Counted from the stretch's first letter, positions 1-64,000 are shown. The stretch: DNA of 64,000 nt from Candidatus Nealsonbacteria bacterium (GCA_047456315.1 CP179889.1:256776-320775); one strand, 5' to 3'. The notes: generated from the sequence alone by a model not told the origin. Program-made: numbers and translations.

Positions 1-156
1 GGAAGACAGCTAAAAAAAGAAAAACTACCAAAAGAAAGAAAACCAAAAAAAGAAAAACTACCAAAAGAAAGAAAACCAAAAAAAGAAAAACTACCAAAAG
101 AAAGAAAACCAAAAAGAGGAGAAGAAAAAAAAGATAAAGCCTTTCCCCCACCTTAA
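1..156 (+). CDS. 3' end of a lysine-rich protein whose start lies upstream of the window
   Basis: Frame 1 is open from base 1 to TAA at 154-156 and translates GRQLKKEKLPKERKPKKEKLPKERKPKKEKLPKERKPKRGEEKKDKAFPPP*. It is absent from the ORF track because it has no start codon in the window. Confidence 0.5.
   Translation, partial: GRQLKKEKLPKERKPKKEKLPKERKPKKEKLPKERKPKRGEEKKDKAFPPP
19..117 (+). repeat. three tandem 33-nt in-frame repeats (unit GAAAAACTACCAAAAGAAAGAAAACCAAAAAAA, encoding EKLPKERKPKK)
   Basis: Units at 19-51 and 52-84 are identical. The unit at 85-117 differs only in its last codon. Confidence 0.9.
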
Positions 157-221
157 GCTAAAAGCTTGCAAAAGTTTTTAAAAGTGATACACTCAGTTAG
201 CGTGGGGGTTTTCCTTTTCTT

Positions 222-662
222 ATGAAAATAAGTATTAAATCTACAAACATTAAACTAAGCCCTGCTATCAGGGAGTTTATTGAGAGCAAGATTAGCCCCC
301 TTGAAAAGTTTATTAAAATATTTAATGATAAGGGCTATCGCAGTCCTTCTGGTAAGCTTAAAACTAGCCTAGAAGCTTTTATTGAAATCGAAAAAGGAAC
401 TCATCATAAGAAAGGACCTTTTTTCAGAGCAGAATGTCAATTAATGCTTCCGGGAAGAATTATTAGGTCAGAAGCCTCTTCAGCTAATTTAAGAATAGCT
501 GTCAATGAAGTTAAAGACGAACTTCAGAGGGAATTAAAGAGGCAGAAAGGAAGGTTTATTGCGAGAGCGAAAAGAAAAAGTCGAACATCAAAAACAAACC
601 TTAAGATTTCTCCTTCTGCCAGATTTCATAAAAAAGAAAGGAATCTAGAAGAGGGAACGTAG
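222..662 (+). CDS. hpf: ribosome hibernation promoting factor / ribosome-associated inhibitor (S30AE family)
   Basis: 146 aa. The N-terminus MKISIKSTNIKLSPAIREFIESKISPLEKF is typical of the HPF/RaiA family. The C-terminal tail is basic. Confidence 0.75.
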   Translation: MKISIKSTNIKLSPAIREFIESKISPLEKFIKIFNDKGYRSPSGKLKTSLEAFIEIEKGTHHKKGPFFRAECQLMLPGRIIRSEASSANLRIAVNEVKDELQRELKRQKGRFIARAKRKSRTSKTNLKISPSARFHKKERNLEEGT

Positions 663-702
663 TAGGTTTAATATCAATCGCTTTTTTTAACTCTTTGTTT
701 TT

Positions 703-735
703 CTCAACAAGAAAATAATTGTTGAGCGAGTTTTT
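703..735 (+). terminator. intrinsic terminator after hpf
   Basis: Perfect 8-bp stem CTCAACAA (703-710) / TTGTTGAG (719-726), followed by CGAGTTTTT. Confidence 0.6.
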
Positions 736-784
736 CAGCATTTCTATTAATAGATACTGAAAGATAAAGCGATTGACGAAGAAC

Positions 785-1180
785 ATGAACACAAAAACAA
801 AGAGATCCATCAAATGGGTCATAGACAAAAAAAATCAATTCAAACACGCAGGCATTCATTTAATTGCTGATTTTTGGCATGGAAAAAGAATTGAAGACCC
901 AAAAGAGCTAAAAAAGATTTTGATTGGAGCAGTTAAAGCGGCAAACAATACTCCGTTAAAAATTAGCATTCATAAATTTTCACCCCAAGGTATAACTGGG
1001 GTTGTTTTATTAGCTGAAAGTCATATTTCAATTCATTCTTGGCCTGAATACAATTATGTGGCGATTGATGTTTTTACTTGTGGTGATAAATCTACTTCCA
1101 ACAAAGCATTAGATTATTTGAAAAAGAAGTTTCAACCCAAAAAGGTAAAGATAAAAAAAATAAAAAGGGGAGCAATTTAA
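785..1180 (+). CDS. speH: S-adenosylmethionine decarboxylase proenzyme (pyruvoyl, small bacterial/archaeal class)
   Basis: The track ORF 773..1180 starts at TTG; the first ATG in frame is at 785. It contains the self-processing motif LLAESHISIHSWPE and FTCG. Confidence 0.85.
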   Translation: MNTKTKRSIKWVIDKKNQFKHAGIHLIADFWHGKRIEDPKELKKILIGAVKAANNTPLKISIHKFSPQGITGVVLLAESHISIHSWPEYNYVAIDVFTCGDKSTSNKALDYLKKKFQPKKVKIKKIKRGAI

Positions 1181-1181
1181 T

Positions 1182-2309
1182 ATGGAAGAGTTTTTAAGAA
1201 AACTTTATAGGAGATATTTGAAATTTGAAAAACAGAGTTTTATTATTGATGCTAAAAAACATTCTACTAGTCTTAAAAGAATGAAACTATCAGACAAGAT
1301 CCTTTTCGAATTTTATGACAATTATTACAAAATTCCTTTTTTGAGTTTTCTTGAAAATGTTAAAACAATAATTTATTCAAAAAGTGTATTTGATTTTATT
1401 ACTAAAGAATTATCTGAAGATTGGGATTTGTGGCGTTATTTAAAATTTATGACAGATGAAAAGATAATTAAGGTTTCCAAAACCGGCAGAGTTTTTTTAT
1501 TAAAGAAAGAAATTGAAGAAATAATACCAAAGCCACAAACAAGCCAAGAGATAAAAAGAAAACTTGAAAGAAAATTAAATATTAAGATTAAAGAAAAAGA
1601 ACCAGTTATAAATTTATTTGAAAAATTCCAAGATTTTTCTGTAAAAGCCAAGTGGGATCAAATGCCAATTTCTGCAGAATCTGCTATCTTTATTGTTGAA
1701 AAAATATTAAAACATATATCAAAGAATAAAAAATTTTTATTTGTTGGAGACGATGATTTTATTTCAGTTATTTTAACTTTAGTTGAGCCAAATATTGAAT
1801 GTTTGGTTATTGATATTGATAAAGAACTTATTTCTTGTATTAATAATTTGGCTTCAAGATTTTCTTTAAAAATCCAAGCTAAAGAAGTTGATATAAGAAA
1901 ACAAAAGTTCTTAGGAGAAAAGTTTGTTGGGTTTTTGACAAACCCTGTTTATACGGAAGCTGGAGTAAAAAAATCTCTAATGTTTGCAAAAAATCATTTA
2001 GGTAAAGACGGAGGAATAGGATTTTTAGAAGTAGGGGATGAAGCTATTGGTAAAAGATTTTTATTTTTACAAGAGTTTTTTGCTAAAAATAATTTGATTA
2101 TAGACGAATTAATAACAAATAAAATCTATTATCCTCATATTATGCTTTACAAAGAAGATAAAGAGATTTTTAAAAGACTTTCATCTATGATTAATAAAAA
2201 GATTATTAGAAAATCTCCTAAATTAGGTGCCTCATTATATATCTTTGAATATATTCCATTTAAGCCCAAAAAGATAAAACTCAAAAAATCAATATATGCC
2301 TATCTCTAA
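1182..2309 (+). CDS. DUF43/BpsA-like aminopropyltransferase (putative branched-chain polyamine synthase)
   Basis: 375 aa. FLFVGDDDFISVILTL followed by VIDIDKELI resembles the GDDD-containing Rossmann core of the DUF43/BpsA family. The gene sits between speH and speE. Confidence 0.55.
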   Translation: MEEFLRKLYRRYLKFEKQSFIIDAKKHSTSLKRMKLSDKILFEFYDNYYKIPFLSFLENVKTIIYSKSVFDFITKELSEDWDLWRYLKFMTDEKIIKVSKTGRVFLLKKEIEEIIPKPQTSQEIKRKLERKLNIKIKEKEPVINLFEKFQDFSVKAKWDQMPISAESAIFIVEKILKHISKNKKFLFVGDDDFISVILTLVEPNIECLVIDIDKELISCINNLASRFSLKIQAKEVDIRKQKFLGEKFVGFLTNPVYTEAGVKKSLMFAKNHLGKDGGIGFLEVGDEAIGKRFLFLQEFFAKNNLIIDELITNKIYYPHIMLYKEDKEIFKRLSSMINKKIIRKSPKLGASLYIFEYIPFKPKKIKLKKSIYAYL

Positions 2310-3171
2310 GAAAAAATGGTTTTGTGAAAAATTACTTCCTGGAAAAAGAAAAAAAACAATAAAGCATTGTTTTTCTATTGATAAATTAATATTTAAAGGA
2401 AAAACCAAGTTCCAGAATGTTTTGATTTTTGACAATAATCTATATGGTAGAATTCTTTTTTTAGACGGCATCAATCAATTATCTCAAAAAGATGAGTTTA
2501 TTTACCATGAGATGATTACTCATCCAGTACTGTTCTTTCATCCTAATCCTAAAAATATTTTAATTATTGGTGGAGGAGATGGAGGAACTTTACGAGAAGT
2601 TTTAAAACATCCAGTAAAAAAGATTGATTTAGTAGAATTAGACAAAAAAATAATAGAGATTTCAAAAGAATATCTTAAGTTTGTTTGTAAAAATTCTTTT
2701 TCTGATAAAAAAGTAAAAATTCATAACATAGGAGTAGAGAGGTTTATAAGGGACTATATTTATTATTATGATTTAGTTATTGTTGATTGCACTAATCCTG
2801 AGCCAAAAGGACTTTCGTCTGAACTTTACTCAACAGAATTTTATAAGCAGGTTTCAAGAGCATTGAAAAAAGACGGAATAATAATTACACTTGGCGCTTC
2901 TTTTTTGGATTTTAGAAGCTTTATTAAAAATACGTTCAAAAGATTGAAAAAAGTTTTTCCCAATACCTCTGTTTATAAATTTACAATACCGTCTTATCAT
3001 TGCGGTGAATATTCTTTTATTGCTGGTTCAAAGAAAATTAACTTAAAAAATATTAATTTCAAGGAAATTGAAAAAAAGTTTAAAAAGATATCCAAAAAAC
3101 ATAAATTTAAATATTATTCGCCTGAAATTCATAAATCCAGTATGATATTACCTAAAAACTGGCAGTTATGA
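2296..3171 (+). CDS. speE: spermidine synthase (aminopropyltransferase)
   Basis: 291 aa with DEFIYHEMITHP and IIGGGDGGTLREVLKH motifs. Overlaps the upstream gene by 14 nt. Confidence 0.9.
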   Translation: MPISKKKWFCEKLLPGKRKKTIKHCFSIDKLIFKGKTKFQNVLIFDNNLYGRILFLDGINQLSQKDEFIYHEMITHPVLFFHPNPKNILIIGGGDGGTLREVLKHPVKKIDLVELDKKIIEISKEYLKFVCKNSFSDKKVKIHNIGVERFIRDYIYYYDLVIVDCTNPEPKGLSSELYSTEFYKQVSRALKKDGIIITLGASFLDFRSFIKNTFKRLKKVFPNTSVYKFTIPSYHCGEYSFIAGSKKINLKNINFKEIEKKFKKISKKHKFKYYSPEIHKSSMILPKNWQL

Positions 3172-4145
3172 AAAAAGTTTTAATCTTGGGGAAGGGAAGA
3201 ATAGGGAGAGCTGTAGCTTATTATTTGAAGAAATTAAAAGTAAAGGCAAAGATTGATTTTTTTTCTGATAAAAAAAGAATTAAAAATTACAACCTTTTAA
3301 TTGGGGCCTTGCCGAGCAGTGCGGGGGAGGTTATCTTGAAATTTGCTTTAAAGTATAAAAAAGATTTAATTGATGTTTCTGATGTAGATTATCCGTTTTA
3401 TCTAAAAAATAGAAAACATATAGAAAATAAGGGAATTTTAGTTTTTCCAGGATGCGGTTTTTCACCTGGTTTGACTAATCTAATCTGTGGCAGAGAGACA
3501 AAGAATAATAAAGTAAAAGAGATTGAGATTAAAGCCGGTACTTTATCGCCAAAAGAATTTATTTATCCTTTTACTTGGTGTTTCGAGGACATTATAGAAG
3601 GCCATCAATATAAGCCTACTTTAATAAGGAAAGGAAAAAAGGTTCATTTGTTTCCTTTTTCTGGCTATCAAAAAGAAAAAATAGATGGAATTCAAGCTGA
3701 GAGTTATTTTATTGAGGGATTGGAGTCTATGCTAAAGAATATTAAGGTAAGAAATATGAGTTATAGGGTGTTAAGGCCTTTGGGATTTTTTTATTTATAT
3801 AAGTATTTGGAAAATTACGGATTTTTTAAAAAAGAAAATTTAACTATTGTTAAAAAAATTTTAGAGGGGAAAAGAGAAGATAATATAACCTTAGGTATTA
3901 TCAAAATCAAAACCGAAAACAAGGATGTTTTCTGGAAAATGAAAGCTTTTTCAAAAAAGAACGAAAAACTGAATTCAATGCAAAAAATCACAGCAATTTT
4001 CCCTGTGTTGTTGGTAAAGGAAATATTAGAAGGAAATATTTTTCAAAAAGGATTGATTTTTCCAGAGGAATTGGGGAAAGACAAGGTTTTATTTAAAAAA
4101 ATTATCTCTCAAATCAAAAAGCAAATCCTTTTAACTCGTACGTAA
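3168..4145 (+). CDS. saccharopine dehydrogenase-like NAD(P)-binding oxidoreductase (possible polyamine-pathway enzyme)
   Basis: N-terminal Rossmann motif MKKVLILGKGRIGRAVAYYL and GCGFSPGLTN. ATGA overlap with the speE stop. Confidence 0.5.
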   Translation: MKKVLILGKGRIGRAVAYYLKKLKVKAKIDFFSDKKRIKNYNLLIGALPSSAGEVILKFALKYKKDLIDVSDVDYPFYLKNRKHIENKGILVFPGCGFSPGLTNLICGRETKNNKVKEIEIKAGTLSPKEFIYPFTWCFEDIIEGHQYKPTLIRKGKKVHLFPFSGYQKEKIDGIQAESYFIEGLESMLKNIKVRNMSYRVLRPLGFFYLYKYLENYGFFKKENLTIVKKILEGKREDNITLGIIKIKTENKDVFWKMKAFSKKNEKLNSMQKITAIFPVLLVKEILEGNIFQKGLIFPEELGKDKVLFKKIISQIKKQILLTRT

Positions 4146-4175
4146 TAACAAGGCGATCACTTTGTTATTACGTAC
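4138..4175 (+). terminator. strong hairpin spanning the stop codon of the polyamine operon
   Basis: Perfect 14-bp inverted repeat GTACGTAATAACAA (4138-4151) / TTGTTATTACGTAC (4162-4175) with a 10-nt loop. No clear T-run follows, so it could also be a protein-binding palindrome. Confidence 0.4.
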
Positions 4176-4213
4176 ATATTAATTCAGCGACCACCTAAAG
4201 TGTTGTCAAACTA

Positions 4214-4242
4214 TTGACAAGAATAAAAATATTAGATATAAA
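4214..4242 (+). promoter_or_regulatory. sigma70-like promoter upstream of the radical SAM gene
   Basis: TTGACA (4214-4219), a 17-nt spacer, then TATAAA (4237-4242). Confidence 0.35.
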
Positions 4243-4315
4243 TCAATAGATTAAATTTACAATTTAAAAATGAAAGTATAAAAAAGGAAATTAATTTATA
4301 TTAGTAAACCGAGAG

Positions 4316-5455
4316 GTGATTGAAATATTTGTAGTCTATCATGGTAAGTGGTCATTTTTCCTACCATGTAAAGCAAATGAAAAATTAGAAATCCTTAATA
4401 GAAAAATAAATATTCCGAGAGTAGATTATATCTCTTTTAAACAATCTTCGGGGACTTTTTTTTACCCTAGAGAAAAAGGGTCTGTTTTTGAAGAATATTA
4501 CTTTATTTTTCAAAAAGAAGGCTCTAGATTTATTATTAGTGCTCCTCTTATAGTAGATTTAGAAATAACCACTTACTGTAATCTAAATTGCAGACATTGC
4601 TATGTTAATAAAGAAAACGTCCAAAATCTTTCCCTCGGACAAATCCAAAAACTTTTCCGGGAATTCAAAAATATTGGAGTTGTTGGTATTCAACTATTAG
4701 GAGGAGAACCCTCTCTTCATCCCAGAATAAAAGATATAATAACCTCTGCCTATAAACAAGGACTTAAAATTGAAATGGTAAGCAATGGAAATAATTCTCT
4801 ACGGGAAAATTGTGATAAGGTAAGCAACAAGATAGATTATCTTTTAATTAGTGTAGATGGAAATGAAAACACCCACGACTATATAAGGAATAAAAAGGGC
4901 GCATTCCATTCCGCTTTAGAAAGTATAAAATTCTTCAGTGAAAAGGGAGTTAAAACAAAGGCTATTATGACTCTTAATAGAATTAATAGTAATCAATATA
5001 GAGAAGTAGCTACAAAAGTAGAGGAAAGTGGAGCCGAGGGATTAGTACTTAAATTCATGATGCCTATAGGGATGGGAGAAAAAAATCTTGATATGGTTCT
5101 TCGATCTAAGGAACGTAAAAAAATATACAAGAAGATACTTCAAGAAAAAGGGAGTTTTGAAATATCTGACCAAATGTATAACGCTTTAGAGCAAAAAGTG
5201 AACGCAAACTTTTTTGGCTGTCCTGCTGGAAGATTCAGTATAAGAATCTCAGCCAAAGGTGATGTTTATTGGTGTATATATCATAAAAAAATCTTAGGTA
5301 ATATTGGTCAGGAAAGCTTTAAGACTATATGGGAAGAAAGGATAATAAAAAATAACTTCTACGGAGCAACTTCTTGTAGATATTCTTACAGATGTGGAGG
5401 ACCATGTAAATTATCGAAAATCTGGAAAAAAGGGGAATTTAAATGTCCTCTTTAA
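4316..5455 (+). CDS. radical SAM enzyme with C-terminal SPASM/twitch-like Cys cluster
   Basis: GTG start after GAGAGG. CNLNCRHC (CxxxCxxC) sits about 85 aa into the protein. C-terminal cysteines are CPAGRFSIRISAKGDVYWC and CRYSYRCGGPC. Confidence 0.8.
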   Translation: MIEIFVVYHGKWSFFLPCKANEKLEILNRKINIPRVDYISFKQSSGTFFYPREKGSVFEEYYFIFQKEGSRFIISAPLIVDLEITTYCNLNCRHCYVNKENVQNLSLGQIQKLFREFKNIGVVGIQLLGGEPSLHPRIKDIITSAYKQGLKIEMVSNGNNSLRENCDKVSNKIDYLLISVDGNENTHDYIRNKKGAFHSALESIKFFSEKGVKTKAIMTLNRINSNQYREVATKVEESGAEGLVLKFMMPIGMGEKNLDMVLRSKERKKIYKKILQEKGSFEISDQMYNALEQKVNANFFGCPAGRFSIRISAKGDVYWCIYHKKILGNIGQESFKTIWEERIIKNNFYGATSCRYSYRCGGPCKLSKIWKKGEFKCPL

Positions 5456-5480
5456 AAAAAGGGGTATTTTCGGGCTAAAA

Positions 5481-5505
5481 CACTGCTAAATGCGGTGCTT
5501 TTTTT
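5481..5505 (+). terminator. intrinsic terminator after the radical SAM gene
   Basis: Stem CACTGC / GCGGTG (one G-U pair), loop TAAAT, then CTTTTTTT. Confidence 0.5.
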
Positions 5506-5528
5506 AATTAGATATTATTATTTAAGAG

Positions 5529-5642
5529 CTATCTCAGAGAAGGGGTAGTCCTTATCACGTCCTTGATAGTAATATTACCTTCAAGTATGGGTTTTATCCA
5601 GCGATATTTTTCTTCTTGAGTTGATTTGGGCATAGTTTTCAT
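5529..5642 (-). pseudogene. 37-codon relic resembling the N-terminus of a transposase/integrase-type HTH protein
   Basis: The minus-strand ORF translates MKTMPKSTQEEKYRWIKPILEGNITIKDVIRTTPSLR*. It is below the track size cut-off. It resembles N-terminal HTH leaders of IS-encoded proteins but stops after 37 aa. Confidence 0.25.
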
Positions 5643-5697
5643 ATACCCTTAGATTACTAGAAAAGTGCAAAAAGTGTATACACATTACCCAAAGAAG

Positions 5698-5725
5698 TTG
5701 ACAAGTTAAATATATCTATTATAAT
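5698..5725 (+). promoter_or_regulatory. near-consensus sigma70 promoter for the 70-aa peptide gene
   Basis: TTGACA (5698-5703), a 16-nt spacer, then TATAAT (5720-5725). A strong RBS AGGAGGTG lies at 5761-5768. Confidence 0.55.
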
Positions 5726-5778
5726 GTATTTACTTTAAAAATCTTGAAAAAAATTTTGAAAGGAGGTGAAAAGAAAAA

Positions 5779-5991
5779 ATGAAAATAGGAACTTTGAATT
5801 TTTGTCTTCTTGATATGAGCGAGGCTGAAGAATGTGAAATAGACACCTCAAAACTTCCATCACTCGAACAATTCGTGAGCTATATCAAGGCTCAGCTTGA
5901 GGAAATGAAGAATACTGGAGTTACCGAAGTCAAAGAAATGAATGTAACATTAATTGATCTGTCTGAAGCAGAAAAAATCAATGTTAAATAA
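5779..5991 (+). CDS. small acidic Cys-containing protein (candidate precursor peptide or small regulator)
   Basis: 70 aa. It has its own promoter, a consensus RBS and a terminator. It contains an internal duplicated motif, LLDMSEAEE and LIDLSEAEK, and two Cys in FCLLDMSEAEECEID. Confidence 0.6.
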   Translation: MKIGTLNFCLLDMSEAEECEIDTSKLPSLEQFVSYIKAQLEEMKNTGVTEVKEMNVTLIDLSEAEKINVK

Positions 5992-6025
5992 AAATCATTT
6001 TTGATTTCAAACCAATTTATTTATT

Positions 6026-6052
6026 GAAGAGCTTGCTCTTCTATTTTTTTTT
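6026..6052 (+). terminator. intrinsic terminator after the peptide gene
   Basis: Stem GAAGAG / CTCTTC, loop CTTG, followed by a TATTTTTTTTT run. Confidence 0.65.
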
Positions 6053-6070
6053 ATTTAAGATTAATGAATT

Positions 6071-8521
6071 ATGTCAATTATAAATAGATTTTTTGGCGAC
6101 CCAAATAAAAAATATCTAAAGAAATTAGAGCCGCTTGTTGAAAAAATCAATTCCCTTGAAAAAGAGTTCGAGGGTTTTTCTGATGAGAAATTAAAAGAAA
6201 AAACTGCTGAATTTAAAAAAAGATTGAAAGAGAATGAAGCTTTAGATGATATTTTACCAGAAGCTTTTGCTTTGGTAAGAGAAGCATCAAAAAGAACTTT
6301 AAATCAGCGCCATTATGATGTTCAAATGATTGGAGGAATTGCTCTCCATCAAGGAAAGATTGCTGAGATGAAAACAGGAGAAGGAAAAACCTTGGCTGCA
6401 ACTCTTCCTTTATACTTAAATACTTTAACAGGGAACGGGGCTCATTTGGTTACTGTTAATGATTATTTGGCTAGACGTGATGCTGTCTGGATGGGTCAGA
6501 TTTTCTATGCATTAGGCTTAAATATTGGGTGTTTGAATCACCAGCAGTCCTTTATATATGATCCTGAATTTAAAAAACCAGAAGAAGAAAAAGAACAAAC
6601 AAGAGATAATCTTGGCGGTTTTTATGTGGTTGAGGATTTTTTAAGACCATGTGAGAGAAAACAGGCCTACCAGACTGATATTACTTACGGAACAAACAAT
6701 GAATTTGGTTTTGATTATTTAAGAGACAACATGGTTTATGATTTAAGTCAGCGTGTTCAGCCTGATTTTAATTTTGCAATTATTGATGAAATAGATTCAA
6801 TTCTAATTGATGAAGCCAGAACTCCTTTAATTATTTCAGCTCCTGATATGGAGAGCTCAAAGTGGTATAAAGATTTTGCAAAAATAATCCCAAGATTAGA
6901 TTCAAAAACTGATTATGAAATTGATGAAAAAAGAAAGGTTGCCACTTTAACTGAAAAAGGAGTTGATAAGATTGAAAAGATTTTAGGAATGAAAAATATT
7001 TATGAGGAAAAAGGAATCAGATATTTGCGTCATTTAGAGCAGGCCTTAAGAGCAGAGGCTTTGTTTAAAAAAGAAAGAGATTATGTTGTTAAAGATGGTC
7101 AGGTTATTATTGTTGATGAGTTTACTGGGAGACTGATGCCTGGCAGGCGTTGGTCAAAAGGACTTCATCAGGCAATTGAAGCAAAAGAGGGACTGGAGGT
7201 GCGGCCTGAATCTTTAACTTTAGCATCAATTACTTTTCAGAATCTTTTCAGAATGTATAAAAAACTAGCTGGAATGACAGGAACAGCCTTAACTTCAGCT
7301 GAAGAATTTGAAAAAGTATATAACTTAGAAGTAGTTGTTGTTCCAACTAATAAGAAGTTAATAAGAAAAGCTTTGGCTGACAAGATTTATAAGTCAGAGA
7401 GCGTGAAATACAAAGCAATAGTAGAAGAGATTAAAAAAAGAAATGAATCAGGGCAACCAGTACTGGTAGGAACTCGTTCTATTGAAAAAAATGAGTATTT
7501 AGGAGAACTGCTTCAAAAACAAGGAATAAAACACCAAATCTTAAATGCTAAAAATCATGAAAAAGAAGGTCAAATTATTGCCCAGGCAGGGAAGCTTAAT
7601 GCTGTAACAATTGCTACTAATATGGCAGGAAGAGGGGTTGATATAGTTTTAGGAGGAAATCCATTAAGCGAAGATGAATCTAAAAAAGTTAAAGAATTAG
7701 GAGGGCTTCATGTTATTGGAACTGAAAGACATGAAGCAAGACGTATTGATAACCAGTTAAGGGGAAGATCAGGAAGACAGGGTGATTCTGGTTCAAGCCA
7801 ATTCTTCTTGTCTTTGGAAGATGATTTGATGAGAATTTTTGGAGGAGAAAGATTGAAAAACTTGATAACAAAATTAAATCTTCCGGAAGACCAGCCCATT
7901 GAAGCTAATTTAATTTCTAAGGCAATTGAAGACGCCCAGTCAAGAATTGAGGGAATGAATTTTGATATTAGAAAGCATGTTTTAGAATATGATGATGTGA
8001 TAAACAAACATCGTGATGTAGTGTATAAGAAAAGAAGAGAGCTTTTAGAGAAAACCAAGGAAGAGCAAGTAAAACCATTTATTTTAGAGATTTTTAAAAA
8101 ATCAGGATTAAAAGAACAGGATTATGAAAAAAAAGAAAAAGAGCTTGGAAAAGAAAACATGGTCAATATTGTACGAACTCTCTATTTTAGGGTGTTGGAT
8201 ATGCTCTGGGTAGGGCATTTAGACAATATGGAATATTTAAAGGATTCAGTAAGATTAAGGGCTTATGGACAAAGAGATCCTTTGGTAGAATACAAGAAAG
8301 AGGGGCATAAAATGTTTAAAAAACTTCTTGCTGCTTTAGAGAGAACGGTTGCTTTCAGCATTATGAATGCAAAGCTTGGTCCAGTTCCTAGTTCATCAAC
8401 AAAAAGATATGTTCCTCGGGCTCAAAAAAAGATTGGAAGAAACGATCCTTGTCCGTGTGGAAAAAAAGATCAAAAAACAGGAAAACCGATTAAATATAAA
8501 AAGTGTTGTATGAATAAGTAA
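6071..8521 (+). CDS. secA: preprotein translocase ATPase SecA
   Basis: 816 aa with MKTGEGKT (Walker A), DEIDSILIDEARTPLIIS, and the C-terminal zinc motif CPCGKK...KKCC. Confidence 0.97.
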   Translation: MSIINRFFGDPNKKYLKKLEPLVEKINSLEKEFEGFSDEKLKEKTAEFKKRLKENEALDDILPEAFALVREASKRTLNQRHYDVQMIGGIALHQGKIAEMKTGEGKTLAATLPLYLNTLTGNGAHLVTVNDYLARRDAVWMGQIFYALGLNIGCLNHQQSFIYDPEFKKPEEEKEQTRDNLGGFYVVEDFLRPCERKQAYQTDITYGTNNEFGFDYLRDNMVYDLSQRVQPDFNFAIIDEIDSILIDEARTPLIISAPDMESSKWYKDFAKIIPRLDSKTDYEIDEKRKVATLTEKGVDKIEKILGMKNIYEEKGIRYLRHLEQALRAEALFKKERDYVVKDGQVIIVDEFTGRLMPGRRWSKGLHQAIEAKEGLEVRPESLTLASITFQNLFRMYKKLAGMTGTALTSAEEFEKVYNLEVVVVPTNKKLIRKALADKIYKSESVKYKAIVEEIKKRNESGQPVLVGTRSIEKNEYLGELLQKQGIKHQILNAKNHEKEGQIIAQAGKLNAVTIATNMAGRGVDIVLGGNPLSEDESKKVKELGGLHVIGTERHEARRIDNQLRGRSGRQGDSGSSQFFLSLEDDLMRIFGGERLKNLITKLNLPEDQPIEANLISKAIEDAQSRIEGMNFDIRKHVLEYDDVINKHRDVVYKKRRELLEKTKEEQVKPFILEIFKKSGLKEQDYEKKEKELGKENMVNIVRTLYFRVLDMLWVGHLDNMEYLKDSVRLRAYGQRDPLVEYKKEGHKMFKKLLAALERTVAFSIMNAKLGPVPSSSTKRYVPRAQKKIGRNDPCPCGKKDQKTGKPIKYKKCCMNK

Positions 8522-8532
8522 TTTTATAGCGT

Positions 8533-8685
8533 ATGAAAAAAATAATTTCAAAATTTAAAAATATAAAAAGAATTACAAAAGCTTATTTTTTTAAGAATAA
8601 TCCCAGCTCTTGGGATTGCGTTGTTGATTTTACTAAAATTAATAAAAAAGGAATTTCCATTAAAAAATTAATTTCTCGCCTGTAA
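8533..8685 (+). CDS. hypothetical small basic protein (50 aa)
   Basis: An ATG-to-TAA ORF, MKKIISKFKNIKRITKAYFFKNNPSSWDCVVDFTKINKKGISIKKLISRL, fills part of the secA-downstream gap. No recognisable motif. Confidence 0.2.
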   Translation: MKKIISKFKNIKRITKAYFFKNNPSSWDCVVDFTKINKKGISIKKLISRL

Positions 8686-8773
8686 TGTTGATATTAATAC
8701 TCGCTGCTTATCGTTGTCGCGAAGACACTTATAAATTCTAAATACGAAACACTAGATACAAAATACAAAATAT

Positions 8774-9436
8774 ATGTTCTTCCTCCCCTTTGCTTTTATT
8801 ATATTTATCCTTTTTATATTCTTACTACCCGTTTTATTTTTACTGGGCTATTTTCACATTATTGTGGTTGGTTTTGAATCTTTAGGAATCTCTCCTCAAG
8901 CTACACTATTAATTCTTTATTCAATTTTAATTGGTTCTTTGATTAATATTCCTCTAACAAAAAAGAAATTAGTTTTAGTTCAAGAATCAAGGTTTTTTGG
9001 ATTATTTAGCAAGCCAAAAATAGAACAGCAATACCTGGCAATTAACTTAGGTGGAGGAATTATTCCAGTCCTGCTTTCTTTTTATTTTCTTTTTATTGTT
9101 AATTCCCAGGGCTTTGAATTGAAACCAATTTTCATAGCCACAGCTTTAATGACTGTTGTGTCCAAGCTCTTCTCAAGAGTTATTCCAGGAAAAGGAGTTG
9201 TTGTTTCAGCTTTTATACCACCTGTTTTTTCAGCTCTTTTTTCTTTAGTTTTAGCACCAGGTTATGCTGCGCCTTGTGCTTTTATTTCAGGGATTTTAGG
9301 AACTTTAATTGGAGCTGATCTATTAAACATTCCGAAAATTAAGAATTACAGAGGATACCTTTCGATTGGCGGAGCAGGGGTGTTTGATGGAATACTTTTA
9401 ACAGGACTTGTTTCAGCTTTGCTTTCAGGATTCTAA
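8774..9436 (+). CDS. polytopic membrane protein (DUF1614-like)
   Basis: 220 aa and highly hydrophobic, with about 6 predicted TM segments. The family assignment is from memory of DUF1614 N-termini only. Confidence 0.4.
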   Translation: MFFLPFAFIIFILFIFLLPVLFLLGYFHIIVVGFESLGISPQATLLILYSILIGSLINIPLTKKKLVLVQESRFFGLFSKPKIEQQYLAINLGGGIIPVLLSFYFLFIVNSQGFELKPIFIATALMTVVSKLFSRVIPGKGVVVSAFIPPVFSALFSLVLAPGYAAPCAFISGILGTLIGADLLNIPKIKNYRGYLSIGGAGVFDGILLTGLVSALLSGF

Positions 9437-9476
9437 AAGAGTTGACTTATTTTAAAGAAAGTGGTAAAACAATATT

Positions 9477-10448
9477 ATGGAAGAATTTAATTATAATAAT
9501 ATTTGCTCAGACTTACTCAGCAGCTTAAATGGCAAGCAAAAAGAAACAATACTTCGTAGGTTTGGTCTGGGAAAAACTAATAGAGAGACCCTGGAAGCAA
9601 TTGGCAGGGATTTTGGAGTATGCAGAGAAAGGGTGCGCCAGATTCAGGTAGCTGGCTTAGAAAAAGTAAAACGAAAGATTAAAAAACACGATAAAGTTTT
9701 TCAGTTTTTCTCTAATTATTTAAAATCTTTTGGTGGGCTAAAAAAAGAAGACATCCTGTTGGAAGAATTAGGTGGTAATGGAAATAAAAATGAAGTTTAT
9801 TTTCTTTTATCTTTAAAAGAGCCGTTTCAAAGAATCAATGAAAACAAGGATTTTCATTCTTACTGGATGATAAATAAAGCAAGCTTTCAGTCAGTCAAAA
9901 AAACAGTTGACGTTTTAAGCGCTCAGCTTAGAAAAACAAAGAAACCATTATCTTTGAAACAATTAAAAATAGGTTTAAAAGGAAAAGTTTTGAAATCTTT
10001 TTTAGAGGTTTCTAAAAAAATCCAGCAAAATGAAGACAAACTCTATGGTCTTTCTTCTTGGCCTGAGATTAATCCAAGAGGTATAAAAGATAAAGCTTAT
10101 TTGGTATTTAAAAAAACAAATAAACCACTTCACTTCAGAGAAGTTACCGAGTTAATTGAGAACAGCCATGTTCAGACAGTTCATAATGAATTAATCAAAG
10201 ATCCAAGATTTATTTTAGTTGGAAGAGGAACATATGCCTTATTAGAATGGGGCTATTATCCAGGCCAGGTAAAGGATGTAATCTCAAGCATTTTGAAAGA
10301 GGCTAAAAAACCTTTAGCTAAAAATGAGATTTTAAAAGAAGTGTTAAGGCAGAGGATTGTAAAGGAAAACACTATTTTATTGAACCTAAACAATAAAAAT
10401 TACTTTTTAAAGAACTCTAAAGGGGAATATACAATAAAAGAAATTTAA
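9477..10448 (+). CDS. sigma-70 region-4-like HTH fused to HARE-HTH domain protein
   Basis: ETLEAIGRDFGVCRERVRQIQVAGLEKV is region-4-like. The C-terminal KPLHFREVTELI...HNELIKDPRFILVGRGTYALLEWGY is HARE-HTH-like, as in the RNA polymerase delta subunit. Confidence 0.6.
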   Translation: MEEFNYNNICSDLLSSLNGKQKETILRRFGLGKTNRETLEAIGRDFGVCRERVRQIQVAGLEKVKRKIKKHDKVFQFFSNYLKSFGGLKKEDILLEELGGNGNKNEVYFLLSLKEPFQRINENKDFHSYWMINKASFQSVKKTVDVLSAQLRKTKKPLSLKQLKIGLKGKVLKSFLEVSKKIQQNEDKLYGLSSWPEINPRGIKDKAYLVFKKTNKPLHFREVTELIENSHVQTVHNELIKDPRFILVGRGTYALLEWGYYPGQVKDVISSILKEAKKPLAKNEILKEVLRQRIVKENTILLNLNNKNYFLKNSKGEYTIKEI

Positions 10449-10466
10449 CTTTTAAAGGAATAAAGG

Positions 10467-10500
10467 AAAAGAGCGCTAGAGATAGAGCTCTTTTTCTTTT
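10467..10500 (+). terminator. intrinsic terminator
   Basis: Stem AAAAGAGC (10467-10474) / GCTCTTTT (10487-10494), running into a T-rich tract. Confidence 0.5.
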
Positions 10501-10549
10501 GTTTTTAGATATGTATAATGAGATAATGGTAATTAAAATAACATAATTT

Positions 10550-11878
10550 ATGATACCAGCAGCCCCTTCAGTTCCATCTTTTACAGCTTTGGTTTTAGGA
10601 TATTTATGGCAGATATTTAGAGTTTGGTGGTGGTTACCTGCTCCATTTATTTTATGGAAGCCGTTTGCGTATTTATGGGATTACTGGAAAACATACTGGT
10701 GGATAAGAACAGTTTACAAGCCAATTCTTATGGAAATTAAGCTTCCAAAAGAAACTGTTAAGCCAATGAGAGCAATGGAAGACGTGATGAATAGTTTTCA
10801 CAGCTCTGTTTATCATCCGCCTGATTGGTGGGAAAAACATATTGATGGACAGATTCAAACATCAATTGCTTTTGAAATTGTTTCTTTGGGAGGAGATATT
10901 CATTTCTATATCAGGTGCCATGAGGGCTACAGAGATGCAGTTGAGGCAAGTCTTTATGCCCAGTATCCAGAAGCAGAAATTACAACTGCTGAAGATTACA
11001 CAAAAGCTGTTCCTCAGGATATTCCTAATGATAACTGGAATATGTGGGCAACAGATTACAAGGTGTTACAAGCTGATTATTACCCAATTGCAACTTATAA
11101 ACAATTCGAGACAGAAAGAGAAATCCTTGAAGAAAAAAGAATTGACCCGGTAGCAACACTTTTAGAAGGATTGTCAAAAGTAAAGCCGGGTGAGCAGTTC
11201 TGGATTCAGATGGCATGCAGTCCTATGTCTGAAGGTCCTGCTGAAGCATGGCGCAAAGAAGCTGAAGCAGAAAGAGATAAAATAGCAAAAAGGGATGTAA
11301 AAACACTAGTAGTAAAACCAATGCTTTTGGAAGCAGCTGATGTTCTTATTACTGGTAAAGTACCAGAAGAAAAAATTGAAGAAGTAACGACATTCCTTCC
11401 TCCTGAGATGAAGCTGACTCCAGGAGAAAGAATAATATTAGCTGGTCTGGAAGAAAAAATGTCCAAACCAATTTTTAATACTAATATCAGGTTTATTTTT
11501 CTTGGCAAACGAGAATTTTTCTATAAAGGGAACTTCAGGCTTGGTTTTGCTTTTTTTGGTAGCTATACAACTACTCATCTTAATGCTCTGGTTCCTTTTG
11601 GTCCAACTCTAAGTAAAATTAAAAAAGGCAGGTTCTTACCAATTAACGTTTTAATTCCAAGAAGATTGTATTTAAGAAACAGAAGAATGTTTAGAAATTA
11701 TATAACCAGACTCCATCCTCTTTTTCCCAGAACTCCACCAAAGAGTGCAAAATTTAAATTAAACACTGAAGAATTAGCTTCTTTATTTCACCTTCCTTCT
11801 TATACAATAGCCCCGGTTCCCGCTGTTTCAAGAGTTGAAGCAAAAAGAACTGCTCCGCCAAAAGTACCTACAGAATAA
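10550..11878 (+). CDS. membrane-anchored protein of unknown function, translationally coupled partner of the downstream ATPase
   Basis: 442 aa with a Trp-rich N-terminal TM region (WQIFRVWWWLPAPFILWKPFAYLWDYWKTYWWI). It ends 2 nt before the next start codon. Confidence 0.7.
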   Translation: MIPAAPSVPSFTALVLGYLWQIFRVWWWLPAPFILWKPFAYLWDYWKTYWWIRTVYKPILMEIKLPKETVKPMRAMEDVMNSFHSSVYHPPDWWEKHIDGQIQTSIAFEIVSLGGDIHFYIRCHEGYRDAVEASLYAQYPEAEITTAEDYTKAVPQDIPNDNWNMWATDYKVLQADYYPIATYKQFETEREILEEKRIDPVATLLEGLSKVKPGEQFWIQMACSPMSEGPAEAWRKEAEAERDKIAKRDVKTLVVKPMLLEAADVLITGKVPEEKIEEVTTFLPPEMKLTPGERIILAGLEEKMSKPIFNTNIRFIFLGKREFFYKGNFRLGFAFFGSYTTTHLNALVPFGPTLSKIKKGRFLPINVLIPRRLYLRNRRMFRNYITRLHPLFPRTPPKSAKFKLNTEELASLFHLPSYTIAPVPAVSRVEAKRTAPPKVPTE

Positions 11879-11880
11879 TC

Positions 11881-13497
11881 ATGGCTAGTAAAAACGAAAT
11901 AATATTGTTAGGAGAAACTACTTTCAGAAACCAGAGAAAAAGATTTGGTATAAAAACTGACGACAGACGTCGCCATGTTTATATTATTGGGAAAACAGGC
12001 ATGGGTAAAACTGCTCTTTTGGAAAACATGGCCATTCAAGATATTAGAGCAGGAAAGGGAGTGGGTATTATTGATCCTCATGGAGAAGCGGCTGAAAAAC
12101 TGCTGGATTTTGTTCCTGCAAAAAGAGTTAATGATGTAATTTATTTTAATCCAGCTGATTTAAACTTTCCAATGCCTTTTAATGTGATGGAGAAAGTTAC
12201 TCCTGAAAACAGGCATTTGGTTGCTTCAGGCCTGATGGATGTGTTTAAAAAGATATGGCCAGATGTCTGGTCAGCAAGAATGGAATATATTTTAAGCAAT
12301 TCTATTCTAGCTCTTCTGGAAGATCCAAACTCAACCCTTTTAGGTATTAATAGAATGTTGGCTGACCCTGATTACAGAAAAAAAGTAGTTGAAAGAGTAA
12401 AAGACCCAATGGTTAAGTCTTTCTGGGTTAATGAATTTGCCCGCTATACTCAAAGATATGAAGTTGAGGCAACTGCTGCTATTCAGAATAAGATTGGACA
12501 ATTGATTTCTAATCCTTTAATCAGGAACATTATTGGTCAGGTTAAATCAAAGCTTAATATGAGAAAGATGATGGATGAAAGAAAGATTTTTATAGCTAAT
12601 TTGTCAAAGGGCAGGATTGGAGAGGAGAATTCAAGACTTTTAGGCGCCCTTCTTGTTACAAAGCTTCAGTTATCAGCAATGTCAAGAGTTGATATACCTG
12701 AAAAAGAAAGAGAGGATTTCTTTTTATACGTTGACGAGTTTCAGAACTTTGCAACTGAAGCATTCGCCGATATTTTATCTGAAGCAAGAAAATATAGGTT
12801 ATCTTTAACTTTAGCTAATCAATACATGGCTCAGTTAGAAGAAATGACAGCTTTGGGAAGAAGCACCAAGGTAAGAGATGCTGTTTTTGGCAATGTGGGC
12901 ACTTTTGTTGTTTTCAGAGTAGGAGCAGAAGATGCTGAATATTTGGAAAAAGAATTTGTTCCAGAGATTATAGCAGAAGATTTAGTTAATCTGGCTAAAT
13001 ACAATATTTATATAAAGTTAATGGTTGATGGGATAGCAGGAAGGCCTTTTTCAGCCTATACCATTGAGCCCTATAAGTTAATTGAGGATTCACATAAAGA
13101 AAAAATCATCAAGCTTACAAGAGAAAGATACGGCATTGAAAGGCGTATTGTTGAAGATAAAATTAAACGATGGATGGGAGGAACAGAGTTTTCTGAAACC
13201 TTTCAGTCAGAACAAACTGTTCTCTATGATGCAATATGTTCTTCCTGCGGAAAAAAAACAAAACTAACCTTTAAGCCGGAAAAAGGAAGGCCTGTTTACT
13301 GCAAGCAATGTCTTAAGAATTTACGAAAGAAAAAAGAAGAAGCTTTCTCCTTGAAAGAAACTGAAAAACTGGAGCCAGTTTCATTTTTTCGTTCCAAAAA
13401 AACTGCTGAAAAAGAAAAACCAAAAAGAGAAAAAAGAAAAGTTGATATTGAAGAACTAAAGAAGAATTTAAAAAAAGCGCTTAAAAAAGAAGAATGA
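11881..13497 (+). CDS. VirD4/TraD/HerA-like P-loop ATPase with C-terminal CxxC...CxxC zinc ribbon and lysine-rich tail
   Basis: Walker A IIGKTGMGKT, Walker B FFLYVDEFQNF and LTLANQYMAQL. The C-terminus has CSSCGKKTKLTFKPEKGRPVYCKQC. Confidence 0.7.
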   Translation: MASKNEIILLGETTFRNQRKRFGIKTDDRRRHVYIIGKTGMGKTALLENMAIQDIRAGKGVGIIDPHGEAAEKLLDFVPAKRVNDVIYFNPADLNFPMPFNVMEKVTPENRHLVASGLMDVFKKIWPDVWSARMEYILSNSILALLEDPNSTLLGINRMLADPDYRKKVVERVKDPMVKSFWVNEFARYTQRYEVEATAAIQNKIGQLISNPLIRNIIGQVKSKLNMRKMMDERKIFIANLSKGRIGEENSRLLGALLVTKLQLSAMSRVDIPEKEREDFFLYVDEFQNFATEAFADILSEARKYRLSLTLANQYMAQLEEMTALGRSTKVRDAVFGNVGTFVVFRVGAEDAEYLEKEFVPEIIAEDLVNLAKYNIYIKLMVDGIAGRPFSAYTIEPYKLIEDSHKEKIIKLTRERYGIERRIVEDKIKRWMGGTEFSETFQSEQTVLYDAICSSCGKKTKLTFKPEKGRPVYCKQCLKNLRKKKEEAFSLKETEKLEPVSFFRSKKTAEKEKPKREKRKVDIEELKKNLKKALKKEE

Positions 13498-14633
13498 AGA
13501 AGTTTAGTGGATTTAATTTTAAAAACAAAACAGTTCTTCTAAGGTGTGATTTTAATGTCCCTATCTCGGAGAATGGGGAAGTTTTAGATGATTTCAGAAT
13601 CAGAAAAACTATTCCTACTATTAAATATTTGATAAAACAAAATGCAAAAATTGTTTTAATGAGCCATTTAGAAATTAGAAAAAAGGACTTAAGCTTGAGC
13701 TGTATTGTCCCAAAACTAAATGAGCTTCTGGATAAAAAGGTGGAATTATTAACTGATTATCTTGAAAGCGATGCGAATGAAAGAATAAAGAGAATGAGAG
13801 CTGGTGAAATAGTATTGTTAGAGAACCTGAGATTTCATAAAGAAGAAGAAGAGAATAATCAAGAGTTTGCCAAAAAGATTTCAGAACTGGCAGATTTTTT
13901 TGTTAATGAAGCATTTTCTGTTTCTCACAGGAATCATGCCTCTATTGTCTCTATTCCAAGATACCTGCCAGGCACAATCGGTATTTTATTTGAAAAAGAA
14001 TTAGCAGTATTATCAAAAGTTTCAGAAAATCCTAAACGACCCTTTGTAGTTATACTTGGTGGTGTGAAAGTGCAGACAAAAGTAAAAACTGTGATTAATC
14101 TTCTTGAAAAAAGTGATTACATGCTTTTAGGAAGCAAAATTGGAGAGGCAATACTAAGCGAAAAAGGAATATTAAGCCAAAGAGATTTTAAAAAATATGG
14201 ACTTGTAGCCAAAATTGATATAACAAATTTAAAGATTCATCTGCCCTTGGATGGATTCATCGGGCTAAAAGATTCAATGAATCATTTAAGAATAGGGACA
14301 ATAGGAACTTTAAAAAAAGAAGAAGATATCTATGACATTGGCCCAGAAACAATTAAACTTTTTACAAGAATAATTAAAAAAGCTAAAACAATCCTATGGA
14401 ATGGCCCTTTGGGCATGTGTGAGGATGAAAGATTTGAAACAGGAACAAAAGAGATATTAAATGCTGTGGTAAGCAATAAATCAGCTTTTAAGGTTGCTGG
14501 CGGGGGAAATACAATTTCAGTAATAACTAAATTTGGCTTAATTGATGGTTTTGACTTTCTTTCAACAGGCGGGGGAGCAATGCTGAAATTCTTAACAGGT
14601 GAAAAGCTTCCTGGTCTTGAAGCTCTGAACTGA
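13494..14633 (+). CDS. pgk: phosphoglycerate kinase
   Basis: 379 aa with KTVLLRCDFNVP, RIRKTIPTIKYL and SHRNHAS motifs. ATGA overlap with the upstream gene. Confidence 0.93.
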   Translation: MKKFSGFNFKNKTVLLRCDFNVPISENGEVLDDFRIRKTIPTIKYLIKQNAKIVLMSHLEIRKKDLSLSCIVPKLNELLDKKVELLTDYLESDANERIKRMRAGEIVLLENLRFHKEEEENNQEFAKKISELADFFVNEAFSVSHRNHASIVSIPRYLPGTIGILFEKELAVLSKVSENPKRPFVVILGGVKVQTKVKTVINLLEKSDYMLLGSKIGEAILSEKGILSQRDFKKYGLVAKIDITNLKIHLPLDGFIGLKDSMNHLRIGTIGTLKKEEDIYDIGPETIKLFTRIIKKAKTILWNGPLGMCEDERFETGTKEILNAVVSNKSAFKVAGGGNTISVITKFGLIDGFDFLSTGGGAMLKFLTGEKLPGLEALN

Positions 14634-14642
14634 TAAACAACT

Positions 14643-15788
14643 ATGATGATAAAGAATTTAAAAAAAGCAGCTGATAGAATACTAAAAGCAGTAAAGAGTA
14701 AAGAAAATATCATTTTATACGGTGACAATGATTTAGATGGAGCAGCTTCAGTTATTATTTTAAAAGAAACAATTACAACCTTGGGCAGTAAAGTTTCAGC
14801 AGTTTATTTTCCAGACAGAGAGCATGAAGGTTATGGAATAACAGAGAAAGCTCTAACGAAATTAAAAGAATTTTCACCCGCACTTCTGGTGGCGCTGGAT
14901 TGTGGGATCGGTAATTTTAAAGAAATAAAATTGGCAAAAAAGCTTGGATTTGATGTAATAGTAATTGATCATCATAAGATTTTAGGCAAGTTGCCTGAAG
15001 CTGATATTGTTGTGGATCCGAAACAAAAAGAAGAAACATATCCTTTTAAAGATTTTGCCACTGTAGGAATTATCTTTAAACTTGCAGAGCTATTGTTAAA
15101 AAACAAACTGGGTGATAATTTAAAGAAAAGCTTTCTGGAATTAGTTGCCTTAGCCACCATTGCTGATATGATGCCCCAGGTTGATGAGAATAAAAAATTT
15201 ATTGACGAAGGGTTAAGAAATATAGGGGATTCCTGGAGGCCTGGAATTAAAGTTTTTTTTAAGGATAAATTCTTCAAACAATATGATTTCCGTCAGAAAA
15301 TTTCAAAAATAATCTCAATATTGAATGTGCGTGATGTTCAAAACGGGTTTCCAGTTTCCTTTAGAATTTTAATAGAACCATCCATAGAAGAAGTTAGAAG
15401 AATAATTCCAGAGCTTCAGATAAAAAATGAAGAAAGAAAATTAAAAATCAGAAGAGTTGTTGCAGTGATAAAGCTGAAAGTTTCAAAAAGCGATTTACCA
15501 ATTATTTTTGAAGGTGGTTCAGATTGGGACTATACAATAATTTCACCTGTTGCTTCTCAGCTGTGCAATTATTTTAAAAAGCCAACTTTTATCTTCAAAA
15601 AATTAGAACATGAAACCCAGGGCACAGTAAGATCAACTTTTGATGTTGACAGTGTGGCTTTAATGGAGAATTGTAAAGAGCATGTAATTACTTATGGAGG
15701 TCATGCTCAGGCATCTGGTTTCAGGGTTAAAAATGAGAATCTTGAGAAATTTAAAAATTGCTTAATAGAAAACACTTTAAAATTATGA
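14643..15788 (+). CDS. DHH/DHHA1 family phosphoesterase (short RecJ-like exonuclease or NrnA-like)
   Basis: DNDLDGAAS, VIVIDHH (DHH motif) and GGHAQASG (DHHA1 GGH motif). Confidence 0.75.
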   Translation: MMIKNLKKAADRILKAVKSKENIILYGDNDLDGAASVIILKETITTLGSKVSAVYFPDREHEGYGITEKALTKLKEFSPALLVALDCGIGNFKEIKLAKKLGFDVIVIDHHKILGKLPEADIVVDPKQKEETYPFKDFATVGIIFKLAELLLKNKLGDNLKKSFLELVALATIADMMPQVDENKKFIDEGLRNIGDSWRPGIKVFFKDKFFKQYDFRQKISKIISILNVRDVQNGFPVSFRILIEPSIEEVRRIIPELQIKNEERKLKIRRVVAVIKLKVSKSDLPIIFEGGSDWDYTIISPVASQLCNYFKKPTFIFKKLEHETQGTVRSTFDVDSVALMENCKEHVITYGGHAQASGFRVKNENLEKFKNCLIENTLKL

Positions 15789-16228
15789 AAAAAATCACAA
15801 TCTATACTGACGGCGCTTCAAGAGGTAATCCAGGCCCGTCGTCTCTGGGAGCTGTTTTTAAAAATGAAAAAGATCAGGTTTTCAAAGAATATTCCCAATT
15901 CTTAGGAAATAAGCTGACTAATAATGAAGCAGAGTATTCAGCAGTAATTTTTGCTCTTAAAAAATTCAAGCTTTTGTTTGGAAAGAAAATGGCAAAAGTA
16001 AGTGAAGTTGAGCTTAAATCTGATTCAGATCTATTAGTTAAACAATTAAATGGAAAATACAAGATTATAGATAAGAAAATTCAAGAATTATTTTTAGAGG
16101 TCTGGAATTTAAGACTTGATTTTAAAAAAGTAAAATTCACTCATATTGCCAGAAGCAGGAATAAAAGAGCTGATGCTCTGGCCAACCAATCTTTAGATGA
16201 GCGGGTTAAAATACAGAAGCTTCTTTAA
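15785..16228 (+). CDS. rnhA: ribonuclease HI-like protein
   Basis: The track ORF starts at 15758. MKKITIYTDGASRGNPGPSS begins at ATG 15785, which overlaps the upstream TGA (ATGA). It also has NNEAEY and RADALAN motifs. Confidence 0.8.
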   Translation: MKKITIYTDGASRGNPGPSSLGAVFKNEKDQVFKEYSQFLGNKLTNNEAEYSAVIFALKKFKLLFGKKMAKVSEVELKSDSDLLVKQLNGKYKIIDKKIQELFLEVWNLRLDFKKVKFTHIARSRNKRADALANQSLDERVKIQKLL

Positions 16229-16241
16229 ATGTAGCAGTAAA

Positions 16242-16277
16242 AAGCAAAAACCACGTATAACGACGCGGTTTTTGCTT
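16242..16277. terminator. bidirectional hairpin terminator between rnhA (+) and rnpB (-)
   Basis: Stem AAGCAAAAACC (16242-16252) / GGTTTTTGCTT (16267-16277). A/T runs lie on both sides. Confidence 0.6.
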
Positions 16278-16634
16278 ATCCTAACAAGCCCATAAGCCGA
16301 ATTCTGTTTTAAGCAATCATTTGTCTTGGCCCTGAATTACTTCAGAGCTCATGCGAACTACTTTTTTCCTTTAGCAAAAACCAAAGGATTTGTTCTTGCA
16401 CCTGGTAAGGATTTAACCGTTTCACCCCTATATTGCTATAGGACTAGCCCGTAAAACGGGCTGCTTGACCTTTCGGTCTTGCACGTCTCTGCTCGCACCT
16501 CTACTTCAGTTATATTTTCCGAAGCGACGGCTGTTAGCCGCTACCTTTTTAACCCCCAGTAAATGGAGAGTAAGTGTTCGGACTTTCCTCTCTTTATTTT
16601 TCAATAAAGAGCGATTACCCGACTTGTTAGGATA
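16278..16634 (-). ncRNA. rnpB: RNase P RNA, bacterial type A
   Basis: The minus strand contains GAGAGGAAAGTCCGAAC (P4 5' strand) and ACAGAATTCGGCTTAT (P4 3' strand). P1 pairs CCTAACAAG with CTTGTTAGG. Length is about 357 nt; the ends are approximate. Confidence 0.9.
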
Positions 16635-16705
16635 TATATATTCTACTAGTTTTAATAAACTTTGTCAAATGGGATAATTTGTGTAAAATACGTTATATAA
16701 GAAGT

Positions 16706-18355
16706 ATGAAGGTTGATTTTTTAAACCATCAAACAAAAAGAGTTGGTTTTGCTGCAGTGATTTTAGCTTCATCGCACCTCATAAGCAGATTCCTGGGATT
16801 AATCAGGGACTGGCTTTTGGCCAGGAGTTTTGGAGCTGGAGTAAATCTTGACGTATATTTTGCTGCTTTTAAGATTCCTGACTTTGTATATCAAATATTT
16901 ATTTTAGGAGGAATTGTTGCCACTTTCTTGCCTTTGTTTTCAGAGCATTTCTCAAAAGACTCTGATGGAGCCTGGGAGTTTGCGTCAAACACTTTGAATG
17001 TTTTTTTGTTTTTGCTGATTTGTTTGTCTTTAATTCTTTTTATTTTTGCTCCATATATTACAAAACTCATTGCGCCTGGTTTTAGTGACCGGCAAATAGA
17101 CAAAACAATACTTTTAACAAGGTTAATGCTTTTGAGCCCGATTTTTTTTGGATTGAGTTCAATCTTCTCCAGCATTCTTCAATACTTTCACAGATTTTTA
17201 ATTTATAGTTTTGCTCCAATTGTATATAATTTATCAATTATCTTTGGTATTTTATTTCTTTCTCCGTATTTAGGAATATTGGGCGTAGCGTTAGGAGTTG
17301 TTGTTGGAGCGTTATTGCATTTTTTAATCCAGATTCCTTCAGTAGTGAACTGTGGGTTTAAGTACAGAACCATTTTAAATTTTAAAGACCCTAAAATTAA
17401 AAAAGTGTTTCTGCTTATGGTTCCCCGTGCTTTTGGGGTTTCCAGTCTGCAGATAAATGCCATTGTTATTAATGCCATTGCTTCAACTTTGGTTGTTGGT
17501 TCTATTTCAGTTTTTAATTTTGCCAATAATATTCGTCTTTTTCCAATTGCAATTATTGGCATTTCATTTGCAACAGCAGTTTTTCCAAAACTATCTCGCG
17601 CCTGGTCAGAAAACAAAAAAGAAAAATTTATTGATAGTTTTTCTTTGGTTTTCCGCCAGATTATTTATTTGGCTCTGCCAGTAGTTATTTTAATGTTTAT
17701 TTTAAGAAATCAAATAGTTAATCTTATTTTTAGACACGGTCAGTTCAGCGCTGAATCAGCGCAGCTTGTTAGCGCCAGCCTAGGACTCTTCTGTTTCGGG
17801 ATTTTATTTGCATCACTTCGGCCCTTGTTTTTCAGAGCATTCTTTTCCTTAAAAGATACAAAAACACCAACTTTACTTGCTGTGATTTTTGTGATTGTTA
17901 ATATTGTTTTCAGCTTGGTTTTAACCAGCGCTTTAAAACCAAATTCTTTACAGGCAGCAGGATTAAAGGATTTTTTAATTAAAAGCTTTTCTCTTCATCA
18001 AGTTAGTGATATTTCTGTGTTAGGTTTTCCTTTAGCTTATCTAATAGGCCTTGCTTTAGAGTTTTGTTTATTCCTTATTTTTCTTAAAAAAAGATTGGGT
18101 GATTTCAGGGTAAAAGAAATTCTTAATTCGCTTTCAAAGATTCTGGTCGCAGGCATTTTAATGGTATTTGTTGTTCAGTTCAGTTTTTTACAGATTGGAT
18201 TGATAGATTCCGACCTTTATCAGTTAATTCTTATTAGTTTCATTGGTTTTTTATCTTACCTTATTATTACTTTTATTTTTGGCTCAGCTGAAATTCAAGG
18301 CGTAAAAACATTGTTTTTTAACAAGTTTTCGCCTAAGGTTGATGACTATGACTAA
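16706..18355 (+). CDS. murJ: lipid II flippase MurJ (MviN family)
   Basis: The track ORF starts at TTG 16679, which abuts rnpB. The first ATG, at 16706, gives MKVDFLNHQTKRVGFAAVILASSHLISRFLGLIRD. The protein is polytopic. Confidence 0.88.
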   Translation: MKVDFLNHQTKRVGFAAVILASSHLISRFLGLIRDWLLARSFGAGVNLDVYFAAFKIPDFVYQIFILGGIVATFLPLFSEHFSKDSDGAWEFASNTLNVFLFLLICLSLILFIFAPYITKLIAPGFSDRQIDKTILLTRLMLLSPIFFGLSSIFSSILQYFHRFLIYSFAPIVYNLSIIFGILFLSPYLGILGVALGVVVGALLHFLIQIPSVVNCGFKYRTILNFKDPKIKKVFLLMVPRAFGVSSLQINAIVINAIASTLVVGSISVFNFANNIRLFPIAIIGISFATAVFPKLSRAWSENKKEKFIDSFSLVFRQIIYLALPVVILMFILRNQIVNLIFRHGQFSAESAQLVSASLGLFCFGILFASLRPLFFRAFFSLKDTKTPTLLAVIFVIVNIVFSLVLTSALKPNSLQAAGLKDFLIKSFSLHQVSDISVLGFPLAYLIGLALEFCLFLIFLKKRLGDFRVKEILNSLSKILVAGILMVFVVQFSFLQIGLIDSDLYQLILISFIGFLSYLIITFIFGSAEIQGVKTLFFNKFSPKVDDYD

Positions 18356-20123
18356 TATTAGAAACTTTGTTATTTTTAGTCACATTGACCATGGAAAATC
18401 AACTTTAGCTGATAGGTTTTTAGAAATTACTAACACTATTCCCAAAGAGAAGATGCGTTCTCGGTTTTTAGATATGATGGATTTAGAAAGAGAAAAGGGA
18501 ATCACTATTAAAATGCAGCCAGTAAGAATGAACTGGAAAGGTTATATTCTTAATTTAATAGATACACCTGGTCATGTTGATTTTAATTATGAGGTTTCCA
18601 GAAGCTTGGCAGCGGTTGAAGGAGGAATTTTACTTGTTGATGCAACAAAAGGAATTCAGGCCCAAACCCTGGCTAATTTAGACTTAGCTCAAAAACAAAA
18701 CTCAACTATCATTTCAGCTGCTAATAAAATTGATCTTGCCCATGCTCAGGTTGAAGAAACTAAAGAAGATATGTCAAAGATACTTAATATTCCTAAAGAT
18801 GAGATTCTTGCAATATCAGGAAAAAAAGGTATTAATGTCGAAAACCTTCTGCAGTCTGTTATAGATAAGATTCCTCCGCCAAAAGGAAATGAAAACAAAC
18901 CCCTAAAAGCACTAATCTTTGATTCAAAATATGATTCTTACAAAGGGGTTATTGCTTACGTTAGGTTGTTTGACGGGAAAGTGAAGGCAGGGGATAAGAT
19001 TTATTTAATTCAGGCCAAAGCCCAGACACAGGTTAAAGAAGTGGGATATTTCTCTCCAGAATTAAAAGCATGCCAACAATTAAAAGCAGGTGAAATAGGC
19101 TATATTGCTACTGGATTGAAAGAGGCAGCTGATGTTAGGGTTGGTGAAACAATTACTATTCAAAGCGCTAAAGAACTTAAACCTTTGGCTGGTTATAAGG
19201 AGCCAAAGCCAATGGTTTTTGCTTCAATTTATCCTGAAAATCCAAATGATTTTGAAATGCTTGCTGATGCTTTTAAAAAATTAAGGCTTAATGATGCATC
19301 ACTTACCTTTGAAAAAGAAAGAAAAGAGTTTTTGGGCAGAGGGTTTCGTTGCGGGTTTTTGGGAAGCTTGCATGCTGAGATAATTTGTGAAAGGTTGAAA
19401 AGAGAATTTGGCATGGATTTGATAATTTCCACCCCTTCTGTTCTTTATAAGATTATTGATAGAAAAAATAATGAAAAGATGATTTATTCAGCTGGTGATT
19501 GGCCGGAACGAGTTAAAATTCAAGAAGCCCAGGAACCCTGGATGAGGTTAGAGATAATTACCCCGGTTAATTATTTAGGTAATGTTTCTGAGCTATTAAA
19601 AAGCTCAAAAGCAGTTCAGATTGAAAATAAATATTTAAGCAATGAAAAGTTGCTTTTAATATATGAAGTTCCTTTAAGAAAGATAATTGTTGGATTTTTT
19701 GATAAGTTAAAAGGAGCTAGTCAGGGCTTTGCTTCAATGAATTATGAAATTTTAGGCTATAGGTCTGCTAATTTAGTTAAGATTGATATTTTAATCGCAG
19801 GAGAAAAAGAAGATATTTTCTCAAAGATTGTTGAGATTGATGAGGCCTATCAGGAAGGAAAAAAGATTGTTTCAAAATTAAAAGAAATCTTGCCATCCCA
19901 GCTTTTTACTGTTCCTGTTCAGGCAGCAATTTCTGGACGCATTATTGCCAGAGAAACAATAAAAGCAAGGAGAAGAGATGTAACAGCGCCTCTTTACGGA
20001 GGTGATGTGACAAGGAAAAGAAAACTGCTTGAAAGACAGAAAAAAGGAAAGAAAAAACTAAAAGCAAGGGGGCAAATCAGCATTCCTTCAAAAGTATTTT
20101 TAGAGATGTTTAAAGAGGGTTGA
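18342..20123 (+). CDS. lepA: translation elongation factor 4 (LepA)
   Basis: NFVIFSHIDHGKSTLADR, DTPGHVDF and NKIDL GTPase motifs. The ATG at 18342 lies one codon after the track's TTG start. Confidence 0.96.
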   Translation: MTMTNIRNFVIFSHIDHGKSTLADRFLEITNTIPKEKMRSRFLDMMDLEREKGITIKMQPVRMNWKGYILNLIDTPGHVDFNYEVSRSLAAVEGGILLVDATKGIQAQTLANLDLAQKQNSTIISAANKIDLAHAQVEETKEDMSKILNIPKDEILAISGKKGINVENLLQSVIDKIPPPKGNENKPLKALIFDSKYDSYKGVIAYVRLFDGKVKAGDKIYLIQAKAQTQVKEVGYFSPELKACQQLKAGEIGYIATGLKEAADVRVGETITIQSAKELKPLAGYKEPKPMVFASIYPENPNDFEMLADAFKKLRLNDASLTFEKERKEFLGRGFRCGFLGSLHAEIICERLKREFGMDLIISTPSVLYKIIDRKNNEKMIYSAGDWPERVKIQEAQEPWMRLEIITPVNYLGNVSELLKSSKAVQIENKYLSNEKLLLIYEVPLRKIIVGFFDKLKGASQGFASMNYEILGYRSANLVKIDILIAGEKEDIFSKIVEIDEAYQEGKKIVSKLKEILPSQLFTVPVQAAISGRIIARETIKARRRDVTAPLYGGDVTRKRKLLERQKKGKKKLKARGQISIPSKVFLEMFKEG

Positions 20124-20147
20124 TATTGACTTAAAGCTTTATTAGTA

Positions 20148-20252
20148 TTAAAGCAAAGGAGCAATCAGAAGCAAGACCATACTTAAAGCAACCAGGACCA
20201 CTAAAAAAATCCAGACTGCTTTAAATAATTTCTGAGATTGTTTTTTCTTCAT
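20148..20252 (-). CDS. hypothetical 34-aa single-pass membrane peptide
   Basis: The minus-strand ORF translates MKKKQSQKLFKAVWIFLVVLVALSMVLLLIAPLL*. It is below the track cut-off and supported only by its hydrophobic architecture. Confidence 0.25.
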   Translation of the reverse strand: MKKKQSQKLFKAVWIFLVVLVALSMVLLLIAPLL

Positions 20253-20268
20253 AAGTATATATTAATTT

Positions 20269-20679
20269 ATGATAGCAAAACTTAAGAAACAAAAAAAGCT
20301 TAGTTCAAAAACAGAAGATTTATTTTTCCAGATAATCTTTGTGTTTTTACTTGTGTTCTTTGTTGGATATCTGGCAGTTTCAAATTACAGAATTGCTAGA
20401 AAAAGGGGAGAGTTAAATGAAAGAATTGAGAGCTTAACAGAAGAAATCCAGACACTTGAAGCTGAAAGGCAAAGACTGGAAGCTGGTATTGTAGAAACCC
20501 AGAAAGATGTTTATTGGGAAGAAAGAGTCAGAGAACAGGGTTATGTTAAAGAGGGAGAAGAGCAGGTTGTTGTTTTAGGGCCAGAGCAGATTGAAAAAGA
20601 AGAGGTTAAAGCAGAGAATAATTTTATAGAAGAGTTGTTTGAAAAAATCAAGGAATTTTTTGAAAAAATAACTCCTTAG
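20269..20679 (+). CDS. septum formation initiator family protein (FtsB/DivIC-like)
   Basis: 136 aa with an N-terminal TM segment, then the coiled coil IESLTEEIQTLEAERQRLEAGI and WEERVREQGYVKEGE. Confidence 0.6.
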   Translation: MIAKLKKQKKLSSKTEDLFFQIIFVFLLVFFVGYLAVSNYRIARKRGELNERIESLTEEIQTLEAERQRLEAGIVETQKDVYWEERVREQGYVKEGEEQVVVLGPEQIEKEEVKAENNFIEELFEKIKEFFEKITP

Positions 20680-20685
20680 AACTGC

Positions 20686-20756
20686 GCAGGTGTAACATAA
20701 TGGCAGTGTGCTTGCTTCCCAAGCAAGTTACGCGGGTTCGATTCCCGTCACCTGCT
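20686..20756 (+). tRNA. tRNA-Gly (anticodon CCC)
   Basis: Cloverleaf folded by hand. Acceptor stem GCAGGTG/CACCTGC, anticodon arm CTTGC-TTCCCAA-GCAAG, T arm GCGGG-TTCGATT-CCCGT. Confidence 0.85.
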
Positions 20757-20764
20757 TGATATTT

Positions 20765-20837
20765 GCCAGTGTAGCTCAGTTGGTAGAGCAAGCATTTCGT
20801 AAATGCTAGGCCGTCAGTTCAATCCTGACCACTGGCT
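20765..20837 (+). tRNA. tRNA-Thr (anticodon CGT)
   Basis: Acceptor stem GCCAGTG/CACTGGC, D arm GCTC-AGTTGGTA-GAGC, anticodon arm AGCAT-TTCGTAA-ATGCT, T arm GTCAG-TTCAATC-CTGAC. Confidence 0.9.
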
Positions 20838-20886
20838 CAGATAATTTATCTTTTATTTTGACTAAATTTATGTTATTGTTTTTAAT

Positions 20887-21955
20887 ATGGAAAGCTTAAA
20901 TGACAAAGTTGAAGATTTAAAAAATAAACTCCATCAATTGATGGACTGGCTTTGACATTGAAAATAAAAGAAAGGATTTAAAAGAACTAGAAAGACAAGT
21001 TCAAGACCCAAATCTTTGGAAAAACAAGGAAAAAGCAATAAAAATTTCTCAAAAATTAAGCCAGTTAACAGAAGAATTAACTGAATTTGATGCATTAGAA
21101 AAAGAGATTGAAGATTTGAAAAACGAAACAGAAATTGAGACAATAGAAAATAAATTAAAACAAAAAGAAATAGAAGTTCTTTTTTTAGACAAATACGATA
21201 AAGGAAATGCAATTCTATCAGTTTATTCCGGGGCTGGAGGACAGGATGCTCAGGATTGGGCAACAATGCTTGTTAGAATGTATGAAAGGTATTCTGAGAA
21301 CAAGGGTTTTAAAACCAAGATTTTAGATCAGTCCTTTGGCGAGGGAGGGGGGCCTGAAGGAAGAATTGGAACAAAATCAGCTACAATAGAGATTAAGGGA
21401 AAGTTTGCTTATGGGCTTTTGAAAAAAGAAAATGGTGTTCATAGATTGGTAAGAATTTCTCCTTTTTCACAAAAAGAATTAAGACATACTTCATTTGCTT
21501 TAGTTGAAGTAATGCCTGAAATTAAAAAACTTGATGAAAAAGAGATTGAAGTTAAGCCAGAGAATTTAAAGATTGAGGTTTTCAAGGCATCAGGTCCAGG
21601 AGGCCAGTATGTTAACAAACGTGAAACTGCTGTTAGGGTAAAGCATTTGCCAACAGGAATTATTGCTTCGTGCCAGTCAGAGCGCTCACAGGCCAGTAAT
21701 AAAAAAAGAGCAATAGAGCTTCTTTATTCCCGTTTATATAAATTTTACAAAGAAAGTAAAAAAAAGGAGATTTCCAAAATTAAAGGAGAGAAGAAATCTG
21801 TTAGCTGGGGCAATCAGATAAGAAGCTATGTTCTTCATCCTTACAAACTGGTAAAGGATTTAAGAACTAAGATAGAGACCGCTAGTGTAGAAAAAGTTTT
21901 AAATGGTGATTTAGATAATTTTATTGAAGCAGAAATTCGTTTAAAAAATGATTAA
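20887..21955 (+). CDS. prfB: peptide chain release factor 2, expressed via programmed +1 frameshift
   Basis: ORF0 runs from ATG 20887 to CTT TGA (20950-20955). The +1 frame starting at GAC 20954 is open and continuous with track ORF 21116..21955. The product has SPF (RISPFS) and GGQ (SGPGGQ) motifs. Confidence 0.92.
20947..20956 (+). promoter_or_regulatory. RF2 autoregulatory frameshift site TGG CTT TGA C
   Basis: This is the classical CTT TGA C slippery/stop context. The in-frame TGA is at 20953-20955. Confidence 0.85.
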
Positions 21956-22643
21956 GTTTCAAAACATTACAAAAATCTATCCTTCCCATCCTGGTTTTAA
22001 ACCCACAATAGCTTTGGCCGATGTTTCATTTGAGGTGAAGCCAAAGGAATTTGTTTCAATTGTGGGAAAATCAGGGGCTGGGAAAACAACATTACTTAAG
22101 CTTCTTTTAGCTGAGGAAAAACCAACAAAAGGAACAGTTTTTTTTAAGGAACAGGATGTTCACAGAATAGAGCCAGAAGATCTGCCTTATTTAAGAAGAA
22201 AGATTGGAGCAGTGTTTCAGGATTATAAGCTGCTGGCCTCAAAAACCACTTATGAAAATGTTGCCTATATTATGGAAGTTATTGGTGCTTCAGATAAAGA
22301 GATTAAAAAAGCTGTACCAATCATTCTAGAAATAGTTGGCTTAGAGGATAGAGCCGGCAATTTTCCTGCTCAGTTATCAGGAGGAGAACGCCAAAGAGCA
22401 GCTATTGCCAGAGCTTTAATTCACAGGCCTAAAGTAATTTTAGCTGATGAGCCAACTGGAAACCTGGATCCATATCATACCTTGGATATAATAGAACTGC
22501 TGCTTAAGATAAACAGAATGGGAACCACTGTTATTTTATCCACTCATGATAAGGAAACAATCAATAAACTGGGCAAAAGAGTGATTACCCTGGAAAATGG
22601 TAAAATAGTAAGAGATGAAAAAAAAGGAAGGTTTATCCTTTAA
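21948..22643 (+). CDS. ftsE: cell division ATP-binding protein FtsE
   Basis: GKSGAGKTT, LSGGERQR and LADEPTGNLD motifs. It directly precedes the ftsX-like permease gene. Confidence 0.9.
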   Translation: MIKFQNITKIYPSHPGFKPTIALADVSFEVKPKEFVSIVGKSGAGKTTLLKLLLAEEKPTKGTVFFKEQDVHRIEPEDLPYLRRKIGAVFQDYKLLASKTTYENVAYIMEVIGASDKEIKKAVPIILEIVGLEDRAGNFPAQLSGGERQRAAIARALIHRPKVILADEPTGNLDPYHTLDIIELLLKINRMGTTVILSTHDKETINKLGKRVITLENGKIVRDEKKGRFIL

Positions 22644-22653
22644 TCGTTAATTT

Positions 22654-23565
22654 ATGTTTATTATAACAACCAAAAGAATATTTCGTTCTGGCTGGCAGAT
22701 ATTTTCTCGGGACAAAGAGGTTTCTTTAGCTACGGTTTTTATTCTGTTTTTAACAATCTGTTTAGTGACTTCACTTTTTCTTTTTACAAATCTGACAAAC
22801 TTTATTATTACAAGCACTCAAGAGAAAATTGATATTTCAGTTTATTTTAAACAAGAAGTAGATGAAGATGATATATTAGGTATTAGAAAAGAAATATCCA
22901 GGTTCCCTGAAGTAAAAGAAGTAGAATATGTTTCTCCTGACCAGGCTTTGGCAGAGTTTCTTGAAAGGCATGAAAAAGACCCTACCTTAATAGAATCAGT
23001 TGAAGAGATTGGAAGAAATCCTTTTTTAGCTTCTTTAAGTATCAGGGCCTGGGATCCCAGCCAGTATGGAATAGTATCCAGTTTTTTGGAAACAGCTGAT
23101 TTCGGTGATCTCATTGAAAAGATTGATTTTTATGAACGTAAATCAATTATTGAGAAAATCTCTGCTTTGAGCTCTTCAGCTACTAAAATAGGGGTTTTTG
23201 TTTCTGTGGCTTTAATAATCACCGCAGTTTTAGTTGCTTTTAATACTATCAGGTTATCTATTTATAATTCTAGTCAGGAGATAAAGATTCAGAGGCTGGT
23301 TGGCGCTTCTAACTGGTCAATCAGGGGCCCATTCTTGGTTCAGGGCGCTATTTCTGGCATAGTTGCCACTTTAATTTGCTTTTTGCTTTTTGCTTTGTTA
23401 AGCTGGTCTTTGAATTCTAATTTAGAAAGTTTTTTGTACGGATTTAATTTGTTTTCAGTGTTTAGAAATAACTTCTGGACTTTACTCTTTTTGCAGCTGC
23501 TTACTGGAGTTAGCTTAGGAACACTCTCAAGCAGTATTGCAATTAAACGCTATCTTAAGGTCTAA
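22654..23565 (+). CDS. ftsX: cell division permease-like protein FtsX
   Basis: 303 aa with one N-terminal TM segment, a periplasmic domain and 3 C-terminal TM segments. Includes the RLVGASNWSIRGPF motif. Confidence 0.85.
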   Translation: MFIITTKRIFRSGWQIFSRDKEVSLATVFILFLTICLVTSLFLFTNLTNFIITSTQEKIDISVYFKQEVDEDDILGIRKEISRFPEVKEVEYVSPDQALAEFLERHEKDPTLIESVEEIGRNPFLASLSIRAWDPSQYGIVSSFLETADFGDLIEKIDFYERKSIIEKISALSSSATKIGVFVSVALIITAVLVAFNTIRLSIYNSSQEIKIQRLVGASNWSIRGPFLVQGAISGIVATLICFLLFALLSWSLNSNLESFLYGFNLFSVFRNNFWTLLFLQLLTGVSLGTLSSSIAIKRYLKV

Positions 23566-23568
23566 TAT

Positions 23569-23639
23569 TGCGGGGTCGGCTAATGGTAGGCCCGACGCCT
23601 CTGAAGCGTCTAATCTTGGTTCGAATCCAAGCCCCGCAA
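23569..23639 (+). tRNA. tRNA-Gln (anticodon CTG)
   Basis: Has a U1-A72 pair like other bacterial tRNA-Gln. Acceptor stem TGCGGGG/CCCCGCA, anticodon arm GACGC-CTCTGAA-GCGTC, T arm CTTGG-TTCGAAT-CCAAG. Confidence 0.85.
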
Positions 23640-23694
23640 CAATATTAAGCACGGTTCGAGGAACCGAAACGCCTCGGGTTCGAATCCTACCGTC

Positions 23695-23756
23695 GGAGCA
23701 GGCTAGTGCTCGGTTCGAGTGACCGAGCAGCATTAAACTCGATTTATCGGGTTTTT
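23695..23756 (+). repeat. copy A of the GGAGCAGGCTAGTG-hairpin-ACCGAG module (candidate small RNA or att-type repeat) with terminator-like 3' end
   Basis: GGAGCAGGCTAGTG, then the hairpin CTCGG-TTCGAGTGA-CCGAG, then CTCGATTTATCGGGTTTTT. Confidence 0.6.
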
Positions 23757-23867
23757 AATTTGAGAAGAATTATTCAAAGAAGGTCTTTACCCTGACTTGA
23801 ATTTTACTGAAAATTAGTCTATTTTGAGAAAAAGGAATACTTTTTTGAAAAAGATAGCAAAATTTCT

Positions 23868-23890
23868 ATTCCGCTTTGCGGAATCTTTTT
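23868..23890 (+). terminator. intrinsic terminator-like hairpin in the island leader region
   Basis: ATTCCGC-TTT-GCGGAAT followed by CTTTTT. The core CCGCTTTGCGG recurs at 29144-29154. Confidence 0.45.
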
Positions 23891-23921
23891 ACATTAATAA
23901 GTCCATTTATATGCTAATTAT

Positions 23922-23956
23922 AGTATGTAGACCTAAAGTTAGCAAGTCGCTATACT
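23922..23956 (+). promoter_or_regulatory. candidate C-box operator upstream of the controller gene
   Basis: Inverted repeat AGTATgtaGAC (23922-23932) / GTCgctATACT (23946-23956), ending 10 nt before the C-protein start codon. Confidence 0.35.
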
Positions 23957-23965
23957 GAAAATGAT

Positions 23966-24181
23966 ATGAAAAAAGATGTCTTAGTTAAATTTGGTAAAAA
24001 AGTACGTAAGTATCGTACCAAGTTGGGTTTATCTCAAGAAGGGTTGGCTTCTAAGGCAGGAGTTCATCGTACCTACATTGGAATGATAGAAAGAGGAGAA
24101 AAAAATATAACATTAATGAATATTAAAAAAATTGCCAATGCTTTAAATCTGAAAATTAATCAATTATTAAGCAATTTTTAA
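23966..24181 (+). CDS. XRE-family HTH controller (C) protein of the R-M system
   Basis: 71 aa with LGLSQEGLASKAGVHRTYIGMIERGEKNITLMNIKKIA. It ends 3 nt before the endonuclease gene. Confidence 0.75.
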   Translation: MKKDVLVKFGKKVRKYRTKLGLSQEGLASKAGVHRTYIGMIERGEKNITLMNIKKIANALNLKINQLLSNF

Positions 24182-24184
24182 GTT

Positions 24185-24883
24185 ATGGATATTAAAAGTT
24201 TCGAAGAGAATATTATCAAAGAATTTGCTAAAGTAATCTTGAAGATAATAAAAAATTATCCAAAATTAAATATTTCTGCTAAAGCAAGGGCTGGTGCTGA
24301 GATTAGCGATTTTCTTGAAGAGAAATTTGTTGAATATAGTAGTAAAAATAAGCTATTTAAAGATTCCGAAGCATCGCCAAAAGGAGCGACGAAAAATCCT
24401 TGGGATGCTAAAACAAATTTTTGTTTCAAAAATCACGAGGAAATTATTTGGATTGATTTTAAGGTATTAAAAACATCGGGAAAAGATAGTAATCCAGATA
24501 TTGGATCTCCAAATAAAATAATAAAATTTATTAAAGAGGGAAATTTTTATTTATTATATGTTTATGTTTTTTACAAAGAAATTGAAAAAGGTTTGAAGTT
24601 TGTGAAAGTGAATGGGAGTTATACTAAATTATATTTTTTAAAAGATATCAACCGCACTTTTAGAAGGAATCCCAAAAATCAATTACAGGTTAATATGTCT
24701 GCACCTCCAGAGTATAGAACTAGAAAAAATTTTATTAAACTTTTAAGTCAGAAATTAAAAGAATCTCATGAGCGTCAGATAAAAATTTCTAAAAAAGTTC
24801 TCCAAAAATTGTCGGCTGAAGAAAAAGCTTTATTAAAAGTAAATAAAAAATCAGAAGCTAGGATTTTAAAAAATTTGCGATAG
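24185..24883 (+). CDS. putative type II restriction endonuclease
   Basis: 232 aa, located between the C protein and a convergent methyltransferase. It has a PD-(D/E)xK-like pattern (PWDAK ... IWIDFKVLK). There is no family-level match by eye. Confidence 0.5.
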   Translation: MDIKSFEENIIKEFAKVILKIIKNYPKLNISAKARAGAEISDFLEEKFVEYSSKNKLFKDSEASPKGATKNPWDAKTNFCFKNHEEIIWIDFKVLKTSGKDSNPDIGSPNKIIKFIKEGNFYLLYVYVFYKEIEKGLKFVKVNGSYTKLYFLKDINRTFRRNPKNQLQVNMSAPPEYRTRKNFIKLLSQKLKESHERQIKISKKVLQKLSAEEKALLKVNKKSEARILKNLR

Positions 24884-26576
24884 ATTTTTTTATATACTCT
24901 GTTTCTTCAAGCGAGAAATTATAAAAACGATATGTGGCTTGATTGATTTTATTCTCAAGCTCTTTTTTATTGCGATCACTATTATATATTTGACTTACAA
25001 GTTTACTTATTTTTTTTATAAATACAGCATCTTGTGGAACAGGAATAGAATATAAGTCGGAAATTTTTATCTGCGGTTGTTTTCCCTTTCTGTATCGTAT
25101 TATCTCCATTTTTTGAGCATAGAATGTTATTAATTCAGAATTAAAATAACCACATAAAAATTTAAGATACTCTCTTGTTTCTTCGTCATCCTTTCTTAAA
25201 GAAAACACATATAAACTATTGTTTGCAGCACTTAAGTTTTCATCGTAAGAGGTGATTATCTCTTTGGCAGATTGACGAATAAATATTTTAGGGTTGTTAT
25301 ATACTAAAAAATCACCCAAGCCTATCCTTTTTTTATTTTTAATACCTTTCTTTGTTAATTCTATTCTTAATTCATTATTTATTTTGTTTTGGAGCGTTTT
25401 ATCATAACGGAAAAACTTATTACTAGAAAGATTGCAGTATTTCTTATAAAGAGCTTTTGATCCTTGATAGTATTTGTAATAATTACACTTTTTATTTTCA
25501 ACAATTTCTGAATTTATAAATTTATCTTCCATATTAAGCAACATAGCACATGTTCTTAATGCTTTTTTAGGGTATTGATTTTTGAGAGTTTGTGGGGCTT
25601 TTTTAGTAATTTTTTTTAGAACATCGTTTGTAGTATCGGAAAAACTGAGTCTAAATTTATATTCGTCATTTTTATTATACCAATCTTTTTGGTTGATCCT
25701 GTGAGTTTCTTTACCAAAGAAATTTCTTACTATGACATTGTGATTGAAATTTTCGCTATTTTTTTGGAGTTTAATTATTAATTGACCGCTTGCGACTCCA
25801 TCAAAATTAGAGATATTATCTTCTATTGCAATAATTTTTGTTTTTTCTAATAAATATTTACGAGTATATTTATAAGCTGTTTCAAAGAAAGAAATATCAA
25901 TTATATAAGAGAGCTTTCCATCTTTTTTTAAAAAATCTAATCCATTTTCAAGAAAAAGCATAATATAATTAATTTTTCCGTTTTTAACAGCCTGAGGAAA
26001 TTGTTTATATTGACTAAGATAATTTATTCTTTGTTGCTCATTTTTTTTTCTATCTCTTCGTCCGTATAATGTTACGTATGGTGGATTTCCAACTATATAA
26101 TCAATATTTCCTAATAAATTTTCCAAGTTTTTATTTTTTATTTCGTCAAATAAAGAAAAATTATTTTTAACTTTTTCTGTGAAATCATAAACAAAACCAT
26201 TAAATTTACCTTGATATTTTTCATTAAACAAATTCTCATATAGAGCGCAAATATTTTTTTTTGTCGTGTCTATCATTACAGGATCAATATCTACAAAATA
26301 GAGACCATTTTCAATAAATTTTCTTATTTTTTCTTTTTCAGGACAGTGTTGATAAGCTCTTTCAATTATTCTTAATAAAAAAATACCATTTCCGCTAGCT
26401 GGTTCAAGAACTTTTTTACCAATAACGCTATTGTTAAATTCAATGGCATCTAAAATAGAATCAATAATTTTTAATTCATTAGTAAAAAAGATGCCATTAT
26501 CCTTTTTTTTCTGGTGTGTCAATTGAGCTTGGTTATTTATCTGATGTGTTATTGTTTCGGCTATTATTTGATTCAT
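24858..26576 (-). CDS. N6-adenine DNA methyltransferase (Eco57I/TaqI-like gamma class with C-terminal target-recognition domain)
   Basis: Motif I VLEPASGNGIF, motif IV VGNPPYV, and a C-terminal tail ending INQATYRFYNFSLEETEYIKK. The 3' end overlaps the REase 3' end by 26 nt. Confidence 0.85.
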   Translation of the reverse strand: MNQIIAETITHQINNQAQLTHQKKKDNGIFFTNELKIIDSILDAIEFNNSVIGKKVLEPASGNGIFLLRIIERAYQHCPEKEKIRKFIENGLYFVDIDPVMIDTTKKNICALYENLFNEKYQGKFNGFVYDFTEKVKNNFSLFDEIKNKNLENLLGNIDYIVGNPPYVTLYGRRDRKKNEQQRINYLSQYKQFPQAVKNGKINYIMLFLENGLDFLKKDGKLSYIIDISFFETAYKYTRKYLLEKTKIIAIEDNISNFDGVASGQLIIKLQKNSENFNHNVIVRNFFGKETHRINQKDWYNKNDEYKFRLSFSDTTNDVLKKITKKAPQTLKNQYPKKALRTCAMLLNMEDKFINSEIVENKKCNYYKYYQGSKALYKKYCNLSSNKFFRYDKTLQNKINNELRIELTKKGIKNKKRIGLGDFLVYNNPKIFIRQSAKEIITSYDENLSAANNSLYVFSLRKDDEETREYLKFLCGYFNSELITFYAQKMEIIRYRKGKQPQIKISDLYSIPVPQDAVFIKKISKLVSQIYNSDRNKKELENKINQATYRFYNFSLEETEYIKKSIANFLKS

Positions 26577-26634
26577 AATAAATTATTTTTTTGAACAGTA
26601 AATTTTTTATTTTGCATATATGATAATATTGCCG

Positions 26635-27258
26635 TTATTGAAATTTTGCAGTAATTACGCTCTTTACTTCTCCTTCAATTCTAAAATCATCTTTTGCTAA
26701 AAAAGGGGGATATTTTGAGTTTAAAGATATGAGGATATATCTTTTTTTATTTTTATCTTTCTCTACTCTGATTTTTTTAATTAAAACTTCTCCATCATTG
26801 ATGCAGACAACAATACTATTATTATCAGGGCTGTTATTCTTTTTCACAATTATAAAATCACCTCCATTTATTTTAGGAATCATGGAGTCTCCCTTAGCTT
26901 TTATCATAAATGCCTCCGAAGAAGGAAAAGTCAACAATTTAGTTGATATAGCTATTCGATCAATCGGATTTCCATCTAATATAGATCCACTTGGACCACA
27001 ATGAGCGAGACCATATAGGTTTAGATAGGTAATCTTTTTTTCTGGCGCATCTTTAAGTACTTGGTAGTCTCGAGGATTATAGGGATTTCTCTTTAGATAC
27101 CCCTTTTTTTCTAGTTGTTCTAAATGATGAGCAACTACACTGGGAGAAGATATATCCAAAATGTTTTGCATTGCTCTAATCGTTAGAGGATCATCGCTGT
27201 TTTTGATGAGAATGTTTAAAAGTTTTTTTTGAGTTGGGTGAAGATTTTTTCTTTTCAT
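26635..27258 (-). CDS. lexA: LexA-type repressor (winged-helix plus S24 peptidase)
   Basis: N-terminal LHPTQKKLLNILIK...SPSVVAHHLEQLEKKGYLKRN (LexA DNA-binding domain). C-terminal AKGDSMIPKINGGDFIIV and LIKKI supply the Ser/Lys dyad. Confidence 0.75.
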   Translation of the reverse strand: MKRKNLHPTQKKLLNILIKNSDDPLTIRAMQNILDISSPSVVAHHLEQLEKKGYLKRNPYNPRDYQVLKDAPEKKITYLNLYGLAHCGPSGSILDGNPIDRIAISTKLLTFPSSEAFMIKAKGDSMIPKINGGDFIIVKKNNSPDNNSIVVCINDGEVLIKKIRVEKDKNKKRYILISLNSKYPPFLAKDDFRIEGEVKSVITAKFQ

Positions 27259-27316
27259 GGTTTTCCACAGTTGACTATCTTTTATTATATTCTAATATAA
27301 GCAAGAGAGCGAGTCA

Positions 27317-27348
27317 AGAACAGATTGCTTTGTTCTACTTTTTGTTCT
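27317..27348. promoter_or_regulatory. candidate LexA operator in the lexA/HNH divergent region
   Basis: Palindrome AGAACA (27317-27322), 8 nt, TGTTCT (27331-27336), plus a third TGTTCT half-site at 27343-27348. Confidence 0.3.
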
Positions 27349-27415
27349 ATTATATTAATATGATAGCTACTGAGGAGGCCGACAGTGGCTGAAATAAATG
27401 ATTTTTTAAAAAAAT

Positions 27416-27649
27416 ATGTCAATTTCCAAAGAAAGAAAAGGAGAGCTTCGTAGGCGCGCAGGAGGAAGATGTGAATGTACTATGAGAGTGTGTGATCATC
27501 ATCGGGCTGGAGTTAGGTGTCCTAGATCCTTGGTTGCAGGATATTGGGAAGCTCATCGTAGAAATGCAAATGGCCCATATGTTCTAAGCAACCTTATAGC
27601 TATGTGCGCTACCTGCCACAAAAATACATATACATATGGCAGGTCATAG
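27416..27649 (+). CDS. stand-alone mini HNH endonuclease (77 aa)
   Basis: GGRCECTMRVCDHH...WEAHRRNANG...SNLIAMCATCHKN. The sequence is visibly more G+C-rich than its surroundings. Confidence 0.65.
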   Translation: MSISKERKGELRRRAGGRCECTMRVCDHHRAGVRCPRSLVAGYWEAHRRNANGPYVLSNLIAMCATCHKNTYTYGRS

Positions 27650-27660
27650 CATATTATTTA

Positions 27661-27699
27661 AACAGAAGCTTTGCATGTCAGAGCTTTTCTGTTTTTTTC
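27661..27699 (+). terminator. intrinsic terminator after the mini-HNH gene
   Basis: ACAGAAGCT pairs with AGC(TT)TTCTGT, followed by TTTTTT. Confidence 0.5.
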
Positions 27700-27862
27700 A
27701 AGATGTGGAACATGTTGCTGTCGTCGTAATCCTGTATATTGCAAAAGAGTTGTGTAGGAGTTATATTATAGGCAAGAATTGTAGAGGAAACGCTTAAAAA
27801 GTTCGATGTGTATTTGATTAATTGTTAAGAAGAGCTCGAGATTAGATAAATAATTTAAATAA

Positions 27863-29134
27863 ATGGAAAAAGAAATAATACAAACTACAGAGAAAAAGAA
27901 GGAAATTGTATCAAAGGAGCCTAAAAAAGAAAAAACCACTATTAATAAATTTTCTTCTTTCTTAAAGGAAGTCGTCGCTTTATTATTTTGGACTTATGTG
28001 TTACTAAAGCTTTTCGTATTTGATATTGATATTTGGTTGATTAATAAGTATCTGCCAAGATACGCTTGGTTGTTGAAGTTCAAGCTTCTTTTTTTAATTG
28101 TATTTATCGCGGTGATTTGGTTAGTTACAAGAAATAAACATATTTTGTCTTGGTCTTTTTATATACTATTTTACCCGGTAATATTTTTTCTTTGGAAAAT
28201 ACCTACTTTTGTTTTTAAACAAAAAAGTTGGATTTTTGCGTTTGCTTTTGTTAATGCAGTAATCTCATTCTTTAAATCAGTAAAACATAACTTTATTATG
28301 TTTACTTTATTTGTAGTGTCTTCCGTCACTATTTTTACTTCTTTGAATGAAAAATTATTATGGATCATGATATTAGCTTTGTTTCTTGTTATTTCAATTA
28401 TTTATATCCGTAGGTTTACTTTACTGTTCAAGCCTTCGAGTATATTCCAAATCTATAAAAAAATTTTTTCAGCAACGAAAAGTTATGGTGCAAAACAAAC
28501 AACTCTTTTTGCCCTAGATGACGATATAAAAAATTTGCCAATTGAAAGCCTTGATAAAAAACAACTTGAAAAACGGACTACAAACCTACAAACATCTGTT
28601 TTATTTAACCGTATTTGTTTTTTCGCGGCAAAAAAATTAAGGGACTATCAGGATAGCGGATTTAATGTGATGTCTTACATTCTGAATGTTTTATTATTGA
28701 TAATTTTGACTGTTTTTTCTTTTGCGGTTATAAACTTCGGACTTTTTAAAATAAGTGATGGATTTTTTAGCTATTCTGCAGTTCCAAAATTTTTTACTTT
28801 TTTCTATTATAGTTTTAACAATCTTCTATTTAACTCAATTAAAGAAATAGCTCCTATAATGCCAATATCACAAATCGTTCTTATGATAGAACAGTTTTTT
28901 GCCTTCATTCTCGTAGTAATTTTTATTTCTTTATTATTTTCTATAAGAAATCAAAAGCATACAGAAGAATTGAATGAGGCTATCAAAGGCATTGAGGCGC
29001 AAGGAGTAGAAATCGAAGGCTTTATCAAAGATGAATATAAAATAAATAGCATTGAGGATGCTATGGTGGAATTAAAAAAAATGAAAGCTGGGCTTATAAA
29101 ATTTATTTATAAAATAACAGAAAATATTAAATAG
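27863..29134 (+). CDS. polytopic membrane protein of unknown function with cytosolic C-terminal tail
   Basis: 423 aa with a charged N-terminus (KKKEIVSKEPKKEK), about 8 hydrophobic segments and a C-terminal soluble region of about 60 aa. Confidence 0.6.
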   Translation: MEKEIIQTTEKKKEIVSKEPKKEKTTINKFSSFLKEVVALLFWTYVLLKLFVFDIDIWLINKYLPRYAWLLKFKLLFLIVFIAVIWLVTRNKHILSWSFYILFYPVIFFLWKIPTFVFKQKSWIFAFAFVNAVISFFKSVKHNFIMFTLFVVSSVTIFTSLNEKLLWIMILALFLVISIIYIRRFTLLFKPSSIFQIYKKIFSATKSYGAKQTTLFALDDDIKNLPIESLDKKQLEKRTTNLQTSVLFNRICFFAAKKLRDYQDSGFNVMSYILNVLLLIILTVFSFAVINFGLFKISDGFFSYSAVPKFFTFFYYSFNNLLFNSIKEIAPIMPISQIVLMIEQFFAFILVVIFISLLFSIRNQKHTEELNEAIKGIEAQGVEIEGFIKDEYKINSIEDAMVELKKMKAGLIKFIYKITENIK

Positions 29135-29139
29135 GTTGC

Positions 29140-29160
29140 GTGCCCCGCTTTGCGGGGCAT
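29140..29160 (+). terminator. GC-rich hairpin immediately after the membrane protein gene
   Basis: GTGCCCCGC-TTT-GCGGGGCAT forms a 9-bp stem. It opens a locally GC-rich spacer of about 110 nt. Confidence 0.45.
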
Positions 29161-29302
29161 GAAATTTTGCGGTAACGAAAAAGCGAGAGCGGGCAAAAAC
29201 TCCTTCCCCCACACCCCCTTCTTTTTTATCCGCCCGAGCGTAATTTTTAAAATTCTGCATTAGGATTTTGTTGGAAAAAAGTTCGGATTTCGTCCAACGT
29301 TC

Positions 29303-29388
29303 GGAGCAGGCTAGTGAGACCTTTCGGATGACCGAGAGGATTATCATTTATCGCACGAGACTTGTTATCTCGGGTTTTATTTTTTAAC
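29303..29388 (+). repeat. copy B of the GGAGCAGGCTAGTG-hairpin-ACCGAG module with terminator-like 3' end
   Basis: TCGGAGCAGGCTAGTG is identical over 16 nt to copy A. It is followed by the hairpin TTCGG-ATGA-CCGAG and then CGAGA-CTTGTTA-TCTCG GGTTTTATTTTTT. Confidence 0.6.
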
Positions 29389-29453
29389 GATGGATTCAAG
29401 CTTTTGTGAAATATTTGGTAGAATAAAAGCAAGGATGAAAACGAAAATTATTT

Positions 29454-29888
29454 ATGAAATATGAAATTATAGATCCAAAAGTTCAAAAGACATATTATTA
29501 TGCAAAAAAGATATTGGATTCACAAGGATTTACCCAACATCTTGAAATTTATCTTGCTTTGGGTCGAAAAAATCAGCCCCAGACAGGATTGCTAGGGCCA
29601 TTACGGATAGTAGGCGCTATTATGTTTATTGCTGGGATAGTTTTACTGTTCAAAAATATTCTTTTAGGAATAACGGTTATTGTAACCGCCCTAATTCTTC
29701 AAAGTTTTTTTGTTAAGAAGTATCATTCGCATAGAAATTTATCTGCCATAAAGGAATCATCTCAACGGGCAGGAAGCCATAAACTTATGAGAATTGTTGC
29801 TGAGGAAATGTCTAAGGGATCATCAGTAGAACAGATTGTGCTGGCAATGAAAAAAGAGATTCAAGAGACTCTAAAAGGAACTTTCTAA
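29454..29888 (+). CDS. hypothetical membrane protein (144 aa)
   Basis: Central hydrophobic stretch LLGPLRIVGAIMFIAGIVLLFKNILLGITVIVTALIL. No recognisable catalytic motif. Confidence 0.55.
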   Translation: MKYEIIDPKVQKTYYYAKKILDSQGFTQHLEIYLALGRKNQPQTGLLGPLRIVGAIMFIAGIVLLFKNILLGITVIVTALILQSFFVKKYHSHRNLSAIKESSQRAGSHKLMRIVAEEMSKGSSVEQIVLAMKKEIQETLKGTF

Positions 29889-29910
29889 AGTAAAATGTCA
29901 AAAGAACCAG

Positions 29911-29942
29911 AAAATAAATAAATCTATGAAAGAAAAAATTAA
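29911..29942 (+). repeat. left copy of a direct repeat bracketing the GIY-YIG-like gene (includes its start codon)
   Basis: ATCTATGAAAGAAAAAATTAA (29922-29942) is identical over 21 nt to 30496-30516. The upstream AAAATAAATA matches AAAGTAAATA. Confidence 0.7.
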
Positions 29943-30477
29943 AATACCAAAAGAAATTATTAGTTTATACACAAAAGTATTTCCTTTGAGAAGTATAAGA
30001 AAAACTCTTCAGCCTACACCCGCTGTTTATTGCTTTTGGTGGATAGGCAATAAGGAGTTTTTTTCTAAAAACGCTGAAAGAAGAATAAGTTTAAAAGGCC
30101 CAAAGGGAAGATTTTTTGAGCTGGAGCATAAAATGTGGTTCCCGAAAGAACTACCTTACATACCTCTATATGTGGGCAAAACAACAAAACTTAAAGATAG
30201 AATCTTAAAGCATTTACTTATAAGTTATTCTAAAAGAGTTCACCCAAAACCCAAAAACTACAAAAAAGTTAAGCCTCATAATACGGTGTGTCAATTAAGG
30301 GCTGGCATAGAACATATATTCCCTAATGAAAAAGAACCAAAAAGTCTTATTCTTGAGAATATAGGTTTATCTTTTTTGGACATATTTGGAAAAGAGGCAG
30401 TAAGCGAAAGATTTTATTTAGAAGATTTTGCTATTGGCTATTTCAGACCTTGGTTTAACTTGGATTGTGAACGTTAA
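29926..30477 (+). CDS. GIY-YIG-like nuclease superfamily protein
   Basis: AVYCFWWIG (GIY-like), IPLYVGKTTKLKDRILKH (YIG-like plus helix), a conserved Arg in QLRAGIEH, and an acidic ERFYLEDFAI near the C-terminus. Assigned by motif spacing only. Confidence 0.5.
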   Translation: MKEKIKIPKEIISLYTKVFPLRSIRKTLQPTPAVYCFWWIGNKEFFSKNAERRISLKGPKGRFFELEHKMWFPKELPYIPLYVGKTTKLKDRILKHLLISYSKRVHPKPKNYKKVKPHNTVCQLRAGIEHIFPNEKEPKSLILENIGLSFLDIFGKEAVSERFYLEDFAIGYFRPWFNLDCER

Positions 30478-30480
30478 AAT

Positions 30481-30516
30481 AAAGTAAATAGTTCTATCTA
30501 TGAAAGAAAAAATTAA
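30481..30516 (+). repeat. right copy of the direct repeat bracketing the GIY-YIG-like gene
   Basis: It starts 4 nt after the gene's stop codon. It re-creates a start codon plus MKEKIK and then runs into a 16-codon dead-end ORF (MKEKIKRNKADPIFLL*). Confidence 0.7.
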
Positions 30517-30554
30517 GAGAAATAAAGCTGACCCTATTTTTCTACTATAAATCT

Positions 30555-30914
30555 ATGATTAGTACGTGGGAAAGAAAATTTAATAAAAAACGCCCGAAAG
30601 GAATGCCGAAATGGAAATGGCACGAACGACTTAAAAAAGAAGAAATTCTTGAAAAAGAATTATCTTGTCAGGAAAAAGAGCAGTTTTCAGAATTGAATAA
30701 ATTTTTAAACGAAGAAAAAAAGAAAAAATTACGGAAAGCTCCTATTGCTTTTTTGGGAAATTCATTTATCACATTTTTCATTCTTGCCCCTATAACGGTT
30801 TTAATTTTTGTCCTTATTGCGGCATTTATACCCAGACCCTTAATTATAATTTTTTGTCTGATTGCTTTAGCTTCTGCGGTTTGGGCAATTCATCATAGAC
30901 GTCCATCTCCTTAA
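30555..30914 (+). CDS. hypothetical small membrane protein (119 aa)
   Basis: Charged N-terminal half (KWKWHERLKKEEILEKE) and two C-terminal TM segments. Confidence 0.5.
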   Translation: MISTWERKFNKKRPKGMPKWKWHERLKKEEILEKELSCQEKEQFSELNKFLNEEKKKKLRKAPIAFLGNSFITFFILAPITVLIFVLIAAFIPRPLIIIFCLIALASAVWAIHHRRPSP

Positions 30915-31009
30915 GTTTCTTCTAAACATTTTCCTTGAAAGAAAAATTAATTGCCTAGACAGGAATGGGGCATTGAAAGAAGTGGGGAAGTTTTAAGTAA
31001 AATTTAATT

Positions 31010-31795
31010 ATGAAATACAAAAAATCAATCGGTGAGCTTATAGATGAGTACGAATCTAATAGTTCTTACAAACTTCATAATTTTCTTTTAATATCAAAAC
31101 ATATACAGTATGTTTTTGAAGATAATTTCAAAGAATTTTTAAACCATATAAACAAATACGAAAAAGAAACTGTCTCTAGGAGGAAAAAATTTAAAGAGAA
31201 AAAACTTACTAGAATTAAAAACCGTAATTACTTAAAAAAGTTTATAAAATATTTTCATAATTACGTAGCTGCAGTTTATTCAGCAGAGGAATATTATAAC
31301 AAATTTCTTCCAATGAAGAGAAGTGTGTGGGAAAAATTTAAAACTATAAAGCAAGAACCTCTGCATCTATTTATTTTTGCATTAAGAACTAATATTACTC
31401 ATTATACTATTCCTCCAATCTCTATATCAGTTATCCACAAAAAGAGAATGACGAACCAGGGGGAGGTTTTGTTCTTAACTAAAGGGCAGTTTAGAGTAAG
31501 CAAGACAGCCATTTTATCTGATCACCAGAATGCTCAACCTACTCGTAGAAGAGGCCAAAGCAATTCTAAATTTCTAAGCGATGATTCTAAAAGAAATATT
31601 CTTTATAGGTATATATTAGAAGAATATAGAGGCACTTTATCTATAGATTTAAAAAGAGTTATCAAGAATCATCGGATATTGTTTTTGAAATATATATGTA
31701 AAGCCGATAGCGAACTTGTTGAAAGTGATAAGATTCAATATAGCGAAATAAAGAAGTTATATCAGGAAATAATAAAGAGACAAAGTCTCCTATGA
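31010..31795 (+). CDS. hypothetical protein with possible HEPN-like Rx4H motif
   Basis: 261 aa and predicted helical. It contains FIFALRTNITHY (R-x4-H). There is no other recognisable domain. Confidence 0.5.
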   Translation: MKYKKSIGELIDEYESNSSYKLHNFLLISKHIQYVFEDNFKEFLNHINKYEKETVSRRKKFKEKKLTRIKNRNYLKKFIKYFHNYVAAVYSAEEYYNKFLPMKRSVWEKFKTIKQEPLHLFIFALRTNITHYTIPPISISVIHKKRMTNQGEVLFLTKGQFRVSKTAILSDHQNAQPTRRRGQSNSKFLSDDSKRNILYRYILEEYRGTLSIDLKRVIKNHRILFLKYICKADSELVESDKIQYSEIKKLYQEIIKRQSLL

Positions 31796-31922
31796 TTGCC
31801 ATGAAATTTACTACCTGCGAAAAAAAATCGACCAATTAGTTTATAAACCCTACGGTCTCACGTCGGAGGAGATAAAAATGGTTGAAAATCAAAAAAAAAG
31901 AAGATTTACTGAAATTATATAA
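31776..31922 (+). pseudogene. orphan C-terminal fragment of an R-M methyltransferase/specificity-type gene
   Basis: The open frame translates ...HEIYYLRKKIDQLVYKPYGLTSEEIKMVENQKKRRFTEII*. The IDxLVYxxYGLTxEEIxxVE tail is the hallmark C-terminus of Eco57I/TaqI-like and type I M/S proteins. No upstream body or start codon is present. Confidence 0.6.
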
Positions 31923-31948
31923 ATAAACTTAGTTTTGCAACATATCTT

Positions 31949-32899
31949 ATGGATGGCAGAGAAGAATTAAAAACATTTAATTGTTTTCGTGATAAATACC
32001 AATTTTTATCTTCTGGATATTTAGTGTTCTCTTTTACTTTACCTATTTGTTTGCATCTAGAGAATAGCTTTGATTTTTTAGTTAATCTTCGAGATTGGTC
32101 TCATCCTTTTATAATAAATACCGAAGAGTACATTGAAGAATATGACCCAAGATATGGAAATAGTAAAAACATAGAGGTTAATAGTGATATTGCCTCAGCT
32201 TATAGATTTACAAGGTTGAATGTTATTTTTTTGGATAAAGATCCGAAAATACCACTTGAAAAGATTATAGAATTATATGAAAATGATGTTTTAAAAGCCG
32301 TAAACCATTTTTTAAATGCTTATAGATATATAACCGAGCGCCACACAATTAACAATATATTTAGTTTATCGTTCGTGAGGAGTTTAAAAATATATCGAGG
32401 AGATAAAGAAGGAAAAGAACAGTTTCAAATTGTTATTCAGTTTGGTGTAGATGGTTTATTAGGCCCTTTTCTTCCATTTCGTTCCTCCGAAGAGCATAGT
32501 AAATTAAAAGAGCTTGCCTTAAAAGATCAACCACTTCCATTAGACGAATTACTTTTAATGGATGCAAAAAGATATTCAGCTATAGGGTACGAATTACAAT
32601 CTCTTATTACGGCCGTGACTGCTCTGGAGACAAGTATTGGCAACAGAAAGGCAAAGAGAAGTATAAGAAGAATGCAGCATTTCTTAGATTTCTTTTTCAA
32701 AAATCGAGGATTCCAGAATAAAGTAAAAAGTTTGCTTAACGAAAATTTAAATACTCCTAAGGGTCTGGTAGGAGAAGTTATTTTTGCAATTAGAGAAAGG
32801 AATAGGATTGTCCACGACGGAAAAAAATTCGTTAAAGGGGATGTAAAAAAACACTTAGAATCAATAAGATTAGCAATAAAATACATCAAGGATATATAG
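31949..32899 (+). CDS. hypothetical protein with C-terminal HEPN-like domain
   Basis: 316 aa. The C-terminal region contains AIRERNRIVHDGKKF (RNxxxH, i.e. Rx4H), preceded by helical segments. Confidence 0.55.
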   Translation: MDGREELKTFNCFRDKYQFLSSGYLVFSFTLPICLHLENSFDFLVNLRDWSHPFIINTEEYIEEYDPRYGNSKNIEVNSDIASAYRFTRLNVIFLDKDPKIPLEKIIELYENDVLKAVNHFLNAYRYITERHTINNIFSLSFVRSLKIYRGDKEGKEQFQIVIQFGVDGLLGPFLPFRSSEEHSKLKELALKDQPLPLDELLLMDAKRYSAIGYELQSLITAVTALETSIGNRKAKRSIRRMQHFLDFFFKNRGFQNKVKSLLNENLNTPKGLVGEVIFAIRERNRIVHDGKKFVKGDVKKHLESIRLAIKYIKDI

Positions 32900-32903
32900 T
32901 AAA

Positions 32904-32951
32904 ATGAGACACTAAAAACACCCTTAAGTAGCGTCTCATTTGTCTCATTTT
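32904..32951 (+). terminator. hairpin terminator with duplicated 3' arm
   Basis: ATGAGAC (32904-32910) can pair with GTCTCAT at 32933-32939 or with the tandem copy at 32942-32948. TTT follows. Confidence 0.4.
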
Positions 32952-32960
32952 AGCTTAAGA

Positions 32961-33080
32961 TAGCCCCGACCGAGAGGCATTGTGGAACAGCATAGAAAAC
33001 CCCCCTTGATTTCCCCTTAAAATCCAGGTTCTAGACCGACTAGGGGAGCAGGATAGTGCTCGGTTCGAGCGACTGAGACC
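32961..33080 (+). repeat. copy C (long form) of the repeat module; lacks a terminator
   Basis: About 120 nt aligns with 33514-33640. The core is GGGGAGCAGGATAGTGCTCGGTTCGAGCGACTGAGACC, whose hairpin arm matches copy A. Confidence 0.65.
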
Positions 33081-33101
33081 TATATAAAATAATTAATAAC
33101 C

Positions 33102-33509
33102 TTGATGAAAAAAATACTCATTAATCTCATAAATTTCTTACAAATTTATTCTGGGGCCATAAGTATAATTTTTTTAATTAGCGGTATTTTATGGGCACTT
33201 TTTAAATTTAGAATCTATATAAAAGACAGGCGATTTGGTATATACCATAAATTAATTCAAGAACTGGTTGAACCAGAAAGCCCAAATAAACCATTAAAGT
33301 TAGACCGGCAGATAGCAATTATTTTTGAATTAAGAAATTTTCCAGAATATTACGAAGTATCTAGAAGAATTTTAAGTGGGCTTAAAGAAAATTGGAAAGA
33401 CGTAAGTGTTGAAAGGGTAATTGAAGAAATTGATATTTCGTTAAAATATATGGAAAGCAATAAAATTTGTCGTTTTTGCCATAATTTATTAAATTTTATT
33501 AAATATTAA
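33102..33509 (+). CDS. hypothetical N-terminally anchored protein (135 aa)
   Basis: TTG start in the track (MMKKIL...). One TM segment (IYSGAISIIFLISGILWALF). It is flanked on both sides by long-form repeat copies C and D. Confidence 0.5.
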   Translation: MMKKILINLINFLQIYSGAISIIFLISGILWALFKFRIYIKDRRFGIYHKLIQELVEPESPNKPLKLDRQIAIIFELRNFPEYYEVSRRILSGLKENWKDVSVERVIEEIDISLKYMESNKICRFCHNLLNFIKY

Positions 33510-33513
33510 AAAA

Positions 33514-33663
33514 TAGCCCGGACCGAGAAGCATTGTTGGACAGCCTCAAAAAACCCTTAATTTTTCTTTAAAGCCTAGGTTCTAGACCGACTAAGGGAGC
33601 AGGCTAAGTGAGACGTTTGGGAGACCGAGGCACATCAAAAATCGCCAAGAAGGCGGTTTTTTG
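33514..33663 (+). repeat. copy D (long form) of the repeat module with strong intrinsic terminator
   Basis: The core is AGGGAGCAGGCTAAGTGAGACGTTTGGGAGACCGAGGC, whose hairpin arm resembles copy B. It is followed by AAAATCGCC-AAGAA-GGCGGTTTTTT. Confidence 0.65.
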
Positions 33664-33706
33664 ATACGATAGTCAACCCCTTCCGCCTTGTTTTTCAAGC
33701 AAAAAA

Positions 33707-35365
33707 ATGATAGATTGTGGACAGAATAAATCTATGAAAGAAGAGAATAAAAAATATTATTTAATTTCTTTTGCAGTAATTTTAGGAATGCTTGTTGATT
33801 ACTTATTTTATGGAAAACCAATCGGCGTTTCTTCTTTTGTTTTTATTTTAGTTCTAATTATTTTTTCTTTAATTTTAACTAAAAAGTTTCAACAGAAATT
33901 ATTTAAAACTCAGTACCTTCTTTTAATTCCAGTCTTATTGTTTTCTGCAATGATTTTTTGTCGTTCCAGTTCATTTTTGACTTTTTTTAATATTCTTTTT
34001 TCTTTGTTTTTGATTTCCTTGTTTTTTACTTTATTTTCAGAAAAAAATCTTTTAGATTTTAACCTTTCAAAATATTTCATTTCTCCTTTTTCTCTTATTT
34101 TAAACTCCTTTAAAAAATCAGCCAGAGTTATTGATAAAATCATAAATCAAAATCAAGCTGTAAGAAAATTTGGCTCTCCGGAATTTAAAAGCGCAATTAG
34201 AGGAATAATTATTTCTATTCCAATTTTAGCTGTTTTTATCTGGCTTTTGTCTTCAGCAGATATTGTTTTTCAACAATATTTAGACAGATTATTAAAAATC
34301 AATATTGACATGGAAATAGTTTTAAGGATATTGATTGTTTTGGTATCCTCTTGTTTTTTTATTGGCGTTTTCGCCAAGGCTTTTTCTCTATTTAAAGACA
34401 AGTCTCTAACTGAGTTTGCCAATGATAAATCTGAAAATTCTTTAACCAAAAATAATCAAACTAAACTTCTGGATTCAATTGAGTCCTCTATGGTTTTAGG
34501 TTCAGTGGGATTATTGTTTTTAGTTTTCATTATTTTTCAATTTTTTTATTTATTTGGAGCAAAGGAATATGTTTGGGGAATTGAAGAATATATCACTTAT
34601 TCTGAGTATGCTAAAAAGGGATTTGGAGAACTTATTGCGGTTTCTATAATTTCCTTTCTTTTAATTTATGCTATTGATAAATTTGGTAAAAGAGAAAATT
34701 TGAGTCAAAAAAAACTTTCTAAGATTTTAAGCAGTGTTCTTGTTTTTGAAATTTTTGCGATAATGGCTTCAGCTTTTTCTCGGCTTTCTCTTTATATTGA
34801 CGGCTATGGTTATACTTTTTCTCGATTATTGGCTTTTGCTTTTTTAATTGGGCTTGGTTTTATCTTTTTAATTCTTCTATGTAAAATTCTTTTAGAAAAG
34901 AAAGAGGGTTTATTTTTGTATTCTGCGTTTTGGCTGACTATATTGTTTTTTGTGGGAATAAATATTTTAAACCCAGACGCTTTTATTGCTAAGGAAAATA
35001 TCCAAAAATATATCCAGAAAAACCAACAATGGAAAGGATTGGATATCCGCTATCTGACCAGATTGTCTGACGACGCTGTTCCTGAGATTGTAAAGATGTT
35101 TGATACAAATTTAGATGAAGAAAAGAAAGCAAAGATAGCTTTTGAATTAAGTGATAGATATAATCCTCCCTATAATAGTCCATGTTCTTGGATTGGTCCC
35201 AATCAATGTAAATGGATTTCTCTTCAAGAACAATTAGAAAAAATTAAAAAATCTCAAAAATGGCAGTTATTTAATTTATCAAAAAACAAAGCTCTGACAG
35301 CTTTAGGCGACTATCAAGAAGAAATTGAAGAATACGCGAAAGAATATATTAAAAAATATTATTAG
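33707..35365 (+). CDS. large polytopic membrane protein (DUF4153/DUF4173-like)
   Basis: 552 aa with more than 10 hydrophobic segments and a soluble C-terminal region. An alternative start at ATG 33734 (MKEENKKYY) carries the recurring AATAAATCTATGAAAGAA context. Confidence 0.6.
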   Translation: MIDCGQNKSMKEENKKYYLISFAVILGMLVDYLFYGKPIGVSSFVFILVLIIFSLILTKKFQQKLFKTQYLLLIPVLLFSAMIFCRSSSFLTFFNILFSLFLISLFFTLFSEKNLLDFNLSKYFISPFSLILNSFKKSARVIDKIINQNQAVRKFGSPEFKSAIRGIIISIPILAVFIWLLSSADIVFQQYLDRLLKINIDMEIVLRILIVLVSSCFFIGVFAKAFSLFKDKSLTEFANDKSENSLTKNNQTKLLDSIESSMVLGSVGLLFLVFIIFQFFYLFGAKEYVWGIEEYITYSEYAKKGFGELIAVSIISFLLIYAIDKFGKRENLSQKKLSKILSSVLVFEIFAIMASAFSRLSLYIDGYGYTFSRLLAFAFLIGLGFIFLILLCKILLEKKEGLFLYSAFWLTILFFVGINILNPDAFIAKENIQKYIQKNQQWKGLDIRYLTRLSDDAVPEIVKMFDTNLDEEKKAKIAFELSDRYNPPYNSPCSWIGPNQCKWISLQEQLEKIKKSQKWQLFNLSKNKALTALGDYQEEIEEYAKEYIKKYY

Positions 35366-35705
35366 AAATAAAAAAATCATTTCAACCTTAATTTTGACAA
35401 TAGTTTTATTTTGTTTGTCACTTTTCTATGTGAGAAATGAAGTATGTTGCATGTTTGTTGGCATCAGACATCGTGGATTCCCTTATCAAATAATATCAAT
35501 ATCTAAGGCAACTGAGGATTTTGAAGAAGCGAAAAAAGTTTATTCTCTTAATGACTTTGAGCTTTTGAGCCGAGGTTGGGAGTTAAAAATAGATTCCGGT
35601 TTTGATCCGCTTCTCTGGAGTATTTCTTTTAATTTTATATTTTATTTAGCCGTGAACAGAGGATTAATTTTTGTATTTGAACAAATAAAACGAAGCCATG
35701 ACTAG
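35325..35705 (+). CDS. hypothetical small membrane protein
   Basis: 126 aa. The start is uncertain because the track uses TTG inside the upstream gene. There are two hydrophobic segments. ATGA-type overlap with the mltG start. Confidence 0.4.
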   Translation: MKNTRKNILKNIIRNKKIISTLILTIVLFCLSLFYVRNEVCCMFVGIRHRGFPYQIISISKATEDFEEAKKVYSLNDFELLSRGWELKIDSGFDPLLWSISFNFIFYLAVNRGLIFVFEQIKRSHD

Positions 35706-36669
35706 AAATAAAAAAATCGGAATCACAGGCGGGATAATTCTGGCGATAGGGATTACTATTGGAGCATACCAATGTTTATTTTCAGCTCCGCAAAAAGAAT
35801 TGGAGATGGAGAGAATCGTTATAAATCTTGACACAACCGAAGAGGAACTTATTCCTAAGTTAAAAGAGCAAGGCTATATAAGAAGTGAATGGGCTTTCAA
35901 TTTTGTGTTAAAAGTGAAAGGTTGGCAGGGCAGAATTAAGCCGGGCGGATATAAGGTTTCAAAAAATATGGATGCTTGGATATTAGCTGAAATGCTGGTT
36001 AATTTTCGAGACCAGAATTGGATAGTAATACCTGAGGGACTGCGGAAGGAAGAAGTTGCCGACATATTACAAGAAGAACTTTACTGGAAAGAAGATACAA
36101 AAGAAAACTTCTTAAGTCATGCCGAAGAGGGATATTTATTTCCTGACACCTACTTACTTGATGTGCTAAATATTAGAGATGCAGGTAAGAAAGCGGCTGA
36201 TAGGATGAGAAATTATTTTAATGAAAAATGTCAAGAAATCTTTAAAGAATTTGAAGAAGCAAACATTAGGAACGATACTGCAGTCATCCTTGCTTCTATT
36301 ATCCAGAGAGAAGCGGTAAACGAAGAAGAGATGCCTTTAATCGCGGGAATCATTTGGAATAGATTACTTAAACCAATGCCCCTTCAGATAGATGCAACCA
36401 TCCAATATATTGTAGGAGAACCAGGTAATTGGTGGAGACCAGTAACGCCAGAGGAATATAAAATAGAATCAGCGTACAACACTTACTTACACGAAGGCAA
36501 ACCGCCAGCACCAATCTGCAATCCTGGATTAGCAGCAATTGAAGCAGTAATCCATGACCAGCCCAGCGATTACTTTTACTACCTGCACGATAGCGAAGGG
36601 CAAATTCATCCTGCTGAAACCTACGAAGAGCATTTGGAAAACATTAAAACATTTCTAAAAGATAAATAG
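35698..36669 (+). CDS. mltG: endolytic murein transglycosylase MltG (YceG-like)
   Basis: N-terminal TM segment, EGYLFPDTY, ASIIQREA and LQIDATIQY motifs. Confidence 0.88.
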   Translation: MTRNKKIGITGGIILAIGITIGAYQCLFSAPQKELEMERIVINLDTTEEELIPKLKEQGYIRSEWAFNFVLKVKGWQGRIKPGGYKVSKNMDAWILAEMLVNFRDQNWIVIPEGLRKEEVADILQEELYWKEDTKENFLSHAEEGYLFPDTYLLDVLNIRDAGKKAADRMRNYFNEKCQEIFKEFEEANIRNDTAVILASIIQREAVNEEEMPLIAGIIWNRLLKPMPLQIDATIQYIVGEPGNWWRPVTPEEYKIESAYNTYLHEGKPPAPICNPGLAAIEAVIHDQPSDYFYYLHDSEGQIHPAETYEEHLENIKTFLKDK

Positions 36670-36807
36670 ATTCAAGGTCAAGGTAAGATTAAAACAGAGA
36701 TATGGAGTAATTTACGATAAGCTAAGCTCGTAATAAGAAGTTGTTGTTTCGGGTTATCTGCTATGTTAAAATAAAAACGGAAGGTCAATAATATATAATA
36801 AAAAAAC

Positions 36808-38055
36808 ATGAAACGTGCTGCTCATGGTTGGATTGCCCTTCGCGCTTATAAGCTTATAGATGATATCAGCGTTAAGGGCAAAATAGGGAACATACATCAT
36901 ACTGATAAATTAGTAGAACTCCTTTCTTATTATCTCTCAAGCGCATGGGATGGAGCTTGGATTCCTGATAGCTTGATTTGTGATATGAAATATGGTCATA
37001 TTTTTAAACAGACTAATGACCCCAAGATTCTAGGCTCTAAAGCTAAAGATAAACGAAGCACGGTGCCCTATAAAGAGCTCAAGTCCAGGCTTAAGGGAAA
37101 ACGTCTTTGTTTAGAATATCTTAAAAACGAAGAAGTATTAAATAATCCCTTTTGGTCAAAAGAAGGGCATCTGCCCAGTCGCGTAATAGCTCTTACTCAT
37201 AGTATTAGCGATATGCTTAAACTTGGCGACTTTCCTTTATCCTTTTATCTTAGAGAGCAGAGAAAAAGAGCTTATGAAGGTGATTTATCTGCTACAGGTG
37301 TAAAGAGTCTCTCTTTGTCACCCACTTTTTCTGCCCGCCAAATTGCTGTTACTCTTTTTATGGTTTCTCACTATATTGCAGATGCTCATATGCCTTTGCA
37401 TTGTGATTACAGAGATTATACCAGGCCTAAAAGAGTAAGGCGTATTCCTCCTCGTCTTCATCCTTCTATAGAAGAAGAATGGGAAAAATCTTTTCCAAAA
37501 GAAAGAATAATAGAGATAGGCAAGTACTCTAAAAATTCAGTAGATGATATTGTTCTTAATCTCCCTAAAAATTCTATAATTAGAATAGACAAAGAAGAAA
37601 AATATAAGTTAAGCGCAAGCATTAATGGACTTAAGAAAAGCAGTGATGATGTATGGAAAGAAATGGTTAATATCTGCAGAGTATCTTATGCCCTTTCTCA
37701 GAGCTGGATTAACAAGGAAAACACGGAAAATAAAAAATTAGGATACAATGATGTAAAAGATCTGATTAAAAGAAAGGGGAAAGAAGAATTTGTGGACATT
37801 ACTAATCGAATTTTTCATGATAGTGTTGAATCAGTAGCGCGAATTTGGCTTTTAGTTTGGAAGAAATTTATTAAAACACCTAAAATTTTATACTTCGGAA
37901 ATAAAGATAAAAATCATATGGAAGTACATCTGCATACCTGCGCCTGGCTTGAATTAGTTAAGAATACTAATAAAGTGAAGTTTAGCAATCTTATTGACGC
38001 TCATAAAAAAGGATTTGATAACTGCGCTCATTGTCTCGGCGGTTCAAGAAGGTAG
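36808..38055 (+). CDS. zinc-dependent phospholipase C / S1-P1 nuclease-like hydrolase fused to an Ada-type Zn-binding tail
   Basis: N-terminal MKRAAHGWIA and SHYIADAHMPLHCD are metal-ligand-like motifs. The C-terminal HLHTCAWLELVKNTNKVKFSNLIDAHKKGFDNCAHC matches the Ada_Zn_binding pattern. Confidence 0.4.
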   Translation: MKRAAHGWIALRAYKLIDDISVKGKIGNIHHTDKLVELLSYYLSSAWDGAWIPDSLICDMKYGHIFKQTNDPKILGSKAKDKRSTVPYKELKSRLKGKRLCLEYLKNEEVLNNPFWSKEGHLPSRVIALTHSISDMLKLGDFPLSFYLREQRKRAYEGDLSATGVKSLSLSPTFSARQIAVTLFMVSHYIADAHMPLHCDYRDYTRPKRVRRIPPRLHPSIEEEWEKSFPKERIIEIGKYSKNSVDDIVLNLPKNSIIRIDKEEKYKLSASINGLKKSSDDVWKEMVNICRVSYALSQSWINKENTENKKLGYNDVKDLIKRKGKEEFVDITNRIFHDSVESVARIWLLVWKKFIKTPKILYFGNKDKNHMEVHLHTCAWLELVKNTNKVKFSNLIDAHKKGFDNCAHCLGGSRR

Positions 38056-38141
38056 TGTTAATTGCTTAATGATTAACAATGATGTTTATTAGTAATATCT
38101 TAAGAACGAAAGGTCGTTAATATTAAGAATGAGATTTAAAT

Positions 38142-38660
38142 ATGGAAAAATTACACCCTAAAGCGGTTTGGATATTTTTCTTTCAATTTCTTTCTACTTT
38201 TCTTTTTTTCGGATTTTTTATTGCTATCTTTCTCATTGTCCCTCTCCTGATGATGATTCAGAAAAAAATTGGTGAGGGAACAGTTGCTCTTCCTTGGGGA
38301 TGGTTAATCTTAGGACTTTTTCTTTATATCATTTTCTGTTATATTTGGGCCAAATTAACTTATCGTTTCTGGCGCTACCAATTAACTGAAGATGCAATCA
38401 AAATAGAAAAAGGAGTAATCTGGAAAAAATACATTTCCATTCCCTATGAAAGAATTCAAAATGTGGACATTTATAGAGGAATTTTAGCAAGACTTCTTGG
38501 ATTAAGTGATCTTCAAATTCAAACTGCTGGTTATTCCGGGGGTTATGGAAGATATGGAGGGGGAATCGAAGGTAAGCTTCCTGGTATTGATATTCAAACA
38601 GCAGAACAATTGAGAGAAGATTTAATTAAAAGAATTAAAGGGACAAAACAGGGATTATAG
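38142..38660 (+). CDS. membrane protein with bacterial PH domain (bPH_2 / YdbS-YdbT-like)
   Basis: Two N-terminal TM segments, then YRFWRYQLTEDAIKIEKGVIWKKYISIPYERIQNVDIYRGILARLLGLSDLQIQTAG. Confidence 0.7.
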   Translation: MEKLHPKAVWIFFFQFLSTFLFFGFFIAIFLIVPLLMMIQKKIGEGTVALPWGWLILGLFLYIIFCYIWAKLTYRFWRYQLTEDAIKIEKGVIWKKYISIPYERIQNVDIYRGILARLLGLSDLQIQTAGYSGGYGRYGGGIEGKLPGIDIQTAEQLREDLIKRIKGTKQGL

Positions 38661-38751
38661 AAGCAATCATTAACTTCTTTCCAAACAGGTTCTAATGTCG
38701 TTCGTTTTTGGAACCAAAACAAAATTATTTTTTCTCTGAATAAAATTAAAT

Positions 38752-38777
38752 GCAACTTTTTGGGATTTTCTGCGTTA
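38752..38777 (+). promoter_or_regulatory. ECF-type promoter (GCAAC-N16-CGTTA) upstream of the sigma gene
   Basis: GCAAC at 38752-38756, a 16-nt spacer, then CGTTA at 38773-38777. The same bipartite motif recurs at 39366-39391. Confidence 0.5.
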
Positions 38778-38815
38778 TACTTAAATAAAGGCGGAAAATC
38801 CTTTTATTTTTAGAT

Positions 38816-39364
38816 ATGAATTTAAAAAAAGAGAAGGAGCTGGTTAAAAAAGCCCAGAAAGATTCAGAGGTTTTTGGTAAACTTTACAATGAGCATTATT
38901 CCAGGATTTTTGGTTATGCCTTAAAAAGAACAGCCAATTTAGAGATTGCTCAGGATATAACTTCAGAAACATTTTTTAAGGCCTTAAAGAAACTCTGGCA
39001 ATTTCGTTGGAGAAACATTTCTTTTTCGGCCTGGCTTTATAGAATTGCCAATAATGAGATTGCCAATTATTTTAGGAAAAATAAATATAAAGTTTCTTTA
39101 GAGAAAATTCCGGAGCCAGTTGCTCTTTCAAATCCTTTTACTGAAATTATTGAAGCTGAGCAAGAATTAAAAAAGCATCAAGACTTTTTAATGCTTCAAG
39201 AAAAAATTTCCAAACTTCCCGTTAAATACCAGGAAGTAATAAGTTTAAGATTTTTTGAGAAAAAGAAAATTAAGGAAATAGCTGATATTTTAGGGAAAAA
39301 ACAAGGAACAATAAAATCTTTATTATCAAGAGGATTAGAAAAATTAAGAAAATTAATAAGTTAA
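38816..39364 (+). CDS. ECF-type RNA polymerase sigma factor
   Basis: 182 aa. Region 2 is FGYALKRTANLEIAQDITSETFFKA. Region 4 is LPVKYQEVISLRFFEKKKIKEIADILGKKQGTIKSLLSRGLEKLR. Confidence 0.85.
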   Translation: MNLKKEKELVKKAQKDSEVFGKLYNEHYSRIFGYALKRTANLEIAQDITSETFFKALKKLWQFRWRNISFSAWLYRIANNEIANYFRKNKYKVSLEKIPEPVALSNPFTEIIEAEQELKKHQDFLMLQEKISKLPVKYQEVISLRFFEKKKIKEIADILGKKQGTIKSLLSRGLEKLRKLIS

Positions 39365-39365
39365 C

Positions 39366-39391
39366 GCAACCTTTTTCGACCTAATACGTTA
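39366..39391 (+). promoter_or_regulatory. second ECF-type promoter (GCAAC-N16-CGTTA) upstream of the anti-sigma-like gene
   Basis: GCAAC at 39366-39370, a 16-nt spacer, then CGTTA at 39387-39391. Confidence 0.5.
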
Positions 39392-39433
39392 TGTTTATAG
39401 AGCGTTGTAAAATGCTTACAAAGGTCGAAAAGG
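39370..39433 (+). promoter_or_regulatory. nested inverted repeats enclosing the second ECF promoter -10 element
   Basis: The outer arms are CCTTTTTCGACC (39370-39381) and GGTCGAAAAGG (39423-39433). The inner hairpin is TTGTAA (39405-39410) / TTACAA (39416-39421). Confidence 0.4.
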
Positions 39434-39462
39434 ATAAAAATAATTATTAAGTATCTAGAATT

Positions 39463-40791
39463 ATGAAAAAGGAAGATTTAATTAAAAAACTAGAAAATAT
39501 AAAAACTCCAAATATTGAAATTCAAAGCCATAAGCAATGGCTTAAATTGGCTTTGCTTAATTCTGGATATTTTAAGGAGAAAACTATTATGTTTTACACA
39601 AAAAGATTAGTTCCTGCTGGCGTTGCCTTAGCTTTAATTTTAGTTGTAGGCTTTACAGTAATCCAGCCAAGACTGCAAATAGCTAGAGCTATGGAAATCG
39701 CCAAAAACGACCCTCAAATTAAAGAATTGATAGAGGAATACGGAGTGGAGATTAAAGAGGTAAAATTACAGGACGGCAAAGCTTATGTCCTACTCACTCT
39801 TCCAGGAGAGAACTTACCTCCTGAACTAGAAGAAAGAACTCTTGGTACTGAGGAAGATGCCGCTGTTAAGGGCGGAATGCGCGGACCCGGACAATTTTAC
39901 ATCTCTTACCTAGATCCTGCAACAGGCGAGATAACACAATCTTCTGGCTCTGTTGCTGAAATAGACCTTAAAGCAGCTGAAGTTACAAATTTAAAGCAAA
40001 TCGGAATTGTTGAACCTCTTGATGAAGGAGAATCAATAGGTAAATATACAGCTGAGCTAAAAAAGCTTGAAACAATAAAAATTGATATTACTCCCTTGAC
40101 TGAAGAAGAAGAAGCCAGAGCAATTGAGATTGCCAAAAGCGAGCCAAAGATTCAGGAAATGATTCCTGATTTAGAAGAGAGAGAAATAATCGTCAAGCCA
40201 TTGCCTCCTCTTAAACTTAAACTTCATATAGATGAAGATCTTGTTGACGGAGGATTGGAAATTAGTTCCGCTGACCTGAAAGAAGATAAAAGAGCCAATG
40301 TGATTTTCAAGTCCGATGAATATCAGGACATAATCACGGTTAATCTGACCACAGGCAAAGTGGAAGGAGCGGTCTCATACGGGACAGGGAGTAGAATTGA
40401 AAAACCCGAATTAGAGCGTCCTTACCCCATCAAGCCCAAGTATTATCTTGAACCGAGTGGAATTAAAACACTTCTGCCTAATGAAGGGTCGGTAAAAGCC
40501 TATGAAGTCTATGAAGGTTCTTTTGAACCAGCTAATCAAAAAGAGATATTTGCGGCAATACTAAAGGAAATCGGCGAGAAAGACGAAAGAATTAAAGACT
40601 TATTAAAAGATAATGATTATGAGATTCTTGAGGTTATCAGGTCAAAACTGATTACCACTAAAACTGAAACAGGTACAGAAACACGAGTAGAAACCGCTAC
40701 TGTGGTCTTAGAAAAAGAAAGCACAGGAGAAAATTACTGGATTACCATAGATTTGGGAAGTATGACAGTAAAATCAATAGAAATAGAGTAA
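39463..40791 (+). CDS. single-pass membrane protein, probable anti-sigma factor with repeated extracytoplasmic modules
   Basis: A short cytoplasmic N-terminus, then a TM segment (LVPAGVALALILVVGF). The exterior carries three similar modules: MEIAKNDPQIKELIEEYG, AIEIAKSEPKIQEMIPD and ILKEIGEKDERIKDLLKD. Confidence 0.55.
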   Translation: MKKEDLIKKLENIKTPNIEIQSHKQWLKLALLNSGYFKEKTIMFYTKRLVPAGVALALILVVGFTVIQPRLQIARAMEIAKNDPQIKELIEEYGVEIKEVKLQDGKAYVLLTLPGENLPPELEERTLGTEEDAAVKGGMRGPGQFYISYLDPATGEITQSSGSVAEIDLKAAEVTNLKQIGIVEPLDEGESIGKYTAELKKLETIKIDITPLTEEEEARAIEIAKSEPKIQEMIPDLEEREIIVKPLPPLKLKLHIDEDLVDGGLEISSADLKEDKRANVIFKSDEYQDIITVNLTTGKVEGAVSYGTGSRIEKPELERPYPIKPKYYLEPSGIKTLLPNEGSVKAYEVYEGSFEPANQKEIFAAILKEIGEKDERIKDLLKDNDYEILEVIRSKLITTKTETGTETRVETATVVLEKESTGENYWITIDLGSMTVKSIEIE

Positions 40792-40816
40792 AAGCTTTTG
40801 GTTATAAATCAGATTT

Positions 40817-40854
40817 CAAAACCGTCCCAGTTAAATTTGGGCGGTTTTTATTTT
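40817..40854 (+). terminator. intrinsic terminator
   Basis: AAAACCGTCCCA pairs with TGGGCGGTTTT (one bulge), followed by TATTTT. Confidence 0.6.
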
Positions 40855-40898
40855 AATCTCTTTTAAAGATTAAAAGATTGTTACGGAAAACAATTTAA

Positions 40899-41099
40899 TT
40901 GGCTCAATTACTGGAAACTTCTCCCAAAGCTAAGCTTTTTAATATTAAGGAAGCAATACTTAAACAGAAAAGTCCTTCTTGCGGTTGCGGTAAGACTTAT
41001 GACGGGACTTTCTCCGGTGCATTAATTAAGGGAGATGGAGTTACAACTGCTTTATTAAAGAGAAATGGAATAAAGGTAATCACTGAAGAAAATTTATAG
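40899..41099 (+). pseudogene. N-terminally truncated DUF523-like gene
   Basis: The 66 codons start at TTG. KQKSPSCGCGKTYDGTFSGALIKGDGVTTALLKRNGIKV matches only the C-terminal half of DUF523 proteins of about 150 aa. Confidence 0.45.
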
Positions 41100-41306
41100 T
41101 TTTAATATAGACTAAATTTATTGTGCTAAATTTTAAGTTTTTTTCTATTTTGACAAAATTAAAAACTTTGACTTAAACTTGATTTTTTTAGTAGAATTGT
41201 TAATGTTTAAAATCAGAAAAGATAGCTCTTTAATAATTAAATTATTGTTATCTTTTGAAATTCTGAATAAAATTAGAAAAAAATAGAAAGGAGGTAATGA
41301 AAAGAA

Positions 41307-42284
41307 ATGAAAATATTTGTAGATGAATTGATAAAAATTATAAGAAAAAAGGAAACTATTCTCTGCGTAGGTATTGATCCTCAGGTAAGATATATCCCCG
41401 AACACATCTTAAGACAAGGAGAAAAAGAAGCAACGAATCCATCAGACCCATTCGAAGTAACCTGTCGAGCCTTTGTTATCTTTTTTAGAGAGATTATTGA
41501 GGCTGTAGCTCCTTATGCTGCTGCTGTCAAACCAAACATAGCTTTCTTTGAAGCATATAAGTATTGGGGTATTAAGACATTTGAAGAAGTAGTAAAAATT
41601 TGTAGAAAAGAGAATCTTTTAGTAATAGAAGATGCCAAACGATGCGATGGTGGAGATACCGCAAAAGCATATGCCCAAGGACATTTAGGATTAGTGGAGG
41701 TATGGCATCCCAAGGAAAGCAAAGTAACAAAGATCAGATCTTTAGATGTTGATGCAATGACAGTTATGCCATGGATTGGAGAAGCCGGCATTAATCCTTT
41801 TATAGAGATGGTGAAAGAATATGGAAAAGGAATTTTCATTGTAAATAAGACATCTTTCAAACCAAACTCTGCAATAGAGCAATTAGTAACAAATAATGGG
41901 CTTAAGATCTGGGAAGAAACAGCTAAATTAATAAAGCAATGGAGTTATGGCTGTGAAGGAAAATTAGGCATAAACAATGTAGCTGTTGTAATGGGAGCTA
42001 CTTATCCTGAAGAAGCGGTTCGAATGAGAGAATTGCTACTTAACTATCTCTTTCTAATACCCGGGTATGGAGCACAAGGTGGCGGTGCTGATGGAGCAAT
42101 AAAAGGAATTAGAGGAGACGGATTGGGCGGGATAGTGAATTCTTCTCGAAGCATAGACTATGCTTATTTAAGACAATTTAAATGTGAGCCCGAAAATTTT
42201 GCTGAAGCAGCAGGAAAGGCAGCTGAATTTGCGAGAGACGAGCTAAATCAGTCTTTAAAGAAAGAGAAGAAAATTCCTTGGTGA
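41307..42284 (+). CDS. pyrF: orotidine 5'-phosphate decarboxylase, type 2
   Basis: ILCVGIDPQ, VKPNIAFFEA and IEDAKRCD motifs. Length is 325 aa. RBS AAAGGAGGT lies upstream. Confidence 0.85.
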   Translation: MKIFVDELIKIIRKKETILCVGIDPQVRYIPEHILRQGEKEATNPSDPFEVTCRAFVIFFREIIEAVAPYAAAVKPNIAFFEAYKYWGIKTFEEVVKICRKENLLVIEDAKRCDGGDTAKAYAQGHLGLVEVWHPKESKVTKIRSLDVDAMTVMPWIGEAGINPFIEMVKEYGKGIFIVNKTSFKPNSAIEQLVTNNGLKIWEETAKLIKQWSYGCEGKLGINNVAVVMGATYPEEAVRMRELLLNYLFLIPGYGAQGGGADGAIKGIRGDGLGGIVNSSRSIDYAYLRQFKCEPENFAEAAGKAAEFARDELNQSLKKEKKIPW

Positions 42285-42346
42285 GATATGGAAAGAATGG
42301 AAAAGTTAGAGGAATTATTCCTCTCTTTTTTTATATAAAATTATTT

Positions 42347-44092
42347 TTACACTAAAATTTCCTGCTCTTTTTCTTTAGACTGAAGCTGCCATAAATAAGA
42401 ATAAAGCCCTTTCTTTTTTATTAACTCATTATGGTTTCCTGACTCAACAATTTTGCCTTGTTCTAAAACAATAATTCTATTAGCTTTTCTAATAGTTGAG
42501 AATCTGTGAGCAATAATTAAAACAGTTCGATTTCTAGCGATTTTCCATAAAGCATCCTGAATCAGGCGTTCCGATTCAGAATCAAGATTACTGGTTGCTT
42601 CATCAAAAATAATGATTTTCGGATTAGTTAAAAGCATTCTGGCAATTGCCAAACGTTGTTTTTGACCGCCAGATAATTTAATTCCTCTTTCACCAACCAT
42701 TGTCTTATAGCCCAAAGGTAGGTTATTGATAAATCTATCAAGGTTTGCCATTTTAACAACTTGCTCAATATCAGCTTTTTTGGCTTTTGGATTTCCATAG
42801 CTAACGTTAAAACCAATTGTATTATTAAAAAGAATAGGTTCCTGAGGCACGATGCCAATCAAGCTTCGCAACTGGGCTTTTGTCAAATCACGAACATCAA
42901 TTTCGTTAATTAGTATTTCCCCCTTTACGACGTCATAGAATCTTAATAGCAATCTAACAATAGTTGTTTTTCCTACACCAGAGCGGCCTACAAAAGCAAC
43001 TGATTCTCCGGACTTAATATGTAAGTTAATGTCGCATAACAAATCTTGTTTATTGTCTGGATAGCTAAAACTTACATTATTAAACTGAATTTCTCCGCTA
43101 ATTTCTTTAACTTTAACAGGATTTACTGGATCTTTTATTAATATTTCTTCATCTAAAATAGAAAAGTAACGTTCAATGTCAGCATAGTACTTAGCCATCT
43201 CTCTTAAGCGATGGAGTAAATCAAAGAAACGAAAATAAAAAGCAGTAGTAAAACTGATAACCAGCACCAAATCACCAATAGTAATATCGCCGTTTACTAA
43301 TTTATTAATAACAATGAGAAAAATAGCTAAAATTCCAAAGTTAGAGAAGGTGCCTACCGAGATTTCCATTAAACGAAAACTATTTGCATATCCCCAGAGC
43401 TTTTTTAGCCAGTCTTTAAATTCTTTTTTTAATCTGTTTTCCTCTCTTTTTTCCTGGGCAAAAAACTTAACAGTTTCATAATTAATCATGTTGTCAGCAA
43501 CAATACCTGAGATTTTATCTTCAGATATTAAGAAAACCTTTCTTTTTTTAATATTGAATTTAATTAAATGCCAGCTGATAAAAGTATTAATTATAAAAAT
43601 CAGGAGCATTAAAAAGGAAATCAGGGGTGTGATTCTGTTAAAGAAAAATATGACAATAATTAAGCTGATTATTGTTTCGATAATATTGAAATGTAGATTA
43701 TGAAAAATATTGAAAAAAGCATTATCTCCTCTTTTAAAAGCGCTTATTAAAGAACCAGTGCTTTTATTAACATGAAAGGCAAAGTCTAAGTCTTGAATAC
43801 GTTTAAAAACAAGTATTCGGACATCTCTGCTTGACGGGAGAAGAACTTTATCTCCAAGGTAGCGGCTTAGAACTTGCAGCCAATTAGCAGTAAGTCTCAC
43901 GCCAACAAATAAAATTACAATTTTTACTAATAATTGGTAGTCATAAGAAGGAATTGCATCAACTAAAATTTTATAAATAAGAGGTATAAGATTACTTATA
44001 ACTGTTGCAGCAACCATTACAAAAACAAACACAATATATTGCTTTTTATAATTAAGTATAAATCTAAAAAATGTTTTAAAAATTTTAAACAT
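42347..44092 (-). CDS. ABC transporter, fused permease/ATPase (MsbA-like exporter)
   Basis: A 6-TM N-terminal half, then GRSGVGKTT, LSGGQKQR and IIIFDEATS. Confidence 0.9.
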   Translation of the reverse strand: MFKIFKTFFRFILNYKKQYIVFVFVMVAATVISNLIPLIYKILVDAIPSYDYQLLVKIVILFVGVRLTANWLQVLSRYLGDKVLLPSSRDVRILVFKRIQDLDFAFHVNKSTGSLISAFKRGDNAFFNIFHNLHFNIIETIISLIIVIFFFNRITPLISFLMLLIFIINTFISWHLIKFNIKKRKVFLISEDKISGIVADNMINYETVKFFAQEKREENRLKKEFKDWLKKLWGYANSFRLMEISVGTFSNFGILAIFLIVINKLVNGDITIGDLVLVISFTTAFYFRFFDLLHRLREMAKYYADIERYFSILDEEILIKDPVNPVKVKEISGEIQFNNVSFSYPDNKQDLLCDINLHIKSGESVAFVGRSGVGKTTIVRLLLRFYDVVKGEILINEIDVRDLTKAQLRSLIGIVPQEPILFNNTIGFNVSYGNPKAKKADIEQVVKMANLDRFINNLPLGYKTMVGERGIKLSGGQKQRLAIARMLLTNPKIIIFDEATSNLDSESERLIQDALWKIARNRTVLIIAHRFSTIRKANRIIVLEQGKIVESGNHNELIKKKGLYSYLWQLQSKEKEQEILV

Positions 44093-44243
44093 AAATTATA
44101 AAAATGCCTCAGTTGAGGCTCTTTAGTTTGTTTATTATAAAACAAAAATCAGAAATGTAAAGGATTTTGTTTTTATTTTTATTAAAACTTGATATAATTA
44201 TTGTTAGTTTGACCATTAATATTTAAAACTTTATACTTAAATA

Positions 44244-45629
44244 ATGGCAAGAGGAAGAAAAAAAACAAAAAAAAGAGGAAGGCCAAGAATCTATCCTAAA
44301 AAAGTTCGCTCAAGGGGAAGGCCCAGAAAAAGAGGAAGGCCAAGAAAAACTAAACTGGAAAAAGGCCAGGAGCAAATCAAAAAGGTCAAGATTAGATTGA
44401 TTGGTATTGGTGGAGGAGGAAGCTCAATAGTTTCTGAAATTGCTCAGAGAGTAAAAGGAGCTTCTTTTTATGCAGCTAACACAGATGTTAAGGCCTTAGG
44501 TGCTTTGTCAAAAAAAATAAAAAAGTTTCAGTTCGGCGAGGCTTTAACTGGCGGCTTAGGAACAGGCATGAATCCTGAGATAGGGGAGGAAGCTGCTAGA
44601 AATGAAAGAGATAGAATTAAGGAGATAATGAAAGGCCAGGACTTTGTTATTTTAGTGTCTTGTTTGGGAGGAGGTTTGGGTTCTGGTGCAGCTCCTATTT
44701 TTGCACGGCTTTCAAAGAATTTAAACAATCTAACTTATGGTATTTTTACTCTGCCTTTTAAATTTGAAGGAGAAAAGAAAATGCAAACTGCAAAAAAGGC
44801 ACTGGAGAGTTTAAAAACAGAATTAAATGCTTTTTCTATTATTCCCAATGAAAGAATCTTTCAGATTATTGACAGAAGCGCACCGCTAAAAAGAGCTTTG
44901 TCATCCATTAATAAAAGCCTGTCCATCAGTCTTCAGGGATTGATTGAAATAATTTACAAACCAGGAATAATTAACATTGATTTCGCTGATTTAAAAACTA
45001 TTTTTGAAGGTAAAGGAAAACTTGCTTATCTAAATGCAATAGAGATTTCAAAGGATGATGATAAAGATGCGCTTAATAAAATAATTAATTATCCTCTTTA
45101 CCCTTATAGCATCCAGGGAGCTAAAGGCTTGTTGTTTAATATTTCAGGCCAGCGTGACCTTTCTTTACTTCAGGTCAATCAGATTTCTGAAACTATTTCC
45201 AAACTAGCAAGCAAAGAAGCAAAGATTATTTTTGGTATTTCCAAAAACAGCAGGGGTTCAAAAATAAAGATAAATTTACTTGGCACTGGCTGCAGCGGAA
45301 GAGATATTCTTGAAAAGACAAAGCTTAAAATTAAAGCTAAACCCAAGTTAAAAGCCAAGAAAGCAGTTAAAACAGAAGTGAAGAAAATAAAAAAAATCAA
45401 AAGATATAAAAAAGTTAAAAGAATAAAGGTTAAGGTTAAAAAAATAAAGTCTCCAGCTCAACTAATCCCGTCTATGTCAGTTCAACCTGTAAGGCAGGGA
45501 GAGGTTAAGATAAGGAAAAATGCTCTGCAAATAAGAAAGGAAATGGAAGAAGCAGAAGCAGAGATAGTTTCAAAAGAAAAACTCTGGGAGACACCAGCTT
45601 TCTTAAGGAGAAAAACATCACAAGATTAA
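44244..45629 (+). CDS. ftsZ: cell division protein FtsZ with AT-hook-like N-terminal extension and lysine-rich linker
   Basis: GIGGGGSSIV, GGLGTGMNPEIG and GGGLGSGAAP motifs, with a C-terminal TPAFLRRK peptide. The N-terminus carries RGRPR three times. Confidence 0.93.
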   Translation: MARGRKKTKKRGRPRIYPKKVRSRGRPRKRGRPRKTKLEKGQEQIKKVKIRLIGIGGGGSSIVSEIAQRVKGASFYAANTDVKALGALSKKIKKFQFGEALTGGLGTGMNPEIGEEAARNERDRIKEIMKGQDFVILVSCLGGGLGSGAAPIFARLSKNLNNLTYGIFTLPFKFEGEKKMQTAKKALESLKTELNAFSIIPNERIFQIIDRSAPLKRALSSINKSLSISLQGLIEIIYKPGIINIDFADLKTIFEGKGKLAYLNAIEISKDDDKDALNKIINYPLYPYSIQGAKGLLFNISGQRDLSLLQVNQISETISKLASKEAKIIFGISKNSRGSKIKINLLGTGCSGRDILEKTKLKIKAKPKLKAKKAVKTEVKKIKKIKRYKKVKRIKVKVKKIKSPAQLIPSMSVQPVRQGEVKIRKNALQIRKEMEEAEAEIVSKEKLWETPAFLRRKTSQD

Positions 45630-45638
45630 TAATTTATT

Positions 45639-46562
45639 ATGTACGATTTAATTATAATTGGCGGAGGACCAGCCGGCATTACAGCCGGTATTTACGCAGC
45701 AAGGCAAAAAACCAAAACACTGCTGATTACAAAAAACTTTGGAGGACAGATTACAAAAAAAGCTGTAGCTATTGAGAATTATCCTGGATTTGAAGAAATC
45801 ACAGGGCTTGATTTGATTAAAAAGTTCGAAAATCATTTAAGAAAATTCAAGGACCAGGTTGAAATCAAGATAGAAGAAATAGTAAAAGTTGAAAAGCAGG
45901 AGAATGTTTTTTTAGTTTGCACCAAGAACAACGTTAAATTCAAATCAAAAGTTGTTATTATTGCCACTGGAGCTGGTCCAAGGGCGCTGGACATTCCAGG
46001 CGAAGAGGAGTTTATAGGCAAAGGTGTCAGTTTTTGCGCAGTTTGTGATGGAGCAGTATTTTCTGGCAAAGATGTGGCTGTTATTGGAGGAGGTAATTCT
46101 GGATTTGAAACAGCTCTTTTCTTAAGTAATATTGCTAATAAAATATATATTTTAGAGTATGGTTCTGAGCCAAAAGCTGATAGAGAAATCCAGGAAATAA
46201 TTAAAAAAAGCAAGAAAACTGAGATTATCATTAATGCTAAGTTAAAAGAAATTAAAGGCGATAAGTTTGTTCATTCTTTAGTTTATGAAGATAGGGTTAG
46301 TAAAGAAGAAAAAACCTTGAAAGTTGAAGGAGTGTTTGTTGAAATAGGATTAGTTCCAGCAGGTTCAATTGTTAAAAATTTGGTTGATTTTAATCAAATG
46401 AATGAAATAAAAATCAAATCAGAGAATGGTGAAACAAAAACACCAGGTCTTTTTGCTGCAGGTGATGTTAATGAAGGTAAATACAAGCAAATTGTTGCTA
46501 GTTGTGGTGAAGGAGCAAAAGCATTTTTAGCTGCTTTTGATTATTTAAAAAAACATAATTAG
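45639..46562 (+). CDS. trxB: thioredoxin-disulfide reductase
   Basis: IIGGGPAGITAGIYAAR, the redox-active CAVCDG, and GGGNSGFE. Confidence 0.92.
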   Translation: MYDLIIIGGGPAGITAGIYAARQKTKTLLITKNFGGQITKKAVAIENYPGFEEITGLDLIKKFENHLRKFKDQVEIKIEEIVKVEKQENVFLVCTKNNVKFKSKVVIIATGAGPRALDIPGEEEFIGKGVSFCAVCDGAVFSGKDVAVIGGGNSGFETALFLSNIANKIYILEYGSEPKADREIQEIIKKSKKTEIIINAKLKEIKGDKFVHSLVYEDRVSKEEKTLKVEGVFVEIGLVPAGSIVKNLVDFNQMNEIKIKSENGETKTPGLFAAGDVNEGKYKQIVASCGEGAKAFLAAFDYLKKHN

Positions 46563-46584
46563 GAAATAAAAAAAAGATCAGAGC

Positions 46585-47841
46585 ATGAAAAGCTCTAAAA
46601 TTAGAAAAGTTAAAGCCAGAGAAATCTTGGATTCTCGTGGAAACCCTACTATTGAGGTTGAGTTAGAAACCAATGACGGGGTTTTTGTTTCAAGCGCTCC
46701 TTCTGGCGCTTCAGCTGGAAAATATGAGGCAGTTGAATTAAGGGATAAAGAGAAAAGATATTTTGGAAAAGGGGTTTTGAGAGCAGTAGATAATGTTAAT
46801 GATATTATTGCTCCTAAAATCATTAGCAAAGACCCAGGTTCTCAAAAGCAAATCGATGCTTTAATGATTAAGTTAGATGGAACCGAGAATAAATCCTATT
46901 TAGGCGCTAATGCAATCTATCCAGTATCTTTGGCAATATGCAGAGCAGGAGCAGGTTCTAAGAAATTAGAGCTTTTTCAATACATCAATAAAATTGCAAA
47001 AAGGGTATATGGGTTGAAAGTTGAAAAACCAGAGCTGCCCAATCCTTTGTTTAATGTAATTAATGGAGGGGTTCATTCTGGGAGTCAGTTAGATATTCAG
47101 GAATTCATGCTGGTTATTGATGATGAGTCTTTCTCAAAAATACTACAAATAGGTTCTGAGATTTATCATCAGCTTAAAAATCTACTTTTGAAAAAATATG
47201 GTAAAATAGCAACTAATGTCGGTGATGAAGGGGGATTTGCTCCTCCTTTTGTTGATTCAGAGCAAGCCCTGGAGTTTATTTTCAAAGCAGCAAAAGATTT
47301 GGGTTATGAAAGTAAAGTAAAAGTTATTTTAGATGTTGCTTCTTCTCAGTTTTTTGACAATGGAAAGTATAAGATGAATATCGGTGTTTTTACCACAGAT
47401 GGGCTCTTAAGATATTATTCAAATTTGTTGTCAAAATATCCAATCTTAGGATTAGAAGATCCTTTTTCTGAAGATGACTGGCAGGGATTTAAAAGTATCA
47501 ATAAAAAGTTCGGTAAAAAGATATTGATTATAGGAGATGATTTGTTGGTTACAAATTCAGAAAGAATTAAAAAAGCAAAAGCTAAAAAAGCAGTAAATGC
47601 CATGATTTTAAAAATTAACCAGATTGGTACAGTTTCAGAAACACTTCAGGCAGCAAAGCTGGCTAAACAGTTTGGCTGGAAAACAATAGTTTCTCATAGA
47701 TCAGGGGAAACAGATGATAATTTTATTGCTGATTTTTCTGTTGGTATTGGGGCTGATTTTATTAAAACAGGCGCTCCAGCAAGAGGAGAAAGAATAGTAA
47801 AATACAACAGATTATTGAGAATTGAAGAAGAATTAAAATGA
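46585..47841 (+). CDS. eno: enolase
   Basis: REILDSRGNPTIEVE, SGASAGKYEA, ILKINQIGT and SHRSGETDD motifs. Confidence 0.96.
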   Translation: MKSSKIRKVKAREILDSRGNPTIEVELETNDGVFVSSAPSGASAGKYEAVELRDKEKRYFGKGVLRAVDNVNDIIAPKIISKDPGSQKQIDALMIKLDGTENKSYLGANAIYPVSLAICRAGAGSKKLELFQYINKIAKRVYGLKVEKPELPNPLFNVINGGVHSGSQLDIQEFMLVIDDESFSKILQIGSEIYHQLKNLLLKKYGKIATNVGDEGGFAPPFVDSEQALEFIFKAAKDLGYESKVKVILDVASSQFFDNGKYKMNIGVFTTDGLLRYYSNLLSKYPILGLEDPFSEDDWQGFKSINKKFGKKILIIGDDLLVTNSERIKKAKAKKAVNAMILKINQIGTVSETLQAAKLAKQFGWKTIVSHRSGETDDNFIADFSVGIGADFIKTGAPARGERIVKYNRLLRIEEELK

Positions 47842-49049
47842 AGAAAATTCTTTTAATAATTATAGATGGACTAGGAGACAGACCAATTAAAAAGCTTGAC
47901 AACAAAACTCCTTTAGAGGCAGCTAAAACTTTGAATCTGGATTATCTGGCCTCAAAAGGCACTTGCGGGCTTATTGATCCGTTTTATTTTCCCTGGCAGA
48001 AATATCCTCGTTCAGATACTGCTCATTTGGCTTTGCTTGGATGTAATCCAAAGGATTTTTATTTAGGAAGAGGTGTCTATGAAGCGGTTGGTGAAGGTAT
48101 GGATGTTAGAAAAGGTGATGTTGCTCTGCGAGCAAACTTTGGCACTGTAGATAAGAACCTAAAAATTATTGACAGAAGAGCAGGAAGAATTAACAATACC
48201 AGGGTTTTAGTTAAAGCGCTGTCTGGAATTAAAATCAAAGGAGTTAAATTTTTAATAGAAAAATCTTTAGGTCATCGCGCAGTTTTACTTTTAAGGGGGA
48301 AAAATATCTCTTCAGCTATTGGCGGCGGTGATGTTGATAAAAAGCCTGGGATAAAAGCTAGAAAGATTATTCCTTTGAATAAATCTGAAAAAGCTAAATT
48401 CACTGCAAATGTTTTAAATGAATTTATTAAAGAAGTTCATAAAAGATTAGAAAATCATCCTTTAAATAAGAAAAGAAAAAGGCAGGGGCTTTTGCCTGCT
48501 AATTATCTTCTGGTTAGGGGAGCAGGTCAGTTTAAAGAAACCCCTAGTTTTAGCAGAAAATACAACCTTAAAGCAGGATGCATTGCTGCAGGTCATGTTT
48601 ATAGGGGAGTGGCAAAGATTCTAGGAATGGATTTAATAAATGTTATAGGGGCAACAGGCAATACTGATACAAATCTAAAAGGAAAAGTTTCTGCAATTAA
48701 AAGAAGTTTGAAAAAATATGACTTTATTTTCTGTCACATAAAAGCAACAGACATATTGTCAGAGAATGGAGATTGTTTTGGTAAAATGAAATTTATTGAA
48801 AAAATTGACAAAAGCATCAGGCCTTTGCTAAACCTTAAAGATACAGTTGTTGTTATTACCGCTGATCATTGTACCTGTTGTGAAATAAAAAAACATTGCA
48901 AAGATTTAATTCCTGTTTTAATATATAGGTCATCTGATGATTTTAAAAAACCAAAGATTAAGTTTTCTGAAAAGGCATGTAAAGAAGGCGGGCTTGGCAG
49001 ATTTAAACAAATTAATTTAATGAAAAAAATCTTAAAGTTTACAAAATAA
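47838..49049 (+). CDS. apgM: cofactor-independent phosphoglycerate mutase, archaeal type
   Basis: LLIIIDGLGDRP, RSDTAHLALLG and VVITADH motifs. ATGA overlap with eno. Confidence 0.85.
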   Translation: MKKILLIIIDGLGDRPIKKLDNKTPLEAAKTLNLDYLASKGTCGLIDPFYFPWQKYPRSDTAHLALLGCNPKDFYLGRGVYEAVGEGMDVRKGDVALRANFGTVDKNLKIIDRRAGRINNTRVLVKALSGIKIKGVKFLIEKSLGHRAVLLLRGKNISSAIGGGDVDKKPGIKARKIIPLNKSEKAKFTANVLNEFIKEVHKRLENHPLNKKRKRQGLLPANYLLVRGAGQFKETPSFSRKYNLKAGCIAAGHVYRGVAKILGMDLINVIGATGNTDTNLKGKVSAIKRSLKKYDFIFCHIKATDILSENGDCFGKMKFIEKIDKSIRPLLNLKDTVVVITADHCTCCEIKKHCKDLIPVLIYRSSDDFKKPKIKFSEKACKEGGLGRFKQINLMKKILKFTK

Positions 49050-49051
49050 TT

Positions 49052-50254
49052 ATGAATCAAAAAGAACAAAAGTTTGTAAGAGAAACCCAAAGAAGAATAA
49101 AACAAGTGCCTGTTTCGAGCGGAAGATCAAATAAATTGGGAAGAATCAGTTTTGATGATCTTGTTTTTATTCCTGCTCAATTAAATAAAAAACCAGTAGA
49201 TTATTACAAGGAAGAAATCAGTGCAGAAACAATTATTGGCAAAAGAAGCAAGAAGCCGATTAAAATTAAAGCCCCAATTATTTTCGGGGCAATGAGTTTT
49301 GGTTCTTTGAGCAAAGAAGCAAAAATTTCTTTGGCAAAAGCCTCAAATATAGCAGGAACAATGGCAAATACTGGAGAAGGAGGAATGCTGCCAGAAGAAA
49401 GAGAATTTTCAAAACATTTAATAATTCAATACTCGACTGGAAGATTTGGAATTAGCGAAGAGGTATTGAAAAAAGCTGATGCAATAGAAATTAAAATTGG
49501 TCAGGGGGCTAAAGGCGGAATGGGAGGACTGCTTCTAGCTGACAAAGTAACAAAAGAAATTGCAGAAATAAGAAAAATAGAAATGGGAAAAGACATTCAT
49601 TCTCCGGCTTATCATCACGATATACCAAACATTAAAGAATTAGAAAAAAGAGTTAATTATTTGAGAGAAATTACAGGGGGCGTTCCTATTATCATTAAAA
49701 TTGCTGGAGGTGATATTGAAAATGATGTAAAACTGGCAGTGTCTGCTAACTCTGACATCATTGCAATTGATGGAATGGAGGGGGGAACAGGCGCTGCTCC
49801 AACCACTGTTTTAAATAATATGGGCCTGCCAACTTTAGCAGCTCTGTCAAAGGCAAGAGAGGTTCTGGATAAGATGGGAGCCAAACAAGAATTATGGATT
49901 GGCGGAGGTTTAAACAATCCAGCTGATTTTGCCAAGGCTTTGGCTTTAGGCGCTGATGCTGTGTTTTGCGCCAGCGTGCTGTTAATTGCTATGGGCTGTA
50001 TTAGATGCGGGCTGTGCCAGCTTGGTAAATGTCCTGGTGGAATAGCTACCCAGGATGAAGAATTAAGGAAAAAGTTGAACATTGAACAGGCCAGTCAGAA
50101 CATAGCCAATTTTGTTAAAAACTCTACCGAAGAGATTAAAATGATTGCTGGCGCCTGCGGAGAAAATAATATTCATCAATTAAATAAAGGTCATTTAAGA
50201 GCATTAAGCTCAAAAATTTCAAGAATAACCAAAGTTAAATTAGCAGGCGAATAA
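49052..50254 (+). CDS. glutamate synthase-related FMN-binding protein (GltB domain 2-like)
   Basis: IKIGQGAKGGMGG, IDGMEGGTGAAP and GGGLNNPADFAKALALGAD motifs. Confidence 0.75.
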   Translation: MNQKEQKFVRETQRRIKQVPVSSGRSNKLGRISFDDLVFIPAQLNKKPVDYYKEEISAETIIGKRSKKPIKIKAPIIFGAMSFGSLSKEAKISLAKASNIAGTMANTGEGGMLPEEREFSKHLIIQYSTGRFGISEEVLKKADAIEIKIGQGAKGGMGGLLLADKVTKEIAEIRKIEMGKDIHSPAYHHDIPNIKELEKRVNYLREITGGVPIIIKIAGGDIENDVKLAVSANSDIIAIDGMEGGTGAAPTTVLNNMGLPTLAALSKAREVLDKMGAKQELWIGGGLNNPADFAKALALGADAVFCASVLLIAMGCIRCGLCQLGKCPGGIATQDEELRKKLNIEQASQNIANFVKNSTEEIKMIAGACGENNIHQLNKGHLRALSSKISRITKVKLAGE

Positions 50255-50255
50255 T

Positions 50256-50438
50256 ATGGCAGTAAGTTATAAAGTGAATAAAGATAAATGTATTAGCTGC
50301 GGAGCTTGCATTTCAATTTGCCCTAAAGGAGCAGAGTGGGATGATGACGGAAAATCAAAGATTAAAAATTCAGAAGAAATAGAAGAGTGCGGAGGAGAAA
50401 CAATCTGCCCTTATGGGGCAATTGAAAAACAAGAATAG
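50256..50438 (+). CDS. 4Fe-4S ferredoxin
   Basis: 60 aa with CISCGACISICP plus a distal CGGETICP. Confidence 0.8.
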   Translation: MAVSYKVNKDKCISCGACISICPKGAEWDDDGKSKIKNSEEIEECGGETICPYGAIEKQE

Positions 50439-50467
50439 CAGATATTGACATATTGTTACATACATTG

Positions 50468-50489
50468 AAACCGACTAGACGGTCGGTTT
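50468..50489 (+). repeat. hairpin AAACCGAC-loop-GTCGGTTT, left copy flanking the HNH gene
   Basis: 8-bp stem with a 6-nt loop. The same stem sequence recurs at 51122-51148. Confidence 0.7.
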
Positions 50490-50529
50490 ACTTTCTTATA
50501 GGGAGTAGTAAAATAAAAATATAGAAGTT

Positions 50530-51009
50530 ATGAAATGTTATTTGTGTGGAACAACTGAAAATAAAGACGGTACTTTTGTTATGCGTCGTATATGTAAAGA
50601 ATGTGTAAATAAAAAAGCTCACCAATATTATTTAGAGAATCCAGAAAAATTTAAAAAAAGAAGTAGATTATGGAAGAAAGAAAATAAAGAAAAGGTAATT
50701 GAGATGAGCAAAAGATATAGGAAAGGATTAAAAGTTAAAGCATTGAAAGCATATAGTAATAACAAAGAACAGAGGTGTATTTGTTGTGGAGAAACAGAAG
50801 TAGATTTTTTATGTTTAGATCATATTGATAATGATGGAACTGAACAGAGGAAAAAATATGGGCTTGGAACCTCATTTTTAAAATGGCTAAAGGCTAATAA
50901 TTATCCGAAGAATTTAAGATTACAGGTTATGTGTCTTAACTGCAATATGAGTAAAAGGATACAGGGCAGTGTTTGTATTCACCAATTGAGAAAGAAAAAA
51001 AAGCAATAA
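50530..51009 (+). CDS. HNH endonuclease with N-terminal zinc-ribbon
   Basis: CYLCG...CKEC, then CICCGETEVDFLCLDHIDNDG ... VMCLNCNMSK. Confidence 0.75.
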   Translation: MKCYLCGTTENKDGTFVMRRICKECVNKKAHQYYLENPEKFKKRSRLWKKENKEKVIEMSKRYRKGLKVKALKAYSNNKEQRCICCGETEVDFLCLDHIDNDGTEQRKKYGLGTSFLKWLKANNYPKNLRLQVMCLNCNMSKRIQGSVCIHQLRKKKKQ

Positions 51010-51036
51010 ATAGTATTGGAAAAGATTATTAATTTA

Positions 51037-51057
51037 ACAGAGGAACCCTCTGTTTTT
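51037..51057 (+). terminator. intrinsic terminator after the HNH gene
   Basis: ACAGAGG-AAC-CCTCTGT followed by TTTT. Confidence 0.6.
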
Positions 51058-51121
51058 ATAATTAATGAGAGTTCACATGCTGTTTATATGCATTGACGTA
51101 AACCTCAGGTCTTGTTAAACT

Positions 51122-51148
51122 AAAAACCGACCGATATCGTCGGTTTTT
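51122..51148 (+). repeat. hairpin AAAAACCGAC-loop-GTCGGTTTTT, right copy flanking the HNH gene
   Basis: It has the same CCGAC/GTCGG stem as 50468-50489. It ends 4 nt before the Rrf2 start codon. Confidence 0.7.
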
Positions 51149-51152
51149 CACC

Positions 51153-51566
51153 ATGAGGATTTCTAAAAAATCACAATACGGATTAAGGGCAATGACTTAT
51201 TTAGCAGGTGTTTTTAATAAAAACAAGATTTGTTCTTTAAGAGAAATTTCTGAAAAAGAAAACATTTCTTTTGATTATTTGGAAAAGATAGTTTCACAAT
51301 TAGAGAAAAATAAATTAGTTAAATCAAAAAGAGGCGTTAAGGGCGGATACTGCTTAGCCCGCCATCCTAAAAAAATTAAGGTGGGTGAGGTTATTGAAGT
51401 ACTGGAAGAAACAATAGCTCCTGTTAATTGTATTGCCACTCAAAAAGAAAAAAAATATCACTGCCCTAGAAGAAAGATCTGTAAAACCGTTTCTGTTTGG
51501 CAGAAAGTTCGGGATTCTTTAAATTCTACTTTAAATTCAATAACATTAGCTGACTTGATTAAATAA
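51153..51566 (+). CDS. Rrf2 family transcriptional regulator (IscR-like)
   Basis: MRISKKSQYGLRAMTYLA, followed by three Cys (CIATQKEKKYHCPRRKIC) as possible cluster ligands. Confidence 0.85.
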   Translation: MRISKKSQYGLRAMTYLAGVFNKNKICSLREISEKENISFDYLEKIVSQLEKNKLVKSKRGVKGGYCLARHPKKIKVGEVIEVLEETIAPVNCIATQKEKKYHCPRRKICKTVSVWQKVRDSLNSTLNSITLADLIK

Positions 51567-51581
51567 TAATTTTTTAAAATT

Positions 51582-52745
51582 ATGGTTAAAAAAAGAATAT
51601 ATTTGGATTACGGGGCTACCACTCCGGTTGATAAAAGAGTGATTAGAGCAATGCTTCCTTTTTTTGACAAGAAATTTGGAAACACAATGTCGCTCCATAG
51701 TTTTGCCCAGGAGGCAAAATTAGCGCTTGAAAAATCAAGAGAAACAATAGCTGATTTAATCAATGCCAAGCCGAATGAAATAATCTTTACAAGCTCTGCT
51801 ACTGAGAGCAATAATCTGGTTTTAAAAGGCATTGCTTTTGCTAACAGAAGTAAGGGAAATCATATTATAATTTCTCCAATTGAGCATCCCTGTATTATAG
51901 AGGCTTCTAAATGGCTTGAGAAAAATGGTTTTGAGATAAGCAGATTAAGTATTGATAAAAATGGGATGGTTGATGTTAAAGAAATTGAGAAACTTATTAA
52001 AAAAGAAACAATTTTAGTTTCAGTAATGCATGCCAATAATGAAATAGGGACAATTGAGCCCCTAAAAGAAATTGGTCTAATTTGTAAGAAAAAAGGAGTA
52101 TATTTTCACACTGATGCAGTGCAGTCCTTTGGCAAGATTCCAATTGATGTTAATGAAATGAACATTGATTTATTAAGCGCCAGCGCCCATAAATTATATG
52201 GGCCTAAGGGTGTTGGTTGTTTGTTTGTAAAGGAAAAAACTAAAATTGAACCTTTGTTTCACGGGGGAGGCCATGAATCAGGATTAAGGAGCTCAACTGT
52301 CAACGTGGCTGGTATTGTTGGTTTTGCTAAAGCTGCTGAACTTTGTAAAAAGGAAATGAAGAAAGAAGCAGGAAGGCTTGAGAAATTAAGAGATAAATTA
52401 ATAAAAGGATTATTAAAAAGCATAAAACACAGCAAGCTTAACGGTCATCCTGTTAAAAGACTGCCTAATAATGTTAATCTTTCCTTCTTTTATGTAGAAG
52501 GGGAGTCATTATTAATTCAGCTTGATTTAATGGGCGTTGCTGTGTCAACTGGTTCAGCTTGTTCTTCTGATAAATTAGAGCCAAGCCACGTTCTTTCAGC
52601 CATTAAACTGAAACCTTATCAGATTCACGGCTCTTTAAGGTTCACTTTAGGAAGATGGACAAAAGAAACTGATATTAATTATGTTTTAAAGGTTTTACCT
52701 GGTATTGTTAAAAAATTAAGGGAAATTTCACCATACAAAAAATAA
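51582..52745 (+). CDS. iscS: cysteine desulfurase (NifS/IscS type)
   Basis: YLDYGATTP, SSATESNN, SAHKLYGPKG (PLP lysine) and GSACSS (catalytic Cys). Confidence 0.92.
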   Translation: MVKKRIYLDYGATTPVDKRVIRAMLPFFDKKFGNTMSLHSFAQEAKLALEKSRETIADLINAKPNEIIFTSSATESNNLVLKGIAFANRSKGNHIIISPIEHPCIIEASKWLEKNGFEISRLSIDKNGMVDVKEIEKLIKKETILVSVMHANNEIGTIEPLKEIGLICKKKGVYFHTDAVQSFGKIPIDVNEMNIDLLSASAHKLYGPKGVGCLFVKEKTKIEPLFHGGGHESGLRSSTVNVAGIVGFAKAAELCKKEMKKEAGRLEKLRDKLIKGLLKSIKHSKLNGHPVKRLPNNVNLSFFYVEGESLLIQLDLMGVAVSTGSACSSDKLEPSHVLSAIKLKPYQIHGSLRFTLGRWTKETDINYVLKVLPGIVKKLREISPYKK

Positions 52746-52747
52746 TT

Positions 52748-53233
52748 ATGACAAAAATCTATACCAAAAAAGTAATGAAGCATTTTAAGAACCCGCATAA
52801 TTTTGGGAAGCTTAAAAATCCCGATGGAACAGGCAAGGTGGGCAATTTGGTGTGCGGCGACGTAATGCACATATATATTAAGGTTAAAAAAGATAAAAGG
52901 GGAAAAGAAATAATTAAAGACATTAAGTTTGCAACTTTTGGTTGTGTGGCAGCTCTGGCAACAAGCAGCGTTGTAACTGACCTGGCAAAAGGAAAAACTC
53001 TTGAGAAAGCACTGAAAATCAACAAAGATAATATTGTTAAATCATTAGGCGGGCTGCCTATGATTAAAATACATTGCTCTGTTTTAGCAATAGATGCATT
53101 ATCTGAAGCAATTTATGATTATTTGAAAAAGAATAAAAGAAAGATTCCTGCTGAGCTTGAAAAAAGACATAAAACAATTAAAAAAGAGCTAGAGATAATT
53201 GAGAAAAGGTACAAAGAGCTGTCAAAAAAATAA
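52748..53233 (+). CDS. iscU: Fe-S cluster assembly scaffold (IscU/NifU N-terminal type)
   Basis: HFKNPHNFG, LVCGDVM, FGCVAALATSS and IHCSVLA supply the three conserved Cys. Confidence 0.9.
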   Translation: MTKIYTKKVMKHFKNPHNFGKLKNPDGTGKVGNLVCGDVMHIYIKVKKDKRGKEIIKDIKFATFGCVAALATSSVVTDLAKGKTLEKALKINKDNIVKSLGGLPMIKIHCSVLAIDALSEAIYDYLKKNKRKIPAELEKRHKTIKKELEIIEKRYKELSKK

Positions 53234-54306
53234 TGGTGAAAAAAACAAAACAAAAAGATAATTTAAGAGTTGTGGTTGCAATGTCAGGCGGGGTTGATTC
53301 TTCAGTATCAGCTGCTTTGTTAAAAGAGAGTGGTTTTGATGTGATTGGTGTTTTTATGAAATTCTGGGCAGGAGATGATTTAAATAAAGAGTATAATAGA
53401 TGCTGTTCTAAAGAAGCAGAAAAAAGAGCCAGAAGAGTGGCTGATGTTTTGAAAATTCCTTTTTATGTAATTGATTTTAAAAAAGAATTTAAACGCAGGA
53501 TTGTTGACTCTTTTTTAGTTGCTTATAAAAAAGGAATAACTCCTAATCCTTGCGTTGTTTGCAATAAAGAGATTAAGTTTGGTCTGTTGTTAAAAAAAGC
53601 TAAGAGTTTGGGGGCTGATTTTATTGCCACTGGTCATTATGCCCGGATTAAAAAAGAAGATGGTTTATTGGCTTTAATAAAAGCAAAAGACAAAGAAAAA
53701 GACCAATCTTATTTTTTGTGGAAATTGAATCAAAATCAGTTAAAGCACATTTTATTTCCAGTTGGAGGATACATGAAGTCTGAAGTTAGAAAAATGGCTA
53801 AAGATTTTAAGCTGTCTGTTTCTGATGTGCCAGAATCCCAGGAAGTTTGCTTTATTCCCAGAACAACTAATGCTTTTTTAAAGAAATACCTTAAAATAAA
53901 ACTAGGGAGAATTGTTAGTGTTAAAGGAAAGGTGTTAGGCGAGCATCAGGGTTTGTGGTTTTATACAATTGGCCAGAGAAAAGGAATTAAACTTCCTAAA
54001 GGACCTTTTTATGTTGTAGCCAAGGATAAAAAGAAAAATCTTTTAATTGTGAGCAAGAATAAGAAGGATTTGTATCAAAAACAAGCAGTTCTAAAAGAAA
54101 TTAACTGGATATCAAAAAAAGCTCCAAAGTTCTTGAAAATTAAAGCTAAGATCCGCTATCGTCAGAAGCTGGCTAAAACCAGGATAGTGAAAATCAAAAA
54201 TAAATACGTTTTAATATTTAATAAGCCCCAGAAAGCCATTACTTCAGGCCAATCAGCAGTAATATATGATAAAAACAAGGTTCTTGGAGGAGGCATTATT
54301 ATTTAA
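53233..54306 (+). CDS. mnmA: tRNA 2-thiouridine(34) synthase MnmA
   Basis: VAMSGGVDSSV PP-loop, NPCVVCN, ATGHYA and DQSYFL motifs. Confidence 0.93.
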   Translation: MVKKTKQKDNLRVVVAMSGGVDSSVSAALLKESGFDVIGVFMKFWAGDDLNKEYNRCCSKEAEKRARRVADVLKIPFYVIDFKKEFKRRIVDSFLVAYKKGITPNPCVVCNKEIKFGLLLKKAKSLGADFIATGHYARIKKEDGLLALIKAKDKEKDQSYFLWKLNQNQLKHILFPVGGYMKSEVRKMAKDFKLSVSDVPESQEVCFIPRTTNAFLKKYLKIKLGRIVSVKGKVLGEHQGLWFYTIGQRKGIKLPKGPFYVVAKDKKKNLLIVSKNKKDLYQKQAVLKEINWISKKAPKFLKIKAKIRYRQKLAKTRIVKIKNKYVLIFNKPQKAITSGQSAVIYDKNKVLGGGIII

Positions 54307-54309
54307 ACT

Positions 54310-55470
54310 ATGTATATTGTCTGTCATTATCATGAAATAGGATTAAAAGGGAAAAACAGAAAGTTTTTTGAAGAAAAGCTTGTTCTTAATATTAAAAGGG
54401 CTTTACCAGAAGCTAGCTTTGAATTTGTTAAAAGAATTTCAGGAAGGATAATTGTAAAGTTAACTGATGCAGGGTTTAAAAAACAAGCTAAAATCAAAAA
54501 TATTATTAAAGATGTTTTTGGAATAGCTTATTCTGCCTTTGCTTATGATTGCAAGCCAGAGATTAAAACCATTAAAAACAAAGCTCTTGAAATCTTGAAA
54601 TCAAAAAGATTTAAGACATTTAGGATTCAAACTCAAAGGTCTGACAAAGATTTTCCTTTAACTTCTCAAAAAATCAATGAAATAGTCGGAGCTTTTATTG
54701 TTGATAATTTAAATAAAGGAGTTAAGTTGGAAAAACCAGGTTTAACTTGTTTTATTGAGATAACTAAAAATCAGGCATTTTTGTACACAGAAAAAGTCAA
54801 AGGGCCTGGCGGTCTTCCTGTTTCGGTTGGAGGCAGGGCAGTAGTTCTTTTATCAGGAGGTATTGATTCGCCTGTTGCCAGTTATCTGACAATGAAAAGA
54901 GGGGTAAAAGTTGTTTTTGTTCATTTTCATGCCCATCCTTATACTGATAAAGCTTCAATTGATAAAGTGAAAAGAATTGTAGAAGATCTAAACAGGTTTC
55001 AGTTTAATTCAAAACTTTATTTAGTGCCTTTTGCTGATGTTCAGAAAGAAATTGTTTTAAAGGTGTCAGCTAAACTGCGTGTTGTTTTTTACCGCAGGTT
55101 TATGTTAAGAATTGCCCAGGTTATTGGGGAAAAAGAAAAAGCCTTAGCCCTTGTTACAGGGGACAGTATTGGCCAGGTTGCTTCTCAGACATTGAAAAAT
55201 ATATCTGTAATTTCAGAAGCAGCAAGCATGCCAGTTTTAAGACCTTTAATTGGTTTTAATAAAGAGGAAATAATTGATCAGGCAAAGAAAATTAATACTT
55301 TTGATATCTCAATTTTGCCTCATCAGGATTGCTGCGCCAGGTTTTTGCCGGCCCGGGTTGAAACAAAAGCTGATTTAAAGCAAGTGAAATTAGAAGAAAA
55401 AAAGCTTGATGTTGAAGAATTGGTTAAAAAAGCAGTTAAAGGGACTGAACTTTTAACAATTTCAAAATAA
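54310..55470 (+). CDS. thiI: tRNA 4-thiouridine synthase ThiI (no rhodanese domain)
   Basis: HYHEIGLKGKNR, a THUMP-like middle region and the LLSGGIDSPVA PP-loop. Length is 386 aa. Confidence 0.88.
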   Translation: MYIVCHYHEIGLKGKNRKFFEEKLVLNIKRALPEASFEFVKRISGRIIVKLTDAGFKKQAKIKNIIKDVFGIAYSAFAYDCKPEIKTIKNKALEILKSKRFKTFRIQTQRSDKDFPLTSQKINEIVGAFIVDNLNKGVKLEKPGLTCFIEITKNQAFLYTEKVKGPGGLPVSVGGRAVVLLSGGIDSPVASYLTMKRGVKVVFVHFHAHPYTDKASIDKVKRIVEDLNRFQFNSKLYLVPFADVQKEIVLKVSAKLRVVFYRRFMLRIAQVIGEKEKALALVTGDSIGQVASQTLKNISVISEAASMPVLRPLIGFNKEEIIDQAKKINTFDISILPHQDCCARFLPARVETKADLKQVKLEEKKLDVEELVKKAVKGTELLTISK

Positions 55471-55535
55471 GTTATAATTAATAAGATAATATATTTTTAA
55501 AAAGGTTGATTTAATAACTTAACTAATAATTAAAC

Positions 55536-56294
55536 ATGCAATTAAAAGATAAAACAGCAATTGTCACAGGAGCAAGAAGAGGAATGGGAAGAACCCATGC
55601 TTTGGCTTTGGCTAAAGAAGGAACTAAAGTTGTTGTTTCTGATATTTCTTTAGAAGATTGCCAGAAAGTGGTTGATGAAATTAAAAGTGCTGGGGGCCAG
55701 GCAATAGCAATTAAGTGTGATGTGTCAAAAAAGAGTGAAATTGAAGAAATGGTAAAACAAACCTTAAAGGAATTTAACAAGATTGATATTTTAGTTAACA
55801 ATGCAGGAGTTCTCCAGTTCAAGCCGTTCTTAGAATTAACAGAAGAAGATTGGGACAAGACATTAGCTGTTAATTTAAAAGGATATTTTCTTTGTGCTCA
55901 GGCCTGCGCCAAGGAAATGGTAAAACAGAAATCAGGCGCAATTGTAAATATTGCTTCAATAGCAATGGGACAGGTTGGAATTGGATATTCTACTATTGCT
56001 CATTACTGCGCTTCGAAAGGAGGAATTGCTGCCTTAACAGAAGCTTTGGCCCTGGAGCTTGCACCATATAAGATCAGGGTTAACGCAATTGCTCCAGGCG
56101 TCATTGATACTCCAATGGTTGAGGCGACCAAGCAGGACCCTAAGGTTTTGGAAGGAACCTTGGCAAGAATTCCAATGCACAGAATGGGTAATCCAGAAGA
56201 AGTCTCAGACGCAGTTGTATTTTTAGCTTCTGATAAATCCTCATATATGACTGGTTCTGTAGTGGTAATTGATGGAGGATATTTAACCACCTAG
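55536..56294 (+). CDS. short-chain dehydrogenase/reductase (FabG-like)
   Basis: TGARRGMG, NNAG and YCASKGG (YxxxK) motifs. Confidence 0.88.
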   Translation: MQLKDKTAIVTGARRGMGRTHALALAKEGTKVVVSDISLEDCQKVVDEIKSAGGQAIAIKCDVSKKSEIEEMVKQTLKEFNKIDILVNNAGVLQFKPFLELTEEDWDKTLAVNLKGYFLCAQACAKEMVKQKSGAIVNIASIAMGQVGIGYSTIAHYCASKGGIAALTEALALELAPYKIRVNAIAPGVIDTPMVEATKQDPKVLEGTLARIPMHRMGNPEEVSDAVVFLASDKSSYMTGSVVVIDGGYLTT

Positions 56295-56304
56295 AAATAG
56301 TAAA

Positions 56305-56520
56305 ATGTTTGATAAAAACACAACCCTAAGCCAACTATCAAAAGATCCTAAAGCAAAAAAGATTCTGGTAAAATTTAATTTGCCTTGTTTGACTTGTCCA
56401 TTTGCAGGTGCTGAGATGGAAGAATTGAAAATAGGTAAGATTTGTGAAATGTATGGAATTAACATTGATAATCTTTTAAGAGATTTAAACGAGCAGGGAA
56501 ATAAAAAACTTGGTAAATGA
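56305..56520 (+). CDS. DUF1858 domain protein (hybrid-cluster-protein-associated redox disulfide type)
   Basis: 71 aa with KFNLPCLTCPFAGAEMEELKIGKICEMYGI. Confidence 0.6.
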   Translation: MFDKNTTLSQLSKDPKAKKILVKFNLPCLTCPFAGAEMEELKIGKICEMYGINIDNLLRDLNEQGNKKLGK

Positions 56521-56585
56521 AAGGATTATTTTACAAAAAATAAAAGGTGTGATAATTTAAAATATTATTAAGAAAAATAAAGTAA

Positions 56586-57590
56586 ATGAACAAAAATTCT
56601 AAAGATATATTGATTTTTTTAGTGCCAATTGCAATAGTTCTAGGCGCGGCAGCTCTTCTTTACTTTGGACAGGACTCAATTTTTCAAAACAGCTCTGATA
56701 AAGTTGCTGATAAGGCGTTGGCCTATATCAATGAAAATATTTTACCTGAAGGAATTACTGCCTCTTTAATTGATATTACTGAAGAAGACGGAGTGTATAA
56801 GCTTCGTCTTGATGTAAAAGGCACTGAATACCAGTCTTATGTCAGCAAAAGTGGGAAATATTTATTTCCTGATGTTTTTATTTTAGACGCTGAAGTTGAA
56901 GGTCAGCAACAGTCCAATCAAGAGATTTCAAAACAAGACATCCCAGATTTTAAAATATTTGTGTTTAGTTATTGCCCTTTTAGTTTACAATACGAGAAAG
57001 GGTTATTGCCCGTAGTGGATTTATTTTCTAGTAAAGCAAACATTAAACTTATAGCTATTGGTGCTATGCATGGGGAGCATGAGGAGATTGAAAGTAAAAG
57101 ACAGAATTGCATTAGAGAAGAACAATCTGATAAATATTGGGCATATCTTAAATGTTTTGTATATAATGAGGGGATAAAAGAATGTAGTTCGAAATTTTAT
57201 GGAGAATTTAATAGAGATGAAGCAAAAATGGCTCAATGTATTGAGCCTCATCTAAATAAGTGCTTTAATGAGGCAAAAATAGATAAGTCAAAAATCATAA
57301 ATTGTATGAAAAGTGAAGCAGATGATTATTACAAATCTGATATGAATTTAGCAAAAAAATATGGCGTGAGCAGTTCTCCTACTTCCATGGTTAATGAGAT
57401 GATTTTCAATCAAGAATTTTGTAACCAAAATTCTGAATTTTGCACTCGTTCACCTGAGGGAATTAAAAATGCTATTTGTGAAGGATTTAAATCAAAACCC
57501 CCAGAATGTTCTCAAAAACTATCCGACGAAATTCCCTCAGCCGGATTTGGAGGTGGAACGAGTTCTTCTGGAAGTGGAGGATGTCAATAA
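56586..57590 (+). CDS. membrane-anchored Cys-rich thioredoxin-fold (DsbA-like) protein
   Basis: N-terminal TM segment. FVFSYCPFSLQ is a CxxS variant of the CxxC site. There are many additional Cys and a Gly/Ser-rich tail. Confidence 0.4.
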   Translation: MNKNSKDILIFLVPIAIVLGAAALLYFGQDSIFQNSSDKVADKALAYINENILPEGITASLIDITEEDGVYKLRLDVKGTEYQSYVSKSGKYLFPDVFILDAEVEGQQQSNQEISKQDIPDFKIFVFSYCPFSLQYEKGLLPVVDLFSSKANIKLIAIGAMHGEHEEIESKRQNCIREEQSDKYWAYLKCFVYNEGIKECSSKFYGEFNRDEAKMAQCIEPHLNKCFNEAKIDKSKIINCMKSEADDYYKSDMNLAKKYGVSSSPTSMVNEMIFNQEFCNQNSEFCTRSPEGIKNAICEGFKSKPPECSQKLSDEIPSAGFGGGTSSSGSGGCQ

Positions 57591-57598
57591 TTTAAAGC

Positions 57599-58621
57599 AT
57601 GAACTTGAAAATAAATTATCAGGATTTTGTAAACACATATAGGGATGGATATAATACTGCTTTATTTTATCCTAAAGTTTTAAAATTAAAAAAAAGAAGT
57701 CTAAGTATTTTTGAAATAGAAAAGAAAGTAGACTACAAAGTACCAAAATCTACTCTTTATTTTTGGACGAACTATAATAAAATTCCTTTAGCTTTTAATG
57801 ATTTTAAGAATTTAAAGAAAAGGTTTTACAATAAAGACATTGAGTATCTCGCGACAATTATCGGTCACATTCTTGGAGATGGTGGAATTGATAAAACAAA
57901 AGTTCTTCATTATTGCAACACTGAAAAATTCTTGATTGAAGAATTTCGAATAGCAATGAAGAAAGTTTTTAATGTTCAAGTAAAAGTCCGTAAAGAAACT
58001 TCTGGGATTATGAGATTAAGGTACGCACGTAAATTTTCTAGAGCGTTAATATCTCTTTTTGGTAAATTTGCTGGAGAAAAAGATAAGGAGATTACTTCTC
58101 AAATTGATAAAATGCCAATATGGTGGAAAAGAAAGATGATGCAAGCATTTTACAATGACGATGGTTCAGTTCCGAAAACAGAAAAATATGTTTCATTGAC
58201 ACAGAAAAATAAAGATATAATTTTGTGGATACAAAGAACATTAAAAGAAATGGATATAAAGTCTGGACTTAGTGAGGCTGGTTCAAATTGGTTATTAAGG
58301 GTTACTGGTTATCGAAATTTATTAAAATTCAGAGATAAGGTAAATTTTTCACCAAGCTATAGGAAACAAATTCAACTTGAAGAGATAATCAAGAAAATAA
58401 AATTTCCTCATTGGAAAACAAAAAATAGAATTATAGAACTTTTACGCAAGGGGCTTAGAACTAGACAAGAGATAGCTGATATCATTAAAATGGATAAAGG
58501 AGTTGTGTACGGGCATTTACATGGTTGGAGGCGATGTCATAAAACAAGCACACTTGGTCTTATAGATTTAGAGATGGTGAGAGTTAAAAAAAATGGAAGA
58601 ACAAATTTATATTATATTTAA
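57599..58621 (+). mobile_element. free-standing double-motif LAGLIDADG homing endonuclease with C-terminal winged-helix
   Basis: 340 aa. LATIIGHILGDGGI and MQAFYNDDGSV are two LAGLIDADG motifs about 100 aa apart. It has its own ATG and stop codon, 8 nt after the upstream gene. Confidence 0.7.
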
Positions 58622-58635
58622 TTAAATTAATTAAA

Positions 58636-58875
58636 ATGGCAAAAGTAAGAGTTTTTTCTACAAAAGTTTGTCCTTATTGTGTTGTCCTAAAACAGTTTTT
58701 AAATGATAATAAAATTGAGTTTGAGGACTTAGATGTTTCTAAAAACGAAGAAGCAAGAAAAGAAATGATTGAAAAAACAGGCCAAATGGGAGTGCCTGTA
58801 ATAGAAATTAATGATCAGTTTGTAATTGGATTTGATAAAAAAAAGATTTCAGAACTTTTAGGAATTAAAGAATAA
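58636..58875 (+). CDS. glutaredoxin-like protein (NrdH/Grx family)
   Basis: 79 aa with VFSTKVCPYCVVLKQFL and GVPVIEI. Confidence 0.85.
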   Translation: MAKVRVFSTKVCPYCVVLKQFLNDNKIEFEDLDVSKNEEARKEMIEKTGQMGVPVIEINDQFVIGFDKKKISELLGIKE

Positions 58876-58889
58876 TTTTAAAAACATTT

Positions 58890-59912
58890 ATGATTAAAGT
58901 TGCAATAAATGGTTTTGGTCGTATTGGAAGAGCTGCCTTAAAAAACATTTTAGACAAGCATTCTGATTTAGAAGTGGTTGCTATTAATGATTTAACAGAT
59001 GCCAAGACTTTGGCCCATCTTTTAAGATATGACAGTGTTTATGGGATTTACAAGAAAACAGTTAAGGCAGTAAATCATTCTATTTTAATAAACGGCACTT
59101 TAGGCGGTATAGCTATTAAGATTCTAGGTGAGAAAAACCCTGAAAAACTGCCCTGGAAAGAATTAGGAATTGATGTGGTGCTGGAATGCACAGGCGCTTT
59201 CAGGGATTACAAGAGCGCTAAAAAACATTTATCAGCTGGCGCTAAGAAGGTAATTATTTCAGCTCCTTCTAAGGATCCTGAGAAAATCCCTTGTTTTATT
59301 TTAGGAGTTAATGAGGATAAGTTTGATTCTAAAAAGCATGATATTGTTGATATGGCATCATGCACAACTAATTGTTTGGCTCCCATTGTAAAGGTATTAA
59401 ATGAGAATTTTAAGATTATTAAAGGATTCATGACAACCATTCATTCTTATACCACCAGCCAGAAGATTTTAGACTCACCTCATAAGGATTTAAGAAGAGC
59501 AAGAGCAGCAGCCATTAATATTGTGCCAACCACAACAGGAGCAATCAGAGCCATAGAAAACGTAATGCCTGAATTAAAGGGAAAGCTTGATGGTTTGGCT
59601 TTTAGAACTCCAACCCCAGTTGTTTCCTTGCTTGATCTTGTGTGTGAGATTGGTGAAAAAACAACTGTTCAGGATTTAAATTATGTGTTTAAAAAAGCTT
59701 CTCAGACCAAGGAATTAAAAGGAATTTTAGGAGTTGAAGACGCTCCTTTGGTTTCAACTGATTATATTAAAAACTCTTTTTCAGCAATTATTGATTCACC
59801 CTTAACAAAAGCAAAAGACAATCTGGTTAAAATTACTGCCTGGTATGATAATGAATATGGTTATGCAGCCAGATTGGCTGAATTTACTGAGTTTGTTGGA
59901 AAGAATATTTAA
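58890..59912 (+). CDS. gap: glyceraldehyde-3-phosphate dehydrogenase
   Basis: INGFGRIGR, ASCTTNCLAP and WYDNEYGY motifs. Confidence 0.96.
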   Translation: MIKVAINGFGRIGRAALKNILDKHSDLEVVAINDLTDAKTLAHLLRYDSVYGIYKKTVKAVNHSILINGTLGGIAIKILGEKNPEKLPWKELGIDVVLECTGAFRDYKSAKKHLSAGAKKVIISAPSKDPEKIPCFILGVNEDKFDSKKHDIVDMASCTTNCLAPIVKVLNENFKIIKGFMTTIHSYTTSQKILDSPHKDLRRARAAAINIVPTTTGAIRAIENVMPELKGKLDGLAFRTPTPVVSLLDLVCEIGEKTTVQDLNYVFKKASQTKELKGILGVEDAPLVSTDYIKNSFSAIIDSPLTKAKDNLVKITAWYDNEYGYAARLAEFTEFVGKNI

Positions 59913-59973
59913 TTATTGATTGGGAATTAAGGGAAATCGCTCTTTGAGCGATTTTTTGGTAGAATAGACTTAT

Positions 59974-61893
59974 ATGATCAAAAAAGGAAAATTATATTAT
60001 CCAGATAAGGATTTTAAAGACAAGGCCTGGATTAATGACAAGTCAATTTATAAGAAAGCTGATAAAGATCCAGTAAAATTCTGGGAGGAATTGGCCAAAG
60101 AGATTGATTGGTTTAAAGAGCCAAAAAAAACATTTTCCCATTATGCTCCGTATTTTAAGTGGTTTGAAGGCGGAAAACTAAATATTACATATAATGCTCT
60201 GGATAAAAACCTTGAAAGCAGAAAAAACAAGGTTGCTTTGATATGGGAGCCAGAGCCAATTGACCAGGAAGCAAGATTTTTGACTTATTATGACCTGTAC
60301 AAAGAGGTTAATAAGCTTGCCAATGCTTTAAAAAAATTAGGAGTTAAAAAAAGAGACAAGATTGGGATTTATCTTCCAATGATTCCTGAAGTTGTAATTG
60401 CAATGCTGGCTTGCAGTAGAATTGGAGCAGTTCATATAGTAGTGTTTTCTGCTTTCTCTTCAACCGCTCTAAATATTAGATTATTGGACACTGAAGCCAA
60501 GATTTTAATTACTGCTGATGGATATTTTAGAAGGGGGAAGATTATTGATTTAAAAAAGAATGCTGATAAGGCCCTAAAAAGCACAAAAGTTAAAAAAGTA
60601 ATAGTGGTTAAACGCGCTGAGAACAAGGTAAGTTTTAAAAAAAACAGGGACTTGTGGTGGCATGAATTAATAGAAGATGAAAAAGATGAGTGTGTTTCTG
60701 AGAAAATGAATAGTGAAGATACTCAGTTTATACTTTACACCAGTGGTTCAACCGGCAAACCTAAGGGTTGCCTTCATGTTTGCGGTGGCTATACAGTTCA
60801 GGCATATATTACTGGAAAATGGATTTTTGATCTGAAAGATGAAGATATTCTCTGGTCAACAGCTGATGTTGGCTGGATTACAGGACACACTTACACAGTT
60901 TACTCGCCCTTGCTCAATGGAGCCACTTTTTTGATGTTTGAAGGAGCTCCCAACTGGCCAAATGTTGACAGGTGGGCAGATATTATTGATAAGCATGGGG
61001 TAACTATTTTTTACACCGCCCCAACTGCTGTAAGAATGTTTAAAAAGCAGTGCGACAAGCTTTCCAGAACCAAGTTTAAAACTCTAAGATTATTAGGTTC
61101 AGTAGGAGAGCCAATTGATGAGCATTCCTGGAATTGGTTTTTTAGAAATGTGGGAAGAGAAAAATGTCCTGTTGTTGATACCTGGTGGCAAACAGAAACA
61201 GGAGGAATTTTAATTACATCTTTACCTGGAATTGGTCCTTTTAAGCCAACTTTTACAGGCCTTGCTTTTCCAGGATTTAAATTTGATATTTTAGATGATA
61301 AGGGGAAATCAGTAAAAACAAATGAAAAAGGAAATTTAGTTTTACTTTCTCCTTTTGCGCCAGGATTACTTAGAATGATTTATAAAAACCCAGAGAAGTA
61401 TAAAAAAACATATTGGAATGATTATGGAGATAAGATTTATTTTACTTCAGATGCAGCCTATAAAGACAAAAATGGCTTGATCAGAATTGTGGGAAGAGTT
61501 GATGATGTAATTAAAGTAGCAGGACACAGGGTTACAACAGGAGAGCTGGAAAATGTTTTATCCAAGCATAAACATGTTGCAGAATGCGCTATTGTTGGTA
61601 TTCCTGACAAAATAAAAGGAGAGGTTCCGGTTGCCTTTATTGTTCCTAAAGGAAAAGTAATTGAATCTAATCTGGAAAAAGAATTAATTTTAGAAATCAG
61701 GGAAAGGATTGGTCCTATTGCTCTTCCAAAAAGAATTTATTTGGTAAGTGATTTGCCCATGACAAGAAACGGAAAAATCATGAGAAGGATTTTCAAGAGA
61801 TTATTTACAAAAGAACCATTGGGTGATCTTTCAACCTTAGCTAATCCAGAAAGCGTAAAAGAAATTAAAAAAATAATAAAAAAAGAAAAATGA
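59974..61893 (+). CDS. acs: acetyl-CoA synthetase (AMP-forming)
   Basis: YTSGSTGKPKG, WWQTETGG and RNGKIMRR motifs. Length is 639 aa. Confidence 0.95.
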   Translation: MIKKGKLYYPDKDFKDKAWINDKSIYKKADKDPVKFWEELAKEIDWFKEPKKTFSHYAPYFKWFEGGKLNITYNALDKNLESRKNKVALIWEPEPIDQEARFLTYYDLYKEVNKLANALKKLGVKKRDKIGIYLPMIPEVVIAMLACSRIGAVHIVVFSAFSSTALNIRLLDTEAKILITADGYFRRGKIIDLKKNADKALKSTKVKKVIVVKRAENKVSFKKNRDLWWHELIEDEKDECVSEKMNSEDTQFILYTSGSTGKPKGCLHVCGGYTVQAYITGKWIFDLKDEDILWSTADVGWITGHTYTVYSPLLNGATFLMFEGAPNWPNVDRWADIIDKHGVTIFYTAPTAVRMFKKQCDKLSRTKFKTLRLLGSVGEPIDEHSWNWFFRNVGREKCPVVDTWWQTETGGILITSLPGIGPFKPTFTGLAFPGFKFDILDDKGKSVKTNEKGNLVLLSPFAPGLLRMIYKNPEKYKKTYWNDYGDKIYFTSDAAYKDKNGLIRIVGRVDDVIKVAGHRVTTGELENVLSKHKHVAECAIVGIPDKIKGEVPVAFIVPKGKVIESNLEKELILEIRERIGPIALPKRIYLVSDLPMTRNGKIMRRIFKRLFTKEPLGDLSTLANPESVKEIKKIIKKEK

Positions 61894-64000
61894 TAAAAAC
61901 TAAGAAACTGATTCTTTGGCTTAAGGATATTTCAAAAAAAGATACAAAGTTAGTTGGCGGAAAGAATGCTTCTTTGGGCGAGATGTTTTCTAATCTTGGA
62001 AAAAAGGGAATCAGTATTCCTGACGGTTTTGCCACAACCTCAAGAGCTTATTGGTATTTTTTAAAAGAAAATGGAATTGATAAAGAATTAAAAAAAATCT
62101 TTAAAGATTTTAATCCTAAAAGCTTAACAAGCTTGAAAAAAACAGGAAGTTTAGCCCGTAAGTTGATTTTAGAAGGCAAGTTTCCAAAGGATTTAGAGAG
62201 AGAAATTATTAAAAACTACAAGACTCTGTCAAAAAAATACTCTGAAGATAAAACTGATGTTGCTGTGCGTTCATCCGCGACCGCAGAAGATTTAAAAACA
62301 GCAAGTTTTGCCGGGCAAATGGAAACTTACTTAAATGTAGAAGGGGAAGAGGATTTATTGAAAGCTGTTAAAAAATGCATGGCATCTTTGTTCACTGACA
62401 GAGGTATTTCCTACAGAGAAGAAAAAGGTTTTAATCATTTAAAAATTGCTCTTTCTGTTGGAATTCAGAAAATGGTCAGGTCTGATCTGGGTTCATCAGG
62501 AGTAATATTTACAATTGATACTGAATCAGGATTTAAAAATGTTGTTCTGATTAATTCTATTTTTGGAATAGGGGAGATGATTGTTAAAGGAAAAATAATT
62601 CCTGATGAATTTTATGTTTTCAAGCCTACTTTGAAAAAAGGATTTAAATCAATAATTGTCAGGAATTTTGGCAAAAAAACAAAGAAACATGTTTACAGCA
62701 GGAAAGGCGGATTAAAGAAAGTTGCGGTCAGCAAGAAAGACCAGAAAAGGTTTTCTTTGACTGATAAAGAGATTTTAACCCTGGCTGACTGGGCTGTAAA
62801 AATTGAACAGTATTACAACTTCCCTCAGGATATTGAGTGGGCAAAAGATGGGAAGCTCAATAAGTTGTTTATTGTCCAGTCAAGGCCTGAAACTGTTCAT
62901 GCAGTTAAAAAACACAGGGTTTATGAGGAATACCGAATTAACAGCAAAAACAAGCCAATTCTAAAAGGTATTGCAGTTGGGAATAAGATTGGAAAAGGAA
63001 AGGTAAACGTTATTTCTGATGTTTCAAGGATAACTGATTTTAAAAAAGGAGAAGTTTTGGTTACTGAAATGACTGATCCGGATTGGGTTCCAATAATGAG
63101 ACTGGCTTCAGCTATTATTACTGATAAGGGCGGGAAAACTGCTCATGCTGCTATTGTTTCAAGAGAACTTGGTGTTCCTTGTATTGTTGGAACAAGAAAA
63201 GCAAGCAAGGTTTTAAAAACAGGCCAATTTGTTACTGTTGACTGTACAAAAGGAAGGGTATTCTCAGGAGAAGTTCCTTTCAAGGTTAAAAGATATAATT
63301 TAAAGAAAATTCCTAAGCTGCCAGTGAGTATTAGTTTGAATCTAGGAGCGCCTGAGATTGCTTTTAAGAGCTCATTTCTGCCTGTTGATGGAGTTGGTTT
63401 GGCAAGAGAAGAGTTCATAATTGCTGAGAAAATAAGGATTCATCCTCTAGCGCTATATAATTTCAGGAGTTTGAAAGATAAAAAAGTTAAAAGAAAGATT
63501 GAAGAGTTAACTTTTGGTTATAAGGATAAAAAGCAGTACTTTATTGATAAGTTAGCTGAAGGAATAGCTCAAATTGCTGCTGCATTTTATCCTAAAGATG
63601 TAATTGTCAGGTTATCTGACTTTAAAACAAATGAATATGCAAGTTTAATAGGTGGAAAGTCTTTTGAACCAGAAGAATCAAATCCAATGCTGGGCTGGAG
63701 GGGCGCCTCAAGATATTATGATAAGAAATTTAAACCAGCCTTTAAGATGGAGTGTCTGGCAATTAAAAAAGCCAGGGAAGTGTTTGGTTTAAAAAATATC
63801 TGGGTAATGGTTCCATTTTGCAGAACTCCGGAAGAAGGAAAACAAGTTTTAGATTTAATGGCTCAAAATAATCTAAAAAAAGGCAATGATGGGCTTAAGG
63901 TTATTGTGATGTGCGAGATTCCCTCAAATGTTATTTTAGCCGGTGAGTTTTTGAAGATATTTGACGGTATGAGTATTGGTTCAAATGATTTGACTCAATT
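61890..64000 (+). CDS. ppsA: phosphoenolpyruvate synthase (3' end beyond the window)
   Basis: ATG 61890 overlaps the acs TGA (ATGA). VGGKNASLGEM, the phosphohistidine loop GGKTAHAAIVSRELGVP and MCEIP are present. The frame is open to the window end, and the ORF is not in the track because it is unterminated. Confidence 0.93.
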   Translation, partial: MIKTKKLILWLKDISKKDTKLVGGKNASLGEMFSNLGKKGISIPDGFATTSRAYWYFLKENGIDKELKKIFKDFNPKSLTSLKKTGSLARKLILEGKFPKDLEREIIKNYKTLSKKYSEDKTDVAVRSSATAEDLKTASFAGQMETYLNVEGEEDLLKAVKKCMASLFTDRGISYREEKGFNHLKIALSVGIQKMVRSDLGSSGVIFTIDTESGFKNVVLINSIFGIGEMIVKGKIIPDEFYVFKPTLKKGFKSIIVRNFGKKTKKHVYSRKGGLKKVAVSKKDQKRFSLTDKEILTLADWAVKIEQYYNFPQDIEWAKDGKLNKLFIVQSRPETVHAVKKHRVYEEYRINSKNKPILKGIAVGNKIGKGKVNVISDVSRITDFKKGEVLVTEMTDPDWVPIMRLASAIITDKGGKTAHAAIVSRELGVPCIVGTRKASKVLKTGQFVTVDCTKGRVFSGEVPFKVKRYNLKKIPKLPVSISLNLGAPEIAFKSSFLPVDGVGLAREEFIIAEKIRIHPLALYNFRSLKDKKVKRKIEELTFGYKDKKQYFIDKLAEGIAQIAAAFYPKDVIVRLSDFKTNEYASLIGGKSFEPEESNPMLGWRGASRYYDKKFKPAFKMECLAIKKAREVFGLKNIWVMVPFCRTPEEGKQVLDLMAQNNLKKGNDGLKVIVMCEIPSNVILAGEFLKIFDGMSIGSNDLTQ

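Follow-up and report, generated by a model that had tools for sequence, protein, structure and literature searches.

Copies of a tRNA 3′-end and trailer module in a variable genome segment of a Candidatus Nealsonbacteria bacterium

Why does a short conserved module with a hairpin recur on one strand behind a tRNA-Gln gene, as a transcribed RNA structure or as the trace of inserted DNA? Both possibilities had been raised by an initial annotation of the DNA studied here, a 64-kb stretch of a Candidatus Nealsonbacteria genome (the window), which we compared with loci from other genomes (designated by L-numbers).

The variable segment and its module copies

Relatives with 75–87% identity diverge from the window exactly at the 3′ end of tRNA-Gln and rejoin it at ~44.2 kb; eight relatives part from it immediately after GCAA-CA, and the rejoining is seen in four. 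The window's flanks (13.2–23.64 kb and 44.2–54.3 kb) lie only 0.4–3.1 kb apart in L068, L070, L072, and L073, and the variable segment measured by blastn synteny is 20.5 kb (Table 1), not the 10 kb originally assigned to the island. The boundary tRNA-Gln gene is intact, and it is from there on that relatives vary; the order prfB-ftsE-ftsX-tRNA-Gln is kept in L008, L002, and L031, while the downstream genes differ. GC content is 26–28% in the cargo of cassette 1 versus 33–35% in the flanks. Taken over the window and the comparison islands, the cargo is of accessory type and includes restriction-modification genes, a zeta toxin, methyltransferases, a QueC-like protein, and an IS481-type transposase. 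Over 130 nt, the start of the gene for the 183-aa protein in cassette 2 has 98.5% identity to DNA located just after tRNA-Asn and the module in L009; one distant homologue carries PF01541, the GIY-YIG domain.

Table 1. Features of the variable segment in the window.
Feature	Position	Strand	Description
tRNA-Gln(CTG)	23569–23640	+	Anchor of variable segment; ARAGORN; Rfam tRNA 58.5 bits
Variable segment	23641–~44160	.	Absent from or replaced in relatives (blastn synteny)
Degenerate Gln-type trailer copy	23641–23674	+	CAATATTAAGCA + hairpin CGGTTCGAGGAACCG
Copy A, left part	23677–23698	+	tRNA-Asn-like 3′ fragment, T-loop to discriminator, GGTTCGAATCCTACCGTCGGAG
Copy A, module	23695–23760	+	Core GGAGCAGGCTAGTG 23695–23708; hairpin CTCGGT/ACCGAG 23709–23727; terminator 23735–23760
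Cassette 1 cargo	23728–29279	+	HTH controller, SwaI-like restriction enzyme, Eco57I-type methylase (− strand), LexA-like S24 protein (− strand); further ORFs: weak HNH-like 77-aa ORF, 423-aa membrane protein (Pfam)
Copy B	29280–29385	+	Mimic AGTTCGGATTTCGTCC-AACGTTC 29280–29302; core 29303–29316; hairpin 29320–29339; terminator 29356–29385
Cassette 2 cargo	29386–32899	+	Five function-unassigned ORFs, including 183-aa protein 29926–30477
Copy C	32904–33077	+	Left element; core GGAGCAGGATAGTG 33045–33058; hairpin CTCGGT/ACTGAG 33059–33077; no terminator
Cassette 3 cargo	33102–33509	+	Single 135-aa ORF between C and D; no Pfam family
Copy D	33510–33663	+	Left element 33510–33595; core GGAGCAGGCTAAGTG 33596–33610; hairpin 33616–33629; terminator 33641–33662
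Degenerate mimic-only site	38683–38712	+	CAGGTTCTAATGTCGTTC-GTTTTTG-GAACC

The four module copies, A to D, are all intergenic and on the plus strand, with coordinates as first described. Several other elements of that description were confirmed, including the 16 identical nt common to A and B (TCGGAGCAGGCTAGTG), the two hairpin subtypes (CTCGGT-N7-AC(C/T)GAG in A and C; CCTTTCGG-ATGA-CCGAGAGG in B and TTTGG-GAGA-CCGAG in D), and the stem plus T-run, an intrinsic terminator, that follows A (23735–23754), B (29356–29372), and D (ATCGCC-AAGAA-GGCGGT, as read by eye) and is missing from C. The motif GGAGCAGG occurs eight times in the window (0.92 expected); four occurrences are copies A to D and the other four are unrelated coding matches (Gly-Ala-Gly). 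A covariance model search of the 64 kb returned five sites and no others, all inside the variable segment: copies A (68.2 bits), B (50.1 bits), C (64.5 bits), and D (51.4 bits) and a degenerate copy directly after tRNA-Gln (23612–23674; 20.8 bits). This degenerate copy, consisting of the tRNA-Gln 3′ end and its own trailer, is 69% similar to copy A (repeat family D2), and its trailer part is homologous to the trailer directly 3′ of tRNA-Gln in L073. A sixth, partial site (left part only) follows a bPH_2 gene within the variable segment.

Copies C and D share ~90 nt of homology upstream of the core (repeat families D9 and D14). In C, the left element is long and conserved (hairpin ATGAGAC/GTCTCAT at 32904–32939, then GCCCCGACCGAGAGG ... 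GGTTCTAGACCGACTAGG) and has homologues in L004, L052, L015, and L065; that of D is a shorter version. Copy B has an 8-bp hairpin and, as its left part, a mimic of a tRNA 3′ half, in a variant that is also present in the Saccharibacteria contig L015. The terminator-promoter block of D is common to many other loci.

Module identity

Judged by comparison with complete tRNA genes, the module is the last bases of a tRNA-Asn/Gln gene together with its conserved downstream trailer. Complete tRNA-Asn genes in L009, L011, L025, L036, L037, and L043 and complete tRNA-Gln genes in L008 and L039 have the module's GGAG as their 3′ end, and the tRNA-Asn/Gln trailer in related Patescibacteria genomes reads CAGGCTAGTG, hairpin, ACCGAG, terminator. 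In the window, a tRNA 3′ fragment, or else a degenerate mimic of such a fragment, lies to the left of each copy. The left part of copy A is identical to tRNA-Asn 3′ ends (e.g., that of L011) at 21 of 22 nt (manual count); ARAGORN called no tRNA at this copy, which lacks a 5′ half and is a pseudo-tRNA in the form of a 3′ fragment, while B, C, and D are diverged mimics. Assignment to simple tRNA 3′ fragments, named in the initial annotation as a result that would speak against it, applies to half of the module: the part up to GGAG is such a fragment or a mimic, and the remainder is conserved tRNA trailer.

Across loci, a site has three parts. The first is either a true tRNA-Asn/Gln 3′ fragment (T-loop and acceptor strand) or the mimic GGTTCTAAC.TCGTCC followed by 7 variable nt; the second is a 5-nt core, GGAGC, made of the last four tRNA bases and the first trailer base; the third is the trailer, AGGCTAGTG with a hairpin ending in ACCGAG and usually a terminator, which directly follows intact tRNA-Asn/Gln genes in many Patescibacteria. 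At 21 mimic sites without a module, conservation ends at GGAGC. Sites with both mimic and module show an imperfect dyad around the 7-nt spacer (6.85 of 12 positions, versus 2–3 in other registers), and this spacer is hypervariable between near-invariant flanks in 45–76 copies from different lineages.

Cassette boundaries and competing explanations

Comparison loci place cassette ends at or near this site. In L072 and L068, tRNA-Gln is followed by a terminator-promoter, a small ORF (~65 aa, manual count), and a mimic ending in GCAAC or TCAAC, after which comes a Gln-type trailer, the same as that directly 3′ of the tRNA in L073. The last five bases of the mimic track the local tRNA 3′ end (CGAGC in L031, GGAGC elsewhere). 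Three relatives (L072, L068, and L031) and L002 repeat the 3′ portion of the resident tRNA in direct orientation; in L002, the repeat spans ~200 nt, from the T-loop of tRNA-Gln through its 3′ end and the trailer, and flanks a 4-kb island on both sides. L020 and L047 have in common a 1-kb cassette (92% identity) that stands in a different context in each; it runs from GGAGC to the N7 of the following mimic. Wherever a checked locus contained several copies (e.g., L002, L010, L014, L015, and L047), these shared one strand. Breakpoints between loci do not all fall at one nucleotide; some lie 3′ of the hairpin (+33 to +45) or within the terminator-promoter block.

The second possibility raised at the outset, att-type sites left by serial insertion beside a tRNA, was supported by the match of GGAG to tRNA ends, by the divergence of relatives at the tRNA-Gln end, and by cassette blocks that start and stop at the site. 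We assign a probability of roughly 0.55 to the reading that the modules are att-type junction sites, left where cassettes mobilised in trans were inserted one after another at tRNA 3′ ends; they would be a familiar type of island scar, here without a visible integrase. Each module would represent one joint in a series of gene cassettes that were acquired horizontally and lined up behind a tRNA gene. A circular cassette would carry mimic-N7-GGAGC-trailer as its attachment site and recombine within GGAGC with a tRNA 3′ end or a resident site; insertion would give the tRNA a new trailer and terminator and push the older trailer to the far side of the cassette, and repeated rounds may have produced the array A-B-C-D, with a predicted enzyme acting in trans. 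Because the fragments and mimics A to D are of tRNA-Asn/Gln type ending in GGAGC whereas the resident tRNA-Gln ends in GCAAC, the array was not built by simple insertion into this gene; it probably arose at a GGAGC-type tRNA and then joined the present locus after the first trailer hairpin.

As initially stated, no integrase, transposase, cas, or reverse transcriptase domain was found in the island ORFs (Pfam); the same was true of 29 further window ORFs of at least 140 aa outside the island, and no tyrosine or serine recombinase was found among the tested window ORFs of at least 140 aa. A recombinase was also missing from ten island ORFs tested in L002, L013, L015, and L031 and from a crude motif scan of loci up to L076, and no phage or plasmid was found to carry the site.

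The 7-nt spacer differs between sites, an observation that counts against junction sites of this kind; to our knowledge, a classical tyrosine recombinase does not tolerate a spacer difference between partners. The G-U pairs and the strict orientation hint that the transcribed strand has a role as well.

A more specific proposal, possible but in our view doubtful, is that Patescibacteria harbour an integron-like system, in which small cassettes equipped with a promoter and terminator and lacking an integrase would use the tRNA-3′-half mimic (GGTTCTAAC.TCGTCC-N7-GGAGC, forming a dyad with AGGCTAG) as attachment site, dock at tRNA-Asn/Gln 3′ ends or resident sites, and be moved in trans by a single predicted recombinase or nuclease encoded elsewhere in the tiny genome, the trailer doubling as the new 3′ processing and termination signal of the tRNA.

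The module might instead be a functional RNA 3′-end element, co-transcribed with the tRNA or mRNA before it and serving as a trailer or in processing; it could, for example, be cleaved at the tRNA-like ...GGAG end, protect the transcript through its hairpin, or act as a terminator insulator. Its presence at cassette joints would then reflect nothing more than the need of each transcription unit for such an element. Of 41 copies, 36 share the strand of the gene upstream and 36 that of the gene downstream; the module trails promoter-driven tRNA-Asn genes and is usually followed by a terminator. The G-U pairs of its hairpin become A-C mismatches on the other strand, and the invariant CCGAG is matched by two different 5′ arms, each in its own register. 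In C and D, the left element can also form a 6-bp acceptor-like stem (CCCTTA/TAGGGG), in which a G-to-A change in copy D turns a U-G pair into U-A. However, the co-varying stems of the structured RNA family first proposed found no support among homologues: in 76 copies no hairpin pair changed on both sides, the 3′ arm was invariant, and scores equalled those of shuffled controls, while the closing helix, present in A and D, is unconserved in homologues (44.5% of cells paired, versus 44.3% in shuffles). Folding gave weak z-scores (−0.1 to −2.0), with similar values for the opposite strand, and Rfam 15 (gathering and E ≤ 10 thresholds) identified only tRNA and RNase P in the window and nothing next to the modules in 19 loci. 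Furthermore, most genes lack the module, whose only five sites in 64 kb are all in the variable segment, most mimics are without a 5′ acceptor partner, and conserved unpaired GGAGCAGGCTAGTG plus ACCGAG with a variable 7-nt gap resembles protein-binding DNA more, making an RNA element rather unlikely.

We consider it unlikely that dedicated machinery is absent altogether, i.e., that modules, mimics, and terminator-promoter blocks are dispersed 30–100-nt repeats that offer portable homology for RecA-dependent cassette exchange after DNA uptake, their similarity being kept by gene conversion. The scattered breakpoints also fit general homologous recombination between repeats, being spread over the conserved block (−18, 0, +33 to +45, and near +90), and a small ORF that distinguishes L047 from L014 is bracketed by two terminator-promoter blocks, not modules; within a single genome, the tRNA-Asn and tRNA-Gln trailers match at 91% over 128 nt (L025, L039), and the ORFs tested contained no recombinase. 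Against this, the mimic is short and too diverged from real tRNA ends to provide useful homology, yet it is conserved across distant lineages; conservation has a sharp edge at GGAGC, a pentamer that tracks the local tRNA, and the dyad appears in one register only. It is very unlikely that the modules are inert relics, i.e., decaying pseudo-tRNA fragments of ancient integrations or duplications without present function, as copy C (no terminator, ACTGAG), the degenerate copy after tRNA-Gln, the mimic-only site, and the lack of an enzyme nearby might suggest, since decay should be uniform rather than confined to the 7-nt gap, and small streamlined genomes retain up to five copies in 5 kb (L015).

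Comparison with known mobile systems

Like REP/REPIN sequences, for which the enzyme (RAYT transposase) is encoded once, elsewhere in the genome, the junction sites described here are extragenic and orientation-biased and place a short conserved motif and then a hairpin at gene 3′ ends. Unlike REP/REPIN sequences, the module is tRNA-derived; no Y1 HUH gene was found in the window ORFs tested, and a Y1_Tnp gene was seen only once (L008:4194-4868), between 29-nt inverted repeats of its own (AGGTGGAAAAAGGTGTCAGGAACCTTTTT) that are unrelated to the module. In the cis-mobilisable elements and ICE accretion of the Streptococcus ICESt3 family, att-flanked units lack recombination genes; the array shares with these the tandem att-flanked units at one site, presumably mobilised in trans, but its units are far smaller, and we know of no parent ICE or integrase for its site family.

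Integrons consist of intI and an attI platform, with attC sites built from R″-L″/L′-R′ boxes with a GTTRRRY core and cassettes that carry no recombinase. The window resembles them in its co-oriented arrays of one- or few-gene units, in a conserved, partly palindromic end site, in the lack of a recombinase on the units, and in a short and precise crossover core. It differs in having neither an intI gene (no Phage_integrase-type domain in the window ORFs tested by Pfam) nor an attI platform; inspection of the alignment revealed no R″/L″-L′/R′ architecture and no GTTRRRY/RYYYAAC pair, the core here being GGAGC(AGGCTAGTG), each cassette brings a terminator and a promoter of its own, and the primary target is the 3′ end of a tRNA.

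Prochlorococcus tycheposons carry tyrosine recombinases, and some are PICI-like (bioRxiv 10.1101/2020.12.28.424599); nothing comparable was found here, and the site family, including conserved trailer and hairpin, is common to Patescibacteria lineages. The two cases have in common a streamlined genome, partial tRNAs scattered through the island, and repeated integration at the same tRNA that drives older elements further into the island (bioRxiv 10.1101/2020.12.28.424599).

Islander-type tRNA-targeted islands have displaced tRNA 3′ fragments (PMC4383910). Unlike them, the window has no integrase in the island or the 64 kb (ORFs tested), its units are very small (0.55–5.6 kb, some single-gene), its fragments mismatch the resident tRNA, many sites are diverged mimics with a 5-nt T-loop insertion instead of true fragments, and the conserved block reaches ~35 nt into the shared trailer. 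These islands agree with the window in an intact tRNA at one end, accessory cargo, variation between relatives that begins at the tRNA, and partial tRNA 3′ copies in direct orientation at the element ends, which in the window are not those of the resident tRNA.

Module copies and their association with tRNA genes

The 8-mer GGAGCAGG occurs eight times in the whole window (0.92 expected); four of these occurrences lie within coding sequence and otherwise have nothing in common, and the other four are the module copies A–D, in which a core with GGAGC is followed by a hairpin ending in ACCGAG and usually by a terminator. The placement of all four copies on the plus strand between genes, as given in the initial annotation, was confirmed, as were the 16 identical bases shared by A and B, the two hairpin subtypes (CTCGGT-N7-AC(C/T)GAG in A and C; (C)YTTYGG-tetraloop-CCGAG in B and D), and terminator-like sites 3′ of A, B, and D (the last read from sequence). 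Both strands of the 64 kb were searched with a covariance model based on 45 homologous copies, which recovered A–D, one degenerate copy consisting of the tRNA-Gln 3′ end and its own trailer, and no others. In addition, C and D are homologous to each other over ~90 nt 5′ of the core. A sixth, partial site, carrying a degenerate mimic (i.e., a diverged tRNA-3′-half sequence), suggests a further joint within the 20.5-kb variable segment.

Positions of sites and elements (window coordinates unless a locus, L, from another genome or metagenome is named; minus strand shown as (-))
Feature	Position	Remarks
tRNA-Gln(CTG)	23569..23640 (+)	variable segment starts right after
Degenerate module copy	23612-23674	
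Copy A	23695	left part of type 1
Copy B	29303	left part of type 2
Copy C	33045	left part of type 3
Copy D	33596	left part of type 3
Partial sixth site	38683-38712	CAGGTTCTAATGTCGTTC-GTTTTTG-GAACC, 3′ of bPH_2 gene
Variable segment	23641 to ~44160	
Probable joint of the array	23674/23675	
Left element of C/D	32904-33044; L004:146-268(-); L052:5172-5296; L015:2088-2250(-); L065:3907-4070(-)	
~110-nt element	L002:5100-5230(-), 1050-1140(-); L013:6254-6350(-)	
Terminator and extended -10 block AAAAATCGCCAAGAAGGCGGTTTTTTGGTAGAAT	33637-33670	
Gene-start motif AATAAATCTATGAAAGAA...	29917-29944; 30491-30518; 33725-33752	
Gene with start shared with L009	29926-30477	
RVT_3 match	15758-16228	
RNase P RNA	16277-16630 (-)	bacterial class A, 117.6 bits
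TrwB/TraG-like coupling ATPase	11881-13497	with treble-clef zinc finger
LAGLIDADG_3 protein	57599-58621	
Cut tRNA-Gln and following DNA	L070:7990-9000	21 nt of tRNA kept
Y1_Tnp gene	L008:4135-4883	224 aa, IS200-like, RAYT-like; with flanking inverted repeats
LOOT RNA	L030:6785-6904 (-)	RF03000, 94.8 bits

Scanning a single genome from each species for the pattern yielded 65 stretches, about half of which were chance matches in coding DNA of unrelated phyla; the remaining 33 loci belong to Patescibacteria MAGs (Nealsonbacteria, Saccharibacteria, and unclassified) or to contigs that are probably mis-binned. In eight loci, the module GGAG represents the acceptor 3′ strand and discriminator of a complete tRNA gene, either tRNA-Asn(GTT) (L009, L011, L025, L036, L037, and L043) or tRNA-Gln (L008 and L039), and the trailer of these eight genes is composed of CAGGCTAGTG, the hairpin, ACCGAG, and a terminator. 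At the other sites, four types of left part were distinguished: (i) a tRNA 3′ fragment starting at the T-loop, as in copy A, where 21 of 22 nt equal tRNA-Asn ends by our own count; (ii) a mimic whose T-loop carries a 5-nt insertion (GGTTCTAAC.TCGTCC), as in copy B; (iii) a longer conserved element ending in GGTTCTAGACCGACTAGG, as in C and D, with homologues in L004, L052, L015, and L065; and (iv) a structured element of ~110 nt in Nealsonbacteria. In all four types, a hypervariable 7-nt gap (N7) separates TCC from the invariant GGAGC. Sites with both mimic and module contain an imperfect dyad, CTAaCaTcgTCC-N7-GGAgcAgGcTAG (also written CTAACATCGTCC-N7-GGAGCAGGCTAG), with a mean complementarity of 6.85 of 12 positions, as compared to 2–3 in other registers, and at 21 mimic sites lacking the module, conservation ends at GGAGC and a terminator follows. 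ARAGORN made no pseudo-tRNA or tmRNA call at the modules, and copies were confined to one strand in every multi-copy locus checked in the hit table. The feature is real and widespread in Patescibacteria, and its sites are best interpreted as junction repeats of the att type that stem from tRNA 3′ ends and trailers rather than as a new family of structured RNAs; the literature searched held no description of this site family.

The variable segment and the joints of putative mobile units

The window flanks at 13.2–23.64 kb and 44.2–54.3 kb are merely 0.4–3.1 kb apart in four loci (L068, L070, L072, and L073), which delimits the variable segment. In all eight relatives, defined as metagenome loci encoding FtsX at 80–92% identity, the sequence departs from that of the window immediately 3′ of the tRNA-Gln end GCAA-CA, and the relatives also differ among themselves from this point on; the more distant L008, L002, and L031 keep prfB-ftsE-ftsX-tRNA-Gln and differ in the downstream genes. 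The GC content of the first cassette is lower (26–28%) than that of the flanks (33–35%). Cargo genes in the first 10 kb encode a LexA-like protein, products of unknown function, and a restriction-modification system together with its controller; the stretch 3′ of D, with genes for a DUF4153 protein, YceG/MltG, a sigma factor, an OMP-decarboxylase-family protein, and an ABC transporter, possibly belongs to core DNA that has been rearranged. Three window genes share a repeated start-region motif (82–89% identical over 28 nt). Outside the variable segment, all ORFs of at least 140 aa are on the plus strand, an RNase P RNA is found on the minus strand, and a coupling ATPase and a LAGLIDADG_3 protein are each encoded amid core metabolic genes.

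Exact-protein look-ups for FtsX, the 183-aa product of the island gene 29926-30477, and P0001 returned no record; a search for homologues showed 100% identity between the 183-aa product and a protein of a Candidatus Nealsonbacteria genome. Modules are absent from the loci with homologues of the 183-aa protein (L077–L085), and this gene is therefore not tied to the site. These homologues are usually encoded directly 3′ of a 201–211-aa gene of unknown function; because this two-gene pair has a DnaA-like ATPase among its neighbours, as well as a GmrSD-type nuclease in L085, it may represent a defence module.

Several loci provide evidence that the sites are joints. In L072 and L068, tRNA-Gln is followed by a terminator-promoter block, an ORF of ~65 aa (our own count), and a mimic ending in GCAAC or TCAAC; the Gln-type trailer and terminator, which directly follow the tRNA in L073, come after this mimic. 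A unit was evidently inserted at the tRNA 3′ end, as judged from this gene order, with displacement of the old trailer. L031 presents the same arrangement with a mimic ending in CGAGC, which is also the end of its own tRNA-Gln, indicating that the mimic pentamer tracks the local target. A ~200-nt repeat (tRNA-Gln from T-loop to 3′ end, plus trailer) is present on both sides of a 4-kb island in L002 that encodes a QueC-like and an ASCH protein. A 1-kb unit that is 92% identical between two MAGs (L020 and L047) has different neighbours in each, starting at GGAGC and ending at the N7 of the next mimic, and the DNA just 3′ of tRNA-Asn and module in L009 is 98.5% identical over 130 nt to the start of a window gene located between B and C.

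The terminator and extended -10 block AAAAATCGCCAAGAAGGCGGTTTTTTGGTAGAAT is near-identical in the window and many loci (L010, L014, L043, L052, L055, and L060), and L047 has a small ORF between two copies; start codons are often just 4–15 nt 3′ of the -10, suggesting that the downstream genes produce leaderless mRNAs. In L070, a tRNA-Gln is cut after the D-loop and followed by ~0.9 kb with a LAGLIDADG-like ORF and then by a different, complete tRNA-Gln(CTG), which looks like replacement of a tRNA by an incoming element.

Secondary structure and possible RNA roles

The initial annotation had also proposed a structured RNA family, which we set aside as the main reading in favour of att-type junction repeats. 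Rfam searches of the window, 19 loci, and L002 at gathering and E ≤ 10 thresholds found no relevant family, and the supposed co-variation of the hairpin did not hold, as no pair was changed on both sides in 76 copies, the 3′ arm is invariant, and all covariation measures equalled those of shuffled controls. The hairpin switches between two registers, in each of which the invariant CCGAG is paired, G-U pairs included, and this weakly points to a fold of the plus strand, either as RNA or as single-stranded DNA. The proposed closing helix was recovered in A and D; across the homologues, it is paired in 44.5% of cells, as compared to 44.3% in shuffles and 42–44% when slid by one column; the compensatory change between C and D that had been cited in its support is therefore no evidence. 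Folding energies were unremarkable (z-scores of -0.1 to -2.0 on the plus and +0.03 to -2.25 on the minus strand), and the DNA model still leaves room for a function at the RNA level, as trailer of a tRNA or as terminator. The copies are biased in orientation relative to genes (36 of 41), although these genomes are strongly co-directional in any case. Two further candidates were rejected: a small ORF, for which GGAG, 7 nt, and GTG resemble a start signal (peptides of 5–29 aa, unconserved, with the frame broken by 8-nt loops), and a trans-acting small RNA seed, given that matches to the complement CACTAGCCTGC are not enriched in the window.

A hairpin (ATGAGAC...GTCTCAT) followed by TGTCTCATTTT opens the left element of C and D, a conserved unit 125–190 nt long; this element may form a 6-bp acceptor-like stem, which we regard as a lead. 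Its versions in L004 and L052 lack the hairpin module and carry a terminator of their own; the element could be a small RNA in its own right whose 3′ stem is tRNA-like (CCCTTA/TAGGGG). The ~110-nt element, located between the tRNA-Gln terminator and the module, contains several hairpins whose sequences differ by copy yet stay paired (GCCCAAAGGGC vs CCCCGCCTTGGCGGGG); Rfam gave no match for it. A LOOT RNA was found 4 kb from a tRNA-Gln and module site in L030.

Search for an enzyme and proposed mechanism

In agreement with the initial annotation, Pfam searches of the window ORFs tested identified no integrase, resolvase, DDE/HUH transposase, Cas protein, or reverse transcriptase; one product with an RVT_3 match, which also fits the RNase H family, is accordingly read as an RNase H-type protein. 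Mobile-element genes were seen in only three other loci: an IS481-type transposase gene beside the module in L002, just beyond the distal repeat of the 4-kb island; a transposase remnant in L070 (read from sequence); and a Y1_Tnp gene between the tRNA-Gln module and a C/D-type copy in L008. This last gene has 29-nt inverted repeats of its own on either side, each with the palindrome AAAAAGGTGTCAGGAACCTTTTT and unrelated to the module, and a REP/RAYT link was rejected for this reason. The L008 HUH gene was the sole match in a recombinase motif scan, which is weak evidence because the patterns were strict. Two scans of IMG/VR for a phage attP gave one chance coding match and no mimic match, and no match to the site turned up when phage and plasmid collections were searched by BLAST; a mobilising activity is thus inferred.

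Under the model of att-type units, each unit would carry mimic-N7-GGAGC-trailer as a putative attachment site and would recombine, within GGAGC or beside it, with either a resident site or the 3′ end of a tRNA-Asn/Gln gene, and serial events would stack the units. Such stacking has been described in tRNA-seeded islands (PMC4383910) and in tycheposons (bioRxiv 10.1101/2020.12.28.424599). However, the spacer varies between sites, no recombinase was identified in the window ORFs tested, and breakpoints at some loci lie 3′ of the hairpin or inside the terminator-promoter block, which fits homologous exchange between repeats. The window array is also of the GGAGC type, whereas the resident tRNA-Gln ends in GCAAC; given this mismatch, the array probably originated at another location and became attached here behind the first trailer hairpin.

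In Nealsonbacteria, Saccharibacteria, and other Patescibacteria MAGs, the site family marks the joints of variable segments. Patescibacteria (candidate phyla radiation) have very small genomes, and to our knowledge, there is little understanding of how they acquire and reshuffle accessory genes, such as those for restriction systems, toxins, and surface proteins. The sites can be used as sequence tags to map flexible gene pools in metagenomes and to delimit single-gene mobile units, and phylogenetic profiling against them offers a starting point in the search for the missing enzyme. How units without a recombinase gene move is the interesting part: if they do so without an integrase of their own, a major uncultured radiation would possess a cassette system that bears comparison with integrons; otherwise, they would be an ordinary example of island growth seeded by a tRNA, though a cleanly resolved one.
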